DNA of 64,000 bases from Desulfomonilia bacterium (GCA_050014195.1 JBEKDT010000019.1:1-64000), one strand, 5' to 3'; counted from the first letter of the stretch, positions 1 through 64,000 are shown. Numbers and translations are program-made. Notes: generated from the letters alone by a model not told the origin.

Positions 1-164
1 ATTGATTTGGAATATCAGTGTGTTGCATGATAACCATAGCAGATATTCTCTAAATCTCCAATGAGAAAATGCTCTTTTACTCAATTATTTCAACTAACTA
101 TACTTTCCGGATGGGCACTAGTTAGCTATCACAATCACTGCCCGTAGAGCTCAAGGACAAGCAC

Positions 165-1514
165 GTGCTAAACAGAGATATCAACTCGCGCTTTGAAGAC
201 TGGCTACTCAGTCCAACTGAGACACTTGATTTCGAAGTTAAGCAGTGGCTCGATATGAGCGAACCAGAGTCGCAAGGGACTATCGCAAAAGCCCTCATCG
301 CACTTGAGAACCACGGTGGTGGCTTCTTGCTGTTTGGGTATCGTGAAGACCAGGACAAAAAACTGGTCCCTGATCCAGCACGACCATCGTCACTGAAACC
401 GTACCTCACTGACGCAATTAACTCTATCCTTAAGCGGCGAGCTGAACCGGCCTTTCACGTTGAGGTCACTTTGCAAAAGCACCCGGTCACTGGCGACGAG
501 TACCCGCTAGTTCGCGTTACAGGGCAATCAAAGGTGCCAGTACGTTCGGACAGCGCGACTCCAGGCGGAAGCCTTAAACAGTATGTCTATTATATTCGGG
601 CGCCGGGACCAGAGAGTCGGGGGCCACTAAACGCCGCCGAATGGGATGCCTTATTGCGGCATGCGCTCCTAAACCAACGTGAAGAGATCATTGGACTCGT
701 TCGCAGTCTCCTTCCAGCCGCAGCTGATCTGGTTCAACCGTCGCCCCCGAACGAACAACAGCAACTTCTGGACTTCGCTGAAGCCGCAAAGGTCCGTTGG
801 CAATCGCTAAACGAGTCGCTTGAGACAGAACACCCTGCTCATATCAAGCTCGGGCACTTCGCCTTCGCGGCTCGGATTCTTGGCGTATCAAAGAATGTTG
901 ATGCACGATCCATCATCGATGCAAACCAAGCTGCGCGGTCCTACACAGGCTGGCCAGTCTTCGTAACATTACATCAAGAGGCAACAAGGCCGAAGCTTGT
1001 CGCCGGGTGTATCGAGGCATGGCTTGGGCACGCCAACTACCCCGACGTCGGTCACGCCGACTTCTGGCGAATCGATCCCAAGGGAAACTTCTATCTCCTG
1101 CGTGGCTATCAGGAGGACTCACTGGATCCCATCAGGAGGGTCGGTGAAGCAGGAACGCTCTTCGAAGCCACACTACCTGTATGGCGCCTTGGCGAATTTC
1201 TCCTGCGAGTAGTCGATCTCGGTTCGGTGATGTTTGATGAAGGTTTTGAACTTCTGGTCGAGTGCGAGTGGAACGGGATAGCAAATCGAAAACTCTTCGT
1301 TCACAACATGCGCCGCCTCATCCCCGGAGGCTACATCTCAACGGAGAGCGTGGTTCGCACACAGGGTCGCTTTGCTCAACAGGTCATTCGCGAGTTGCTG
1401 CCTGATGCGGTCAAGGCTTTAACGCACCCCCTGTATGAACATTTTGATTTCTTTGTCCCCCCAGACTCGTTCTATGCGGAGGAATTGGCCGAGATGACGA
1501 AGAATCGTTTCTAA
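165..1514 (+). CDS. Schlafen/AlbA_2 domain protein with uncharacterised C-terminal domain
   Basis: N-terminal ETLDFEVK...IAKALIALENHGGGFLLFG motif typical of AlbA_2/Schlafen; 449 aa; GTG start. Confidence 0.8.
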   Translation: MLNRDINSRFEDWLLSPTETLDFEVKQWLDMSEPESQGTIAKALIALENHGGGFLLFGYREDQDKKLVPDPARPSSLKPYLTDAINSILKRRAEPAFHVEVTLQKHPVTGDEYPLVRVTGQSKVPVRSDSATPGGSLKQYVYYIRAPGPESRGPLNAAEWDALLRHALLNQREEIIGLVRSLLPAAADLVQPSPPNEQQQLLDFAEAAKVRWQSLNESLETEHPAHIKLGHFAFAARILGVSKNVDARSIIDANQAARSYTGWPVFVTLHQEATRPKLVAGCIEAWLGHANYPDVGHADFWRIDPKGNFYLLRGYQEDSLDPIRRVGEAGTLFEATLPVWRLGEFLLRVVDLGSVMFDEGFELLVECEWNGIANRKLFVHNMRRLIPGGYISTESVVRTQGRFAQQVIRELLPDAVKALTHPLYEHFDFFVPPDSFYAEELAEMTKNRF

Positions 1515-1607
1515 CTATGAGAGTCAAGTCTCTAGGCAACGAGCCGGCACACATAATGGCTAACCATTAAGGATTCAGACGACTTGGAAGGTCGTATTCA
1601 ATCCATT

Positions 1608-1672
1608 ATTCAACCCTTCCATTGTGCTGACCTCCTCCGGCCTCTGTCGGCCGCTCATGTAAAACGTTATCT
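1608..1672 (+). other. degenerate integron attC-like site
   Basis: ATTCAAC (RYYYAAC) CCTTCCATTGTGCTGAC...CGGCCGCTCATGTAAAAC GTT; spacing and L''/L' boxes resemble attC sites ending GCTCATGTCAAACGTT. Confidence 0.5.
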
Positions 1673-1840
1673 TATATGATAATTACTGCGATAAATAAAC
1701 ACTTTCAAGGCGGGGTGAAGAGTAAAGGTTCCTTAAAATAATCTTTGCACGATATCTTCACTTTTTCCAAAGGCCCAAAATGATAAAGTACGTGACAGTC
1801 TTGTCATGAAATCTCTACGTTCCCCCTGTTCATGAACATA

Positions 1841-1872
1841 AAAGAAGCCCTGCCCGGGTAACAGGCAGGGCC
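1841..1872 (-). terminator. probable intrinsic terminator of the acylase gene
   Basis: GCCCTGCC/GGCAGGGC stem with a T-rich tail on the minus strand, just after the stop codon. Confidence 0.6.
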
Positions 1873-1898
1873 GGTGTAATTTAGTATGGAAGAGGCTT

Positions 1899-4586
1899 TC
1901 AGTTGAACAGAGGGAATGGCCTCGGTTCAAACGGATCGTATATCGGTATCATGCTGAAGAAGTTTGGATCGATTACCGGTATAGAGCCGTTAAAGAGTAT
2001 GTTACCCGATTCACCGAGCGGGAACATACTCTCGATCCGAATGGGACCGCCCGGCCCGAGCTTAACGCAGTGTGCGTACGTTGATCGTTCAGCATATGGT
2101 ATACTATCGACGACCATACCACCTAAGAAGCTATCTGTAAGCACGATCTCCCCACGCTGCCCTGTGCCCCACGGCCGTTTATTGAGGTCAAGACTTGTAA
2201 GCACGTTATCGAGCGCTTGCACGATAGTGTTGTCCCGGGTCTGAGCCGGTAACCAATCATAGGTGTTGAAGTTGCCGTCCAGATTGTGGAGAAGTACATT
2301 GAACAGGCGATATATGACTACCGGATTGTTGGCATCAAAATAGAACGGGAGCGTATTGGCGAATGTGAGCCTGATGACCTCGCGAATCCAGGCATCCTGC
2401 AGTATCCAGGCATCGGCACGGTCTACGCCTTGACGCCATTCCGAGGGGCCTCCATCGACAAAATGGCCGTCCCACGCCGAAAGCAGGTCGAGTGCCGCCT
2501 TTCTTACAGGGGTGAGGCCCACATTGTTCACAGCATCAGTGAAATCCTTCTCCACAAAATCCCACGGGATGCCGCCGCTTCCGAAAGAATCGGTGGTTGC
2601 AATATAAAGGGCCAGGTCCCGCACCTCTTCGTAGGTGAGGTTGTTATTGGTGGAAAGATAGTCATTAATCACGTGAGCCCTGACAAACGGCCCGAAGAAG
2701 TAGCTAGGACTATTGATAGAGTCATTGTAGCCCGGGTTGCTCTTGTTGTTCCATCCGCAGTAATAACCCTGGGCGTTATTGCGATTCGTTGACCTGGGGA
2801 TGAGAACCGAGGCATCCCATTCAAGAGGAGGACCTAATAAACCCTGGGGCAGTCGCCATTCACCTACAGGTCTTACCGGGTCACGGCCTGACATCCAGTA
2901 GGCGATATTCCCACCCTTGTCTGCATAACAGAAGTGCTGGCTTACTGCGACATCCTCGATGGCCTTGCCGAAGTCATCCATGCTCTGTGCGCGTGCAAGA
3001 TTCATGAATGCCTTGACCGTCTTGAACTCATATCCCCAGTGTGAGTACTTCCAGGAAAGGAGAGGGCTTTGGTTGACTATGGGCCCATGCTTGCTACGGT
3101 AAACGGGAAGCGTATAATCAGGCTTACCGGCGACATGTATGGTCTCTACGCGGTTGAGGGTGACATTCGAAGCAGATTCGACGTAAAAATCAACCGTATG
3201 TGCATGCCCCACCTGCATGGACCATGCATGATGCGGTGTCCGGCCGATGATGATGCCAGGGATACCAGGGACTGACATGCCCGAGATATCAAGGCCGCCA
3301 CCTCTTATGGAGCCTTCGAGCACGATTGCAGGAACCGAGAACCCCATCTGGGGTCCGGAGTAAATAATCGGTTTGCCGTCTCTCGTCTTTTTGCCTGAGA
3401 TAGACCATGCATAACTCCCCATCTTTACGAATGCGTTGATCTTCTTAAGATTGTTTGTGACGGTATCTTTCTGGGTGGACAGGTCTTCATATGCCCCTTT
3501 GAAATCAGCCGGAGCCCCCTGGATCGCAGGTGCTTGAGCGGAGGCGCTGGGAGCAGCAAGGGCTGGGGTCGCCATCATCGCCTTCTGTTTGACCGCAGGG
3601 ATATAGGTAAGTGCATTCGGGTCGTTCAACCATCTGAGGTCGTTAAACATGCCATATCCCACCCCGAAACCATATTGGGTTGTCAGCGCCTGGAACAGTG
3701 CCGCGTTCTGGATCTGGCCCACCTCCAACGCCTCGCAGTCGAAATCTCTCAGCAAGACTGTCATCCATGCAAGGATATCTTCCTCGGTCCAGTAAGCGGG
3801 TGTGAATCCGAGGGCCAGAAACTCAAACGGCAGTAGCGTGGGGTTCGCCTTGATATCGTCGATACGCTTGTTGATACCTTCCACATACGATTCAATGGCT
3901 ATCTGTTCATCCCTGTCTAGGGCGTCAAACCCATCAGACAGTTCCTGATCGGAATAGCTGATAGTCCGCACAGAGATATCGTTCGGCAAATAAGATGAGC
4001 CGAATATCTCGGCAAGCGTGCCTCTCGCGGTGCGGCGGTATGTCTCCATTTGCCAAAGCCTGTCGGTGGCCACCGCATACCCCATTGACTCCATGACATC
4101 ACCAAGTGAGCCCCCGGTGATAAACCATACGCCCACGTTGTCACGGACAGTCTTAACCGGGTAGTATTTGACATTGAACTCGGTGACATTTATGTCTTTC
4201 TTGTACCCGTTACCTTGAATACTCGTGGTGAGGAAATTGATCATTGACACCACCGAATTCTTGCCAATGATGTAACAATTCAACCCATCATCCGGGGTCA
4301 CATAAGCATGTACGCCGCCCGGGATGGGTTGGAATTCACCAGTGATATCATGCCCGTTGAGCGAGGCCTTAAAGGTGTTAGCTATGGCGCCATTCTTGAA
4401 GGATACCACGATCTCCACTGGATGGTAGTCAAGGGTCTGTAACTGTTTTGGTGAAACGACACTCATGAGGTCGGCCAAGATCCATGTCACATAGGACACC
4501 GCAGGAAGAGACGTGAGTATCCCGCAAACTACCAGCACTGAACATACTATACGTGTTTTTCTCCTCATAATACCCCCTTTCCTCAT
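1899..4586 (-). CDS. penicillin acylase family (Ntn-hydrolase) protein, secreted
   Basis: GYAVATDRLWQME..RR.ARG.LAEIFG alpha-subunit motif; beta subunit starting G|SYAWSISG; PGIPGIIIGR and WNNK motifs; N-terminal hydrophobic segment. Confidence 0.9.
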   Translation of the reverse strand: MRKGGIMRRKTRIVCSVLVVCGILTSLPAVSYVTWILADLMSVVSPKQLQTLDYHPVEIVVSFKNGAIANTFKASLNGHDITGEFQPIPGGVHAYVTPDDGLNCYIIGKNSVVSMINFLTTSIQGNGYKKDINVTEFNVKYYPVKTVRDNVGVWFITGGSLGDVMESMGYAVATDRLWQMETYRRTARGTLAEIFGSSYLPNDISVRTISYSDQELSDGFDALDRDEQIAIESYVEGINKRIDDIKANPTLLPFEFLALGFTPAYWTEEDILAWMTVLLRDFDCEALEVGQIQNAALFQALTTQYGFGVGYGMFNDLRWLNDPNALTYIPAVKQKAMMATPALAAPSASAQAPAIQGAPADFKGAYEDLSTQKDTVTNNLKKINAFVKMGSYAWSISGKKTRDGKPIIYSGPQMGFSVPAIVLEGSIRGGGLDISGMSVPGIPGIIIGRTPHHAWSMQVGHAHTVDFYVESASNVTLNRVETIHVAGKPDYTLPVYRSKHGPIVNQSPLLSWKYSHWGYEFKTVKAFMNLARAQSMDDFGKAIEDVAVSQHFCYADKGGNIAYWMSGRDPVRPVGEWRLPQGLLGPPLEWDASVLIPRSTNRNNAQGYYCGWNNKSNPGYNDSINSPSYFFGPFVRAHVINDYLSTNNNLTYEEVRDLALYIATTDSFGSGGIPWDFVEKDFTDAVNNVGLTPVRKAALDLLSAWDGHFVDGGPSEWRQGVDRADAWILQDAWIREVIRLTFANTLPFYFDANNPVVIYRLFNVLLHNLDGNFNTYDWLPAQTRDNTIVQALDNVLTSLDLNKRPWGTGQRGEIVLTDSFLGGMVVDSIPYAERSTYAHCVKLGPGGPIRIESMFPLGESGNILFNGSIPVIDPNFFSMIPIYDPFEPRPFPLFN

Positions 4587-5154
4587 AATAATATTGTGGC
4601 AAGTCGATCAGGAACACTCTGTCTCAACTGCGGAAAGGCTGCTCAAGCAGGACAATAAACAGTAATGAGAAATGCCCCGCTGCCATCCGGTATTCCCATT
4701 ATCCTGAGCAACACAAAATGGTGGCAGGGTAGATAAGGCAGGATCCATGCTCGACTGCTTGTTGAACCGAATGAGAAGCCCAATGCAGCACATTTCAACA
4801 CACGCAACAGATATCCTCCCTTTCCGGAAATAACGTGTGCCTTCCAATTACATCTTTATGATATGCACAGATGATTTTCTTCGTGATGTAATCTAAGCAG
4901 ACAACAGATCGGCTTACCAGATTACTTTATAGCAAGAATCATGCAAATAAAGCATGCTATATATCTCAGCATGTTATAATTTCCGCAGCGAGGCAAGCTC
5001 ATAAAGATAGAAATCATTTTCCCTAAATGGGGAAACAGATTACCCTTCCGGGCAATAAGAATAACTTGGTTGATTGACAATAATATAAGGTTTTATATCA
5101 TGGCCACAAGGTAAAAGCGGTCGATATGCTGGATGGTGTATTGAATGAAAAACC

Positions 5155-5173
5155 AACTGCACAAAAACTGCAC
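5155..5173. repeat. AACTGCAC direct repeat pair (putative integrase arm-type sites of attL)
   Basis: AACTGCAC at 5155-5162 and 5166-5173, 11-bp period, 30 bp from the tRNA-Ala 3' end. Confidence 0.55.
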
Positions 5174-5203
5174 GATTGATAAGTTGGGAGAGGGATTGAA
5201 TCA

Positions 5204-5279
<76 letters not shown>

Positions 5280-5587
5280 ACACGAGCTTCACTTGGGTAG
5301 CACACAATATTTTGGGAGTCAAGGTAGATGGATAGCCCGCCCCAGGTGGCTCTATGACAAGGAAAACCATCATGCACCAAATGCTGAGCGGGTCGGGTTT
5401 TATGCCTCTACCCAACCTGCAATCAGCCGCTCATGTGCCTATGCCCGGTTTTGTTCGTCATCATGATCTCCTCCATTCATGGCAGGATTGCTTTGGTGAT
5501 GAATACGGTATAGATAATGAAGAGTTCAGATAACCACAATACGCATGGAGAGAACGAGTTGCCCGCTACGAGGGTGTGAGGGCGGAG

Positions 5588-6136
5588 ATGAAAGAGATCC
5601 AGATCGGCAAGTCCAGGCTTCAGTTCATGGTGGGGGATATTACATCACAGGACACCGAGGCCGTGGTGAATGCAGCCAACTCCCAGCTTGCGCCCGGCGG
5701 CGGTGTGGCAGGGGCCATACATCGCGCAGCAGGGCCGGGTTTGTGGGAGGAGTGTAAAAAACTGGGCGGATGTGAAACCGGTGAGGCCAAGATTTCTCTC
5801 GGGCACAACCTGCCCAACAAGTACGTTATCCACACCGTGGGCCCTGTCTATCACGGCACGAAGAACGATGCATTGCTCTTGAGGGCCTGCTATGTCAACT
5901 CGCTTAAAGTTGCAGACAAGAATAAGATCAAGTCGATCTCCTTCCCGGCCCTGAGCACCGGGATCTTCGGTTATCCTGTGGACAAGGCGGCCTATGTGGC
6001 CATAAAAGCCATAAAGGGGTATCTTGAAGGAACCACGGATATTGAGCTCGTGCGCATGGTCCTCTATGACGAGGGGTCATACAAGGAGCACCTGCGGGCC
6101 CTTGATGCCGTCAATGCGGGCGTGGATCTGAGCTGA
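5588..6136 (+). CDS. macro domain protein (O-acetyl-ADP-ribose deacetylase/YmdB-like)
   Basis: GDIT, VNAAN, GGGVAGAIH, VIHTVGP and FPALSTGIFG motifs. Confidence 0.92.
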   Translation: MKEIQIGKSRLQFMVGDITSQDTEAVVNAANSQLAPGGGVAGAIHRAAGPGLWEECKKLGGCETGEAKISLGHNLPNKYVIHTVGPVYHGTKNDALLLRACYVNSLKVADKNKIKSISFPALSTGIFGYPVDKAAYVAIKAIKGYLEGTTDIELVRMVLYDEGSYKEHLRALDAVNAGVDLS

Positions 6137-6137
6137 C

Positions 6138-6854
6138 ATGAGTGTTGTAGCCGTTATCCCGGCCCGTTATGCATCGTCGCGTTTTCCCGGCAAACCGCTT
6201 GTCGATATCGCAGGGAAGCCTATGATCATGAGGATCTATGAGCAGGTAGCTGCCTGCGGGGAGATCGACAAAGTGCTCATTGCCACCGACGATGCGAGAA
6301 TACGGGATGCCGTGGAGGCATTCGGCGGGCAGCCGGTCATGACAAGCCCCGAGTGCCCTTCGGGCACCGACCGGGTTGCCCAGGCAATCTCGGGCCTGGA
6401 TGCCGACTATGTTGTCAATGTCCAGGGCGACCAGGTGATCCTCGACATCGATGCCCTTGCAGGGCTCGTCCGAGAGCTTAAAGCCGGAGCCGCCATGGCC
6501 ACCATCGCAACAAGGGCCTTACCGGAGGATAAAGATGACCCGAACTGTGTAAAGGTGGTGTGTGACCTTAAGGGTAATGCGTTGTATTTTTCCCGGTCTC
6601 CCATCCCTTATTTCCGCAACACAGGGCATGTGGAGATGCTCAAGCACATAGGTATCTACGGGTTTTCCCGGAATACCCTCCTCAGGTTTACAAGCCTTCC
6701 GCCATCTTATCTTGAACAGGCCGAATCGCTGGAGCAGCTGAGGGCTCTGGAAAACGGCATATCCATCAGGGTAATCATCGCTCGAGGCGAATTCTTCGAG
6801 ATCAACACCCCGCAAGACCGTGAAAGGCTCCTCACCCAATGGCGTCCCTCATGA
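6138..6854 (+). CDS. kdsB: 3-deoxy-manno-octulosonate cytidylyltransferase
   Basis: IPARYASSRFPGKPL, SGTDR, VNVQGD, ALYFSR and LEQLRALENG motifs. Confidence 0.95.
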   Translation: MSVVAVIPARYASSRFPGKPLVDIAGKPMIMRIYEQVAACGEIDKVLIATDDARIRDAVEAFGGQPVMTSPECPSGTDRVAQAISGLDADYVVNVQGDQVILDIDALAGLVRELKAGAAMATIATRALPEDKDDPNCVKVVCDLKGNALYFSRSPIPYFRNTGHVEMLKHIGIYGFSRNTLLRFTSLPPSYLEQAESLEQLRALENGISIRVIIARGEFFEINTPQDRERLLTQWRPS

Positions 6855-8077
6855 TCCTGATATATCGTCTGCTCGGATCGATTGCGGTGTGGCCCCTGGC
6901 TTTTTTCCTCCGGAGGCACCCGAACTTCAAGGGGACACTCCTGCAGCGGCTTGGCCTGAGGCTGCCGGAAGTCCCTGCAGGGAAAAAGACCTTGTGGATT
7001 CACGCGGCTTCCGTGGGCGAGGTGAAGGCGGTTTCCGGCCTGGTCGGGGCGCTCAAGGCCTCCAGGCCGGACCTGTTCATCTGCATGTCATGCATGACCG
7101 CAACGGGAAGAAAGATGGCTGAAGCGACAGAAGGAATGAATATGGTTTTTGCCGTTCCCTTCGATGTCCCCTGGGCCATGAGAAGGCACCTGCTGAAGAT
7201 CATGCCGGAGGCCGTCCTTATTGTGGAGACCGAGATCTGGCCCAACCTAATCCTCTCCGCACAGAAGTGTGCCGTGAGAGTGATCTTCGTGAATGCCCGG
7301 ATGTCGGTACGTGCCTATAAACGCTACAGGCGGTTCGCAGGGGTGTTCGGGCATATCCTTGCCGATGTGAAGGTGTTTGCCATGGCTGAGGATGATGCTG
7401 CGCGGTTCAGGAGTATTGGTGCCTCTGAGGTGCAGGTGCTCGGCAACCTCAAGCTGGCCCAAGTTGCTCTCGGAGACAAGACCCGTCGTGATGCCTTGCG
7501 CCGTGAGCTCGGCATCACGGACAGGCCGGTTTTCATTGCGGGCAGTGTGAGGGAAGGTGAGGAAAAGGAGGTCGTGGACGCCATCATACGGATAGCCTCC
7601 CGGGTCCGCGGTCTCTATGCAATCATTGCGCCGCGACACCCGGACAGGATTCAGTACATCAAGGACATGGCCCAAGGCTTGAATATCAAATGGGGGCTGC
7701 GGAGCGCAGGTGGGACCGATGTGGACCTCCTCATCGTGGACACTTTTGGCGAGCTCTTCATCCTTTACGGCCTGAGCGACGCAGCCTTCGTGGGGGGGTC
7801 ACTCGTGGACCTCGGCGGCCAGAACATCCTTGAACCCATCGCTTGGGGCGTGCCCACTATACATGGCCCTCACATGGATAATTTCACCTGGGCACTCGAT
7901 ATAGTTCAGGACTTTACCGTCGTGGTCAGGAACGCCCAGGAACTTGCAAATGCCGCGGTCGCCATCTTCGAGAAGAAACAGGGCATGGAGGAGATAGGCC
8001 TTCGAGCACGGGAAGCTTTTGAAAAGTTCCGCGGTGTTACGGACCGCTATCTCGATGCACTCGACCCCCTGCTTTGA
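6839..8077 (+). CDS. waaA: 3-deoxy-D-manno-octulosonic acid transferase
   Basis: WIHAASVGE, ETEIWPN, APRHP and FVGGSL..GGQNILEP motifs; follows kdsB. Confidence 0.93.
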   Translation: MASLMILIYRLLGSIAVWPLAFFLRRHPNFKGTLLQRLGLRLPEVPAGKKTLWIHAASVGEVKAVSGLVGALKASRPDLFICMSCMTATGRKMAEATEGMNMVFAVPFDVPWAMRRHLLKIMPEAVLIVETEIWPNLILSAQKCAVRVIFVNARMSVRAYKRYRRFAGVFGHILADVKVFAMAEDDAARFRSIGASEVQVLGNLKLAQVALGDKTRRDALRRELGITDRPVFIAGSVREGEEKEVVDAIIRIASRVRGLYAIIAPRHPDRIQYIKDMAQGLNIKWGLRSAGGTDVDLLIVDTFGELFILYGLSDAAFVGGSLVDLGGQNILEPIAWGVPTIHGPHMDNFTWALDIVQDFTVVVRNAQELANAAVAIFEKKQGMEEIGLRAREAFEKFRGVTDRYLDALDPLL

Positions 8078-8158
8078 ATGCAGCCGGGCATGAGGACATT
8101 TCCCCTTAACATAAAAACCCGCGACCTATCTCGTTGCTGATCACCGGTCACTATCGGC

Positions 8159-8722
8159 TTATTTGATCCAGGGGTTCCCTACCGGGAGCACGTCTCTGCC
8201 GAATACGTCGGCAAAGATCGCATGTGCCATGACATACCATGCATTGAGCGCACAGAGCATGAGCTCGTATCCTGCAACCGTCTTGAGGCCCGGATAGCCG
8301 AAAGATGCAAGATCCAGCAGTATGAACCCGACAAACAGCAGGGTGAATGTCATCGCCAGGGCGCTATTGACCCGCATGGAGCCGATCCACATGATACCTG
8401 TGTAGATCGTCCATCCCACAAGATACCATCCGAGGTCCGTCGGGGATAGAGGATACACCTTAAATTGATTACAGAGGAAGATCAGCGCAATCCCGATCCA
8501 GAAGGCGCCGTATGCAGTGAATGCGCTGTATCCGAAGTTGTTGCCGGTCTTGATCTCCTGCAGACCTGCAATCATCTGTGCAAGCCCTCCGAATATGAGG
8601 CCCATCACAAGAACCGGCCCGGCGCCGCACCAACCGACATTGTGGAACTGAAGAATCAACGTGGTCATACCGAACCCGGCGAGACCGACAACAGCAGGAT
8701 TACCCATTTTCTGTTCAGACAT
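8159..8722 (-). CDS. satP: acetate uptake transporter (SatP/GPR1-FUN34-YaaH family)
   Basis: NPAVVGLAGFG, FGGLAQ and YGAFW motifs; six hydrophobic helices; RBS before MSEQKM. Confidence 0.88.
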   Translation of the reverse strand: MSEQKMGNPAVVGLAGFGMTTLILQFHNVGWCGAGPVLVMGLIFGGLAQMIAGLQEIKTGNNFGYSAFTAYGAFWIGIALIFLCNQFKVYPLSPTDLGWYLVGWTIYTGIMWIGSMRVNSALAMTFTLLFVGFILLDLASFGYPGLKTVAGYELMLCALNAWYVMAHAIFADVFGRDVLPVGNPWIK

Positions 8723-8796
8723 GATATCTCCTCTTTTCATTAAAATAAAAAAAGAACGGGGCCGGTACGATCCGCCCCCGTTCATTCCGCTTAAGC

Positions 8797-10695
8797 TTAC
8801 TTCTTCGGATAACCGAGCGTTACCGCAGCCCCCTGGATCTCCTGCAGGGCAGCAGGGTCCTCGATGGTGGATGGGGTTTTGTACTCCTGACCGTCAGCGA
8901 TCTTGCGCATGGTCGCCCGGAGGATCTTACCGCTGCGTGTCTTGGGCAGACGAGGTACTACCGCCACATCCTTAAGGCAGGCCAGCGCACCGATTTCATT
9001 CCTCACCATGTTCACCACTTCTTTTGTGATCTCGTTATTGGGTTTGCTGACGCCGGCCTTCAAGACCACGAAACCGATGGGTACCTGGCCCTTCAGCACA
9101 TCGTTCACCCCGATGACCGCACACTCGGCCACATCCTTGTGCTTGGCCACCACTTCCTCCATGCCGCCGGTGGAAAGCCGGTGTCCTGCCACATTGATGA
9201 CGTCGTCAACCCGGCCCATGATGTAGATATAGCCGTCGGCGTCCATGTACCCGCCGTCTCCGGTGGCATAGTATCCCGGGTACTCGGTCAGGTATGATGA
9301 CACGAAACCCTCATCGTTTTCCCAGAGCGTGGGCAGGCAGGCGGGCGGCAGCGGGAGTCTTATGCCTATGATTCCTTCTTTGCCCCTGGGCAGCTCCTTG
9401 GCGGCCTCATCGATAATGTGCACATCAAAGCCGGGAGCCGGTTTCGTGGGGGAGCCTGCCTTGATTTTCAGCTGCTCGATACCCATGCAGTTGGCTGCAA
9501 TGGCCCAGCCTGTCTCTGTCTGCCACCAGTGATCGATGACCGGGATTTTCAGCAGGTCGCTTGCCCAGTGGTAGGTGTCCGGGTCCAGACGCTCCCCTGC
9601 CAGGAACAGGTACTTCAGACATGATATGTCGTATTTTTTGACATAAGACCCTTGCGGATCTTCCTTTTTGATGGCGCGGAAGGCTGTTGGAGCCGTGAAG
9701 AGCACCTTTACGTTATGCTGTGAGATGACCCGCCAGAATGCACCCGGGTCAGGTGTTCCCACAGGCTTGCCCTCGTAGAGGATCGTGGTGCATCCGTAGA
9801 ACAGCGGTGCATACACGATGTAGGAATGTCCCACGACCCAGCCCACATCCGAGGCTGCCCAGTACACGTCGCCGGGCTTCACGTTGTAGATGTTTTCCAT
9901 GCTCCACTTGAGCGCGACTGCATGGCCGCCGTTGTCTCTCATCACACCCTTGGGCTTGCCGGTGGTACCGGAGGTATAGAGAATATAGAGCGGATCCGTA
10001 GCCTCCACGGTGACGCAGCCCACGGGAGTTGCGCCCTTCAATGCATCATTCCAGTCTATGTCTCTGCCGGCTATCAGCTCGGCCTTCACCTGGGGCCGCT
10101 GGTGTATCACACACTTCTCGGGCTTGTGGGATGACAGCTCGATGGCCTTGTCCAACAGGGGCTTGTAGGGGATGGCGCCCTTGGGCTCGATGCCGCAGGA
10201 GCTCGAGAACATGACCTTGGGTTTGGCGTCTTCGATGCGGACCGCCAGCTCGTTGGCCGCAAAACCGCCAAAGACCACGGAATGAACTGCCCCGATGCGG
10301 GCGCATGCCAGCATGGCAAACATGGTCTCAGGGATCATGGGCATGTAGATGATCACCCGGTCGCCCTTCGTTACACCCAGGTTCTTGAGCATGCCGGCGT
10401 TCAGTGAAACCTCATGTAAGAATTCCTTATAGGTTATCTTCCGGACGGTCCCGGTCACCGGGCTGTCATAGATGATGGCCACCTGGTCGCCTCGGCCGTT
10501 TTCCACGTGATAGTCGATAGCATTGTAACAGGTATTGAGTCGGCCGCCGGCAAACCAGCGGTAGAAGGGCTTCTTGGAATCATCCAGTACCTTGTCCCAC
10601 TTCTTCTCCCATTGTATCTTCTTAGCTGCCTCCGACCAGAAGCCATCCCTGTCCTCAAGGGATAGCCTATAGGCATCATCATAAGATTTGTACAC
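8797..10695 (-). CDS. prpE: propionyl-CoA synthetase
   Basis: AMP-forming ligase: [46 protein letters not shown]. Confidence 0.85.
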   Translation of the reverse strand: MYKSYDDAYRLSLEDRDGFWSEAAKKIQWEKKWDKVLDDSKKPFYRWFAGGRLNTCYNAIDYHVENGRGDQVAIIYDSPVTGTVRKITYKEFLHEVSLNAGMLKNLGVTKGDRVIIYMPMIPETMFAMLACARIGAVHSVVFGGFAANELAVRIEDAKPKVMFSSSCGIEPKGAIPYKPLLDKAIELSSHKPEKCVIHQRPQVKAELIAGRDIDWNDALKGATPVGCVTVEATDPLYILYTSGTTGKPKGVMRDNGGHAVALKWSMENIYNVKPGDVYWAASDVGWVVGHSYIVYAPLFYGCTTILYEGKPVGTPDPGAFWRVISQHNVKVLFTAPTAFRAIKKEDPQGSYVKKYDISCLKYLFLAGERLDPDTYHWASDLLKIPVIDHWWQTETGWAIAANCMGIEQLKIKAGSPTKPAPGFDVHIIDEAAKELPRGKEGIIGIRLPLPPACLPTLWENDEGFVSSYLTEYPGYYATGDGGYMDADGYIYIMGRVDDVINVAGHRLSTGGMEEVVAKHKDVAECAVIGVNDVLKGQVPIGFVVLKAGVSKPNNEITKEVVNMVRNEIGALACLKDVAVVPRLPKTRSGKILRATMRKIADGQEYKTPSTIEDPAALQEIQGAAVTLGYPKK

Positions 10696-10725
10696 TTCGA
10701 TTACCTCCTTCTGATGGATCTCTTG

Positions 10726-10778
10726 TATGACTATATGACTATCATATGACTACTAACGTAGGCCGATTTTTGTGTCAA
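10726..10778 (-). promoter_or_regulatory. prpE promoter with triple TATGACTA operator-like repeat
   Basis: TATGACTA at 10726, 10734 and 10745; TTGACA on the minus strand at 10773-10778. Confidence 0.5.
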
Positions 10779-10816
10779 CCGAGAAAATGGTACTCCATGG
10801 TGACCATCAATGGAAT

Positions 10817-10886
10817 GAAGTTTGAAGTGTAAAGTGTAAAGTGTAAAGTAAAATACTTAAAACTTAAAACCTAAAACTTAAAACTC
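10817..10886. repeat. heptamer tandem repeats in two opposed arms
   Basis: (AAGTGTA)n followed by (TAAAACT)n. Confidence 0.75.
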
Positions 10887-10972
10887 TATCATTTTTTACC
10901 TATGCCTGAAAGGTTGTGCATTCACTCCATTTTTCATTGACAACATACGAAATGCCCTTTATTACTACCACC

Positions 10973-11173
10973 ATGAGCGACAGATCATTATGCCCCATAT
11001 GTGCATGGAGAGCCGACTGTAATAAAAAATTTAAACCCGGTGCGGGCGTTCACTGCCCTGATTTCAGCAGGGATATGTCTATAAAGGACAAGGAGCTGGA
11101 AGAAGAGGCGTCAAAACAGTCCGGATCGAAAGACGCTGGTAAGAAGCCGAAAAAGGGCCTCTGGCCCATGTAA
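10973..11173 (+). CDS. small Cys-rich hypothetical protein
   Basis: CPICAWRADC..KF....HCPDF, a four-Cys putative metal site. Confidence 0.6.
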   Translation: MSDRSLCPICAWRADCNKKFKPGAGVHCPDFSRDMSIKDKELEEEASKQSGSKDAGKKPKKGLWPM

Positions 11174-11197
11174 GGCCGGTCTTATTCCATTTTGCAT

Positions 11198-11509
11198 TCA
11201 AGATGATACCGAGGCGGCACTTGAATGCAAATTGGACTTGGCCGTTACAGTCCGAGAAACTGCACATAGGTGTCCTTGTCTTTCAGGATGAGTACGGCAA
11301 TTTTTCCCTCCGGACACCAGTCTAGCCATACCCTGGCTGTTCCTGAACGTGACGATTCTTTCACCAAGGACCACGATCCTTTCAATTCCTGTCTTCAAAG
11401 AGCCCAGTTCTTGAGAGCCTGTTGTTTCCACTACCATTTCCATGCTGAAGGCCAATTCGGAGACAAGCAGACACACCATGAAAGATAAAATTGATATAAT
11501 CTTTCTCAT
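11198..11509 (-). CDS. hypothetical secreted protein
   Basis: signal-peptide-like N-terminus; AAGGAG RBS. Confidence 0.45.
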   Translation of the reverse strand: MRKIISILSFMVCLLVSELAFSMEMVVETTGSQELGSLKTGIERIVVLGERIVTFRNSQGMARLVSGGKNCRTHPERQGHLCAVSRTVTAKSNLHSSAASVSS

Positions 11510-11603
11510 TCCGGCTCCTTTTTGTGAAATCCGTTAGCTGCGCTCTATATAACACAGATAATATCGCTTGTAAGGGGACTGTACAAAGGCACCGGAACAA
11601 GAT

Positions 11604-11619
11604 ATGAATGATCATTCAT
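11604..11619. promoter_or_regulatory. FadR(TetR)-type operator palindrome upstream of acs operon
   Basis: perfect palindrome ATGAATGATCATTCAT next to TTGACC/TTGACT and TATAAT; resembles the Bacillus FadR (YsiA) box. Confidence 0.65.
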
Positions 11620-11702
11620 TTTTCCTTGACCTTGACTATTACTTTGGATATATAATGGTGGATGCCAAGCAAATTATATTCTTTAGAAGAAGGAGGCATT
11701 AC

Positions 11703-13664
<1,962 letters not shown>

Positions 13665-13681
13665 GATCAGTTTGAAGAACA

Positions 13682-13710
13682 AGGGGGCTCAGGCATGCCT
13701 GAGCCCCCTA
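13682..13710 (+). terminator. hairpin after acs
   Basis: AGGGGGCTCAGGCATGCCTGAGCCCCCT palindrome. Confidence 0.6.
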
Positions 13711-13787
13711 TTAACCGTTTTATTTTATGGGTTCGTACAACGAAGCAATCATGCCATGAAGATCATGCGCGATAAGGAAGGGTTAAA

Positions 13788-14378
13788 ATGAGGGGTGAAG
13801 AAAAATATCGCATGATATTGAATGCTGCAAAACAGGTGTTCGCAATGGAAGGTTTCTATAACTCCAAGGTGTCTGAGATCGCCCGTGAGGCCCATGTGGC
13901 TGACGGAACCATATACCTCTATTTTAAGAACAAGGACGACATCCTGATTTCACTTTTTGAAGAAGAGCTCACCAGGATTATCAAGACAGTGAAGACGGAT
14001 TTGGATACCATCAACGATCCGCGCCAGAAACTGATAAAATTCTGCGACAACCATCTCACCATCGTAGAGGCCGACAGGGCCCTGGCAGAGGTTATACAGG
14101 TCGAGCTCAGACAATCGAATAAATTCATGCGGGAATACAAGAACAAGCATTTTCTCGCATATCTCAATATCATTGCGGACATCGTTGCCCAGGGCCAGCA
14201 GCAGGGCGTATTCAGGGAAGACCTCAAGCCCGAGCTTTGCGCCAGGATTATCTTTGGTTCATTGGATGAGCTTTCCACATACCTGGTAACAGCCAAGCGC
14301 AAGCGTTTCGATGTCCATGAAGTGGCGACAATGGTGGGGAACTCCTTCCTCAACGGGCTTGTGAAGGAGAATAATTAA
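13788..14378 (+). CDS. TetR family regulator, FadR(YsiA)-like
   Basis: IAREAHVADGTIYLYFKNKDDILISLF HTH and QVELRQS motif; lies in a beta-oxidation operon. Confidence 0.88.
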   Translation: MRGEEKYRMILNAAKQVFAMEGFYNSKVSEIAREAHVADGTIYLYFKNKDDILISLFEEELTRIIKTVKTDLDTINDPRQKLIKFCDNHLTIVEADRALAEVIQVELRQSNKFMREYKNKHFLAYLNIIADIVAQGQQQGVFREDLKPELCARIIFGSLDELSTYLVTAKRKRFDVHEVATMVGNSFLNGLVKENN

Positions 14379-14402
14379 TCGCTTTGAGGAGATTTTTAAG
14401 CC

Positions 14403-16379
14403 ATGCAGATTAAGAAGGCCGCTGTCATCGGTGGTGGGGCCATGGGTGGCGGGATCGCCCATGTCCTTTCTTCGGTGGGTATCGAGTGCTTCATCAAGGA
14501 TGTCGAGCAGAAGTTCGTTGATAAGGCCCTTGCGACCTCCAAGGCCGTGTATGACAAGCTGGTAGCCAAGGGCAAGCTGGACCCGAAGAAGGCTTCAGCC
14601 GGCCAGAATCTCCTGCGCGGGTCCGTTCAGTATGACAAAAAATTCTTCGGCGAGGTGGATCTGGTAATTGAGGCGGTCCCCGAGATCATGAAGCTCAAAC
14701 AGGTCATTTTCACCGAGCTCGAAAAACTCTGCCCCGAACGGACGATCCTTGCCACAAATACATCCTCGCTCTCTTTGACTGAAATAGCCGGTAAGCTCAA
14801 GAAGAAGGACCGGTTCGTGGGCCTGCATTTCTTTAATCCGGTGCCCATGATGAAACTTCTGGAGATCGTCTATGACGAGAATACTTCTCCTCAGACCTTG
14901 AGCGCCATGATGGAATTCACGCTCTTCATCGACAAGATACCCATCAAGGTGAAGAACGGTCCCGGGTTTGCCGTAAACCGCGTACTCATCCCCTACTTGA
15001 ACGAGGCAGTGCTCTCCCTGATGGACGGCGAGGCCACCATGGAAGAGATCGATGAGGCCATGGTCGCATTCGGCATGCCCCTGGGCCCCTTTGCACTGTG
15101 GGACCTCGTGGGCCTGGATGTAGGCGTGCATGCGTCCGAATCACTTGAAGAGGCGTTCGGTTTAAGGACACCAACACCGGATCTCATGAAGGCCCTGGTG
15201 AAGAAGGGCATGTACGGCCAGAAGACCGGGAAAGGATTTTATACGTATTCCGGCAAGGGGAAAACGCCTTCCAAGGAGGCGGATACCTTCCTGAAAAGCT
15301 GGTGGAAGAAAAACGGTGTCAGCGGGGTTGCATTCTCCCCTGAGCGGCTCATATCCGTGCAGATCAGGGAGGCCCTCATGATCGTATCCGAAGGCCTTGC
15401 ATCCGCCCACGACTGCGACACGGGCATGGTCTACGGCACCAATTTTCCCACCAAGGTCTCCTGGGGCCCGCTCCACTTCGCCGAGGAGAAGGCCACGTGG
15501 TCCATGATCAATGATATCATGTGCGCTCTTGCTGCCGAGTACGGCCCGGAGCGTTTCACCGCACCTGCGATCTTGTCCTCGCTCCTTGAGGGGAAAAGTA
15601 TCTTTGCAAACTGCACATACGAGGTGGATGAATACGGTGTTGCCCTCATGACGGTCGAGAATCCGCCCATGAACGTGCTGAGCATCAAGACCGTAGACGA
15701 CATAACGAATACCGTCCTGGCGGCATGTGCCGACAACCGGGTCCGCGTGATCCTTCTCACCGGCAAAGGGAAGGCATTCGTCGCAGGCGCCAATATCAGC
15801 GAGATCCAGCGCTTGAGAAATATCCACGAGGTGGAAGACTACGCGCACAAGGGCCACCTCATGATGAACACCATAGACGGGGCCGTAAAGCCCGTCATCT
15901 GTGTCATCAACGGGTTCTGCCTTGGCGGAGGACTGGAACTTGCCCTGGCCTGCCACATGCGTATTGCATCCGAGAGGGCACGCCTGGGCCTCCCCGAGAT
16001 CAATTTAGGCATTATGCCGGGGTTCGGCGGGACTCAACGTCTGGCCAGGACCGTCGGCAAGGGCAAGGCCCTGGAGATGATCCTCACAGGCAACCACATC
16101 ACACCTGAGGAAGCCTTGGCAAACGGTCTCGTGAACAAGGTGGTTCCCCAGGATAAACTCATGGATGAGGCGCACGTCCTGGCCGGGACCATTGCAGCCA
16201 AAGGCAGGCTCGCCGTAAGTGCCGCCGTCGATGCGGTATCCTCGGGTCTTGAAGTCGGCCCGGATGAAGGTTTGGAGATCGAGATCGAGAATTTTGCAAG
16301 GGTCGTCATCTCAAAGGATGGGAAAGAAGGGACCGATGCCTTCCAGAACAAGCGCAAACCGGTCTTTAAGGATATGTAA
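14403..16379 (+). CDS. 3-hydroxyacyl-CoA dehydrogenase / enoyl-CoA hydratase fusion (HAD N-terminal, ECH C-terminal)
   Basis: GGGAMGGGIA, LATNTSSL, GLHFFNPV, then GGGLELALAC and GLPEINLGIMPGFGGTQRL. Confidence 0.92.
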   Translation: MQIKKAAVIGGGAMGGGIAHVLSSVGIECFIKDVEQKFVDKALATSKAVYDKLVAKGKLDPKKASAGQNLLRGSVQYDKKFFGEVDLVIEAVPEIMKLKQVIFTELEKLCPERTILATNTSSLSLTEIAGKLKKKDRFVGLHFFNPVPMMKLLEIVYDENTSPQTLSAMMEFTLFIDKIPIKVKNGPGFAVNRVLIPYLNEAVLSLMDGEATMEEIDEAMVAFGMPLGPFALWDLVGLDVGVHASESLEEAFGLRTPTPDLMKALVKKGMYGQKTGKGFYTYSGKGKTPSKEADTFLKSWWKKNGVSGVAFSPERLISVQIREALMIVSEGLASAHDCDTGMVYGTNFPTKVSWGPLHFAEEKATWSMINDIMCALAAEYGPERFTAPAILSSLLEGKSIFANCTYEVDEYGVALMTVENPPMNVLSIKTVDDITNTVLAACADNRVRVILLTGKGKAFVAGANISEIQRLRNIHEVEDYAHKGHLMMNTIDGAVKPVICVINGFCLGGGLELALACHMRIASERARLGLPEINLGIMPGFGGTQRLARTVGKGKALEMILTGNHITPEEALANGLVNKVVPQDKLMDEAHVLAGTIAAKGRLAVSAAVDAVSSGLEVGPDEGLEIEIENFARVVISKDGKEGTDAFQNKRKPVFKDM

Positions 16380-16452
16380 GCTTATAGGGAGAAACAGGGC
16401 CTAAGAGAAAAATGCCCAAAGGATAAAAACACAAAGAGGAAGGAGGTTTAAT

Positions 16453-17229
16453 GTGAATACTGTTGTATGTCTGAAACAGGTACCTGATACCGAGACATTG
16501 ATCAAGATCGCAGGTACATCAATCGCAACAGACGGCATTAAGTGGGTCATCTCTACCTTCGACGAGTTTGCCGTTGAAGAGGCAATCCGCCAGAAGGAGA
16601 AGATGAATGCAGGCACCGTGACCATCGTTACGCTCGGCCCGGACAGGGCGATCGAGTCCATCCGCACTGCTCTGGCCATGGGTGCGGACAACGCAGTGCA
16701 CATCAACGACGCTGCATTCTACGACAAGGCCGATCCCTATGCCACGGCGGCAGTGCTGGCCGCAGCCGTCAAGGGGCTTACCTATGATGCAGTGTTCCTT
16801 GGCAAGCAGGCTATTGATGATGACTGCAGCCAGGTCCCGGCCATGGTCGGCGAGCTGCTCGGGCTGCCGGTAGTGACCCAGGTGCTTAAGTTCGAGGCCG
16901 CTGCCGACAAGAAGAGCGCCACCGTGACCCGCGAGGTCGAGGGCGGCCAGACGATTCTGAATGTCCCTCTTCCGGCGGTTTTCTCGGCGCAGAAGGGTCT
17001 GAACGAGCCCCGGTATGCCTCGCTTCCCGGCATCATGAAGGCCAAGAAGAAACCCGTCGACGTGAAAAACGCCGCCGGGCTCGGTGTGAATGCAGGCCCC
17101 ATGACGACCATTAAGGAGATGTCCTTGCCTCCGGCCCGCCAGGCTGGCAAGATCATAGCGGGCGACGATGCAAAGGCCAAGGCGGCTGCTCTTGCAAAGG
17201 CCTTGCATGAAGAAGTTAAGATCATCTAA
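16453..17229 (+). CDS. etfB: electron transfer flavoprotein beta subunit
   Basis: VCLKQVPDT, LAMGAD, GKQAIDDD, NEPRYASLPGIMKAKKK. Confidence 0.95.
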   Translation: MNTVVCLKQVPDTETLIKIAGTSIATDGIKWVISTFDEFAVEEAIRQKEKMNAGTVTIVTLGPDRAIESIRTALAMGADNAVHINDAAFYDKADPYATAAVLAAAVKGLTYDAVFLGKQAIDDDCSQVPAMVGELLGLPVVTQVLKFEAAADKKSATVTREVEGGQTILNVPLPAVFSAQKGLNEPRYASLPGIMKAKKKPVDVKNAAGLGVNAGPMTTIKEMSLPPARQAGKIIAGDDAKAKAAALAKALHEEVKII

Positions 17230-17247
17230 GGTGAGGAGGTGACAGCC

Positions 17248-18216
<969 letters not shown>

Positions 18217-18285
18217 TAAGGGTAAATAGGGGCGGGCGGCATCGTCCGCCCCTCATGCATACAATTCACTTTTTCAGGGGGGGCT

Positions 18286-20436
18286 ATGCACGGTCCAAAG
18301 GGAGAAATTACCAGAGAAGTCTTTTGGAACATCTTAAGTCCTGGTTCCTATACGGAACAGATTATCCTCTATATACTCGCCCTTTCGGCATTCGCGCTGT
18401 TAGGCAGGGCTCTTTACAAAGGAGGGTTCTGGACACGCGTGAAGGTAATGATGAAGGCAACCGGCTCGGAGAGCAACAGGCTCGACGACCCATGGGGCAG
18501 ATTCTGGTTTGCATTCGGTGATGTGTTCGGACACAGGAAGATCCTCAGAGAACCCTATCAGGGCATATTCCATATATTCATCTTTTATGGGTTCATTGCG
18601 CTGACCATCACCACCGCCATCGTGTTTTTCCAGGCGGACATATTATTCCCCATCACGGGCATCTGGTTCATGAAAGGGGCCTTCTATCTCATCATGAAGC
18701 TCTTTGCCAACGTGTTCGGGATGCTGGCCATCATCGGCATCCTCATGGCGCTGTACAGGAGATACGTGATCAGACCGAAATGGCTGGACAATAAGCCTGA
18801 GGACAACATCACTCTGTGGTTCATCCTTGCCATCCTGGTGACCGGTTTCTTCATAGAGGGCTTGAGGATGCAGGCCGTTGAGCTGAATCCGACGAGCATC
18901 ATGTACAAGTATGTGTGGTTCTCTCCCGGCGGCAGGATCGTGGCGTATATCTTCTCGGGCGCGAGCGAGCATTCCATCAGGGGGGTCCATTATCTGCTCT
19001 GGTGGTTCCATGTGCTTATGGCGCTCACCTTCTTCGTATACGTGGGCTATACCAAGCTCATGCACATCTTCATGACACCTGCAAACATCTTCCTCAGGTC
19101 CACGGCACCGGTACCCCCCATCAGGGTCATGCCTCCCGAGATGTTCGAGTGCGCAGAGACCTTCGGCATCCACAACGTGGAGGAATACTCCTGGAAAGAC
19201 CTGTTCGACCAGGAGGCCTGCATGAGATGCGGCAGGTGCGTGGAGGTATGCCCGGCCTTCAATACCGACAAACCGCTCAAGCCCAGGGATGTCATCCAGA
19301 ACATCAGGACCTACATCGAAGAGAAGGCCAAATTCGCCCTCGATGCGGACGGCAACTATCGTATCATCCCGGATGAGGAATATACCGGACCCAAACTCAT
19401 CGGTGACTCCATCGAGAAAGAGACCGCATGGGCATGTACCACCTGTATGGCCTGTGTTGAGGCCTGTCCGTCATATATCCTCCAGTTCCCGAAGCTCATG
19501 GACTTAAGGCGCTATATGGTCATGATGGAGTCCGACTTCGCCCCCGAACTCATGGGTGTGTTCAAGGGGATGGAGAATAACTCCAACCCGTGGAGCATCG
19601 GCGCCCATACACGGGCCGATTGGGCTAAGGACCAGGGTATTCCCCTGCTTTCCGAGAAGAGCAGCTCAGAGTATCTCTTCTACGTGGGCTGTGCAGGTGC
19701 ATTCGACGATCTGAACAAACGCGTAGCCCTGGCTCTCTCGAAGATCTTTGAGGCGGCAGGCCTTGACTATGCAATCTTGGGCACCGAAGAGGGCTGCTGC
19801 GGCGACTCGGCCAAGAAGCTCGGAAACGAGTATATCTACCAGGCCCTGGCAATGGCCAACATCGAGACCTTCAAGGGCTACAATGTGAAGAAGATCATCA
19901 CCCTGTGTCCCCATGGCTTCAATACCCTGAAGTACGATTACAAAGAACTCGGCGGCAACTTCGAGGTCTACCACTACACCGAGATCCTCGATACGCTCAT
20001 CAAGAGCGGCAAGATCAAGATCAAGGAACGCATCAGCGACCTCGGGCCCATTACCTACCACGACTCCTGCTACCTGGGCCGTTACAACAAGGTCTATGAC
20101 CAGCCGCGCGATATCCTCAAAGCAATCAGCACGAGCCCCATGGTGGAGATGGCGAGCAACCACGCCAAGAGTTTCTGCTGCGGCGCAGGCGGCGGCAGGA
20201 TGTGGATGGAAGAGCACCTCGGCACCAGAATCAACCAGAAGAGGACAAACGAAGCCCTGGATGCCGGGGCCAAGACGGTCTGCACCGCATGCCCGTTCTG
20301 CTTCACCATGCTCACCGACGGCATCAAGGAGCTTGAGCTCGGCGAGAAGCTCCAGTCGGCGGATATCGCCGTCCTTGTGGCCAGGGCCGCAGGAATAGAC
20401 CTCAAGCCAAAGAAGGCCGAAGGCACAGAGGCCTAA
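18286..20436 (+). CDS. membrane-bound FeS/CCG oxidoreductase (FadF/DUF224, EMO-like)
   Basis: NarI-like membrane domain, two CxxCxxCxxxCP motifs and two CCG domains; directly follows etfBA. Confidence 0.88.
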   Translation: MHGPKGEITREVFWNILSPGSYTEQIILYILALSAFALLGRALYKGGFWTRVKVMMKATGSESNRLDDPWGRFWFAFGDVFGHRKILREPYQGIFHIFIFYGFIALTITTAIVFFQADILFPITGIWFMKGAFYLIMKLFANVFGMLAIIGILMALYRRYVIRPKWLDNKPEDNITLWFILAILVTGFFIEGLRMQAVELNPTSIMYKYVWFSPGGRIVAYIFSGASEHSIRGVHYLLWWFHVLMALTFFVYVGYTKLMHIFMTPANIFLRSTAPVPPIRVMPPEMFECAETFGIHNVEEYSWKDLFDQEACMRCGRCVEVCPAFNTDKPLKPRDVIQNIRTYIEEKAKFALDADGNYRIIPDEEYTGPKLIGDSIEKETAWACTTCMACVEACPSYILQFPKLMDLRRYMVMMESDFAPELMGVFKGMENNSNPWSIGAHTRADWAKDQGIPLLSEKSSSEYLFYVGCAGAFDDLNKRVALALSKIFEAAGLDYAILGTEEGCCGDSAKKLGNEYIYQALAMANIETFKGYNVKKIITLCPHGFNTLKYDYKELGGNFEVYHYTEILDTLIKSGKIKIKERISDLGPITYHDSCYLGRYNKVYDQPRDILKAISTSPMVEMASNHAKSFCCGAGGGRMWMEEHLGTRINQKRTNEALDAGAKTVCTACPFCFTMLTDGIKELELGEKLQSADIAVLVARAAGIDLKPKKAEGTEA

Positions 20437-20475
20437 AAAGCAATACATCAGTTGCACCGACCCTGAATCTTATCA

Positions 20476-20512
20476 AGAGAGGGGGCGCAGGAAAGCGCCT
20501 CCTCTTTTTTTC
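20476..20512 (+). terminator. intrinsic terminator
   Basis: AGAGGGGGCGC-loop-GCGCCTCCTCT followed by a T tract. Confidence 0.7.
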
Positions 20513-20562
20513 TTGATCGCATCACTTTCTGAAGTTATCTTTGCGCCATAAAGGGGATTACC

Positions 20563-20919
20563 ATGGAGGATAAGGGGAGCACAGAGCAGAGACCTTGGGG
20601 CTTTTACGAGGTGCTCTCGGAGGACATGCCGGACCACAAGGTCAAGAGGATAACCGTATGGCCGGGTAAGCGGCTGAGCCTCCAGTATCACCGGAAGCGG
20701 CGAGAGCACTGGGTCGTGGTTGCCGGGAGAGGACTCGTAACGGTAGACGGGAAACAGGTGAAGCTCGCCATGAGTGAATCCATCGACATCCCTTTAAGGG
20801 CTCAACACCGTATCGAAAATATCGGTGATGAACCCCTCGTATTCATCGAAGTCCAGCAAGGTGAGTATTTCGGAGAAGACGATATTGTACGCCTTGAAGA
20901 CGATTTCGGCAGGAGTTGA
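20563..20919 (+). CDS. mannose-6-phosphate isomerase type II C-terminal cupin protein
   Basis: RPWG, LSLQYH..R.EHW, IEVQ.G.YFGEDDIVRLEDDFGR. Confidence 0.9.
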   Translation: MEDKGSTEQRPWGFYEVLSEDMPDHKVKRITVWPGKRLSLQYHRKRREHWVVVAGRGLVTVDGKQVKLAMSESIDIPLRAQHRIENIGDEPLVFIEVQQGEYFGEDDIVRLEDDFGRS

Positions 20920-20929
20920 CAGGAGCCAC

Positions 20930-21244
20930 ATGTACGATCGCAAGGAAAGGGAACTCTTCGTTTTACTCTATGAGACGGCGTCATCTGCAGGCATTGATGT
21001 CATTGAGGATAAACTCAACCGTAAGGGCGGGGTCTGTCGTTTGGATGGGCGTGTTCATGTTATCTTCGATGAACAGGCGCCTTACCGTGAAAAGAACAGG
21101 CTGATCCTGGAGGGAATTGGAAAGACCGATTTAGATATGACATACCTGCCCCCCAAGGTAAGGGTGATGCTGAACAGGCAGGATGCTTCAGAGGAGTCGG
21201 AAGACGACAGTCAGGATTCGGATTTCATCAAGGGTGATCAGTGA
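20930..21244 (+). CDS. hypothetical protein
   Basis: AGGAG RBS; GGVCRLDG and YLPPKVR motifs. Confidence 0.65.
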   Translation: MYDRKERELFVLLYETASSAGIDVIEDKLNRKGGVCRLDGRVHVIFDEQAPYREKNRLILEGIGKTDLDMTYLPPKVRVMLNRQDASEESEDDSQDSDFIKGDQ

Positions 21245-21359
21245 CTCTCCTGAAGTGATTAAGTTCTCATGACTATAGTTTACGAGGTAAAAAATGAATA
21301 TTGACCTTCGATATCAAAAAAGCAGGAGATCTATGAAACCTTGTGTTTGACACCCGAAC

Positions 21360-22706
21360 TTAATGTGCTACCGGTTTTCCCCTCATCTGGTACAAGCGTA
21401 TTTCCCTCTGGGCATCGACATTGTTTTTGTTGATCTCCAGGGCCTTCTCAAAGGCCTCGATCGCTTTCTTTGAGCTTTCTTTCTTCAAGACCCAGCCATA
21501 GATCACCCAGAGGGTGTCCGATCCGGGAAAGCGATTCAACCCGTCTCGAATGGCCGACTTGATCTCCAGGGGGTTGCCGGCCCCTGTGTTCTGCAGTCTG
21601 AGGAACAAGGTCTTCACAAAAGACTCTACAAAGAGTTTCTCCTCAGGCCTCATCTTCACACAGAGCTTGAAGTTGTCAATGGCATTCTGATAGTCCCTGG
21701 CCTTCAACAGCTCGGTGGCCTTACTGAACAGGATCTCGGCCTGGAGGCTCTCATCGATGCCTTGCGGCTCCTCGATGGACTTGCCTTCACGCAATTTACT
21801 TATGTTGGTGTAAGCCTTCTGGATCTCGGTGAAGATCTCGTTGGCGAGCAGTTTCACCTCGGGATCATCGGCATAGGCATACGTGTCGGGGTGATTGGCC
21901 TTGACGATCTTGATATAGGCCCTCTTGAGGCCGCCATCGGATATCATTTTGTCAACGCCCAGGACTTCGAAGGGATCCTGGTCTTTGATGGTCTTAAGCT
22001 TGTGTCTTAGTGTGTCAATGAGCGCCTTATATTTACTTTCCTCGAAGCTGACATCTCCGGTGCAGAAGAGACTGAGCAGAGCACGTGAGGGATCCTGTCC
22101 AAGAAGGAGGATCTCGGCGACCGTATACTGGCGGATATCTTCCAGGTCAATGCCGGTATCTCCCGGCAGGGTGTCCACCATCACTTTGGGTATGGCATCA
22201 GCAAAGGGGGAGAGTGCAGTGATAATATTTGCAAAAGGGGTATGTTCCATCACGCCTTTGCGGATGAGGTGGGCCATTTCAATCTTGCTGAGCTCAGGCT
22301 GTTTATTTATCTCCCCCTTTGGGACCTTCTGGGCTGTACCGTTCTCCCAAGAGAAGATATCCAGGAAGCGCTTTTCTGTCTGTGCCTTAAGTGCTTCGTT
22401 GATCTCGAGGGGCTGGACTAGGCCCATCTCCAGGAGGATGACACCTTGCTTCCTGCGCTCCAGACGAGAGGTGTCGAGCGACCGTGTATTCTCATCTTCT
22501 GAGATCATCCCCATTCCGACAAGGATATTTCCCAGCAGCTCGTCGGTTCTATTGGACTGTATGGCACAGAGCCTGCCGTCCTTGAAGATGAGGCCCTTCT
22601 TCCATTGATCTGTAGAGACAAAGATGATCCCGGTGAACTGAGACTCCAGCACATCCATCATCACCAATGGGAACGGGAACTCCTCAATGCTGAACATGTT
22701 TTCCAT
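21360..22706 (-). CDS. DnaJ-domain/TPR protein with DUF4388-like N-terminus
   Basis: DPFEVLGV...KRAY....KANHPD J-domain; C-terminal TPR-like helices; LLGNILV..G.I motif. Confidence 0.8.
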   Translation of the reverse strand: MENMFSIEEFPFPLVMMDVLESQFTGIIFVSTDQWKKGLIFKDGRLCAIQSNRTDELLGNILVGMGMISEDENTRSLDTSRLERRKQGVILLEMGLVQPLEINEALKAQTEKRFLDIFSWENGTAQKVPKGEINKQPELSKIEMAHLIRKGVMEHTPFANIITALSPFADAIPKVMVDTLPGDTGIDLEDIRQYTVAEILLLGQDPSRALLSLFCTGDVSFEESKYKALIDTLRHKLKTIKDQDPFEVLGVDKMISDGGLKRAYIKIVKANHPDTYAYADDPEVKLLANEIFTEIQKAYTNISKLREGKSIEEPQGIDESLQAEILFSKATELLKARDYQNAIDNFKLCVKMRPEEKLFVESFVKTLFLRLQNTGAGNPLEIKSAIRDGLNRFPGSDTLWVIYGWVLKKESSKKAIEAFEKALEINKNNVDAQREIRLYQMRGKPVAH

Positions 22707-22977
22707 GCTCTCTCATTATCGGCAAATGGGATGTCGAGCAAGAGTAAATTAACATGTGTAATATGAGAGATAGGTGCTAGGCACCAGATATCAAGGATTT
22801 GATAAAGAAGGATATTCCTTGTTCCAGGGCCTCAAGCCCAGTACGTCGAGTTGATAACGTCTTGTGCCATTATGGAGGATATTGGTGATTATGTGAAAAA
22901 TGTGAAGATCTTGTATTAAGATCAAGTACCTGATAAACAAATTAATTCATATCGATATGAAAAGAGGGGGTGTGCGG

Positions 22978-23769
22978 ATGAGATTGCAAGCAAAGGTACT
23001 CGTCATTGTGTGTTTTATGTTGGCCATGCCTTGTATAATACCCCTAAGGGCGGCGGATGAAGAGGTTAATAACGGCCAGGACTTCACCAGGCCTGTCCGT
23101 CGTTTTGATACGCTCTTAAGATACGATGATATGATCGGAGACGCCAGCAGCAGCACACTGACATTGCACGCTGGTTTGCCTTTTGAGTTGAGGAGAGGCT
23201 GGATGGTATCTCTGAGCGCCGAACTTCCCTATATCAGGACCAAGGGAATCAGCCCGAATAATCCTGAAGGTAAATCAGTAAATGGCTTCGGAGAAGTCTT
23301 TACCGAGGCATTGTTCATTGCCCCAACAAAGGGCAAGTGGACGTATGTAGTCGGGGCGCAATATATACCCCCGACTGCATCCAAGAAAGAATTGGGAACA
23401 GGAAGGTACCAGCTCGTGCCGTCTGCGGGGTTCAAGTATGATCTGAGTGGCTGGATGCAAGGGGCCTGGTGTGCGGTGATGGCCCGGGAAGCCTTTGATG
23501 TAGCAGGTTATAGCGGCTATTCACATATCAACCAGACCATCATCCAGCCCATGTTCAACATCAATCTCCCTGACCTATGGTTCGTCACTTTCGCACCCGA
23601 GATTCGTTATGACTGGAGGAATTCAAAATGGTTCATACCCTTTGATATAACAGCGGGCAAAATGATTACAAGAAGAACTATGATGTCCATAAATTACAAA
23701 TCAGCCATCAATGATGACCAGAAGCTGTATGTGGATGAGGTTGAGGGAAGGGTGGGTTTCTTTTTTTAA
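22978..23769 (+). CDS. putative outer-membrane beta-barrel (MetA-pathway-like transporter family)
   Basis: signal peptide, GFGE..., PTAS..LGTGRYQL motif, C-terminal Phe. Confidence 0.55.
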   Translation: MRLQAKVLVIVCFMLAMPCIIPLRAADEEVNNGQDFTRPVRRFDTLLRYDDMIGDASSSTLTLHAGLPFELRRGWMVSLSAELPYIRTKGISPNNPEGKSVNGFGEVFTEALFIAPTKGKWTYVVGAQYIPPTASKKELGTGRYQLVPSAGFKYDLSGWMQGAWCAVMAREAFDVAGYSGYSHINQTIIQPMFNINLPDLWFVTFAPEIRYDWRNSKWFIPFDITAGKMITRRTMMSINYKSAINDDQKLYVDEVEGRVGFFF

Positions 23770-24099
23770 ACCGTCTTTTTGTGAGATACTTACAATTTGA
23801 CAAAGTAATAGCCGCGTTATTCGATAGGAGTAAAACCCTTCCCTGAGTGGAAAGACTTTTCTCATATATTCAGCCTGTTTCCGTGGATCATTTTGATAAC
23901 ATACTGAAAAAACTCGGGGTCGCTTCATAGCATAATTATTGCTTATAAAATATCATTACGGCAATACTGGAATACTCATGAAAAGCGGGGAAGATCACAA
24001 GGACTTGTCCGATAACAGAGAACTCTTATATATTATTATACAGATAAAAAGTTTTTTGGATCATTTTGATGAAGTGCACATGGTGGAACGGGAGGTTCT

Positions 24100-25482
24100 A
24101 TGAGAAGTATCCGCATTGCGACCTTTATCATCCCATTATTTCTCTGTCTGTTCTTATTCTGCGCATGCAACAAACATCATACAGGTCACAAAGCAGCAGC
24201 AGAAGAAGCGGTTACTCTTAGCATCACCTCCCCTGCAGGAAATGTGATAATTACCGAAGGGCAATCGATTAATTTCGCAAGTGCAGTCAGCGGCGGCACA
24301 GGGCCTTACACCTATCAATGGAATTTTGGTGGTGGACCGCCCAATTCTAACGAGCAGGATCCCGGCTTTGTCACGTTTAATTCACCAGGGACCTATACGG
24401 TCACTTTAATGGTGAAAGATTCAAAGGATGCGACTTCGAGCGAAACGAGGATTATCAGTGTACGTTCCCCGGCGAAGACGGAAGGGCTCATTGTCAGCGC
24501 CGGTGTGGATCACTCACTTGCAGTAAAGCCTGATGGAACGCTCTGGGCATGGGGATACAATTTGAGTGGCCAGCTCGGGGACGGAACCTGGTCGAACAGA
24601 AATACACCGATTCAGATAGGTACGGATACCGATTGGGTTGCAGTAAGTGCCGGAGACACATTCTCGCTGGCACTCAAATCAGACGGCACTCTGTGGGGTT
24701 GGGGCTCAAACGCATCAGGGACCGGCTCCGTGAGTATCATCAATACTCCTGTACAGATCGGCTCAGAGAGAGATTGGGACATCATGAGCGCTGGAAGTGG
24801 GTTTGTTCTTGCACTCAAGACCGACGGAACGCTCTGGGCATGGGGCGGTAATAGTTCCACACCTATACAAGTTGGATCGGACAACAATTGGACCATGGTA
24901 AGTGCAGGTGTGGAACATAATGCCGCACTCAAGTCCGATGGAACGCTCTGGGAATGGGGGCTTATATATAACCCCCAGTACGGGGACTTTCCTCATGTAG
25001 CAGATGATACTCCAGTCCAAGTGGGCTCAGATAGGGATTGGATTGCCGTGAGTACAAGCGGAGATCATACCCTGGCCATCAAGTCCGACAGATCTCTCTG
25101 GGCGTGGGGCAATAATGGTTATGGCCAGCTTGGAGACAACACTACTATTTCAAAATATTCCCCCACCCCGATTGGCACTACAACGGGATGGATTGCCGTG
25201 TGTGCAGCGAATGATTTCAGCATTGCCCTGAAGAGTGATGGGACCCTCTGGGCATGGGGAAACAACTATTATGGCCAGCTCGGAGACGGCACGACAAAGG
25301 ACAAGATGACCCCCATTCAAGTGGGCTCTGATAAGGATTGGGCAATGGTCCATGCCAGCTATAAACATACCATTGCCCTCAAGACGGACAGCTCAATCTG
25401 GACATGGGGGGCTAATTGGGAAGGGCAGCTCGGCAACGGAAAGAACGCTGATAGGGATGTTCCTGGAAAGATAAATTTTTAG
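24100..25482 (+). CDS. lipoprotein with PKD domain and RCC1/BLIP-II repeats
   Basis: lipobox-like Cys; YQWNFG PKD motif; repeated ALKSDGTLWAWG.N..GQLGDG. Confidence 0.88.
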   Translation: MRSIRIATFIIPLFLCLFLFCACNKHHTGHKAAAEEAVTLSITSPAGNVIITEGQSINFASAVSGGTGPYTYQWNFGGGPPNSNEQDPGFVTFNSPGTYTVTLMVKDSKDATSSETRIISVRSPAKTEGLIVSAGVDHSLAVKPDGTLWAWGYNLSGQLGDGTWSNRNTPIQIGTDTDWVAVSAGDTFSLALKSDGTLWGWGSNASGTGSVSIINTPVQIGSERDWDIMSAGSGFVLALKTDGTLWAWGGNSSTPIQVGSDNNWTMVSAGVEHNAALKSDGTLWEWGLIYNPQYGDFPHVADDTPVQVGSDRDWIAVSTSGDHTLAIKSDRSLWAWGNNGYGQLGDNTTISKYSPTPIGTTTGWIAVCAANDFSIALKSDGTLWAWGNNYYGQLGDGTTKDKMTPIQVGSDKDWAMVHASYKHTIALKTDSSIWTWGANWEGQLGNGKNADRDVPGKINF

Positions 25483-25502
25483 TTTTTTAAGATAAGAAGA
25501 GT

Positions 25503-25545
25503 ACAGGAGACAAAAGGCATTCTGCCTTTTGTCTCCTGTTTTATT
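25503..25545. terminator. bidirectional hairpin between convergent genes
   Basis: ACAGGAGACAAAAGGCA/TGCCTTTTGTCTCCTGT long stem. Confidence 0.65.
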
Positions 25546-26399
25546 TACTTTTCTCCACCAAGGATAAGGGGCAGGCCGTTTTTCGAATTTCCGATGACAA
25601 CGATCTTCGTGTTGGAACTCACAGCGAGCTTCTCGGTGGCCTCGATCCCCTTCCATTCAAGGAGTTGAGGGTTTAACCCCTGGGAAACGATCTTCTGGAA
25701 GTCCGTGATGCCCTGGGCCTCGATGCGTTTGCGTTCAGCCTCCTGTTGTTCCTTCTGGAGGACAAATTTCATCTGCTCGCTTTCCTGCTCTCTCTTGAGC
25801 TTTTCCTGGATTGCATTAGCGATGACAGTCGGCAATCCCACCTTCCTTAACAGGACCTGATCACATATCACGCCCTTGCTTTTGGTGAGCTGCACGAACA
25901 TATCCTGCATCTCACCGGCGATCTTGTTGCGTTCGGAGGAGTAGAGCGATTTTGCGTCGTAGGACGCCGTTATCTCGCGTATTGCCGATCGGAATTGCGG
26001 TTCCACAACCACTTTCGTGTAGTCGCTGCCGATTTTTTTATAGATCTCTGCAGCCTTATCCGGATCGGCTCGGAAGAGAAGAGATACTTCAAGGTCTATA
26101 ATGAGCCCTTCTCTGGATGGGGTTTCAGCCTTCTCCATTATCTCCTGGGTCTGCACCGACATAGCGACAACACGAGTAAATGGGACAACAAGCCTTAAGC
26201 CCGGAGAAAGTGTATCTGATGAAACATAACCGAAGAAGTCTTTCACGCCCACATGCCCGGCAGGGACCATTGCAATAGGATTCAAGAATAGAAGCCCTAA
26301 GATAATGATAACGACAAAGATGATTGTCTTCTTCGGGAATTTTATCTTCAAAAGCCTGTTAGGGTTGATTTCTATAATATCCGGATTGTTTGGGTTCAT
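25545..26399 (-). CDS. prohibitin/SPFH (band 7) family protein
   Basis: N-terminal TM helix, VPAGHVGV, coiled-coil EAERKRIEAQGI. Confidence 0.9.
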   Translation of the reverse strand: MNPNNPDIIEINPNRLLKIKFPKKTIIFVVIIILGLLFLNPIAMVPAGHVGVKDFFGYVSSDTLSPGLRLVVPFTRVVAMSVQTQEIMEKAETPSREGLIIDLEVSLLFRADPDKAAEIYKKIGSDYTKVVVEPQFRSAIREITASYDAKSLYSSERNKIAGEMQDMFVQLTKSKGVICDQVLLRKVGLPTVIANAIQEKLKREQESEQMKFVLQKEQQEAERKRIEAQGITDFQKIVSQGLNPQLLEWKGIEATEKLAVSSNTKIVVIGNSKNGLPLILGGEK

Positions 26400-26546
26400 A
26401 TCTATCTCCCTTTTTGTCAGTTTGTTCATGGGGTATTCAAGACCTGTTGAGAAATATTGTCAAACGTATCTTTTGCGCTCACCAGGCATTCACGGAGGGC
26501 AACAAGTTCGGCCTGAATGAAGTAGGCTCCAAGGCCGCGTAAGTGT

Positions 26547-27833
26547 TCAAGGCCATGGCGATCCGGGAAGGATTCCCATCTTATCGTAGATGGGTCGTAT
26601 GACCTCCTGCATGGCTCTGAGCCTCCGGTAAAATAACAATGCCGCTGCAACACAGACAAAACCGCTGATGGTAAGTGTCATGGGGGCGCCGATTGAAGAA
26701 GCCACCGAGCCTGCATAGAGGCTGCCGAAAGGCATTGTGCCGGCAAATGAAACGGCAAAAAAGCTCATGACTCGCCCCCGCATGTCCTCATCGAGAATGG
26801 TCTGGACGATTGTGTTGCTCCCGACCATCTGCACCATCATCCCGAACCCTGTAACGGTCAACAAGACCGCTGAGATAAGCACGGACTTGGATATGGCGAA
26901 AAGGATGATGCCTGTACCAAACAGGAAAGAAGAAAGAACGATGAGGCGTTCAAGCCCGAGGACCGTCTTCCGCGATGCCAGGAATAGTGCGCCGACAATG
27001 GCACCAAGGCCTGTGGAAGCCATGAGGAATCCAAGTGTCTCCGGTCCGCCCTTGAGGATGTCCTTGGCGAAGACGGGCATCAAAATGGCATAAGGCATCC
27101 CCATGAAGCTCATGAGCGCCAGGTTGAGCAGGATATACCTGATGGGAATGAAATCCCGGACATAGTTAAATCCGACTCTCAGCTCATTGATGAGACTGTC
27201 CTTTACCCTTACTATCTCGCGCCTCTCGATTTTCATGGACAACAGGGCAACCAGTACTGCCAGGAAACTGAAGCCATTGATGAGAAAGCAGGTTCCTTCA
27301 CTCGTCATGCCGATGAGGATGCCTGCAACAGACGGCCCCACAAGCCTTGCGCCGTTGAAGAGGAATGAGTTCAGGGCAATGGCATTGCCCAGGTCCGCTT
27401 TGTTTTCGATCATCTGTACGACGAATGACTGGCGTATAGGCATATCAAAAGAATTTATAATTCCCAGAAGGAAGCTTAAGATAAAGAGATGCCACACATG
27501 TATCAACCCCGACAGGGTGAGAAAGGCGAGTGCGAAGGCCTGCAGCATGGCGCAGGACTGGGTGGCGATCACCAGACGGTAACGGTCCATACGGTCTGCG
27601 TACACGCCTGCAATGGGTGAGAAAAACAGCATGGGGATCTGGGTTGTGAAGCCGATGGCGCCAAGGATCATGGCAGACCCGGTGATCCGGTAGACAAGCC
27701 AGCTCATGGCTGTCTGCTGCATCCATGTCCCCATGAGGGATATGCCCTGACCGCCGAAAAAGAGCCGGTAATTTCTCGAGTGCAGGGCCCTTAAGGTTGA
27801 TTTCATTTGATTCAGTGTCTGTCGTTTTAACAT
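26547..27833 (-). CDS. MFS transporter
   Basis: RNYRLFF.GQ.ISL.GTWMQ motif; about 12 TM segments. Confidence 0.9.
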   Translation of the reverse strand: MLKRQTLNQMKSTLRALHSRNYRLFFGGQGISLMGTWMQQTAMSWLVYRITGSAMILGAIGFTTQIPMLFFSPIAGVYADRMDRYRLVIATQSCAMLQAFALAFLTLSGLIHVWHLFILSFLLGIINSFDMPIRQSFVVQMIENKADLGNAIALNSFLFNGARLVGPSVAGILIGMTSEGTCFLINGFSFLAVLVALLSMKIERREIVRVKDSLINELRVGFNYVRDFIPIRYILLNLALMSFMGMPYAILMPVFAKDILKGGPETLGFLMASTGLGAIVGALFLASRKTVLGLERLIVLSSFLFGTGIILFAISKSVLISAVLLTVTGFGMMVQMVGSNTIVQTILDEDMRGRVMSFFAVSFAGTMPFGSLYAGSVASSIGAPMTLTISGFVCVAAALLFYRRLRAMQEVIRPIYDKMGILPGSPWP

Positions 27834-28269
27834 ATGGCTTGGGGCATAGCAGTAATTTACCTGGGCTCGCGTTACGGATTTTTAATAATGTAATTTGTTA
27901 TTTTATATTTCATGCCGTTCCATGTAAGAAGGTCCTCACTCAATCGGCCCTATGTCCATCCCTGTCAGTGTCATAGAGATGTGAGATCACTTTGTCAAAG
28001 TTAAACCTGCTTATCGATGAATAACCTCTAAGATTGAAGCCATAGGAGATTGAGAAACTGTTTTATACCAAAACTCAACAATACATTACCCATAACCATT
28101 TTTTCAGCATACAGCGTATATAAAAATGACCCTTAGTTACCACGCAGGCATTATTCAACCAGCCGTACTATGGATTTCAGTAAGCCCGCAAAAGAGAAAA
28201 CAATGACTGTGTAGACTTTTCTAATCATCCTGGTATCTATACGTGTATCATCAGGAGGTGAAGAATACG

Positions 28270-28956
28270 ATGTGCGGTAGGTTCATACAGATCGCTGATC
28301 CCGAGAAGATAAAGGTCAGCATCCTCGACCTGGAGATAGATGATACGGTCCGAGAGAGATTCGAGCCGCACTACAACATTGCCCCAACCCAAGATATTCT
28401 CACCATTCTCAACATGCCCACCCCGAAGCTTACCTTTACTCACTGGGGGCTCATACCGTTCTGGGCCAAGGATAAGACAATCGGGTACAGGATGATCAAT
28501 GCCCGAGTTGAGACTATAGCGACAAAGCCTTCTTTCAGGGAGTCATTTAAAAAGCGACGCTGTATCATCCTGAGTGATGGGTTCTTCGAATGGAAACAGG
28601 AGCACAAGACCAAGACGCCCTACTTTATACGGATGAGAAATAGTGAGCCCTTTGCCTTTGCAGGTTTATGGGATAACTGGACCAATGAGCAAACTGGAGA
28701 AACCATCGTCTCAAGCACCATAATCACAACCGATGCCAACCCCCTTATCGGTGAAATCTATAACCGGATGCCTGCTATTCTAAAGCCGGATATTTACCGA
28801 ATCTGGCTGAACCCACTCCCTGAATCAGCGAACAATCTCATGAAATGTATCAAGCCCTTTCCTCATGATGAATTGGAGGCCTTTGAGATTTCCAAGCTTG
28901 TGAACAGTCCTCAAAACGATTCACCCGAGATCATCAAGCCGGTCCATGCTCAATAA
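28270..28956 (+). CDS. SOS response-associated peptidase (SRAP/YedK)
   Basis: N-terminal MCGRF, YNIAPTQ, WGLIP, INAR.ET, GFFEW, RMPAIL. Confidence 0.93.
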   Translation: MCGRFIQIADPEKIKVSILDLEIDDTVRERFEPHYNIAPTQDILTILNMPTPKLTFTHWGLIPFWAKDKTIGYRMINARVETIATKPSFRESFKKRRCIILSDGFFEWKQEHKTKTPYFIRMRNSEPFAFAGLWDNWTNEQTGETIVSSTIITTDANPLIGEIYNRMPAILKPDIYRIWLNPLPESANNLMKCIKPFPHDELEAFEISKLVNSPQNDSPEIIKPVHAQ

Positions 28957-29250
28957 AAGGTTTGAATGCACAACATCATGTTTACTGACTATATGCCCAT
29001 GAAAAGTAAAGAAGCCCCTCTCATCGGGGGCCTCAGTTATCGGGCCGTACTTTCATGAATTGATTGGCTCCCATTACTGAATTATATTGGAAAGATAAGA
29101 GGTTACAAAAGACATAGAATACTTTGTTATAAGATTGACGTGGCCTAAAGTATAATCCCGCAAACAACATGAAGATAGAAATATTATAATCAACCTTGCA
29201 AAGTAACTGTATTAATTATAGAATCAAATATTATATCAAGAGGAGTTCCC

Positions 29251-29673
29251 ATGAGGAAAAAGAGTCTGAAGTTCGTTCTGATGGTCAATATGGCTCTGGA
29301 GATCAAGGGTGATCAGGCACAGGTCGTTGTGAAAAACATCAAGGTAAAGCCTACTGCCGTATCCTTGCCGATCGAGACTATTCCTGCCAAGAAGGGAAAA
29401 CCTGTAAAGAAGAAAGCCAGGAAATCAATCCATGACATCGTATTAGAGACAGCGAAAAAGGTCTCCAAAGTATCGGGCGAGGGAGTCTTTTCATCGGTGG
29501 ATCTATATAATCAGGCTATCAAGAAATACCCTGAGCTGAATAAGAATAGTTTTAACACGACTGTCATATCGACAGCACCTGAACATACCTCCTGGAAATA
29601 TTATCCCAATGGGAAGGACTATCTGGTATACATGGGCAAAGGGAAATATAAGCTGAGAGAAAAGGCCGAGTAG
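29251..29673 (+). CDS. basic hypothetical protein, possible winged-helix DNA-binding domain
   Basis: Lys-rich linker then a helical domain ending in a GKGKYKL wing; AGAGGAG RBS. Confidence 0.55.
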   Translation: MRKKSLKFVLMVNMALEIKGDQAQVVVKNIKVKPTAVSLPIETIPAKKGKPVKKKARKSIHDIVLETAKKVSKVSGEGVFSSVDLYNQAIKKYPELNKNSFNTTVISTAPEHTSWKYYPNGKDYLVYMGKGKYKLREKAE

Positions 29674-29821
29674 GTTGTTATGCTTATTGATTGGTCAAGA
29701 CTCCCGGGGACTCTTGAGATGTCTCGGAAAATAGTAGTAGCTTGGGCAAAGGCCAAAATAAGTTGAGAGAATCTGCAGTCGGTCTCCATTATATCAATTC
29801 AATACATACGAGGAGGATATT

Positions 29822-30097
29822 ATGACAAAATCAGATTTAGTTGATGTTATGGCAGGCAAAGTAAAGATATCTAAGTCAGCAGCACAACTAGCGGTAGATG
29901 CTTTCACAGAGTCAATTGCTAGTGCCCTCAAGAAAGGCGATAAGGTAACCTTAGTAGGCTTTGGAACCTTCGATGTTGCCAAGAGGGCAGCCAGAGAAGG
30001 CGTGAATCCGCAGACCAGGCAGAAGATAAAGATCAAGGCAAGCAAGGCTCCTCGTTTCAGGGCAGGCAAATTATTGAAAGACGCGGTGAATAAATAA
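29822..30097 (+). CDS. hup: HU family DNA-binding protein
   Basis: MTKSDLV, VTLVGFGTF, REGVNPQT, PRFRAGK. Confidence 0.95.
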   Translation: MTKSDLVDVMAGKVKISKSAAQLAVDAFTESIASALKKGDKVTLVGFGTFDVAKRAAREGVNPQTRQKIKIKASKAPRFRAGKLLKDAVNK

Positions 30098-30101
30098 GAT
30101 T

Positions 30102-30608
30102 GTGAAGAAGCAACCTAAGAAAAGGGATCTCACTGCAGCTGTGAAGAAGCAACCCAAGAAAAAAGAAACTCCTGCAGTCGTGAAGAAACAACCCCAGAAG
30201 AAGGAGATTTCTGCTGCCGTGAAGAAACAATCCCAGAAGAGGGAGCTTCCTGCAGCTGTGAAGAAGCAGCCAAAGAAAAAAGAAACTCCTGCAGTTGTGA
30301 AGAAACAACCCCAGAAGAAGGAGATTGCTGCTGCCGTGAAGAAGCAACCCCAGAAAAGGGAGCTTGCTGCAGTCGAAAAGAAGCAAACCAAGAAAAAAGA
30401 AACTCCTGCAGTCGTGAAGAAACAACCCCAGAAGAAGGAGATTGCTGCTGCCGTGAAGAAGCAACCCCAGAAGAGGGAGCTTTCTGCAGCTGTGAAGGAG
30501 CAGCCAAAGAAAAAAGAAACTCCTGCAGTCGTGAAGACTCAGCCCAAGGAAAGGGAGCTAACCGTAGCTGTAAAGACTCAACCCAAGAAAGAGGAGCTTT
30601 CTGTAGTC
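30102..30608 (+). repeat. 39-bp coding tandem repeat (13 units, 117-bp higher-order period)
   Basis: GTGAAGAA(G/A)CAACC...GCAG units cycling through three variants. Confidence 0.9.
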
Positions 30609-30902
30609 GATCTCGGGACACGATACAAGTGTTATAAGTGCGGGACCAAGTTTTATGACCTGGGCAGACCACAGCCCCTTTGCCCTTCATGTGGAGAAGA
30701 CCAGAATAATGAAGAGACAAAGCGGATGCTCAAGCGGAAGAGAAGACGGCGATCAGCCTACATGGGTAAGGCAGACCCTACCATTATTGCCCCGGAAGAG
30801 AGAGATGACGTGGTCGAGGTTGTTAATGAAGTCGATGCTGAATATACGTTAGATGTGGATGATATTGTCCTGGAGGAGAGCGCAGACACGGATAAAGAAT
30901 AG
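30102..30902 (+). CDS. Lys-rich repeat protein fused to FYDLN-acid (TIGR02300-like) zinc ribbon
   Basis: 13 x 13-aa VKKQPxKxExxAx repeats, then LGTRYKCYKCGTKFYDL....CPSCG and an acidic tail. Confidence 0.8.
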   Translation: MKKQPKKRDLTAAVKKQPKKKETPAVVKKQPQKKEISAAVKKQSQKRELPAAVKKQPKKKETPAVVKKQPQKKEIAAAVKKQPQKRELAAVEKKQTKKKETPAVVKKQPQKKEIAAAVKKQPQKRELSAAVKEQPKKKETPAVVKTQPKERELTVAVKTQPKKEELSVVDLGTRYKCYKCGTKFYDLGRPQPLCPSCGEDQNNEETKRMLKRKRRRRSAYMGKADPTIIAPEERDDVVEVVNEVDAEYTLDVDDIVLEESADTDKE

Positions 30903-30921
30903 AGATTGATATCGATCAAGG

Positions 30922-31389
30922 TTAAGGCATTTTATGTATTTTCCCAAGGCTTGTTACAAGCTGTTTGCCGAGCTCATGGCACGTTTTTTTTGCTTCCTCA
31001 TTTATTGGTCGTTCGAATTCAGCCGTTTCACCTACTTTTGTAAAGAATCTCTGAGCAAAAGAGTCCAGTGGCTGCCTCACTTTTCCACCGCCTCCATGGG
31101 ATATGAAGAGTACAGCCGGTTTCCCTTTTACAGGCTCACCTGATTGGTCCCAAAGATACATATCGTCAAAAAAAGTCTTGATGGTACCGGCAGGGTACGA
31201 GAAATAATCAGGCGTACCAAGAGCAACCGCATCGGCTGACATGAATTCCTTCATAGTTACCCGATGTTCATTTGTGTTCATGAGCTCCACATCCGCACCT
31301 GCTTCTCGAACTCCATCCGCAAGGGCTTCTGCGAGTATTCTTGTGTTTCCAAATTGCTGGCTATGATAAATGACAAGGATTTTTTTCAT
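30922..31389 (-). CDS. flavodoxin family protein
   Basis: YHSQQFGNT..LAE, GTPDYF, SHGGG. Confidence 0.85.
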   Translation of the reverse strand: MKKILVIYHSQQFGNTRILAEALADGVREAGADVELMNTNEHRVTMKEFMSADAVALGTPDYFSYPAGTIKTFFDDMYLWDQSGEPVKGKPAVLFISHGGGGKVRQPLDSFAQRFFTKVGETAEFERPINEEAKKTCHELGKQLVTSLGKIHKMP

Positions 31390-31494
31390 ATGGTATCCTC
31401 CGGTCAGATGAATCATATGTACCATATTCTTAGTTGAGAAAGGGTATAAAAGGAAGATCATCCCCGTGCAGTAAATTCTGTGGAGGTAAAGCGT

Positions 31495-32061
31495 ATGAAG
31501 ATCATTGCATTCAACGGAAGTCCAAGGAAAGACGGCAACACCACCACGTTGATAGGCTATCTCTTACGGGAGATCGAGAAAGAGGGCATTGAAACGGAGC
31601 TCGTTCAGCTCTCGGCAAAGGCGATTCACGGGTGCATTGCCTGCTACAAGTGTTTCGAGAATAAGGACAGGCGGTGCGCCGTTAAGAACGATGCGGCGAA
31701 CGAGTATATCGAAAAGATGACGACTGCTCAGGGTATCGTTTTGGGATCTCCTTCCTATTTTCAGGATGTAACAGCGGAGATGAAGTCCTTGATCGACCGG
31801 GCGGGCTTCGTCGGATTGGCAAATGGGAGGATGTACAAGAACAAAGTTGGGGCTTCTCTATCCTGTTTTCGTCGCACCGGAGGGATGCATACCATCGAAA
31901 CCATGAACCACTTCTTCTTTAGCAACGAGCTTATCATCGCCGGCCGGGCAATGAGCGTTGCCAGAGAAAAGGGAGAGGTGGCAAAAGATGAGGAAGGCGT
32001 CCAGATGGCGCAGATCCTGGGACAAAAGATCGCTTGGATGGTGAAGAAGCTCTACGGCTGA
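31495..32061 (+). CDS. iron-sulfur flavoprotein / NADPH-dependent FMN reductase family
   Basis: FNGSPRKDGNT, CIACYKC....C, GSPSYF, MKSLIDR. Confidence 0.9.
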   Translation: MKIIAFNGSPRKDGNTTTLIGYLLREIEKEGIETELVQLSAKAIHGCIACYKCFENKDRRCAVKNDAANEYIEKMTTAQGIVLGSPSYFQDVTAEMKSLIDRAGFVGLANGRMYKNKVGASLSCFRRTGGMHTIETMNHFFFSNELIIAGRAMSVAREKGEVAKDEEGVQMAQILGQKIAWMVKKLYG

Positions 32062-32233
32062 AACCGGCTTTGGGAAGAGGCACCGTGAGGGCTCGCTGCT
32101 TCGGTGGAGAACCCCGAATGCCGGATTGATTCGATTGGGCAAAGCTGGTCTGTTCTCTCCGGCGCAGGTGATGCCGACCTTTGGATATGGAAATAATAAT
32201 TGCGGCTCAATTACTATTGTATATCAGATAAGA

Positions 32234-33026
32234 AGATCATCAGTTTCTAGGCATTTCAAAACTAGAAAGTTATCGCAGTTATCAACGGCTTAGCCAATAT
32301 GAATAGTCTGATCAGAAAACTATACCGGGATGGAGATCAATGGTTTTTTTCCATAAAGGCCTTAAGAGAAAGGGCGGCTTTATGACACATATTTCCAAAA
32401 AACCATCTTCCGATTGGCCCTAACAATTTGCTAAGTAGCCTGGGTTCGTAAGCTACGATATAGGTAAATTTAGTTTTTCCTTGGCCTAACGGTTCCAGCC
32501 GGTAATCTTCGCAGAGAGCATTTACAATAGGACGATTGATTGCAGTTAAAAAAAAGGTGAATCGCTTTCCGGGATCCCAAGCAATAAATTGTTCATACAC
32601 TGTCATGGGTTTGAGGGTTACTGTTCTAGTAGTACCCACACCAAACGGTTTAGGACTTGTCCATTCTACTTTGATGATATCTTTGAACCACTTAGGCCAG
32701 GCTTCTCCATCTTCAAAAACTTTAAACACCTGCTCTGGAGAAGCATTGATTTCCACCTCATTTACAAATCGGAGAGGTGCCGATTCCAAAAAACTTAAGT
32801 CAACTGAACGACAATTGAATTTCATACCATCCTCCTATTTCAGTATATTATGAATATAATATTAATAGAATATTAAAAAGCAAGATAATGGGGGATTTTT
32901 TAAAGAGTGTTGATACTGGGTGCCATTTGATACACACAGATATGGACTGCTTTAATGCATAGGTTTCAAACACAGATCTTCAGTATTCAGGCATCTCAAA
33001 ACCGTGATGAAATCGCAGTTATCAAC
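32234..33026. repeat. 53-bp imperfect direct repeat pair (32234-32286, 32974-33026)
   Basis: ungapped alignment 41/53 identical by hand count, ending in identical ATCGCAGTTATCAAC. Confidence 0.8.
32337..32825 (-). CDS. SRPBCC (polyketide cyclase/START-like) family protein
   Basis: EINASPEQVF...WPKW...PFGVGTTR...WDPGKRF. Confidence 0.85.
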   Translation of the reverse strand: MKFNCRSVDLSFLESAPLRFVNEVEINASPEQVFKVFEDGEAWPKWFKDIIKVEWTSPKPFGVGTTRTVTLKPMTVYEQFIAWDPGKRFTFFLTAINRPIVNALCEDYRLEPLGQGKTKFTYIVAYEPRLLSKLLGPIGRWFFGNMCHKAALSLKAFMEKNH

Positions 33027-33028
33027 AC

Positions 33029-34759
33029 TCACAAAATCTTTACGCCTTTGAAAGTAAATTCTGGACTTATAGTCATAGCATCAACCATCTGGAGTTTACC
33101 TTCTTTTATCCGGTAGATTCCGAGGATGTAACATGATGAATTCCGCCATCCGAAATAGGCATTCCCTAATTTAACAATAAAACATTCCTTTCCGTTTGAT
33201 AAGGGAAAGTACTCAGATCCGTGGGACTCAAGAAAATCAAACTCGTTATAAGATGAATGGAATGATTTACTATTAATAAACCTAAGCTGTTCATTGTAAT
33301 CCTTGTCCACATCAATGTAAGATGTTTTATCAGGTTGCTGTTGATTTATTTTTAAAATGAGCATGCGGTAATACTTGGAGCCATTTGATTCAAATGCCAA
33401 GTGGCAAACAATCTCTTTTATGCCCTTGTTCTCAATATCCAGATACTGGTATTGACTTTCTTTCTGAAGGAAATTTTCTTTATAATCTCTCTTTACAATA
33501 GCCACTACTATATTCTCAACTTTCTCTGCAGGATAAGTCCATTCGGGGTTATTCATGAGAGATGTTGCTATGGGTGAAAAACCTGCCGAAAAATTCCTTG
33601 CAAGGGCATTTGCCTTTTCTTCAAGCACTTTAAATGACGGGTCATATTGATTGACGAGATTACCATGAAATTGTGTAGAATATGTGACTTCTATTTTGCC
33701 AAGACCACTTCTGCCCTTTACATTCTTAAGGCTGAACAGTTCGATGATGGTCTTTGGTTGATCATTTGCTGCATTATTGAGGAAATTATCTACAACAGCG
33801 ATATATGTGCGTCTATCTATATGTACAAAACCGAGTGATGTAGCCCAGCAGATACCCCCTTCATCTTCATACTGATCTATAAAAGGGCCTTCTATTTTAA
33901 CCAGTGATTTGTCACTATTCACATGGAAGAATTGAAAACGGTCGCAGTGCATTGTTCCTGCAGTATTATCAAGGATAATATCTTTGATGCCATCCTGCTC
34001 GACATCTTCGAGATAAAGGTCGGTCCTGGTTGAAGTGTTATTTAAGGTTGCTTCTATATCTGATACTTGCTCTTGGGTGGGTTTGTAATTCTTGCTGATG
34101 TAATCTAATATCGATTCTTTATTTCCATCACCTAAATTGTTCTTAATACTATCCTCAGTAAATCCTAATGAAGATACAATCAATCTCCCTGGCTCAAATG
34201 GAGTTGTTCTGATACGCTCTGCAAGCTTTTTGCGAACCTCCAAACACTCTTGCGTATCCCAATTTTTATACAATACAACACGGTCTTCATAGAATTTTTT
34301 CAGACGGGATTTCTGATAGGTTTTAATATCTATATGTTTTATTTGTGCCTTACCAGGGTTCTTCGCTGCACGCTTTTGCATTCTCAACTCTTTCCATTCT
34401 GCAAATCTTTGCCATTCTTCCCATCTTGCATCTCTTTGCCTTAGCCATTCACCCTGAGATGCAATGAATTCCTCCCTTTGATTTTGAGTCATTCCTTTTT
34501 GGGCTAATTCAAAGAGCCTATTCATCTCTGAATCTACTTCAACAAGTTCAGGGTCGGAACAGATGGCATTGTCGACAGGTGTCGTGGCCTTTTGGCAATT
34601 TAAACCGGAGACTGCAGTCGTTTCCGTTGTACTTCCTTTGGATATTAGAAATGCAAGAGAGAAGATAGAAATCATGAAGGCAAAGAAGACAATTTGAGTA
34701 TAAAATTTCAGTTTATCGATTTTGACCTTCTGCAACAAGTGCGTCCCCCTCTCAATCAA
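33029..34759 (-). CDS. LprI (DUF1311) lysozyme-inhibitor domain protein
   Basis: NCQKA.T.VDNAICSDPEL...SQ.EWL.QRD; N-terminal TM; start codon uncertain. Confidence 0.75.
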   Translation of the reverse strand: MIERGTHLLQKVKIDKLKFYTQIVFFAFMISIFSLAFLISKGSTTETTAVSGLNCQKATTPVDNAICSDPELVEVDSEMNRLFELAQKGMTQNQREEFIASQGEWLRQRDARWEEWQRFAEWKELRMQKRAAKNPGKAQIKHIDIKTYQKSRLKKFYEDRVVLYKNWDTQECLEVRKKLAERIRTTPFEPGRLIVSSLGFTEDSIKNNLGDGNKESILDYISKNYKPTQEQVSDIEATLNNTSTRTDLYLEDVEQDGIKDIILDNTAGTMHCDRFQFFHVNSDKSLVKIEGPFIDQYEDEGGICWATSLGFVHIDRRTYIAVVDNFLNNAANDQPKTIIELFSLKNVKGRSGLGKIEVTYSTQFHGNLVNQYDPSFKVLEEKANALARNFSAGFSPIATSLMNNPEWTYPAEKVENIVVAIVKRDYKENFLQKESQYQYLDIENKGIKEIVCHLAFESNGSKYYRMLILKINQQQPDKTSYIDVDKDYNEQLRFINSKSFHSSYNEFDFLESHGSEYFPLSNGKECFIVKLGNAYFGWRNSSCYILGIYRIKEGKLQMVDAMTISPEFTFKGVKIL

Positions 34760-34965
34760 AAAAGATATGATACATAATTACCATATTTAGTTAAAACAAT
34801 GCATCCAGCTTTTGTTGTCCGTGTAAGTCTTGATATAGACCCACTTATGAATATACCACCGTAACTTTTATTGACCACTGACTGTTGATAACGTGCCATG
34901 AGTTACGTTTTGCCCATACTGAATATCTCTTTTGATAATCTCTCCCTCCTCAACTCAGTGTGAAT

Positions 34966-34985
34966 GGGGGCAAAACGGGGGCAAA
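34966..34985. repeat. GGGGGCAAA direct repeat pair (putative arm-type sites of an older island)
   Basis: 34966-34974 and 34977-34985, 11-bp period, near the tRNA 3' fragment at 35042. Confidence 0.55.
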
Positions 34986-35041
34986 TCTGAGAACAAAAGA
35001 AAAAGGCTAACAAGTTAGTATCTGTAAGCCAATGTTATTAT

Positions 35042-35190
35042 TGGCTCCCCGGGTAGGACTCGGTCACTACGGTCGAGACATCGTGTCTCTCCCTGCGTGA
35101 CCTCCCCTCGGGTTCCTGCCGCGGCACATCCTGTGCCGCTCTTTCTCCCTATCCGGTCGGCGGAACCCTCGCTTCGAGTCCTACTGGGAA
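35042..35190 (-). ncRNA. tRNA-linked structured repeat (RtT-like) ending in the tRNA-Asn 3' 21 nt
   Basis: GTAGGACTCG/CGAGTCCTAC closing stem, two nested hairpins, 3' end GGGGAGCCA. Confidence 0.55.
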
Positions 35191-35202
35191 AACCATAAAA
35201 AT

Positions 35203-35232
35203 AAAGGCCCTTGTTTGCACAAGGGCCTTTTT
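35203..35232 (-). terminator. intrinsic terminator downstream of attR tRNA fragment
   Basis: AAAGGCCCTTGT/ACAAGGGCCTTT stem with A/T tracts on both sides. Confidence 0.75.
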
Positions 35233-35239
35233 AATCTTA

Positions 35240-35284
35240 TGGCTCCCCGGGTAGGACTCGAACCTACAACCTAGTGGTTAACAG
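35240..35284 (-). repeat. att site: duplicated 3' 45 nt of tRNA-Asn
   Basis: TGGCTCCCCGGGTAGGACTCGAACCTACAACCTAGTGGTTAACAG identical to 42095-42139. Confidence 0.95.
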
Positions 35285-35452
35285 TCACTTTAATTGACTA
35301 TCACTTAGAATCACAAAAAAGCACATAGATATTGACAAACAGACCATTTGAGCGTATATGTATATCACATTCGATCATTTTTGAAACCATATTTCCACCG
35401 ATAAAATGGGGAGAGGATGGGGAGAGAATAATATTATTAAGGAGAGTTCGTG

Positions 35453-36673
35453 ATGCCCGTGAAATGGATTCAAACAAATTATCCTGGTGTCCGTTATTAC
35501 GAACACAAATCAAGAAAACATGGATTGAAGCCAGATCGATATTATGCGATTCGATATCAGAAAGATGGCAAAAGAAAAGAAGAGGGTCTAGGGTGGGGTA
35601 GTGACGGATGGACTGCTCAAAAGGCTTTATTCGAACTAGCAGAGCTGAAAGAGGCATATGTAACTGGCAATGGTCCAAGCAGACTCTCAGATAGAAGAAA
35701 ACTTGTTCAAGAGGAGAAAGAAATTAAGGATGAAGCCGAAAAGAAAACCGCGCTTGAACGGATAACATTTGGAGAGTTTTTCAAGACGACGTACTATCCA
35801 ACTGCTCAAACAAGCAAAAAGATAACGAGCTATGAGAAAGAGGACACATTATATAGGATCTGGATCGAACCGATCATCGGAGAGAAACCCTTTAAACAGA
35901 TTACCCAGATTGATATCGAGCGAATAAAGAAAAGACTTCTAGATAAAGATAGAGCCCCAAAGACCATAGAGTATGTTTTTGCAGTTATCAGGCAAGTATG
36001 GAATATGGCTCGGCGAGAGGGTCATATTGATGTTGACTCACCTACTAAGATAGTCAGGAAACCAAAGAGGGATAATCGACGATTGAGGTTTCTAAGCAGA
36101 GAAGAAGCATATGATTTACTTGACCATATAAAGACTAGAACTCCCCAACTGTATAATATATCTCTTCTCTCATTACATACAGGAATGCGCGCAGGAGAGA
36201 TATTTCCGCTAACTTGGGGAGATATTGATTTAAATCGAAAGATAATAACTATACGAGATCCTAAGAATACTCAGAATAGAGCTGCATACATGACATCTGA
36301 AGTTGAAAAAATGTTTATAGGTATGGAACGTAAGGGACATGATGATCTTGTTTTTCAAGACAAGCGACATGGTAACAGAATCAAAGAAGTATCCCATGTG
36401 TTCCGTTTGATAATAGATGAACTTGGTTTAAATAAAGATGTGACTGATCCACGCCAGAAAGTTGTATTCCATACTCTAAGACATACCTTTGCTTCGTGGT
36501 TAGTAGAAGGTGGGACTGATCTATATATTGTCAAGGAACTCATGGGTCATAGCACACTGAGAATGACAGAACGATATTCGCATGTTGGGCAAAATGCCTT
36601 GCAAAGTGCGGTTAAAAATCTTGATATGAGTTTAAGCAAACATTCTAAAGCTTATCTCAAGAAGGAGGTTTAA
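35453..36673 (+). CDS. tyrosine recombinase/integrase
   Basis: TGMRAGEI, PKN, FHTLRHTFAS, LMGHS...TERYSH catalytic residues; N-terminal arm-binding-like region. Confidence 0.95.
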   Translation: MPVKWIQTNYPGVRYYEHKSRKHGLKPDRYYAIRYQKDGKRKEEGLGWGSDGWTAQKALFELAELKEAYVTGNGPSRLSDRRKLVQEEKEIKDEAEKKTALERITFGEFFKTTYYPTAQTSKKITSYEKEDTLYRIWIEPIIGEKPFKQITQIDIERIKKRLLDKDRAPKTIEYVFAVIRQVWNMARREGHIDVDSPTKIVRKPKRDNRRLRFLSREEAYDLLDHIKTRTPQLYNISLLSLHTGMRAGEIFPLTWGDIDLNRKIITIRDPKNTQNRAAYMTSEVEKMFIGMERKGHDDLVFQDKRHGNRIKEVSHVFRLIIDELGLNKDVTDPRQKVVFHTLRHTFASWLVEGGTDLYIVKELMGHSTLRMTERYSHVGQNALQSAVKNLDMSLSKHSKAYLKKEV

Positions 36674-36979
36674 CAAGACGAACCTGAATTGATATCCATG
36701 CTACAAAGTCATAAAAGCACCTGGCGCTCTATATTCTTTACTGATGAACACTTCTCATATAATACTATATTGTTAAATATAATTGTACCCCACCATGAAA
36801 TGATTCATCAACCAAGAGAAGAGCGGTCTGGAATCTAACGCAGTTTTATCATTCACCATGTAATTGATAGTATATATTATTTTATGGATGCTATGTGATT
36901 GCATTACATATTGTAGCAACAAGCATTTACTGAACTAGGGGGTCGATGACCAAAAAGAAGCTGACTTGGAGGTTACAAA

Positions 36980-37255
36980 ATGAAAAGAATAGCGATAATT
37001 CTATTGACACTCTTAATCTTCGGCTGTGTCTCTTACCCGAATCTTCCTATCCACAAAGGAATGACAAGAGATGAAGTCCGAGCTAACTTTGGTCCCACAT
37101 ACTGCATATATACATCCACGATAGGGGACTACCACACAGAAATCTGGACTTATACCAAGCAATATGGTGAGTTAATGTGGGATGCACCGCCTTGCTCTGG
37201 TGTTTATAAAATAATCTTTAAAGATGACGTAGTTTATGGTTGGGAAAATTTCTAG
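36980..37255 (+). CDS. small lipoprotein (SmpA/BamE-like fold possible)
   Basis: LIFGC lipobox; GMTRDEV...GP...W.Y motif. Confidence 0.7.
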   Translation: MKRIAIILLTLLIFGCVSYPNLPIHKGMTRDEVRANFGPTYCIYTSTIGDYHTEIWTYTKQYGELMWDAPPCSGVYKIIFKDDVVYGWENF

Positions 37256-37753
37256 GAGGACTCATGAACATCGGAGATTGTATCAAATGTAAAAAAAATT
37301 TCTTATGACCGGAGGTTCCCTGCAAGGCAAAAAGACCTTCACTCTCGGCAAGACTTACGATCATTGAGAAGCTTTGGATTTAAAAAAGTCATTACTTTTC
37401 CGATTTTGTTTAACAATATATTAACACGTAGAATGGCTCCCTGCCGCGCACCATGCCCATGTTTAACAAAGTCCTGTAGTAAATGACCCCCATCCCTCTC
37501 CGCATGTTTTTTACTTACCATCCCCGTTAGGTCAACTACAATTCAACATATTGCTAGATATGCCTTCTCCTTACAGTTTTCGTTTATTCAGTTACATGGC
37601 ATGCTCTGCTCCCTAGTAAGTTGAACGAAGAAATTAAGTATCTTTTGAGAATTATAGATACCAAACTATATTTTATTTCAATGATTTAAATTGACATCAA
37701 CCCCCCGCTTAAGGTAATTTAAAAAAAATTAAAAAATGAAAGGAGCCCTCTAT

Positions 37754-37993
37754 ATGAGGAGACCAACACCGCCTCAGTCAGAGATAGAATACATTCAAGT
37801 AAAAAAAGCATTCTGCTACTTAAGGGACATTGCCGAAGTGTCTCTGGACGTAATTGGGAAGCACTGTAACCGTCATCCAGGATCTATCTTGCAATATAGA
37901 AGTAGAACCCGAATAACCCCACCAGCTATCCGATTGAAGTTGATCGAGTTGGCGAAAAATCATGGATATGACCCAACAAAAATGATCGAGTAA
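37754..37993 (+). CDS. small putative HTH regulator
   Basis: AAGGAG RBS, TTGACA upstream; SLDVIGKHC...SILQY helix-turn-helix-like pattern. Confidence 0.5.
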   Translation: MRRPTPPQSEIEYIQVKKAFCYLRDIAEVSLDVIGKHCNRHPGSILQYRSRTRITPPAIRLKLIELAKNHGYDPTKMIE

Positions 37994-38035
37994 CTTTCAC
38001 AAAAGTAGCAACCCAAATTGATGAAGGAGTAATTT

Positions 38036-38314
38036 ATGAAACAAGGAAGACAACTGCGTCAAAAACCAGATCTATCTGCGATGAAGAGAAACTGGGAAGC
38101 ACCATATGTAGTTAGAAGACAGAAGGAGCTAGACAAATTTTCGGGTGGTATTCTCAATGCAAGGACACTTGCTAACCTCGATTCTAAAGGTTTGGGACCA
38201 AAGGGAAGAGTAAAGATAGGCAAGAAAGTAGCTTATCCTACTCTAAGTTTGGTTGCATGGATGGAAGAGAGAGGAGAAGCATGTGGCACCGATGTATATT
38301 TCAGGCAGATATAA
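38036..38314 (+). CDS. excisionase/AlpA-like DNA-binding protein
   Basis: RTLANLDSKGLGP..RVKIGKKVAYP...LVAWME pattern of winged-helix recombination directionality factors. Confidence 0.7.
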   Translation: MKQGRQLRQKPDLSAMKRNWEAPYVVRRQKELDKFSGGILNARTLANLDSKGLGPKGRVKIGKKVAYPTLSLVAWMEERGEACGTDVYFRQI

Positions 38315-39350
38315 TGAATATAAAGTCATTTCTTTAGATAAACTCCTTGAAAAGGATTTGAAGAGTGAGCCTATCATTGAAGGGGTGCTAGATAGGCGTG
38401 AAAGTCTTGAGATATGCGGAAAAGGGGGTGTAGGAAAATCAGTCCTTAGTCTCAATATTGGTCTTTACTTAGCGTGCCCCCATATATGCAGCTCTCTTTT
38501 ATCTAATGAAGGACCACCATATTCTCTATTTGGTTTATGGTCTATACCAAAGTCGGTAAAGACCTTGTTTATTCAATCTGAAAACTCTTCACGAGCAACA
38601 ATAGCTAGAGCGGAAAAGATCTTCTCAGGAAACCCTAAATTCAGAGAAGGTGCAGATAAGATATTCATGCCCATAGACAATAATGATGAAATAATCATCA
38701 GTGGGCCGCTTACAGATTCACAGTTCCAAGATGCAGTAATGAATTTAATAACATCCTGTTCTATAGATGTAGTTATTATTGATCCTCTGATTTCCTTTCA
38801 TGATAAGGATGAGAATGACAATGCAAGGATGAGAGAAAGCTTAAATTGCCTTACAGAAATAATGACAAAAACAAGAGTGGCGACAATCATCATACATCAT
38901 GTTGGCAAAAATAACACAAACAATGAGGGCCGTGGCGCATCTTCAATCGGAGATTGGGCACACAATATAATGCTTGTTGATAATATTTATGTCCATAAAG
39001 GAGAGACGGGCATAGCACCAGCTTTACGAGTTACGCATACTAAGTCAAGAAATCATGAACTAACACCTGAATTCGCACTCATTAGAGATGAAAACCTTAT
39101 TTATAGGAGGTGTTCATCAGGTGAGAAAGAAGAATCTCATGAAAAAGAACTCAAAGGAGTTGTGGCTGCCTTACAAGCTTTGGGGGGTAAGACAGATACA
39201 CAGGCCGAGTTAGTAGAATCTGTCGTGAAGATAGTAGGATGTAAGACATCTAAGGCTAAGGAATTAATAACAGGAGCATCCGTGAAAAAGTTAATCATGC
39301 CGGTGCAAGGGGGGAAGACTATTGGATATCGACTATCCGAAAATGTATGA
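38292..39350 (+). CDS. AAA_25 / RepA-like SF4 helicase ATPase
   Basis: Walker A GKGGVGKS, Walker B VVIIDPL, DENDN, IIIHH.GK, RGASS; start uncertain. Confidence 0.85.
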   Translation: MYISGRYNEYKVISLDKLLEKDLKSEPIIEGVLDRRESLEICGKGGVGKSVLSLNIGLYLACPHICSSLLSNEGPPYSLFGLWSIPKSVKTLFIQSENSSRATIARAEKIFSGNPKFREGADKIFMPIDNNDEIIISGPLTDSQFQDAVMNLITSCSIDVVIIDPLISFHDKDENDNARMRESLNCLTEIMTKTRVATIIIHHVGKNNTNNEGRGASSIGDWAHNIMLVDNIYVHKGETGIAPALRVTHTKSRNHELTPEFALIRDENLIYRRCSSGEKEESHEKELKGVVAALQALGGKTDTQAELVESVVKIVGCKTSKAKELITGASVKKLIMPVQGGKTIGYRLSENV

Positions 39351-39351
39351 T

Positions 39352-39558
39352 TGGCCACACGGCCACAATGGCCATAAAGATTATGTGGCCATACATAATT
39401 ATTTAATATCATGGGCGATATTAACTAATTTTGTAAAGCCACGAGGCCTTTTGCCAAAACCCCCCGTGGCCAAGCATAACCCATTGATATTAAAGGAAAG
39501 CCACAATGTCACATGGCCACTATAAAGGATATTGTCGTGGCCAAAGAAATTGGCCCAC
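39352..39558. repeat. clustered (G)TGGCCA(C) iterons, putative replication origin
   Basis: TGGCCA/GGCCAC/AGCCAC copies in both orientations within ~210 bp of AT-rich DNA after the helicase stop. Confidence 0.65.
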
Positions 39559-39622
39559 GAAATACCTGTAAACTTTATAGCCGAATTTTTTGCAACCAAA
39601 GAGATAATTGGGAGATATTAAG

Positions 39623-40030
39623 ATGAAAGACCTTGAAACGAAAAAGAAATTTGTAGAGCTAAGAGCTTCCGGCCACAGCTATGCAAAGATCTCTACTGAG
39701 TTGAAGGTTTCAAAGCCCACCCTCATCAAATGGGGGAAGCAGCTTGAAAAAGACATAGCCGAGTTGAAGGATGCCATGATGCAAGATATCCACCTTCAAT
39801 TTCAAATTTCAAAAGAGGCACGCAAACAGGTATTGTCCTGGCAACTCTTCCTCATACTTGACGCGCTGCGTTCACGAGATTTGACCAACGTGAAAACAGA
39901 GAAGCTCATGGATCAGCTAGTGAAGACCACCAACGCCCTTGACCGGATCGAAACAAAAGAAGGCCCCCCTGATCCCTTTGAGGAAATGTTAAAGGATGCA
40001 AAGGCTATAGCTCAACAAAGAAAGGGTTAG
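39623..40030 (+). CDS. HTH protein (possibly terminase small-subunit-like)
   Basis: FVELRASGHSYAKISTELKVSKPTLIKW HTH followed by helical/coiled region. Confidence 0.65.
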   Translation: MKDLETKKKFVELRASGHSYAKISTELKVSKPTLIKWGKQLEKDIAELKDAMMQDIHLQFQISKEARKQVLSWQLFLILDALRSRDLTNVKTEKLMDQLVKTTNALDRIETKEGPPDPFEEMLKDAKAIAQQRKG

Positions 40031-40119
40031 AAAGCAGTGAATATAGGCACATCCTGAGACATGTGTTGGCGGTATTAATTATAGAAAACGGACAAGTTAA
40101 AGTAAATAAAGGAGTAATC

Positions 40120-40476
40120 ATGAAATACACAAAAGAAGATATAAAAAAATATGCAGTGCAGTATATTGAATCAGATGATCTAACAAGAGAATGGATTGAG
40201 AGCTTAAACTTTGATGATGATTCACTCAGAGTTTTTAAATGGGAAGCAGAAAATATTAGAGGGCAAAAGTGTTACGATTATTTGACAGATGTTTATCAAC
40301 CAGAAGGAAAACTTATAGAAATAGCCTTCTCAATAAGACAAGAAGTTTGGATGGAGATTGATAATTATAAACAATTATCAAAAGATCTTAGAAAGTTTTT
40401 TAGGAATCATCATAAGAAGGATCATCCAGTGCTTTCTAATCTGTTAAATAAAGATTGTCTTAAGAAATTAATTTAG
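40120..40476 (+). CDS. hypothetical protein
   Basis: AAGGAG RBS before ATG; no recognised motif. Confidence 0.55.
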   Translation: MKYTKEDIKKYAVQYIESDDLTREWIESLNFDDDSLRVFKWEAENIRGQKCYDYLTDVYQPEGKLIEIAFSIRQEVWMEIDNYKQLSKDLRKFFRNHHKKDHPVLSNLLNKDCLKKLI

Positions 40477-40792
40477 TTAGTTGTAATAACCAAGATCCGA
40501 TCATACATAGCAGATTATGTAGCTAAGATTCCTTCGTGTGCTCTTAGAGATCTTTTCACAAAACCTTTAGTCTAGGCTAAGCGTTGGCTATGGTACGAAA
40601 TCAACATATAGGGCATCTTATTTCAAACGCCACAGTTTGTCCAAGATCTTCACTATTTACCAACTCGATATCACCTCAAGTTATATTAAGACATTTCATT
40701 TTGATCTTTACAAAGGTTAATAATTACCTTAATATATAATGCTTAAATTTAATATTATACATCTGGATATATCATCTTCTGGGGGTTTATCT

Positions 40793-41749
40793 ATGAGTAC
40801 AAGGGGCATCCTTAAGATCATAGGCTCAATTGCGTCTCTTTCCATGATCATGCTCTTAGTCAGCTGTGGTGGAGGTGGAGGAAACAATTCCACCAGCAAC
40901 GCTGAGAATCAAGCGGCTGTTGAAGTTTCAGGGCGGATACTTGATAGCAGCAGCATTCCAGTTGAAGGAGCAACTGTTACCTTTGCCAGTGTTCCTGTTG
41001 TTGTGACGACCGACAATTTGGGTAATTTTTCAGCCAAAGTTGCCCCTGGTGATCACACTATAACGGTCTCGAAGGACAACATAACGTTCTATCAGCAAGT
41101 ATATACTGTCAATGAAGGACCGCCAATTTCTCTTGGTGACCTTTCACCAACAACTCCTTATTATCAAAATGGCGATGGCAGCAGCCCCAAGATTAACAAT
41201 CTACAGATAGACTTTTCGACCAGTGACTGCATCATCACATGGCAAGTTTCCTCAATCTATGCTGTTGATTATTTTACTCTAACAATTCAGGACTCTTCCT
41301 CTTTACCTGTAATCCATACCGAATCTCATCTCACAGGTTCTTCATTCACTTACACTTTCGTCATGAATGATGCTGACCATATTCATCAGGCTTCTCGTAA
41401 TCTTTACATCGTCCTAACAGCCTATTCTTCCTCTGGACAAACTGTCTCTGAATCTGTCACTGCTTACAATCCTCCTCCTTCTCAAGTTCAACTTCCTACT
41501 ATCACTGCTCTCATTTCTGGCTTAGAAATTCAATGGCCTATGGTTTCAGGGGATACCGTTTACTACGAGGTAGGTGTTTCTCCTACAGATCCTGAATCTG
41601 GTACTCTCTATCTTGTAACTAACAATGACATCACCATAGGAAACCTCCCATCAGTCTTAGAATATGTTGCCGTCCGAGCCTGCGATGCCTTCGGTCCTGG
41701 TCCTTGGTCTCCTTTTTCTTCCGACACACCCATTTCTCTCATCCTTTGA
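40793..41749 (+). CDS. lipoprotein with carboxypeptidase-regulatory-like domain and FN3-like C-terminus
   Basis: LVSCGGGGG lipobox; VSGRILD....PVEGATV...TD..GNF; C-terminal VAVRACDAFGPGPWS. Confidence 0.75.
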   Translation: MSTRGILKIIGSIASLSMIMLLVSCGGGGGNNSTSNAENQAAVEVSGRILDSSSIPVEGATVTFASVPVVVTTDNLGNFSAKVAPGDHTITVSKDNITFYQQVYTVNEGPPISLGDLSPTTPYYQNGDGSSPKINNLQIDFSTSDCIITWQVSSIYAVDYFTLTIQDSSSLPVIHTESHLTGSSFTYTFVMNDADHIHQASRNLYIVLTAYSSSGQTVSESVTAYNPPPSQVQLPTITALISGLEIQWPMVSGDTVYYEVGVSPTDPESGTLYLVTNNDITIGNLPSVLEYVAVRACDAFGPGPWSPFSSDTPISLIL

Positions 41750-42094
41750 AACTATCCATTGGACCTTGTAGCACATTACTTTAGCTTTCATTAGATCCAC
41801 AAAAGGATAAAGATCATACCATTATCGCTACTCATAGACATGGGTTGAATAGTAGAGATCCCAATATAATGAAAATTGATATTCTTTGCGCGCGAGGGTA
41901 GCTCCCCTAAAAAAGGGGTGGGGGGGGGGTCGTGTTTTAAATCAGATCATTCCAACATTGACAATTCAGTCACATACTAACATTGACTATTCAGTCAGCA
42001 TCATAAAGGTTAAAATGTGGGGAGAGAGTGGGGAGAAAATAGAGATAAACTAAAAAGGGCTTACAGGTGATAACCCGTAAACCCTCTTGATATC

Positions 42095-42170
42095 TGGCTC
42101 CCCGGGTAGGACTCGAACCTACAACCTAGTGGTTAACAGCCACCCGCTCTGCCGATTGAGCTACCGAGGA
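42095..42170 (-). tRNA. tRNA-Asn (GTT)
   Basis: TCCTCGGTAGCTCAATCGGCAGAGCGGGTGGCTGTTAACCACTAGGTTGTAGGTTCGAGTCCTACCCGGGGAGCCA. Confidence 0.97.
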
Positions 42171-42348
42171 ATGGTCAATGGACTGAATTGATAGCCGTGA
42201 TTTCATTTCTTGTCAAGTGAGAATGCCTGGCTGTCAAGGGTAAAAAGGTAAGTTGTTTAAGGCCTTCAATGCACAGTTTGCAGCAAATGGTATGAGAAAA
42301 CAATGATGATTTCCGTACTCAGTAAGCAGCCGGAGGTATACCGGATTT

Positions 42349-42399
42349 CTGATCACTGTTTCACTGATCACAAAAACGATCACTAGTCACTAATCATTA
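42349..42399. repeat. TCACT heptamer-period repeats
   Basis: gatcactg tttcactg atcac...gatcacta gtcacta atcatta. Confidence 0.6.
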
Positions 42400-42414
42400 A
42401 AGACTCGGCTTCAT

Positions 42415-43320
42415 TCAAATATGCGTCAGCAATCCTTTGTATCGCTCCGCCGTCCCTGAATATACCTCCCTGAGGCGCAAGATGAGGGCCTGAGTGATGG
42501 GGCCCGGGCATATGAGGTCATAGTCTTCTATTTGAGCAATGGGCTGCACATGTCTCAAGGTGCCTGAGAAAAAGGCCTCATCATACTCACACAGGTCCTG
42601 GGGGAGGATATGCGTCTCTTTCACTGTGTGGCCCATGTCTTTCAGTACGTCTATGACCACCCTCCTGGTGATGCCGGGAAGGACATTCTCCTTGGTGGGG
42701 GTCTCCACACAGGTTCCCTTGGCAAGGAATATGTTGGAGGTTGGACCCTCGGTAACAAACCCGTTGGTGTCCAGCATAAGGGCCTCATCGAACCCCTTTT
42801 TACGTACCTCTGTTCTCGCCAGGAAGCCGTTTACATAGTTGCCCACCACCTTGGCATGGACTGCTGCAGTCTGCGGGTGGAGCTTCCGATACTGGGATAT
42901 GCCCACGCTCAACGGGGTGCTGAATCCATCCGGGTTCAAGCCCAGAGAGCTATAGTCAAGGCAGAATATTGCCACCGATACGTTCTCTGGCGGCCTTGGG
43001 CCCAGATCGATGTCGGTATAATAGGCATAAAACTTCGCTATGCCGTTTCTGACTGAATTGGTGCGTGCCGTGGTGATAATCGCATCCTTGATCTCTTCCC
43101 GTGTGAAGGGAATGTTCATATATGTCCTCTCGGCGCTGGAAAAAAATCTCTCCACGTGCTCTTGAAGGCAGATCAGTGCCGGGCCGTTCTTGGCAGGGAC
43201 AACGGCCATTACATCGAACACGGCGGAAGCCCTGCTGAAGCTCTGTGAAAGGGGTGAGATCCGGGTCTCCATCCAATCAACAAACGTACCGTCCAGCCAT
43301 GCCATGATCGTGTTTGCCAT
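42415..43320 (-). CDS. ilvE: branched-chain amino acid aminotransferase (class IV PLP)
   Basis: AK..GNYVN, FDEALMLD..G.VTEG..SNIF, LPGITR, DEAFFSGT; substrate not provable from sequence. Confidence 0.75.
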   Translation of the reverse strand: MANTIMAWLDGTFVDWMETRISPLSQSFSRASAVFDVMAVVPAKNGPALICLQEHVERFFSSAERTYMNIPFTREEIKDAIITTARTNSVRNGIAKFYAYYTDIDLGPRPPENVSVAIFCLDYSSLGLNPDGFSTPLSVGISQYRKLHPQTAAVHAKVVGNYVNGFLARTEVRKKGFDEALMLDTNGFVTEGPTSNIFLAKGTCVETPTKENVLPGITRRVVIDVLKDMGHTVKETHILPQDLCEYDEAFFSGTLRHVQPIAQIEDYDLICPGPITQALILRLREVYSGTAERYKGLLTHI

Positions 43321-43378
43321 GGTGTATATCCCTATATGGGCTTTTTTTACGTGTCAAGAGAGCGATAGATGAATGTGG

Positions 43379-43456
43379 CCAGTGATCAAGAGTGACTGGT
43401 GATTCGTGAATAGTGACTGGACCTGTCCCCTCTCTCTGATCAGTTATCAGTGGTCG
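43379..43456. repeat. AGTGA heptamer-period repeats
   Basis: agtgatc..agtgact ggtgatt cgtgaat agtgact; reverse-complement type of the 42349 array. Confidence 0.6.
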
Positions 43457-43521
43457 CTGTTTGCTGTGAGCGCTTTGCTTGACAAAGCCCTTCGTATGAA
43501 ATAGTAGCATGATCTACTATT

Positions 43522-44070
43522 ATGGATAAGGTACGAACTATTGATGAGATAAAGCTCGTCCCAGACACTATAGGGGAGGCGGGTATCGAGAAGGACCTCC
43601 GTATAGAACCCGGGACCATGATGGAGCTCTTCGCGGATAAGGACATAGAGGTGACCGAACCATTTGATCTCCATTATGAGGTGGCAAGGCACCATGAGAA
43701 TATCCATGTGAGCGTGGACATCAAGGGCAACCTCAGCACCACATGCTCCCGTTGTATGTCTGCTATGGAATATCCTGTAGACCTTCATCTGGAGAGCGAT
43801 TATATGCCTGCCCCCCCTGAGATGTCTGATCATCTGGAGGCAGAGCGGCTGAGCGAGGAGACCGGTTATTTCCGCAAAGAGATAAAGCTGGGCGAGTACA
43901 TCATATCCGAGCTTGTCCTGTCTTTGCCTTTCATCTATATCTGCACAGATAGTTGCAAGGGCCTGTGTCCGCACTGCGGAGCCAACCTCAATGACGGTCC
44001 GTGTGCATGCACGCACAGCGCAGATCCAGGCTTCCAGGTGTTATTACAACTCAAGAAAAACTCTAAGTGA
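43522..44070 (+). CDS. YceD/DUF177 family protein
   Basis: CSRC and C...CKGLCPHCGANLN motifs; upstream of rpmF. Confidence 0.9.
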   Translation: MDKVRTIDEIKLVPDTIGEAGIEKDLRIEPGTMMELFADKDIEVTEPFDLHYEVARHHENIHVSVDIKGNLSTTCSRCMSAMEYPVDLHLESDYMPAPPEMSDHLEAERLSEETGYFRKEIKLGEYIISELVLSLPFIYICTDSCKGLCPHCGANLNDGPCACTHSADPGFQVLLQLKKNSK

Positions 44071-44082
44071 TAGGAGTGAGCA

Positions 44083-44268
44083 ATGCCGTTACCAAAGAGA
44101 AGACACTCGAGCACCAGGAGAGACAAGCGCAGGGCGAATGACGCTCTCAGCATGCCCGCGGTTTCCTTCTGCCCGAACTGCAAGGAGCCGAAGCCGCCGC
44201 ACAAGATCTGCCCCAGCTGCGGATACTACAAGGGCAGAGAGGTGATCAAGAACACCAAAGCCGAGTGA
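44083..44268 (+). CDS. rpmF: 50S ribosomal protein L32
   Basis: PKRRHS..RRDKRRA, CPNC...PH.ICPSCGYY.G. Confidence 0.96.
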   Translation: MPLPKRRHSSTRRDKRRANDALSMPAVSFCPNCKEPKPPHKICPSCGYYKGREVIKNTKAE

Positions 44269-44278
44269 TGATTTTGAG

Positions 44279-45130
44279 ATGCCGTATTGCCTGATCTTCC
44301 CAGGTCAAGGGAGCCAGTTCCCCGGCATGTCCAGAGGGCTCACCCTCATGAGGTCTGTTGATGACGGCCTACGAACCCTTATGGAGCATGGCCCTGAAGA
44401 CGAGCTTGGGCAGACGGTTAATGCCCAGCCGGCGGTGTTATCCGTGAGTGTCGCTTTGTGGGAAGGGTCAGGGCTGAAAGACCCTGCAGTAGTGATGGGG
44501 CACAGCCTTGGTGAATATACCGCACTTGTTGCTGCAGGCAGTTTGCAGGCAGATAGTGCCCTTGAGCTTGTGAAAAAAAGGGCCGGTTTCATGGATGCCT
44601 CCAGCCCGAAAGGGGCCGGCAGCATGGCGGCAGTTATTGGTATGTCGGTGCATAATATTGAAGAGGTCATTTCCAAATTCAGCGATCTCTGGGTGTCCAA
44701 CCTCAACGGCGCTTCCCAGGTCGTGATCTCGGGCAGCATCCATGCAATCGATTGTGCAACACCGCTGCTCAAAGAAAAGGGTGCCAGGCGGGTAGTGCCG
44801 CTCAAGGTCACGGTGGCATCCCATTGTCCGTACATGGCCCATGCAAGAGAAGCCCTTGAAGGATACCTTAAGGGAATCAAGATAAAAGAGCCGTCATGCC
44901 CCGTCGTCTCCAACGTGAGCGCCCGGCCGGAGGCCGACCCTGGGCGCATCAAGGTGCTTCTTGCAGAGCAGCTCGTAAGCCCGGTGAGGTTCGAGGAATC
45001 CGTGCGTGCGGCAGCTGGCCTCGGCATCGACCGTTTTATTGAGATCGGTCCGCGTTGTGTGTTAGCACCGCTGGTGAGGCGGATTGCGCCGGGGGCCAAC
45101 GTGGAGGTAATCACGAATGATGAGCATTGA
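44279..45130 (+). CDS. fabD: malonyl-CoA:ACP transacylase
   Basis: FPGQGSQ, AQPA, GHSLGEY, QLVSPVRF, EIGP. Confidence 0.93.
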   Translation: MPYCLIFPGQGSQFPGMSRGLTLMRSVDDGLRTLMEHGPEDELGQTVNAQPAVLSVSVALWEGSGLKDPAVVMGHSLGEYTALVAAGSLQADSALELVKKRAGFMDASSPKGAGSMAAVIGMSVHNIEEVISKFSDLWVSNLNGASQVVISGSIHAIDCATPLLKEKGARRVVPLKVTVASHCPYMAHAREALEGYLKGIKIKEPSCPVVSNVSARPEADPGRIKVLLAEQLVSPVRFEESVRAAAGLGIDRFIEIGPRCVLAPLVRRIAPGANVEVITNDEH

Positions 45131-45860
45131 CCTGAGCACACAGGTGGCCCTCGTCACCGGTGCAAGCCGTGGTATCGGCGCTGCTACGGCAAAGTCCCTT
45201 GGAATGGCAGGTGCACACGTGATCGTCAACTATAAGAACAGCCACGAGCGTGCCAGGGAGGTGGTCGGCGAGATCAAATCGGCAGGCGGATCTGCCGAGG
45301 CCATGTGTTTTGATGTGGCCGACGAAGCCCAGATAGCCAAGCATTTCAATGAGATCATGGCCTCCCACGGCAGGCTTGATATCCTTGTGAACAACGCCGG
45401 TATCTCAAAGGACGCACTATTTCTCAGGGTCAAACCTGAAATGCTCAATGAAATGATAGATGTAAATATCAAGGGGGCCTTTTTCTGCACTTTCCACGCT
45501 GCGAGATATATGATAAAGCAAAGACGTGGAAAGATCGTGACGGTCTCTTCCATTGTCGGGCTCGGGGGAAACCCGGGGCAGAGTGTGTATGCAACGACGA
45601 AGGCCGGGCTCATCGGCATGACAAAGAGTTTCGCCAAGGAACTCGGCCCACGGGGGATACAAGTGAATGCTATCGCGCCGGGTTTCGTTGACACCGAGAT
45701 GACTTCAGGCATAGACAGGCAGGCCATCATCAAAGAGATACCGTTGCGCAAGACCGGCAGCCCGGACGATGTGGCCGGGGTAATCCTGTTTCTGTGTTCC
45801 GACCTGAGCGCCTACATCACCGGTCAGGTTATTGTCGTGGATGGCGGGCTATATATGTGA
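45117..45860 (+). CDS. fabG: 3-oxoacyl-ACP reductase
   Basis: TGASRGIG, NNAG, YATTK, PGFVDTEMT; fab cluster. Confidence 0.93.
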   Translation: MMSIDLSTQVALVTGASRGIGAATAKSLGMAGAHVIVNYKNSHERAREVVGEIKSAGGSAEAMCFDVADEAQIAKHFNEIMASHGRLDILVNNAGISKDALFLRVKPEMLNEMIDVNIKGAFFCTFHAARYMIKQRRGKIVTVSSIVGLGGNPGQSVYATTKAGLIGMTKSFAKELGPRGIQVNAIAPGFVDTEMTSGIDRQAIIKEIPLRKTGSPDDVAGVILFLCSDLSAYITGQVIVVDGGLYM

Positions 45861-45903
45861 TGTACCTAAAGGATGTAGAGAACCTTAAAGGAGGACTATA
45901 CTG

Positions 45904-46137
45904 ATGGCAGATGTTCAGCAGCGGATCATACAACTGATTGCCGAGCAGTTGGAGAAGGACCCATCCGAGATCAAGCCGGAGATGTCTTTTGCAGACGACC
46001 TCGGGGCCGATTCCCTTGATCTGGTCGAGCTGATAATGACCGTAGAAGAGGAGTTCAACATCGAGATCCCGGACGAGGATGCCGAGAAGATCAAGTTCGT
46101 GAAGGACGCCATAGAATACGTTAAAGCCAAGATATGA
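45904..46137 (+). CDS. acpP: acyl carrier protein
   Basis: [12 protein letters not shown]. Confidence 0.96.
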
Positions 46138-46145
46138 CGCCCTAA

Positions 46146-47375
46146 ATGAAAAAAAAGGTTGCTGTCACCGGTATAGGAGTAGTCTCGCCTCTCGGTAGCG
46201 ATATCAAGACGCTCTGGGACAATCTTATCAATGGTATATCAGGAATAGAGCCCATTGAAGCATTATCGGGCCTCCCTGCCACGTTCGGAGGCCCTGCCAA
46301 GGGATTTGACCCTGGACGCTATTTAAGCCCCAAGGAGATCCGGCATATGGACCGCTTCACCCAGATGGCCGTTTCCTGCGGTCTTGATGCATGCAGCCAG
46401 TCCCATTTAAGCGCTGATTCATACCCCGAGTACCGTATCGGTGTGCTCATCGGGACAGGCGCGGGAGGCATGACGACCGTTGAGGAGCAGTTTCCTATTT
46501 ATTACGTCAAAGGGCACAGGAGAGTATCTCCGCTTACCGTCCCGATGTTCATACCCAACATTGCCTCTGCGGAACTGGCCATGAAGTTGCGGGTAAAGGG
46601 CCCCGGCATGGGGATCTCCTCGGCATGTGCAACCGGCGGGCATGCCCTGGCCGTGGCCATGCGGCTCATCCAGGCAGGGGACGCCGACTGCATGATTGCA
46701 GGAGGGGTGGAGGCATGCCTTACGCCGTTTTCCGTTGCTGCCTTTGCTTCCATGAGGGCACTGTCCACGCGAAACGATGACCCGACAAGGGCAAGCAGGC
46801 CATTTGACAAGGACCGGGACGGTTTTGTCATATCCGAGGGAGGAGCGGCCCTTGTCCTTGAAGATCTTGAAAAAGCAAAAGCCCGCGGTGCCGAGGTGCT
46901 TGCTGTCCTGGCAGGTGCAGGTATGAGCCAGGATGCCTACCATCTCGTTGCTCCGGACCCCGAGGGTGGTGCTGTTACCCATGCAATGAACCGGGCGCTT
47001 GAAGACTCTGGGATTGGCCCTGCAGATATCGGGTACATAAACGCCCACGGCACCTCCACAGAATTAAATGACAAGATCGAGACATATGCCATCAAGAAGG
47101 TCTTCGGCCGGCGTGCTTACGAGATCCCCATAAGTTCCACCAAGTCCATGACCGGACATCTCATCGGCGGGACCGCAAGCCTGGAGGCCGCCATCTGCAT
47201 CCTTTCCATGCGTGAAGGCATGCTGCCTCCCACTATCAACCTTGACAATCCCGATCCCGAGTGCGATCTGAACTACATACCGAATAAGGCACTGAAGGCC
47301 TCGGTGTCATACTGCCTCAACAATGCATTTGCCTTTGGCGGCCAGAACGCGGTGCTGGTGATCGGAAAGGGGTAG
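46146..47375 (+). CDS. fabF: beta-ketoacyl-ACP synthase II
   Basis: SACATG, NAHGTST, KSMTGHL, FGGQN. Confidence 0.93.
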   Translation: MKKKVAVTGIGVVSPLGSDIKTLWDNLINGISGIEPIEALSGLPATFGGPAKGFDPGRYLSPKEIRHMDRFTQMAVSCGLDACSQSHLSADSYPEYRIGVLIGTGAGGMTTVEEQFPIYYVKGHRRVSPLTVPMFIPNIASAELAMKLRVKGPGMGISSACATGGHALAVAMRLIQAGDADCMIAGGVEACLTPFSVAAFASMRALSTRNDDPTRASRPFDKDRDGFVISEGGAALVLEDLEKAKARGAEVLAVLAGAGMSQDAYHLVAPDPEGGAVTHAMNRALEDSGIGPADIGYINAHGTSTELNDKIETYAIKKVFGRRAYEIPISSTKSMTGHLIGGTASLEAAICILSMREGMLPPTINLDNPDPECDLNYIPNKALKASVSYCLNNAFAFGGQNAVLVIGKG

Positions 47376-47378
47376 AGG

Positions 47379-47840
47379 GTGCGGGTAGCGGTTGCATGCG
47401 ATCATGGAGGGTATCCCCTGAAGCAGGCCGTGAAGGATGCCCTTATTGCAGCAGGGGCCGAAGTGACTGACCTCGGCGCCGAGGTCACGAACTCGGTGGA
47501 CTACCCGGATTTTGCGCAGAAGGCCGTTACTTTGCTCCTTGAAAAATCATGCGAACGGCTCGTGCTCATCTGCGGTACCGGCATCGGCATGTCCATCTTT
47601 GCAAACCGCATCAAGGGTGTCAGGGGCGCGCTCTGCCATGATAGCTACAGCGCCCGCATGTCAAGGCTTCACAATGATTCAAATTGCCTCATTTTGGGCG
47701 GAAGGGTTACAGGGCCGGGTCTTGCCGCTGAGATCGTGGAGGTCTGGATGAAGACGGCCTTTGAGGGCGGACGCCATGCAACAAGGCTTGCCAAGATCGA
47801 GGAACTATCGGAAAAGATCAAAGACTCACATGGGAAATAG
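47379..47840 (+). CDS. rpiB: ribose-5-phosphate isomerase B
   Basis: DHGG, VDYPD, CGTGIG, HND.N, FEGGRH. Confidence 0.95.
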
Positions 47841-47850
47841 GAGACTTTTT

Positions 47851-49095
47851 ATGAACCTTGATAATGTTAGAAAAACCGATCCAGAGGTATATGATGCCAT
47901 CATGGGCGAGCTTCAAAGACAGCGCAACAAGCTCGAGCTCATCGCATCCGAGAACATTGTAAGCAAGGCCGTGCTTGAGGCCCAGGGCTGTGTCATGACC
48001 AACAAATACGCGGAAGGCTACCCTGGGAAGAGATATTATGGAGGGTGTGAGTATGTGGACGTGGCCGAAGATCTTGCCATAGCCCGAGCCAGGCAGCTCT
48101 TCGGAGCGGATCACGCCAATGTCCAGCCCCACTCGGGCTCCCAGGCCAACATGGCGGTCTATTTCAGCATCCTGGAGCACGGCGATACCTACCTCGGTAT
48201 GAGCCTGCCTCACGGCGGCCACCTTTCCATGGGCTCGCCGGTGAACTTCTCCGGCAAATTTTACAACGTCGTCGCTTATGGGGTTCGTCAGGACACCCAC
48301 CGCATCGACTATGACCAGCTCAGAGACCTGGCAAGAAAGAACAAGCCCAAGCTCATCATCGCAGGGGCCAGCGCCTACCCCAGAATCATAGAGTACAAGA
48401 CCTTCAAGGAGATAGCAGACGAGGTGGGGGCATACTTCATGGTGGACATGGCCCACATCGCTGGGCTCATTGCCGCCGGGCTGCATCCGAGTCCGGTGCC
48501 GTACGCTGATTTCGTCACTACCACAACCCACAAGACGCTTCGGGGTCCCAGGGGCGGCATGGTCCTCTGCAAGGAGCAGCACGCAAAGACGCTCAATTCA
48601 AAGGTCTTCCCCGGCATGCAGGGCGGGCCGCTCATGCATGTCATCGCCGCAAAGGCGGTTGCCTTCAAAGAGGCGTTGAGCCCCGAATTCAAGGAGTACC
48701 AGTCAAGAATTGTTCGCAATGCCAAGGCCATGGCAGACGAACTGCTTTCACTGGGTTTCACCCTGGTATCCGGCGGCACGGATAACCATCTCATGCTTGT
48801 GGACCTGACAAATAAGGATGTCACGGGAAAGGATGCCCAGGAGATGCTGGACCTTGCCTGGATCACGGTGAACAGGAACACCATCCCCTTCGAGACCAAG
48901 AGCCCCTTTGTGACCTCGGGCATCCGCATCGGAACGCCTGCGCTTACTACCAGGGGCATGAACGAGGATGAGATGCGGCTGGTGGCGCGCATGATCGCAC
49001 GGGTCATCGATGCCAAGGGTGACGCATCCGTCGTAGAAAAGGTGAGGAACGAAGTGGACGAGCTCACCAGACGTTTCCCCATTTACGGCGGGTGA
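47851..49095 (+). CDS. glyA: serine hydroxymethyltransferase
   Basis: [35 protein letters not shown]. Confidence 0.97.
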
Positions 49096-49101
49096 TACGC
49101 C

Positions 49102-49563
49102 ATGCGATGCCCCAGGTGTTCGGGACTCGAAGACAAAGTGCTGCAGTCCAGGATCAGCCAGGACGGCATCGTGATCAGGCGCCGGAGAGAATGCATCACC
49201 TGCGGGTATCGCTTTACCACCTATGAGCGCATTGAGGAATTCATCCCGGTGGTGGTCAAGAAGGACGGCAGGCGTGAGCCCTTCGATGCCGCCAAGGTGG
49301 TCGCCGGGATCATGACCGCCTGCGAAAAGCGGCCGGTGAGCATGGAGGCCATAGAGACCGTCAAAAACGCCCTCATCCAGGACATACAATCCAAGTGGGA
49401 CAAGGAAGTCCCTTCTTCCTACATTGGCGAGCGGATCATGGAGGCCCTCCACAAGCTCGACCCTGTCGCATACGTCCGGTTTGCATCCGTTTACCGTGAA
49501 TTCAAGGATGTAAGCGAGTTCATGGATGAGATCAAAGGCCTGCGCCGGCCCAGGAAGCGCTAG
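49102..49563 (+). CDS. nrdR: transcriptional repressor NrdR
   Basis: MRCP.C, RRRREC..CG.RFTTYE, ATP cone, AYVRFASVY. Confidence 0.96.
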   Translation: MRCPRCSGLEDKVLQSRISQDGIVIRRRRECITCGYRFTTYERIEEFIPVVVKKDGRREPFDAAKVVAGIMTACEKRPVSMEAIETVKNALIQDIQSKWDKEVPSSYIGERIMEALHKLDPVAYVRFASVYREFKDVSEFMDEIKGLRRPRKR

Positions 49564-49578
49564 ATACATTTTTCAAGC

Positions 49579-50652
49579 ATGGAACAGGATATTTTCTTCA
49601 TGAGCCAAGCCATTGCCCTCGCCAGGCAGGCCGTCGGCAGGACCGCACCCAACCCGAGTGTGGGGGCATTGGTCGTGAAGGACGGCCGGGTTGTGGGTAA
49701 AGGCTTCCATCCCAAGGCAGGTCTTCCTCATGCAGAGGTCTATGCGTTAAAGGAAGCGCTCGGGAAGGCGAGCGGCGCGACCCTGTATGTGACCCTGGAG
49801 CCGTGCAATCACTTCGGCAAGACCCCGCCGTGTAGCGAGGCCGTTATCAATGCAGGCATATCCCGTGTCGTGGTAGGGACCCTCGACCCGAACCCGATCG
49901 TGGCGGGCAAAGGGGTAGAACGGCTCAAGGATGCAGGTATCCATGTTGAAGTGGGCATATGTGAGGATGAATGCAAGGACCTCATCGCCTGGTATGCAAC
50001 ATGGTTGATCAAAGACCGGCCATACGTTATCCTGAAGGCTGCAATCACCCTTGACGGCCGCATTGCAGCGGCAACAGGCGATTCCAGGTGGATCAGCTCG
50101 GAGGAATCCAGGCGCCATGTGCACGAGCTAAGGAACCGTGCAGACGGAGTCATGGTGGGCATCGGCACAGTCGTCACAGATGACCCGATGCTCACCTGCC
50201 GCATGGAGGGAGGCCGTGATCCAGCCAGGATAATCCTTGACCCGGAGTTCAGAGTCCCCAAAGATGCAAGGTGCCTGGGGCAGGGCTCAGTAGTGTTCAC
50301 TGCAAAACCGCCCGATACCAGACCGGAGATCATTGAACTGGGCACCAAGGTCGTGCAGATGGAGGCGGACTCTCCCGGCATGCTCCCCTGGACTTCAATG
50401 CTTGAACACCTCGCTAAGATGGGGCTTCACGCCGTTATGGTGGAAGGCGGCAGCCGTGTTTATTCGAGCCTGCTCAAGAGCGGATATGTGGATAAGCTTC
50501 TCCTGTTTATTGCGCCAAGGATCCTTGGCGGAGGCATACCTCTGGTAGATTGGGGTAAACCTGAGCGGATTGCGGATTCCTTAAAGATTGTGATAACGAA
50601 GGTGCATCTTCTGGGCGGGGATATCCTGGTGGAAGGGGCTGTGGAGGGCTAG
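49579..50652 (+). CDS. ribD: riboflavin biosynthesis deaminase/reductase
   Basis: PNP.VG, HAE, TLEPCNH.GKTPPC, VEGG. Confidence 0.95.
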   Translation: MEQDIFFMSQAIALARQAVGRTAPNPSVGALVVKDGRVVGKGFHPKAGLPHAEVYALKEALGKASGATLYVTLEPCNHFGKTPPCSEAVINAGISRVVVGTLDPNPIVAGKGVERLKDAGIHVEVGICEDECKDLIAWYATWLIKDRPYVILKAAITLDGRIAAATGDSRWISSEESRRHVHELRNRADGVMVGIGTVVTDDPMLTCRMEGGRDPARIILDPEFRVPKDARCLGQGSVVFTAKPPDTRPEIIELGTKVVQMEADSPGMLPWTSMLEHLAKMGLHAVMVEGGSRVYSSLLKSGYVDKLLLFIAPRILGGGIPLVDWGKPERIADSLKIVITKVHLLGGDILVEGAVEG

Positions 50653-50653
50653 T

Positions 50654-51292
50654 ATGTTTACGGGTATCATCGAGTCAGTGGGAAAGCTCGTCTCAAAGCG
50701 TGTCCATGGCCTGGGTGTCGAGATTGAGATCGATACGGGACTGGATCTGTCGGGTGACGCAAGGGGCGACAGCGTGGCCGTAGACGGGGTGTGCCTGACC
50801 ATCACGAAGAAAAAAGGGTCTGTATTTGCAGCCAGTGCCTCACGGGAAACCATCTCCCGCTCCACCCTGGGAGATATCGGATTAGGCGCCAAGGTAAATA
50901 TCGAGAGGGCCCTCACGCTCTCATCCCGGCTTGGAGGCCATATCGTGCTCGGCCATGTGGATACCGTGGGCACAATCCTCCAGAAGGATCCTGCAGGAGA
51001 GTCGATCCGTATGAAGGTGGGCTTTGAGAAGGCCTATGCAAAATATGTAGTGGAGAAGGGTTCAATCGCCCTCGACGGTGTGTCTCTCACCATCAATGAG
51101 ATCTTTTCTGAGGCCTTTAGCGTAAACATCATCGAGCATACGGCCCTATCCACTTCCTTGACACTCAAAACCGCCGGTGTTAGGGTGAATCTTGAATTCG
51201 ACGTTCTGGGCAAGTATGTGGAAAACCTGCTGAACAAGGACAAAGGCGGCAACCTTCAAGACCTTCTCAAAAAGCAGGGGTTTCTCAGATAG
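50654..51292 (+). CDS. ribE: riboflavin synthase (ribC in E. coli nomenclature)
   Basis: MFTGII, GVCLT, RLGGHIV.GHVD, KGSI.LDGVSLT. Confidence 0.95.
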   Translation: MFTGIIESVGKLVSKRVHGLGVEIEIDTGLDLSGDARGDSVAVDGVCLTITKKKGSVFAASASRETISRSTLGDIGLGAKVNIERALTLSSRLGGHIVLGHVDTVGTILQKDPAGESIRMKVGFEKAYAKYVVEKGSIALDGVSLTINEIFSEAFSVNIIEHTALSTSLTLKTAGVRVNLEFDVLGKYVENLLNKDKGGNLQDLLKKQGFLR

Positions 51293-51304
51293 GAGTAGAC
51301 CTGT

Positions 51305-52507
51305 ATGCCCACGTGCACCGTGGAAGAAGCGCTTCAAGATCTCAAACAAGGGAGGATGATCATCCTTGTTGATGATGAGGACCGTGAGAACGAAGGCGAC
51401 CTCACCATGGCGGCAGAGTTTATAACTCCTGATGCCATAAACTTCATGGCCAAAAACGGGCGCGGCCTGGTGTGTCTGGCATTGGATCCGGATATCGCAG
51501 ACAGGCTCGACCTGCATCCCATGGTCAGAGACAACACGAGCAAGTTCGGGACAGGTTTCACGGTTTCCGTCGAGGCGAAAAAGGGTGTGACTACCGGCAT
51601 ATCGGCGGCCGATAGGGCCGTGACCATCCGTACTGCCATCGCCCCCGACAGCAGGGCCGGCGACCTTGCGCGGCCGGGCCATATCTTTCCTATACGCGCC
51701 AAGCAGGGTGGAGTGCTCGTCCGGACAGGCCAGACCGAGGGCTCGGTTGATCTGTGCAGGATGGCGGGCTTAAGGCCTGGGGCAGTGATCTGCGAGGTCA
51801 TGAACGATGACGGGACCATGGCGCGCATGCCGCAGCTGGAGGTGTTCGCAGCAACGCACGGCCTGAAGATCTGCACCATTGCCGACATCATAGCCTACCG
51901 CATCAGAAATGAGATCCTGGTGCGCGAGGTAGTCCGCGCCAAGCTTCCAACCGAATTCGGCACCTTCGAGCTTGTTGGCTTTGACAATGACATCGACGAC
52001 AAGGAACATGTAGCGCTTGTCAAGGGTGATATCACTCCGGATGAGCCGGTCCTGGTCCGTGTCCACTCAGAATGCCTTACCGGAGACATGTTTCATTCCA
52101 TACGCTGCGACTGCGGCGACCAGCTCCACCGGGCAATGGAGATGATCGAAGATGAAGGAAAGGGCGTCATCGTATATATGCGGCAGGAAGGCCGGGGCAT
52201 CGGGCTTATCAACAAGCTCAAGGCCTACCACCTCCAGGACAAGGGCCGGGACACGGTCGAGGCCAACATAGAGCTGGGGTTCGCCCCGGACCTGAGGGAT
52301 TACGGCATCGGTGCGCAGATCCTTGTGTACCTGGGTGTGCGCAAGATGAGGCTCATGACCAACAACCCCAAAAAGATCATCGGGCTTGAGGGTTATGGCC
52401 TGGAGATCGTCGAGCGGGTTGCAATCGAAATTCCGCCCACACAGGAGAACCAGCGATACTTGAAGACCAAGAAAGATAAGATGGGACATATTCTGGAGGT
52501 GGTATAG
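51305..52507 (+). CDS. ribBA: DHBP synthase / GTP cyclohydrolase II
   Basis: [33 protein letters not shown]. Confidence 0.96.
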
Positions 52508-52972
52508 ATGGCGCATGTCATTGAAGGCAAACTCCTCGGCAAAGGGAAGAAGGTTGCGATCATAGCGAGCCGGTTCAACGACTTCATCACTGCGCGGCTC
52601 ATGGAAGGGGCGCTCGACGCGCTGGGCCGGCACGGGGTCGCCGACAAGGACATTACCATCTACCGGGTACCCGGCGCATTCGAGATACCATCGGTGGCCA
52701 AAAGGCTTGCTGCTCTCGCCGATACCGACGGTATTATCTGCCTGGGTGCGGTCATCAGGGGTTCCACTCCGCATTTCGATTATGTGGCCTCCGAGGTAAG
52801 CAAGGGCGTAGCCCTGGTGGGGCTGGAGGCCAAGATGCCCGTGATCTTCGGGGTACTTACGACAGACACCATAGAACAGGCCATTGAACGGGCAGGAACC
52901 AAGGGGGGCAACAAGGGATTTGATGCCGCCATGGCCTTGCTTGAGATGATGGACCTTTTCTCACAGATCTGA
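52508..52972 (+). CDS. ribH: 6,7-dimethyl-8-ribityllumazine synthase
   Basis: [22 protein letters not shown]. Confidence 0.96.
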
Positions 52973-52981
52973 ATCGTTTTT

Positions 52982-53398
52982 ATGAAGCTAAGAACCCGGG
53001 CACGGGAGGTGGCGCTTCAATACCTGTACCAGATCGACATCACCAGCAGCCACACGGAAAAGACACTTAAGGATTTCTTTGAGCACTTCGTCGAAGGAAA
53101 GGACAAAGATCTTGTCCCCTATGCAAAAGAACTGGTTGAAGGGGTATGCGAGCACCTGCCCCAGATCGACTCCCTCCTCGAGACTGCCTCAGAAAATTGG
53201 AAGGTGAGCCGTATGTCCACCACGGACCGGAACATCCTACGTATCGCCACCTATGAAATGGCATATCGAAAGGATGTACCCTATAAGGTGGCCATCAACG
53301 AGGCCATCGAGATCGCCAAGCGATTCGGGTCTACCCGGTTTCCCTCTTTTGCCAACGGAGTTCTGGACAAGGTCTGGAACGAGATATCAGCCGAATAA
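52982..53398 (+). CDS. nusB: transcription antitermination factor NusB
   Basis: RARE.ALQ.LY, DRNILR, VAINEAIEIAK.F, F.NGVLD. Confidence 0.95.
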   Translation: MKLRTRAREVALQYLYQIDITSSHTEKTLKDFFEHFVEGKDKDLVPYAKELVEGVCEHLPQIDSLLETASENWKVSRMSTTDRNILRIATYEMAYRKDVPYKVAINEAIEIAKRFGSTRFPSFANGVLDKVWNEISAE

Positions 53399-53513
53399 GA
53401 TCGAATGCATACGGCGTCAAAACACATGGGAAACCCTTATTTATGTTATGGTTCTTGTCTGTGAAGCGTATCTTTTAGGAAGCTCTAAAGGTATTTTGAG
53501 GCAGATTGTTTTC

Positions 53514-53638
53514 ACCACGAAGGACACGAAGAGCACGAAGAAAATCTAATCAATGCAGAACAAACACTCTTGCATTCATTGAACTGGTAAGCCATTTCAA
53601 AAGATTTCTTTCTTCGTGTACTTCGTGCTCTTCGTGGT
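53514..53638. repeat. palindromic element with three 9-bp-period CACGAAG units per arm
   Basis: ACCACGAAGGACACGAAGAGCACGAAGAAA (53514-53543) vs TTTCTTCGTGTACTTCGTGCTCTTCGTGGT (53609-53638). Confidence 0.85.
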
Positions 53639-53746
53639 AAGGTGTCCCTCTGCATGCTCTCCAATGGTCTGGGTATGCTTTACTGTGATGAACCTTTTTT
53701 ATTATTGTATGAGGGGATAAATAGCAGATATTTTTTAAGCCGTAAG

Positions 53747-54451
53747 CTATTTGATCAGCCCCTGGACCCTGGAGCGCTCGACGATGAGCCCCCGCTGCTT
53801 GCTGCCTGTTATATCCAAGTTCCGGGCCTGGACCAGGGTCAGGTCCACTTGGTCGAGCAGAGAATTTGTAATACGTACATCCTCCATGACAGCCCCTGTC
53901 AACGAAGCAAGGGTGAGGTTCGATTTGTTCAGTGAGGTGTGCACGATATAGGAAAGCCCGAAGTTTGCCTGTGTAAGGTCGCATTCGTCAACAATGCAGT
54001 TTTCTATGAGGCAGAAGAGGAACCTTGTCTTCTGGAGCCTGGCACCGGTGAGGTCGATGTTTTTGAGCGTGGAGTGGGTGAAGGTTGCGCCCTCGAAGTT
54101 TACCTTCTTAAGCTCTTTATCAGTAATGGTGATGCGGACAAGGTGACTGTTCATGAGCGTAATCCTGTTCAAGTTGCACGTGCTCAGGTCAACGTCTTTG
54201 AGCGCCACTTCAGAAAGGTGGGTACCCGAAAGGTTCGTATTTTTAAAGATCGTATCCTCGAGGATCGTCCTTTCCAGATGAGATTCCTCGAAGTTGGTGT
54301 CCGTGAGGTTCGTCTTGCTCAGGTCCGAGCCCCTCAAGTTGGCACCGCCCAGGTCCAGACCCGACAGATCAAGCCCCTTGAGGTATTCCCCTTCCACAGG
54401 GGTCCCCATGGATATGGCTTCATAAAGCTTGTCTTTGTCGAACAGGTTCAT
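53747..54451 (-). CDS. pentapeptide repeat protein
   Basis: continuous A(D/N)LxX pentads. Confidence 0.9.
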   Translation of the reverse strand: MNLFDKDKLYEAISMGTPVEGEYLKGLDLSGLDLGGANLRGSDLSKTNLTDTNFEESHLERTILEDTIFKNTNLSGTHLSEVALKDVDLSTCNLNRITLMNSHLVRITITDKELKKVNFEGATFTHSTLKNIDLTGARLQKTRFLFCLIENCIVDECDLTQANFGLSYIVHTSLNKSNLTLASLTGAVMEDVRITNSLLDQVDLTLVQARNLDITGSKQRGLIVERSRVQGLIK

Positions 54452-55881
54452 TCGCCTGACTCCAATACCTTCTTGACATCGGAGACTAGTGCGAACTCCG
54501 CCTCCGTGATTTGGCCTTCTTTGAGGTAGAAGTGCACGCCGTTCTGTGCACCCGTAATTATCTTGCTTGCCATACCGATGTAGATGTTGGTGCGCTCATG
54601 GACGGTCCCCTCGATGTAGATGTTGCCCTGGTAGGTCTTATGGATCTTTTCAACGATCTCCATTATCTTGGCATTCTGCTGGGTAAGGGTAAGCCTGAGT
54701 GTCTCTATGGTATCGAGGATCTTGTTATAGAGCATTTCCTGTTGCCTGCTCAGTTCGCTGGTGGCTTTGAGCACCCTCAATTTTGAAAGGGATGACTGGA
54801 GCTTGAGCAAGTCCTCAATCTTCTCGGCGATTTCCTCTTTGATCCGATTCTGCTCCTGGTGAAGTATCGGGCTATGGCCGATACTGAGCTCCGTTTCAAC
54901 ACCTGCATCCTCCTGGCCGGCGGTATGGCAATAGATCCAGCAATCCGAGGAGACCTTGCTTGTAGCAATAAAGCCGTTGGCATTTTTAATTACGACCGGG
55001 CCTATTGCCGAGACCAGGCTGTTGCGGATATAATCATTCACGACGATCTCTTTTTCCGATTTCACATGGGCATCCTGGATGAATTTGGTGTGGATGTTCC
55101 CATTTGCCGTAATGATAGCCTTTTCCTGACCGAGGATTCCACCGGCTATCTTAATATTGCCTCCGGCCTCCAGCACCACCCTGCCCACCGTGGTGGCTAT
55201 GGTGATGTCTTCGTTGGCATGGATCTCGTAACCGTCGCCGACCTCTCCCTGAACCACGACGGATCCGTTGAAACGGATGTTACCCACCGATGCATCCACA
55301 TCATGCACCACATAGCAAGGCTCTACGTTCACGGCGTTTTCCAGCCAGAGGACCATGCCGTCAATGGCGGAATACATATGATTCCTGTCAGCCGAGGTCG
55401 TCACGTTCTTCCCTGACGGAAGCTTTGCCTCTTTTCCCGGCTTACTCGGCAGCTCCTCTCCTTTAACGCTCATGCCGGACTTGCCGGATATGGGGAGGAT
55501 AAGCTCGCAGAGGATGTCGCCCTTCTTTACGTTCTGGATAAGATGCAGGTCCCTCAGGTTCACCTTGCCGGATGCATCTTCCGTGATGTGTGCCTTGGTG
55601 CGCTCGGTATTGAAGTGGAATCTGATGGAGCCGTCTTTCCCTTCTTCAGGTTTCTCACCTCTTGCGATGATGACCCATTGGTTGAAGACATTTAGGCGAA
55701 CGAGTTTCTCGACCTCCTCGGGGACGACTCCGAAGATGATCCCATCCTCCTGGATGGCCTTGAGCAGTTCCTCGACATTGAGGCCGGACACCTCCGGCGA
55801 TGCCGGGATGATCTTCATGGATGCTACAAGTCCACCCTCGGTGATACTGAACTCGACGCTATAATCCTTATCCACAAGCAT
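54448..55881 (-). CDS. FapA (DUF342) family protein
   Basis: IARG..P..GKDG, V.KGDIL, DVD.SVGNI.F.GSV.V.G.V. Confidence 0.88.
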   Translation of the reverse strand: MLVDKDYSVEFSITEGGLVASMKIIPASPEVSGLNVEELLKAIQEDGIIFGVVPEEVEKLVRLNVFNQWVIIARGEKPEEGKDGSIRFHFNTERTKAHITEDASGKVNLRDLHLIQNVKKGDILCELILPISGKSGMSVKGEELPSKPGKEAKLPSGKNVTTSADRNHMYSAIDGMVLWLENAVNVEPCYVVHDVDASVGNIRFNGSVVVQGEVGDGYEIHANEDITIATTVGRVVLEAGGNIKIAGGILGQEKAIITANGNIHTKFIQDAHVKSEKEIVVNDYIRNSLVSAIGPVVIKNANGFIATSKVSSDCWIYCHTAGQEDAGVETELSIGHSPILHQEQNRIKEEIAEKIEDLLKLQSSLSKLRVLKATSELSRQQEMLYNKILDTIETLRLTLTQQNAKIMEIVEKIHKTYQGNIYIEGTVHERTNIYIGMASKIITGAQNGVHFYLKEGQITEAEFALVSDVKKVLESGE

Positions 55882-56042
55882 GGATTCGGATTCTTATGCT
55901 CAAAACTTTAAAATTTTTAAGGCATTTTTCAGAGGAAAATCTTTCATTCATGAGAGATTACCGTTAAATCCTCTTTTTTCTTGACTGACACATGTACGTC
56001 CCGTACTTCTGTGCGAGATAGTACGGTAAAAGGCGAGGTCTG

Positions 56043-56702
56043 ATGAACATCCGCGACATAGAAAAGCTTACCATCAAGGGGTTCCTGGATGCCAGGGAGG
56101 GCAGGGCGCTCCATGAACTGGCCCTTGATGCAAGCAAGCACGGGCCCGTGCTTGAAATCGGGGGCTATTGCGGGAAATCCACACTCTATCTTGGTCTTGC
56201 ATGCAAGAAAACTGGCGGCATCCTTTTCTCTATTGACCACCACAGGGGCTCTGAAGAGCAGCAACCGGGGCAGGAGTACTTCGACCCCGAACTCTATGAT
56301 GAAAAGGAAGGAAAGATAGACTCATTCCGCCTCTTCCGCAGGGCCATCGAGCTCTCAGACCTGCTGGAAACCGTAGTGCCCATGGTTACCACATCCGCTG
56401 TGGCGGTGCGCATGTGGTCAACCCCCCTTTCGATGGTCTTCATAGACGGCTCCCACACCTATCCATCGGCATTTTCCGACTATATTTCGTGGTCTTCCCA
56501 CCTATTACCCGGCGGCATCCTTGCTATCCATGACATCTTCCCGGACCCGGCAAAAGGCGGCCAGGCCCCGCATTACATCTATACACTCGCCGCCGCATCC
56601 GGTTTGTATGAAGAATTATCCATGGTCAAGACCCTTGGGGTGCTGAAGAAGAGGGGGCCTTCGGATATACCCCGGGAGCTCTTTTCAAAACGTGATTGGT
56701 AG
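56043..56702 (+). CDS. meT1: class I SAM methyltransferase (Methyltransf_24), MeT1-like 1-O-methyltransferase
   Basis: GF....EG.AL, EIG.YCGKST, IDHH.GSEE.QPG.EY.DP, FIDG.H, HD.FPDP..GGQAP motifs as I recall them from mycobacterial MeT1. Confidence 0.75.
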   Translation: MNIRDIEKLTIKGFLDAREGRALHELALDASKHGPVLEIGGYCGKSTLYLGLACKKTGGILFSIDHHRGSEEQQPGQEYFDPELYDEKEGKIDSFRLFRRAIELSDLLETVVPMVTTSAVAVRMWSTPLSMVFIDGSHTYPSAFSDYISWSSHLLPGGILAIHDIFPDPAKGGQAPHYIYTLAAASGLYEELSMVKTLGVLKKRGPSDIPRELFSKRDW

Positions 56703-58277
56703 GGTGTCCACGTCCTTGTTGTGGGTCCAGTAGTAGGTGAATGTACTCTCAGAGAGCTTGTACCGGAGATATCCCGCATCAAAGAAGCCCTTTATTATCC
56801 TGTGGGCGAAGGCTTCATCAGTGCCGGTCTTATGGGCAACCGAGACTGACAGGAGCATAATGGGATCGGAACCGTTTCGTGATTCGCAAGTACTTTCCTC
56901 GATAATATCTTCCGATAGAATCCTGTAGACGAGGTTCATCTTACGATGGCCTTCCACCAAAAGGTACTCATGGTCGGAGCAGGTACCTGCCCGATGACGA
57001 TCCAAGGTCTCCTTCCAGACGTTCTCATTGTACCGGTCATATTCTGCTACAAAGGCGCTCATTTCTTCCGGGTTGAGCTTTGATGTCTTCACGATCGGAG
57101 AGTTGGCGTCGTACAGGCTCCAGTCATCGGTGAGGATCTCGATGTCGTAGTTTTCAAGCTCTTCACGTACCGTAGTGCCGGGGAAGGGGGCGAAGAAGTG
57201 GTAGCCATAAGATATGTCCAGTTCATTGGCAAAGAGCTGTGTCTCGGCAAGCGTCTCTTTTGTCTCACCCGGCAGGCCAACCATGAAGGATGCATGCGGG
57301 AGGATGTCCGCCTCCTTGCAACATCGCACGGCATTTCGGGCCTGCTCAAGGGTTATGCCCTTGCGGATCCGTTTGAGCATCTCGGGGTTTCCTGATTCTA
57401 TACCGAAGCTTACACAGTCGCAGCCGGTTTCCCGCATGATCTTCAGTGTCTCAAGGTCTACGGTGTTCACCCTGGCAAAGGCGGTCCAGCCGAAGTTGAC
57501 GCCCCTGCGTTTTATCTCGTTGCAGAGCTCCCTGACCCGGGCCTTGTTGGCGGTGAACAGGTCGTCTGCAACATTGATCCTTGTGAAACCAAGATCAAGG
57601 ATGTGTTCGATCTCGTCCACTACGAGCGAAGGGTTTCTGAAGCGGCCCTTGAACCCCACCATACGCCTGCCCAGACAGAAGATGCACCTGTTGGGGCACC
57701 CCCTGCTCGTAATGATGCTTACCGGATAGCCCAGGGCCTGGTAGCGGGATATGGGCAGCAGGTGCCTGGCGGGAAGCGGCAGGCTGTCAAGGTCACAGAT
57801 GAGCTCCCGGGATTCGGTGATTACGACCCCATCATTGTCCTTATAGGCAATGCCCTTGATGCCCTGCCATGCCTTCTTATCATCCAGTACGGGGATGAGC
57901 TCTTGAAGCGTCTGCTCGCCTTCGCCTACTACGATGAGATCCAGCTCAGGACAGGTTTTAAAGGTGCCGTGAATATCAAAAGATACGTGCGGCCCGCCCA
58001 TCATGGTGATGACCGACGGCCTGAAGCGCTTTGCGTCCTTGATGATACGCTCGGCTTGGTTATGGATCATGGTCACCGAACTCGCACCCACCACGTCGGG
58101 CTTGAAGGCGGAGAGCATGGCTTCAAGCTTTTCAGGGGTATACCTGCTCACGATATAATCGAAGATGCGCACCGTTGCCCCTGCGGCCTCGCATGCGGCT
58201 GCTGCGTAGGCAAGGCCCAACGGCGGGGAGGGGGCCTCTTCAAGGGGATACGGTGTGGCGATAAGTGCGACTCTCAT
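56685..58277 (-). CDS. B12-binding radical SAM protein
   Basis: PPLGLAY and GGPHVS cobalamin domain; SRGCPNRCIFC; FGIESG; GLPGET. Confidence 0.92.
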   Translation of the reverse strand: MRVALIATPYPLEEAPSPPLGLAYAAAACEAAGATVRIFDYIVSRYTPEKLEAMLSAFKPDVVGASSVTMIHNQAERIIKDAKRFRPSVITMMGGPHVSFDIHGTFKTCPELDLIVVGEGEQTLQELIPVLDDKKAWQGIKGIAYKDNDGVVITESRELICDLDSLPLPARHLLPISRYQALGYPVSIITSRGCPNRCIFCLGRRMVGFKGRFRNPSLVVDEIEHILDLGFTRINVADDLFTANKARVRELCNEIKRRGVNFGWTAFARVNTVDLETLKIMRETGCDCVSFGIESGNPEMLKRIRKGITLEQARNAVRCCKEADILPHASFMVGLPGETKETLAETQLFANELDISYGYHFFAPFPGTTVREELENYDIEILTDDWSLYDANSPIVKTSKLNPEEMSAFVAEYDRYNENVWKETLDRHRAGTCSDHEYLLVEGHRKMNLVYRILSEDIIEESTCESRNGSDPIMLLSVSVAHKTGTDEAFAHRIIKGFFDAGYLRYKLSESTFTYYWTHNKDVDTLPITF

Positions 58278-58290
58278 ATTTGTCCTTTAA

Positions 58291-59010
58291 TCACCTTTCT
58301 TGAGGAAGAATAATCGATTTCAGCCAATATAAAATGGTGTTGTCTTTGAGCATGTCCCTGTCGATCCCGATGATGTCTCTTTCAAGCTTATCCGGGTCGG
58401 AAAACCATTCGGCCCTGGTCTTCATGGGTTCATCCGGATCGAGCTTTTTTATGACCTTTGCGGGGTTGCCAGCGGCTATTGTATAGGCCGGGATGTCCCG
58501 CGTTACCACCGAGCCTGCGCCGATGATGCTGTTGTCCCCGATAGTAACCCCTTTGCAGACAATGGAACTGTCGCCCAGCCAGACATTGTTGCCGATGGTG
58601 ACCGGGCTGGTGGCGCCGATGTAGTCGAGCCTGTCGTAGATGCCGTGCCAGTCGGAATCGGTGATGTAGACGCTGCTTGCCATCATGCAGCTATCGCCGA
58701 TGGTGATCCCGGTGGCGGCGCTCATGCGGACGCCCGGGCAGATGAGGCTGTACTTGCCGATGCTGATGAATCCGTCACCCTCTTTCTTGCCCCAAACGGT
58801 AAGCCTTACCCGGTGATCGGGTGTGGTGATGACGTTGGCAAAGTCACCCAGGTCGATGGGCCAGCCGAAGACCTGAACATGCCATGGCTTCATGAACGTG
58901 CAGCCCGTACCCATATGGCGGAACTGGGGACGGAGGAAGTGCCCTGCGTACCACTCGCGGAATTTCAGGTCGAGTCGCTTGAGGTAGTATGGACGGTAAT
59001 CCCTGCGCAA
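58291..59010 (-). CDS. hexapeptide-repeat acyltransferase
   Basis: ITDSDWH, PVTIGNNVWLG...CKGVTIGDNSIIGAGSVVT.DIP....AGNPA. Confidence 0.9.
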   Translation of the reverse strand: MRRDYRPYYLKRLDLKFREWYAGHFLRPQFRHMGTGCTFMKPWHVQVFGWPIDLGDFANVITTPDHRVRLTVWGKKEGDGFISIGKYSLICPGVRMSAATGITIGDSCMMASSVYITDSDWHGIYDRLDYIGATSPVTIGNNVWLGDSSIVCKGVTIGDNSIIGAGSVVTRDIPAYTIAAGNPAKVIKKLDPDEPMKTRAEWFSDPDKLERDIIGIDRDMLKDNTILYWLKSIILPQER

Positions 59011-59014
59011 GGTG

Positions 59015-60148
59015 CTATGCCCTCATGTCAAAAGCGTCAGAATAAAACGCCTTCTTGATGCTGAAGATGGGGTGATACTTCTTGAGGAATCGATACATGT
59101 GGGATTTTGCGTCTTCACCGGAGGCCCAGAATGAGTGGTTGAAGAGCTGGGAAGCCGGCGTGATGTGGTAGATAGCATCCGTCGCCATCATCACGGCAGC
59201 ATTTGTCCAGGTGAGCTTCTCTTCGGGCCAGATGACCATGTCGGGGAAGGTGAATCCGCACCAGAATGTGTTGTCGTCGTGCTTCTTGTTTTTTATCCAG
59301 CTTAAAACCGCCCCGGCCTTCTCGATGTCGCCCATGGCGGCAAGTGTCAGGATAAGTTCAGAGGTCTCGGCAATGGTAACCCAGGGATTGTCGGAAACGC
59401 ACCTTGTGCCGAGCCCTTCCACCATGAACTTGTTCCAGGACTTCTCGATGCGTTTTTTTGCTTCACTTTCCGTAACAGCGCCGCAGAGCACGGGGTAGAA
59501 CCAGTCCATGGAAAAACGCGACTTGGTGCGGTCGAAAAGGTGGGGGCGGTAGCGTAGCGCATCCCCCAGTCTCTTCAGGGCCCACTGCCACCTCGGCTTG
59601 CTTTCTCCAAGCAGCAGGGCCAGGACCAGTGCGCACTTGAGGCTCATGAAGATGGAGCTGCACGCGGTGAGCAGGGCCACCGGGTCTTTGGTGCCATGGG
59701 GGCTTCTGGCCCAGTAAACCTCGCCGCCCGGGGCCTGGAGGTCAACTGCAAAATCGATCCCGGCACAGATCGTGGGCCATATGTACTCAAGAAACGGCCT
59801 GTCATGCGTGATGAGGTAGTAGTGGAATACGCCGACAGCGATGTAGGATGACATGTTGGATTCTCTTGTGAGGTCTAAAGGGTTTCCGTCCCTGTAGGCG
59901 GAGTACCAGGCCCCGTCTTCGAGCTGGGTGGATGCAAGCCATTCGAAGGCCTTGCGGGCCTCTTCATAATAACCGCCGATGGTAAGCCCGATGGCCGCCT
60001 CCACATGATCCCACGGATCGGTCTTCCCGCCGGCGTGCCAGGGTATCTCGCCTGTCGGCCTCTGCTCTGCGGCGATTGCATCGGCCAGGGCCTCGATATC
60101 GAAGGGAAGGGCCAGCATTGAGTGGGAAGGGGAAGCATCACGTTCCAT
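59015..60148 (-). CDS. (alpha/alpha)-barrel 'prenyltransferase-like' protein, MmpH-like glycoside hydrolase candidate
   Basis: GEIPW..G...DPWDHVEAA, Q..DG.W, FSMDWFYP, PWVT.AET.E, WP.E..TWT; co-operonic with MTase and GT4. Confidence 0.65.
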   Translation of the reverse strand: MERDASPSHSMLALPFDIEALADAIAAEQRPTGEIPWHAGGKTDPWDHVEAAIGLTIGGYYEEARKAFEWLASTQLEDGAWYSAYRDGNPLDLTRESNMSSYIAVGVFHYYLITHDRPFLEYIWPTICAGIDFAVDLQAPGGEVYWARSPHGTKDPVALLTACSSIFMSLKCALVLALLLGESKPRWQWALKRLGDALRYRPHLFDRTKSRFSMDWFYPVLCGAVTESEAKKRIEKSWNKFMVEGLGTRCVSDNPWVTIAETSELILTLAAMGDIEKAGAVLSWIKNKKHDDNTFWCGFTFPDMVIWPEEKLTWTNAAVMMATDAIYHITPASQLFNHSFWASGEDAKSHMYRFLKKYHPIFSIKKAFYSDAFDMRA

Positions 60149-60863
60149 AGGAATCACCTTTCTTCAGATAAAGTACAATGCTCTTGGCAATAAGGGGGTT
60201 CAGCACCCTGTCCAATGCCCGTGTCAGGAGGGGTTTCTTCATGATATCCCATACCAGGAACTTATGGTAGAGCTTCACGGGCAACGCATCGTCATTCTTA
60301 TGACCGACCATGCACTTGATCCACCAGTATGGGCTGTGCAGGGCATGGGCCCAGCCCATGTCGATGCATGTAGTCCCTGCACCCTCGAGCAACTCTATGA
60401 GCTCTTTCTTACGGTAGATCCTTATATGCCCGCCCTTTTCGTTGTGGTAGTCTTGGGAAAGCGCCCAGCAGATACGCTCGGGCAGGTACCTCGGCACGCT
60501 CACCACTAACGATTTCCCGGGCTTGAGCACACGGATGATCTCTTGAATTGCCTTCCCATGGTCAGGGATGTGTTCGAGCACCTCCGAGCAGATCACGATG
60601 TCAAACGACTCGTCTGCAAACGGCAGTTTCGTGACGTCGCTCACCATGACAAGCGCAGAGCCCCCGCCATCTTCACCCTCATGCCGCATGATCTTGGTGG
60701 TATTGTGGGCCTTGAGCGCATCGTCCTTGTTCAGGTCGATTCCTACCACACTGACACCCTTGGCGCGGAAGGCCTCGCTCAGGTGGCGTCCGCCTCCGCA
60801 TCCTGCATCGAGCACCTTTGAGCCGGGCTCAAGGTCGAGTTTTGAAAAGTCAACGGTGAGCAA
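60138..60863 (-). CDS. class I SAM methyltransferase (putative sugar O-methyltransferase)
   Basis: MLTVDF, LDAGCGGGRH, LPF.D.SFD..ICSEVLEH, PERICWALS..YH...GGHIRIY, HALHSPYWW.KC. Confidence 0.88.
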   Translation of the reverse strand: MLTVDFSKLDLEPGSKVLDAGCGGGRHLSEAFRAKGVSVVGIDLNKDDALKAHNTTKIMRHEGEDGGGSALVMVSDVTKLPFADESFDIVICSEVLEHIPDHGKAIQEIIRVLKPGKSLVVSVPRYLPERICWALSQDYHNEKGGHIRIYRKKELIELLEGAGTTCIDMGWAHALHSPYWWIKCMVGHKNDDALPVKLYHKFLVWDIMKKPLLTRALDRVLNPLIAKSIVLYLKKGDSYGT

Positions 60864-62145
60864 CGATAGCCTCCCGGTAGACCTCCACCACCTGCTTGGC
60901 GGTATTGTGCCAGGTGAAGTTCTTTCTCACCCTATCGTATCCGGCCTCGGCAAGCCGGGAGCGTTTGGCAGGATTGTCCAGAAGGTCAATGATTGCATCT
61001 TCCAAGGCCTTGGCGTCACCCGGTTTAACAAGTATTCCTGCATCGCCTACCACCTCAGGCAGGGCGCCGCCCGAGGTGCTTATGACAGGCACCTTGCAGG
61101 CCATAGCCTCGCCCGCCGGCAGGCCGAAGCCCTCATAGATGGAGGGGATTACGGCTATTGTGGTCCTGGCGTAATAGTGTGCGAACTCGGAGTCGTCGAT
61201 GCGTCCCGTGAAGGTGATGTAATCGTGTGCATGGAGTCTTTTCACCAATTTGTCGATGACCCCGTCCTTTTTCGGTGCGCCGATGACCGTGAGGTGAATA
61301 TCGCGTTTCTTACGGATGGAGGCAACGGCCTCGATGAGGAAGCGTAAACCTTTCAGGGGTGTGTCGGCGCTGTTGGTGACCATGATGCGGTCATCAAGTC
61401 TCTTTACCCCGGGTAAGGGGTGGAATATGTCCGTATTGATCCCGTTTGCCACTACGCGGAACCGGTCCTTGGGTATGGAGAAGGCGGTACTGATGTCGGA
61501 CTTCGATGCCTCGGATACCGTAATGATATGGGAGAGCCTTCGGGAAACACGGCCCTGCATGCCGAGGAATGAGTACCACCTGCGCACCTTGAGCTTGCGC
61601 CAGAGGGCCTTTTCGGATGCTATCTCTACGTCGCGGTCCACGGTGATAGGGTGATGGATCGTGGCGACAGTCGGTATACCCAAGGCCTTGATGCCGAGGA
61701 TGCCGTATGCCAGGCACTGGTTGTCGTGTACCACGTCATAGCGCTTCACGTTATCCCGCATGAAGTTGAAATAGCGGATACTGTTCGTGAACGGCTCAGG
61801 GAAACCGCCGCTGGAGACTCCGAGCCATTCGAGTATATTAATGGGTGATCTGAGCTCCTTCAGACTCGGGACGCGGAAGAGATCATCCGGATTGTAGAGG
61901 TCGAGGCTCGGCAGCCTATGGAGAGGGATGTCCTCATCAATGGTCGGATAGGGCGGACCCGAGACCACCTCCACATTGTGGCCGAGGTCTTTGAGCGCCC
62001 GGCTCAGCCTCTTGATATAAACCCCCTGGCCGCCGCTGGTGGGTTTCCCGCGATAGGTGAAGAGACAGATGTTCAGGGGAACATCCTTTATTCTTCGCCG
62101 TGCCCCGGGGGAGAAATTTGCTTGGGTTGCTTCAATCGATAACAT
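60850..62145 (-). CDS. GT4 glycosyltransferase, ManT-like
   Basis: YRGKP.SGGQGVY, V.SG.PYP, HDNQ.L, TIHHPITVD, SAD.PLKG, PS.YEGFGLP..EAMAC; start uncertain. Confidence 0.88.
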   Translation of the reverse strand: MLSIEATQANFSPGARRRIKDVPLNICLFTYRGKPTSGGQGVYIKRLSRALKDLGHNVEVVSGPPYPTIDEDIPLHRLPSLDLYNPDDLFRVPSLKELRSPINILEWLGVSSGGFPEPFTNSIRYFNFMRDNVKRYDVVHDNQCLAYGILGIKALGIPTVATIHHPITVDRDVEIASEKALWRKLKVRRWYSFLGMQGRVSRRLSHIITVSEASKSDISTAFSIPKDRFRVVANGINTDIFHPLPGVKRLDDRIMVTNSADTPLKGLRFLIEAVASIRKKRDIHLTVIGAPKKDGVIDKLVKRLHAHDYITFTGRIDDSEFAHYYARTTIAVIPSIYEGFGLPAGEAMACKVPVISTSGGALPEVVGDAGILVKPGDAKALEDAIIDLLDNPAKRSRLAEAGYDRVRKNFTWHNTAKQVVEVYREAIVAHR

Positions 62146-62367
62146 GGCACCAATACATCCTTTGCAGAAAAGTATACCCGGATGCACCTATGCATGCAAT
62201 TCACGGGCGACACAGTATCTTAGCAACTCTGACCTATCAAAGCAAGGAAAATCCTAAAGAATTCTGACGATAGAAACAAGCCCTTGCCGCAATTGTGGTA
62301 TAATAGGTCTTCAGGAATTGGATGCAGTGAAGTTAAGATCCCATGAAACTCTTGTGGAGGGTGTATC

Positions 62368-63123
62368 ATGAAAATGATTTCGGTATCATATCAGGATGCA
62401 GTAGCCATCGTGAAGTTGAGTTCAGGCATCACGAATGCCCTGGATCTGGGACTTGTCAATGAGCTGGATGAAAACCTGGACAGGGTGGAGCAGGACCCTA
62501 ACGTGTGCGGGCTTGTCCTTGGGAGCAGCAGTGATAAATTCTTTTCCATCGGATTCGACATTCAACACATGTTCGACTTCTCAAGGAAAGACTTTGAGAC
62601 ATTTTTCAGGGCGTTCAACCGTGTATGCCTCAGGCTGTATACTCTGCCGAAGCCGACGGCGGCAGCGATTACAGGGCACGCCGTGGCGGGTGGGTGCATC
62701 GTGGTGCTGTGTTGCGATTACCGGTTCATAGGTGATGACAAAAAGTTCATTGGTCTCAATGAGATCAAATTGGGGGTCCCTGTCCCATACCTTGCCGATT
62801 GTATAGTCAGGGATATTGCGGGAACCCGTGTTGCACAGGAGATTATGGAGACCGGAAGGTTCTATGAGCCCCCCGAGTCCCTGCAGATGGGTCTGGTTGA
62901 TGAGGTGGTTCCGGCAGGTGAGGTACTTGACCGTGCAGTGGAGAAAGTAAAATCAATAGGCAGCTGGCCTCAAAAGGCATTTGCCGGGATAAAGCAGAAT
63001 CGGACGGAAGAGATTGCGGCACGGGTACGCACTTTCCAGGAAGAAAAGCATAAGGCGTTCATCGATTGCTGGTATTCCGACGAGGCACGCACGCTGATAA
63101 ACGATGCAATGAAGAAGTTCTAG
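62368..63123 (+). CDS. enoyl-CoA hydratase/isomerase family (Delta3-Delta2 isomerase-like)
   Basis: FFSIGFD, AAITGHAVAGG, IGLNEIKLG, GLVDEVV. Confidence 0.88.
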   Translation: MKMISVSYQDAVAIVKLSSGITNALDLGLVNELDENLDRVEQDPNVCGLVLGSSSDKFFSIGFDIQHMFDFSRKDFETFFRAFNRVCLRLYTLPKPTAAAITGHAVAGGCIVVLCCDYRFIGDDKKFIGLNEIKLGVPVPYLADCIVRDIAGTRVAQEIMETGRFYEPPESLQMGLVDEVVPAGEVLDRAVEKVKSIGSWPQKAFAGIKQNRTEEIAARVRTFQEEKHKAFIDCWYSDEARTLINDAMKKF

Positions 63124-63323
63124 GCTCAGTAGTGGGGTGGAGAACAACGAACCCCGGTGGTTCTCCTATGGTCAGGCTGGATAAGGAGGCGCCTTAAACA
63201 AAAAAGATGTCCCATTTTTCTTCATCTGGTGGTAATATAATGAAGATGCTTATGCTTAGGAGTTCTGACTTCCAAGTGGGCATTATTGTGCAATGTACCT
63301 ATAGCCGCTCAAGGGAGGTTTAT

Positions 63324-64000
63324 ATGACCTTACGTTCATTCAATATTGCTCCATGGCTCCTGATACTAACAATTATTGTTTTTCTATCAGGTTGTGCACA
63401 CGAGCCCCCGGAAGAGCCGCCCACGGGTTCCTACCTGGAGGATATATATTCTAAGGCGAACACCAACCCGGATGTGGACAAGTTCTGCAATGCCATGTCT
63501 CCCTATCTCCAATATATAGAACCACGCATCCCGTTACTGCCTGATGATCTCACCTTCGTATTCAGAGTATCGGGTGCATACTACGGGTATGCCTTCTCCT
63601 GTATGGAAGACACCGATAAGAAGGAGGCAAGCCTCCTTTACCTCAAGGGAAGGGATCTTTCCCTTGATGAGCTGAAGCGTTACAGGATATTTACCCAAGC
63701 CTTAAATGATACTGTCCAGAATTTCAGAGAAGCCTTGCCCAAAGGTCTTGACAAGAGAGATCTTCAAGCCATCTACTGGACCGCAGTTAACTGGGCCGGC
63801 TGGATCAACCTCAACCTTGAAAAGCCGGAGGCCATCGCAGACATACCCAAAGTGGAGGCCATGCTGGAGTTTCTCAATACGCTGGATGAGTCATATAACA
63901 ACGGCACCGTACATGCAGTGCTGGGGACCTTGTATGCAAACCGGCCCAAGGCGGAAGGTGGCGACCCTGAGAAGGCCAAGGAACAGTTCGACAAGGCCTT
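63324..64000 (+). CDS. TRAP-T transporter TatT-family lipoprotein (truncated by window end)
   Basis: not in the ORF track; my translation gives LSGC lipobox, YW.A..WAGWIN, LDESY..G..H..LG.LYA.RP...GGDPEKAKEQFDKA. Confidence 0.8.
   Translation, partial: MTLRSFNIAPWLLILTIIVFLSGCAHEPPEEPPTGSYLEDIYSKANTNPDVDKFCNAMSPYLQYIEPRIPLLPDDLTFVFRVSGAYYGYAFSCMEDTDKKEASLLYLKGRDLSLDELKRYRIFTQALNDTVQNFREALPKGLDKRDLQAIYWTAVNWAGWINLNLEKPEAIADIPKVEAMLEFLNTLDESYNNGTVHAVLGTLYANRPKAEGGDPEKAKEQFDKA

Follow-up and report, generated by a model that had tools for sequence, protein, structure and literature searches.

A methylmannose polysaccharide-type gene cluster with two conserved, probable tailoring genes in a Gram-negative anaerobe of the Desulfobacterota

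Methylmannose polysaccharide (MMP) has so far been seen only in actinobacteria. Here, we asked whether a compact locus of an anaerobic Gram-negative Desulfomonilia bacterium, which carries gene counterparts of the MMP system, could encode such a polymer. The locus lies at 56043-62187 of a stretch of 64,000 nucleotides (GCA_050014195.1 JBEKDT010000019.1:1-64000), hereafter the window. We found no published description of a methylmannose polymer or of its gene system outside Actinobacteria and, judged by titles and abstracts, the literature on methylmannose polysaccharide or 3-O-methylmannose holds nothing on Desulfobacterota or Gammaproteobacteria. A Gram-negative envelope is indicated by the CMP-KDO synthetase and KDO transferase genes of the window (6138-8077), and beta-oxidation by its FadB-like, ETF alpha and beta, and CCG/Fe-S membrane oxidoreductase genes (14403-20436), in line with the original prediction, which had described the organism as a Gram-negative fatty-acid oxidiser.

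At this locus, five closely packed minus-strand genes form an operon that encodes, in this order, a GT4 glycosyltransferase, a class I SAM methyltransferase, an (alpha/alpha)6-barrel protein, a hexapeptide acetyltransferase and a B12-binding radical SAM enzyme. The GT4 gene shares 14 nt with the methyltransferase gene, which in turn shares 20 nt with the barrel gene; the next two intergenic gaps are only 4 and 13 nt. A second methyltransferase gene, on the plus strand, is convergent with the operon and shares 18 nt with the 3′ end of the radical SAM gene. The four genes named by the original prediction are thus all in place. Nonetheless, its description of the operon was incomplete: it had overlooked the acetyltransferase (58291-59010) and radical SAM (56685-58277) genes, which separate the barrel gene from the convergent methyltransferase gene.

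We first consider the GT4 protein (60850-62187, minus strand; PF00534 1.4e-34, PF13439 1.3e-24), a ManT-like alpha-(1->4)-mannosyltransferase. Its longest open reading frame begins at a GTG at 62187, but the first in-frame ATG, at 62145, where the original prediction had set its limit, is the more likely start (431 aa). The protein matches ManT from Mycolicibacterium hassiacum (PDB 7qsg) with an E-value of 1.4e-104 (353 bits, residues 38-442), the runner-up reaching 1.3e-27. On the 7qsg alignment, it is identical at nine of the ten residues named in Maranha 2023 (Gly15, His142, Lys240, Asp293, Glu313, Gly314, Phe315, Leu317 and Glu321), the tenth, the backbone contact Leu291, being an isoleucine. 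The residues listed there as mutationally tested, Lys240, Glu313 and Glu321, are all kept, as is Asp293, for which a part in recognising the donor's guanine is proposed (PMC9883506). Elsewhere in the genome, a 356-aa frame (G000:C2:72131-73165), a candidate for the supply of GDP-mannose, resembles mannose-1-phosphate guanylyltransferases; its match is confined to the N-terminal part of TIGR01479 (positions 3-347) and scores 282 bits, below a cut-off of 373 that is set for the bifunctional form.

The barrel protein (59015-60157, minus strand; 380 aa) belongs to no Pfam family. Its sole PDB match is the endo-alpha-(1->4)-mannosidase MmpH from M. hassiacum (7qsj, E 7.4e-101), and on this alignment eight of the nine residues named in Maranha 2023 are identical (Asp47, Trp49, Asp50, Thr163, Met215, Tyr219, Glu262 and Glu265). 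Phe102 is replaced by a methionine, and Asp47, Asp50 and Glu262, given there as mutationally tested, are kept. Across 14 Desulfobacterota sequences, D47, W49, D50, T164, M217, Y221, E264 and E267 are invariant. The gene may start at the ATG at 60148 instead; the Atlas entry for this protein begins at residue 4.

The convergent gene (56043-56702, plus strand; 219 aa; PF13578 3.2e-18) encodes a Methyltransf_24 enzyme, predicted to cap the reducing end as a 1-O-methyltransferase. The original prediction had likened it to MeT1 motif by motif; what is confirmed here is the overall alignment. M. hassiacum MeT1 (6g7d) is its sole PDB match at E <= 0.01 (E 8.4e-54 over 194 residues), with about 46% identity by hand count on the printed alignment. 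Moreover, when the MeT1 of the actinomycete Nonomuraea gerenzanensis was used as a query, it retrieved a single gene of the genome, at 56043-56702 (E 6.5e-59), the four other Methyltransf_24 genes being situated elsewhere.

The operon methyltransferase (60138-60863, minus strand; PF13489 3.2e-24, PF08241), a putative 3-O-methyltransferase that starts with MLTVDF, finds only generic PDB matches (best 2.4e-14). Compared with the Nonomuraea cluster, it shares 49% identity over 236 aa with the product of the gene at the corresponding position, and the two are reciprocal best hits (E 9.9e-72 in this genome, next 5.2e-14). Natural fusions of this methyltransferase with MmpH also exist (P0146 and P0170). 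Synteny and the reciprocal best hit make it an orthologue of the actinobacterial enzyme and hence pMeT3-like; the activity of pMeT3 is described as unproven in mycobacteria too (PMC9883506). Altogether, the complete MMP-like set that had been proposed is borne out, three members by their matches to M. hassiacum structures (ManT, MmpH and MeT1) and the pMeT3-like one by synteny and reciprocal best hit. The survey of synteny across Desulfobacterota that the original prediction had also suggested was positive.

These four genes correspond to MHAS_04402-04405 of M. hassiacum (ManT-pMeT3-MmpH-MeT1), in the order of that locus-tag series as given in PMC9883506. The matches to the three solved structures are strong, specific, near-exclusive and full-length; the published catalytic and donor-binding residues are kept, and cytoplasmic proteins are predicted here. 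The order and orientation are identical in N. gerenzanensis, where ManT-MeT3-MmpH is followed by a convergent MeT1, with 41-49% identity; the Nonomuraea MmpH itself matches 7qsj at 5e-121. In contrast to M. hassiacum, the host here is a Gram-negative Desulfobacterota anaerobe, and conserved acetyltransferase and B12 radical SAM genes are added between MmpH and MeT1.

GT4 enzymes, methyltransferases and hexapeptide acetyltransferases are frequent in surface-polysaccharide loci, and the NCBIfam matches at this locus include WbbJ and WcaF types. One could thus imagine that an exported glycan such as a capsule, an O-antigen or an S-layer glycan is built or modified or, MmpH being a hydrolase, that actinobacterial MMP is scavenged. 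We hold both to be highly improbable. Indeed, none of the six proteins of the locus shows a membrane span or a signal peptide, and the operon is flanked by FapA and enoyl-CoA hydratase genes, with no gene next to it for a flippase, an ABC exporter, a polymerase, a priming transferase or an uptake system. Nor would a locus for catabolism call for a mannosyltransferase and a pair of methyltransferases.

The two overlooked genes raise the question of what they add. The acetyltransferase (58291-59010, minus strand) is a left-handed beta-helix protein with hexapeptide repeats (PF00132 1.3e-14). Its best PDB matches are the maltose (3srt, 2.4e-21) and galactoside (1kqa, 1.9e-20) O-acetyltransferases, so that it resembles sugar 6-O-acetyltransferases, and its His122 is aligned with His115 of LacA, which we take to be the catalytic histidine. 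Streptomyces griseus makes an acetylated MMP (AMMP), according to a figure legend (PMC9883506, Fig. 1); the acetyl esters on that polymer fit a sugar O-acetyltransferase gene, this comparison being one of products.

The radical SAM enzyme (56685-58277, minus strand; PF02310 5.8e-23, PF04055 2.6e-26) has the architecture of class B radical SAM enzymes, with an N-terminal B12-binding domain and a radical SAM core whose CxxxCxxC motif (C194, C198 and C201) is invariant across 31 orthologues. To our knowledge, no radical SAM enzyme is known for S. griseus AMMP. All NCBIfam models stay below their cut-offs, the best being BchE (215 bits against 481), with HpnJ also far below, and neither NCBIfam nor structure comparison yielded a close characterised relative. 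The AF2 model (mean pLDDT 89.4) predicts a Rossmann cobalamin domain at the N-terminus, a radical SAM barrel, and a C-terminal domain made of helices. The top Foldseek matches are TsrM, AprD4, MgmA, CysS, OxsB and TokK. Compared with the TsrM/TokK/OxsB/MgmA class and AprD4, the predicted fold is the same (probability 1.00, TM ~0.6) and the CxxxCxxC motif is present, but sequence identity is merely 16-23%. These structural neighbours include two that are not methylases, the sugar diol dehydratase AprD4 and OxsB.

It could be argued that both enzymes are mere neighbours acting on another substrate and that the product is the plain MMP known from mycobacteria. Of the 45 assessable other Desulfobacterota loci, 20 lack the radical SAM gene, as do all 19 assessable gammaproteobacterial ones, from which we conclude that it is an accessory rather than a core component; in Desulfobacterales, moreover, MmpH and the acetyltransferase gene stand apart from ManT-MeT3-MeT1. 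Against this, both genes are tightly inserted between MmpH and MeT1, and the exact gene order of the window is preserved in all seven closest loci. The five-gene operon is found in the eight other genera sampled within the family (with MeT1 in six of them, one further locus lying at a contig edge and one lacking MeT1), and the six-gene order is also kept in many Syntrophales at 51-60% identity. The acetyltransferase gene adjoins MmpH in 7/7 of the closest loci and in 42 of the 48 assessable other Desulfobacterota loci, following it even where the cluster is split. We therefore find the view of unrelated neighbours quite unlikely and, given these two conserved operon genes, the product is likely to be something other than plain MMP.

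The core set itself is widespread. Within the organism's family, 23 of the 24 other genomes carry MmpH, against none of the 16 from the sister family, and the four core genes are kept together across three phyla. Marine Gammaproteobacteria (Halieaceae, Cellvibrionaceae and Microbulbifer; L066-L087) carry ManT-MeT3-MmpH in 22/22 loci, with a convergent MeT1 in 15 of 19 assessable ones and 42-58% identity to the proteins of the window. Unlike the window, they have the four-gene form: only 3 of 20 assessable loci have the acetyltransferase gene, and none of 19 has the radical SAM gene. A quick tree of MmpH follows taxonomy (SH-aLRT of 98 for the Gammaproteobacteria clade and 95 for the Desulfobacterota clade), which argues for long residence over recent transfer.

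Does this conservation speak for a polymer? The locus might instead yield some other small methylated mannoside or a short oligosaccharide, such as a compatible solute or the head group of a glycolipid, in place of a lipid-binding polymer of 11-14 units, its likeness to the MMP genes reflecting shared chemistry and not a shared product. Identity to the actinobacterial proteins is indeed only about 41-49%, sequence does not reveal chain length or methylation pattern, and with two additional tailoring genes the product must differ somehow. Yet the endo-acting MmpH is kept with its active-site set, apart from the Phe102 position. As described in PMC9883506, MmpH acts on mature chains, from which it releases tetra- to octamannosides, and ManT requires acceptors of more than three mannoses. 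That four genes are kept together in three phyla also fits a monomeric solute less well than a polymer that is recycled, and we regard a small mannoside as an unlikely product.

Altogether, we consider it probable that the locus at 56043-62187 unites true counterparts of the four MMP genes (ManT, pMeT3, MmpH and MeT1) with two conserved tailoring genes, and that the six serve to build and recycle a methylated alpha-1,4-mannan that is cytoplasmic, O-acetylated and probably modified further. By analogy with the mycobacterial enzymes, alpha-1,4-mannooligosaccharide primers would be elongated by ManT with GDP-mannose as donor, the pMeT3-like enzyme would methylate the added mannoses at O-3, and MeT1 would place a 1-O-methyl cap at the reducing end. 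From mature chains, MmpH would release defined oligomers as primers for the next ones, as in the self-recycling scheme proposed in Maranha 2023 (PMC9883506). The hexapeptide transferase would transfer acetyl groups from acetyl-CoA to the polymer, as might be expected from the acetylated MMP of S. griseus, and the B12 radical SAM enzyme would modify it once more, most likely by C-methylation and less likely by deoxygenation. We expect the polymer to remain cytoplasmic.

There, speculatively and by analogy with mycobacterial MMP, it may wrap long acyl chains. The role of an acyl-CoA buffer, which the original prediction had put forward for beta-oxidation, is unsettled even for mycobacteria; a mutant lacking MmpH is reported to grow more slowly at 15 °C (PMC9883506, Discussion). 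More broadly, though we think it rather doubtful, Desulfobacterota anaerobes, including syntrophic degraders of fatty acids and hydrocarbons such as Syntrophus and Smithella, might produce an intracellular polymethylated polysaccharide of a new class. This would be an acetylated methylmannan, C-methylated by the B12 radical SAM enzyme, whose more hydrophobic helix would sequester and buffer long acyl-CoA chains during slow, energy-limited beta-oxidation. If true, such a C-methylated, acetylated methylmannan would be the first case of radical alkylation of a cytoplasmic polysaccharide.

Six closely packed genes occupy the stretch from 56043 to 62187, five of them forming a minus-strand operon. 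The operon opens with a GT4 glycosyltransferase gene (ManT-like, 60850-62187), whose longest open reading frame has a GTG start, the first in-frame ATG at 62145 being the likelier one. It is followed by the genes for a class I SAM methyltransferase (MeT3-like, 60138-60863), a 380-aa MmpH-like protein (59015-60157), a hexapeptide-repeat acetyltransferase (AcT, 58291-59010) and a B12-binding radical SAM protein (rSAM, 56685-58277). The sixth, a Methyltransf_24 gene (MeT1-like, 56043-56702), lies on the plus strand, convergent with the operon, and shares 18 nt with rSAM, the operon's last gene. The GT4 and methyltransferase genes overlap by 14 nt and the methyltransferase and MmpH-like genes by 20 nt; only 4 nt separate the latter from AcT, and 13 nt separate AcT from rSAM. 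These assignments come from Pfam, save that the MmpH-like protein has no Pfam family. None of the six proteins reached the curated cut-off of any NCBIfam model or had an equivalog there, and a scan for promoters and terminators returned no more sites than in shuffled sequence. The original prediction of a methylmannose polysaccharide (MMP) gene set named four of these six genes correctly but overlooked AcT and rSAM, which lie among them.

We searched the window proteins against all PDB sequences, and three of them match MMP enzymes of Mycolicibacterium hassiacum nearly exclusively. The GT4 protein matches ManT (7qsg, E 1.4e-104, 353 bits; runner-up 1.3e-27), the protein without a Pfam family has MmpH as its sole match (7qsj, E 7.4e-101, 341 bits), and the Methyltransf_24 protein has MeT1 as its sole match at E <= 0.01 (6g7d, E 8.4e-54, 186 bits), with about 46% identity over 194 aligned positions by hand count. 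The resemblance to MeT1, ManT and MmpH, first proposed from the sequence, is borne out by these matches to proteins of solved structure, and we regard the three proteins as orthologues. In the ESM Atlas, MmpH was found only in clusters misnamed 'prenyltransferase'. Residues in the PDB alignments were then compared with those listed in Maranha et al. 2023 (PMC9883506). The MmpH-like protein retains Asp47, Trp49, Asp50, Thr163, Met215, Tyr219, Glu262 and Glu265, with Phe102 replaced by Met; the ManT-like protein retains Gly15, His142, Lys240, Asp293, Glu313, Gly314, Phe315, Leu317 and Glu321, with Ile in place of Leu291, described in that paper as a backbone contact to guanine. Among the retained residues are those whose alanine variants are reported there to lose all or most activity, namely Glu262, Asp47 and Asp50 of MmpH and Glu321, Lys240 and Glu313 of ManT.

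The MeT3-like methyltransferase has no solved counterpart in the PDB, its best match being generic (2.4e-14), and it was therefore tested through an actinomycete cluster, found on a Nonomuraea gerenzanensis chromosome filed among plasmids. This cluster comprises ManT, a methyltransferase, MmpH and a convergent MeT1 in the order and orientation of the window, with identities of 46% for ManT, 49% for the methyltransferase, 41% for MmpH and 48% for MeT1; its MmpH matches 7qsj with an E-value of 5e-121. Used as a query, the Nonomuraea methyltransferase recovers the window gene at 9.9e-72, the genome's runner-up standing at 5.2e-14. Its MeT1 recovers the window MeT1-like gene alone in the genome, leaving four further Methyltransf_24 genes unmatched. 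Between MmpH and the convergent MeT1, in the slot taken by AcT and rSAM in the window, the Nonomuraea locus carries a DUF1702 gene (L089:9112-10119; PF08012, E 1.8e-68). The order of the core genes in the window is also that of the M. hassiacum locus tags, which run ManT 04402, pMeT3 04403, MmpH 04404 and MeT1 04405 as given in PMC9883506. Natural fusions of the MeT3-like enzyme with MmpH also exist in the representative library: in P0146 (590 aa) and P0170 (606 aa), the N-terminal ~240 residues align with the window methyltransferase over its whole length at 45-46% identity, and the remainder is MmpH. Two further long MmpH forms, P0167 (740 aa) and P0185 (519 aa), have N-terminal extensions without a Pfam family.

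As regards the two additional genes, AcT is nearest in the PDB to maltose and galactoside O-acetyltransferases (2.4e-21 and 1.9e-20), and its His122 aligns with His115 of LacA, which we take to be the catalytic histidine. Streptomyces griseus is described as producing an acetylated MMP (Maranha 2023, PMC9883506), and there is therefore a precedent for an acetylated product. The rSAM protein has a B12-binding domain and a CxxxCxxC motif that is invariant in an alignment from which one orthologue (L061), interrupted by an in-frame stop, was omitted. The AlphaFold model built with 31 orthologues averages a pLDDT of 89.4, and the closest structural counterparts are TsrM, AprD4, MgmA (9ccb), CysS, OxsB and TokK, with TM-scores of ~0.6 and identities of 16-23%; the ESM Atlas returned only generic B12-rSAM clusters. 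Most of these structural relatives are C-methyltransferases, the exceptions being AprD4, which dehydrates a sugar 1,2-diol, and OxsB, which carries out a ring contraction. C-methylation is the likeliest of the reactions that can be predicted for rSAM.

Counting the window's own genome, 24 of 41 searched genomes have MmpH: it is present in 23/24 other genomes of the family and in 0/16 of the class's sister family. In all eight further genera sampled from the family (8/8 loci), ManT, MeT3, MmpH, AcT and rSAM follow one another in this order, so that the core order, for which a synteny survey had been suggested, is conserved in relatives. MeT1 is convergent in six of these eight loci; one of the others is cut by a contig edge and one has no MeT1 in the stretch. 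Across the phylum, MmpH (E <= 1e-30) occurs in 50/401 genomes and 30/254 genera. In five genomes (G398, G352, G375, G297 and G270), the match is interrupted by a single in-frame stop codon, either TGA or TAA, and three such matches sit inside open frames of ~600 aa; these could be read-through of adjacent genes, or broken or fused forms.

A species-level pattern scan, run on one genome per species with two motifs that are both absent from the M. hassiacum MmpH sequence, matched at least 599 stretches, of which at least 597 were confirmed, in at least 597 species genomes. The best 80 of these at least 599 loci belong to Desulfomonilia, Syntrophales (Smithella and a MAG labelled Syntrophus aciditrophicus), Desulfobacterales, Desulfarculus and Gammaproteobacteria. 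Carriers include named isolates such as Desulfatitalea alkaliphila (Desulfobacterales), which has the split form, and, among Gammaproteobacteria, Pseudohalioglobus lutimaris with four genes, Seongchinamella sediminis, Pseudomaricurvus hydrocarbonicus, and Microbulbifer aestuariivivens with four genes and AcT; the S. aciditrophicus MAG (L043) has the full set of six. Within 1.84 billion representatives, the MmpH family (E <= 1e-30) falls into 269 clusters when grouped at 50% identity. The system is hidden in public annotation because NCBI names MmpH orthologues 'phenyltransferase domain-containing protein'.

Neighbours were scored by tblastn in the best 80 of the at least 599 loci, a neighbour being counted as present at E <= 1e-10, >=38% identity and >=20% coverage within 8 kb of MmpH, and loci too short to judge being excluded from the denominators. 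The seven closest loci have ManT, MeT3, AcT and rSAM in 7/7 and MeT1 in 5/5. The 51 other Desulfobacterota loci have AcT in 42/48, ManT in 24/42, MeT3 in 26/45, rSAM in 25/45 and MeT1 in 16/38. The 22 gammaproteobacterial loci all have ManT and MeT3 (22/22 each), with MeT1 in 15/19, AcT in 3/20 and rSAM in 0/19. Among the loci assessed in this set, rSAM is thus confined to the Desulfobacterota group (32/52 versus 0/19 in Gammaproteobacteria). Desulfobacterales divide the genes between two places, one holding MmpH-AcT and the other ManT-MeT3 together with a convergent MeT1; no rSAM gene adjoins these split sites. Such split loci include L092 (G429:C3:2622000-2638000), L019 and L053, and ~1.3 kb of sequence without an assigned gene separates MeT3 from MeT1.

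A quick maximum-likelihood tree of MmpH was built from 76 rows. Sequences had to reach 35% identity and 70% coverage and contain no stop, as did 75 of the 81 loci that lie beyond the own-genus set; L001-L008, which are near-duplicates with short flanks, and six loci failing on coverage or stops were left out. Gammaproteobacteria form one clade (SH-aLRT 98) and Desulfobacterota another (95), sub-clades track taxonomy, and Nonomuraea sits on a long branch. This pattern is more in keeping with a long residence of the system in these lineages than with its recent acquisition from actinobacteria.

The six proteins carry no typical membrane span or signal peptide as judged from 19-residue Kyte-Doolittle means, the highest of which (2.12) falls within the MmpH barrel. 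The operon's surroundings include no gene for a flippase, an exporter, a polymerase or a priming transferase. Two other readings of the operon, as part of surface-glycan synthesis or as a means of scavenging, were considered and rejected as unlikely. The genome has a mannose-1-phosphate guanylyltransferase-like gene that scores 282 bits, short of the threshold that applies to the bifunctional model.

The operon is flanked by a FapA-family gene and an enoyl-CoA hydratase gene. The former (54448-55881) comes immediately after MeT1 and does so as well in seven related loci (L009, L011, L012, L014 and L094-L096; identity 48-98%), which makes it a conserved neighbour within this lineage. The hydratase gene (62368-63123) is divergent, upstream of ManT, a position retained only in the closest relative, L009 (95%); three Syntrophales loci (L031, L032 and L061) have hydratase-like matches on the opposite strand, which are weak (26-32%) and end some 1-2.4 kb upstream of ManT. 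The window also holds genes for a CMP-KDO synthetase and a KDO transferase, two acetyl-CoA-synthetase-like genes and, at 13788-20436, a beta-oxidation/electron-transfer module. This module consists of a TetR regulator, a FadB-like gene (a hydroxyacyl-CoA dehydrogenase/enoyl-CoA hydratase fusion), ETF beta and alpha, and an oxidoreductase of the membrane CCG/4Fe-4S type, and is of a kind known from syntrophic fatty-acid oxidisers. With the KDO genes, the FadB-like gene, ETF and the CCG/Fe-S oxidoreductase all in the window, describing the organism as a Gram-negative fatty-acid oxidiser was reasonable.

Altogether, the gene-level evidence argues strongly for an MMP-type system. By analogy with the mycobacterial enzymes, the ManT-like protein would extend alpha-1,4-mannooligosaccharides from GDP-mannose, the MeT3-like enzyme would methylate them at O-3, the MeT1-like enzyme would cap the reducing end, and the MmpH-like protein would cut mature chains into primers for new ones. 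Judging from family resemblance, the hexapeptide enzyme may acetylate the product and rSAM may introduce a further radical modification. That the polymer might bind long acyl chains or acyl-CoA during beta-oxidation, along the lines of the carrier or buffer originally proposed, is speculative.

Polymethylated polysaccharides are regarded as peculiar to mycobacteria and a few other actinobacteria. The survey described in Maranha 2023 (PMC9883506) covered actinobacterial genomes only. By titles and abstracts, none of the papers found on MMP and 3-O-methylmannose is about Desulfobacterota or Gammaproteobacteria; wider homologues could be mentioned in the 2019 study of MeT1 or in the Maranha 2023 supplements, where 150 MmpH and 149 ManT homologues are aligned (Figs S7 and S10). 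With orthologous clusters, evidently resident for long, in Desulfobacterota and marine Gammaproteobacteria, MMP would be a widespread bacterial polymer, and the anaerobe-specific rSAM partner points to an undescribed polysaccharide chemistry. Because named isolates carry the genes, the long-standing question of the function of such polymers could be tested outside the mycobacterial cell envelope.
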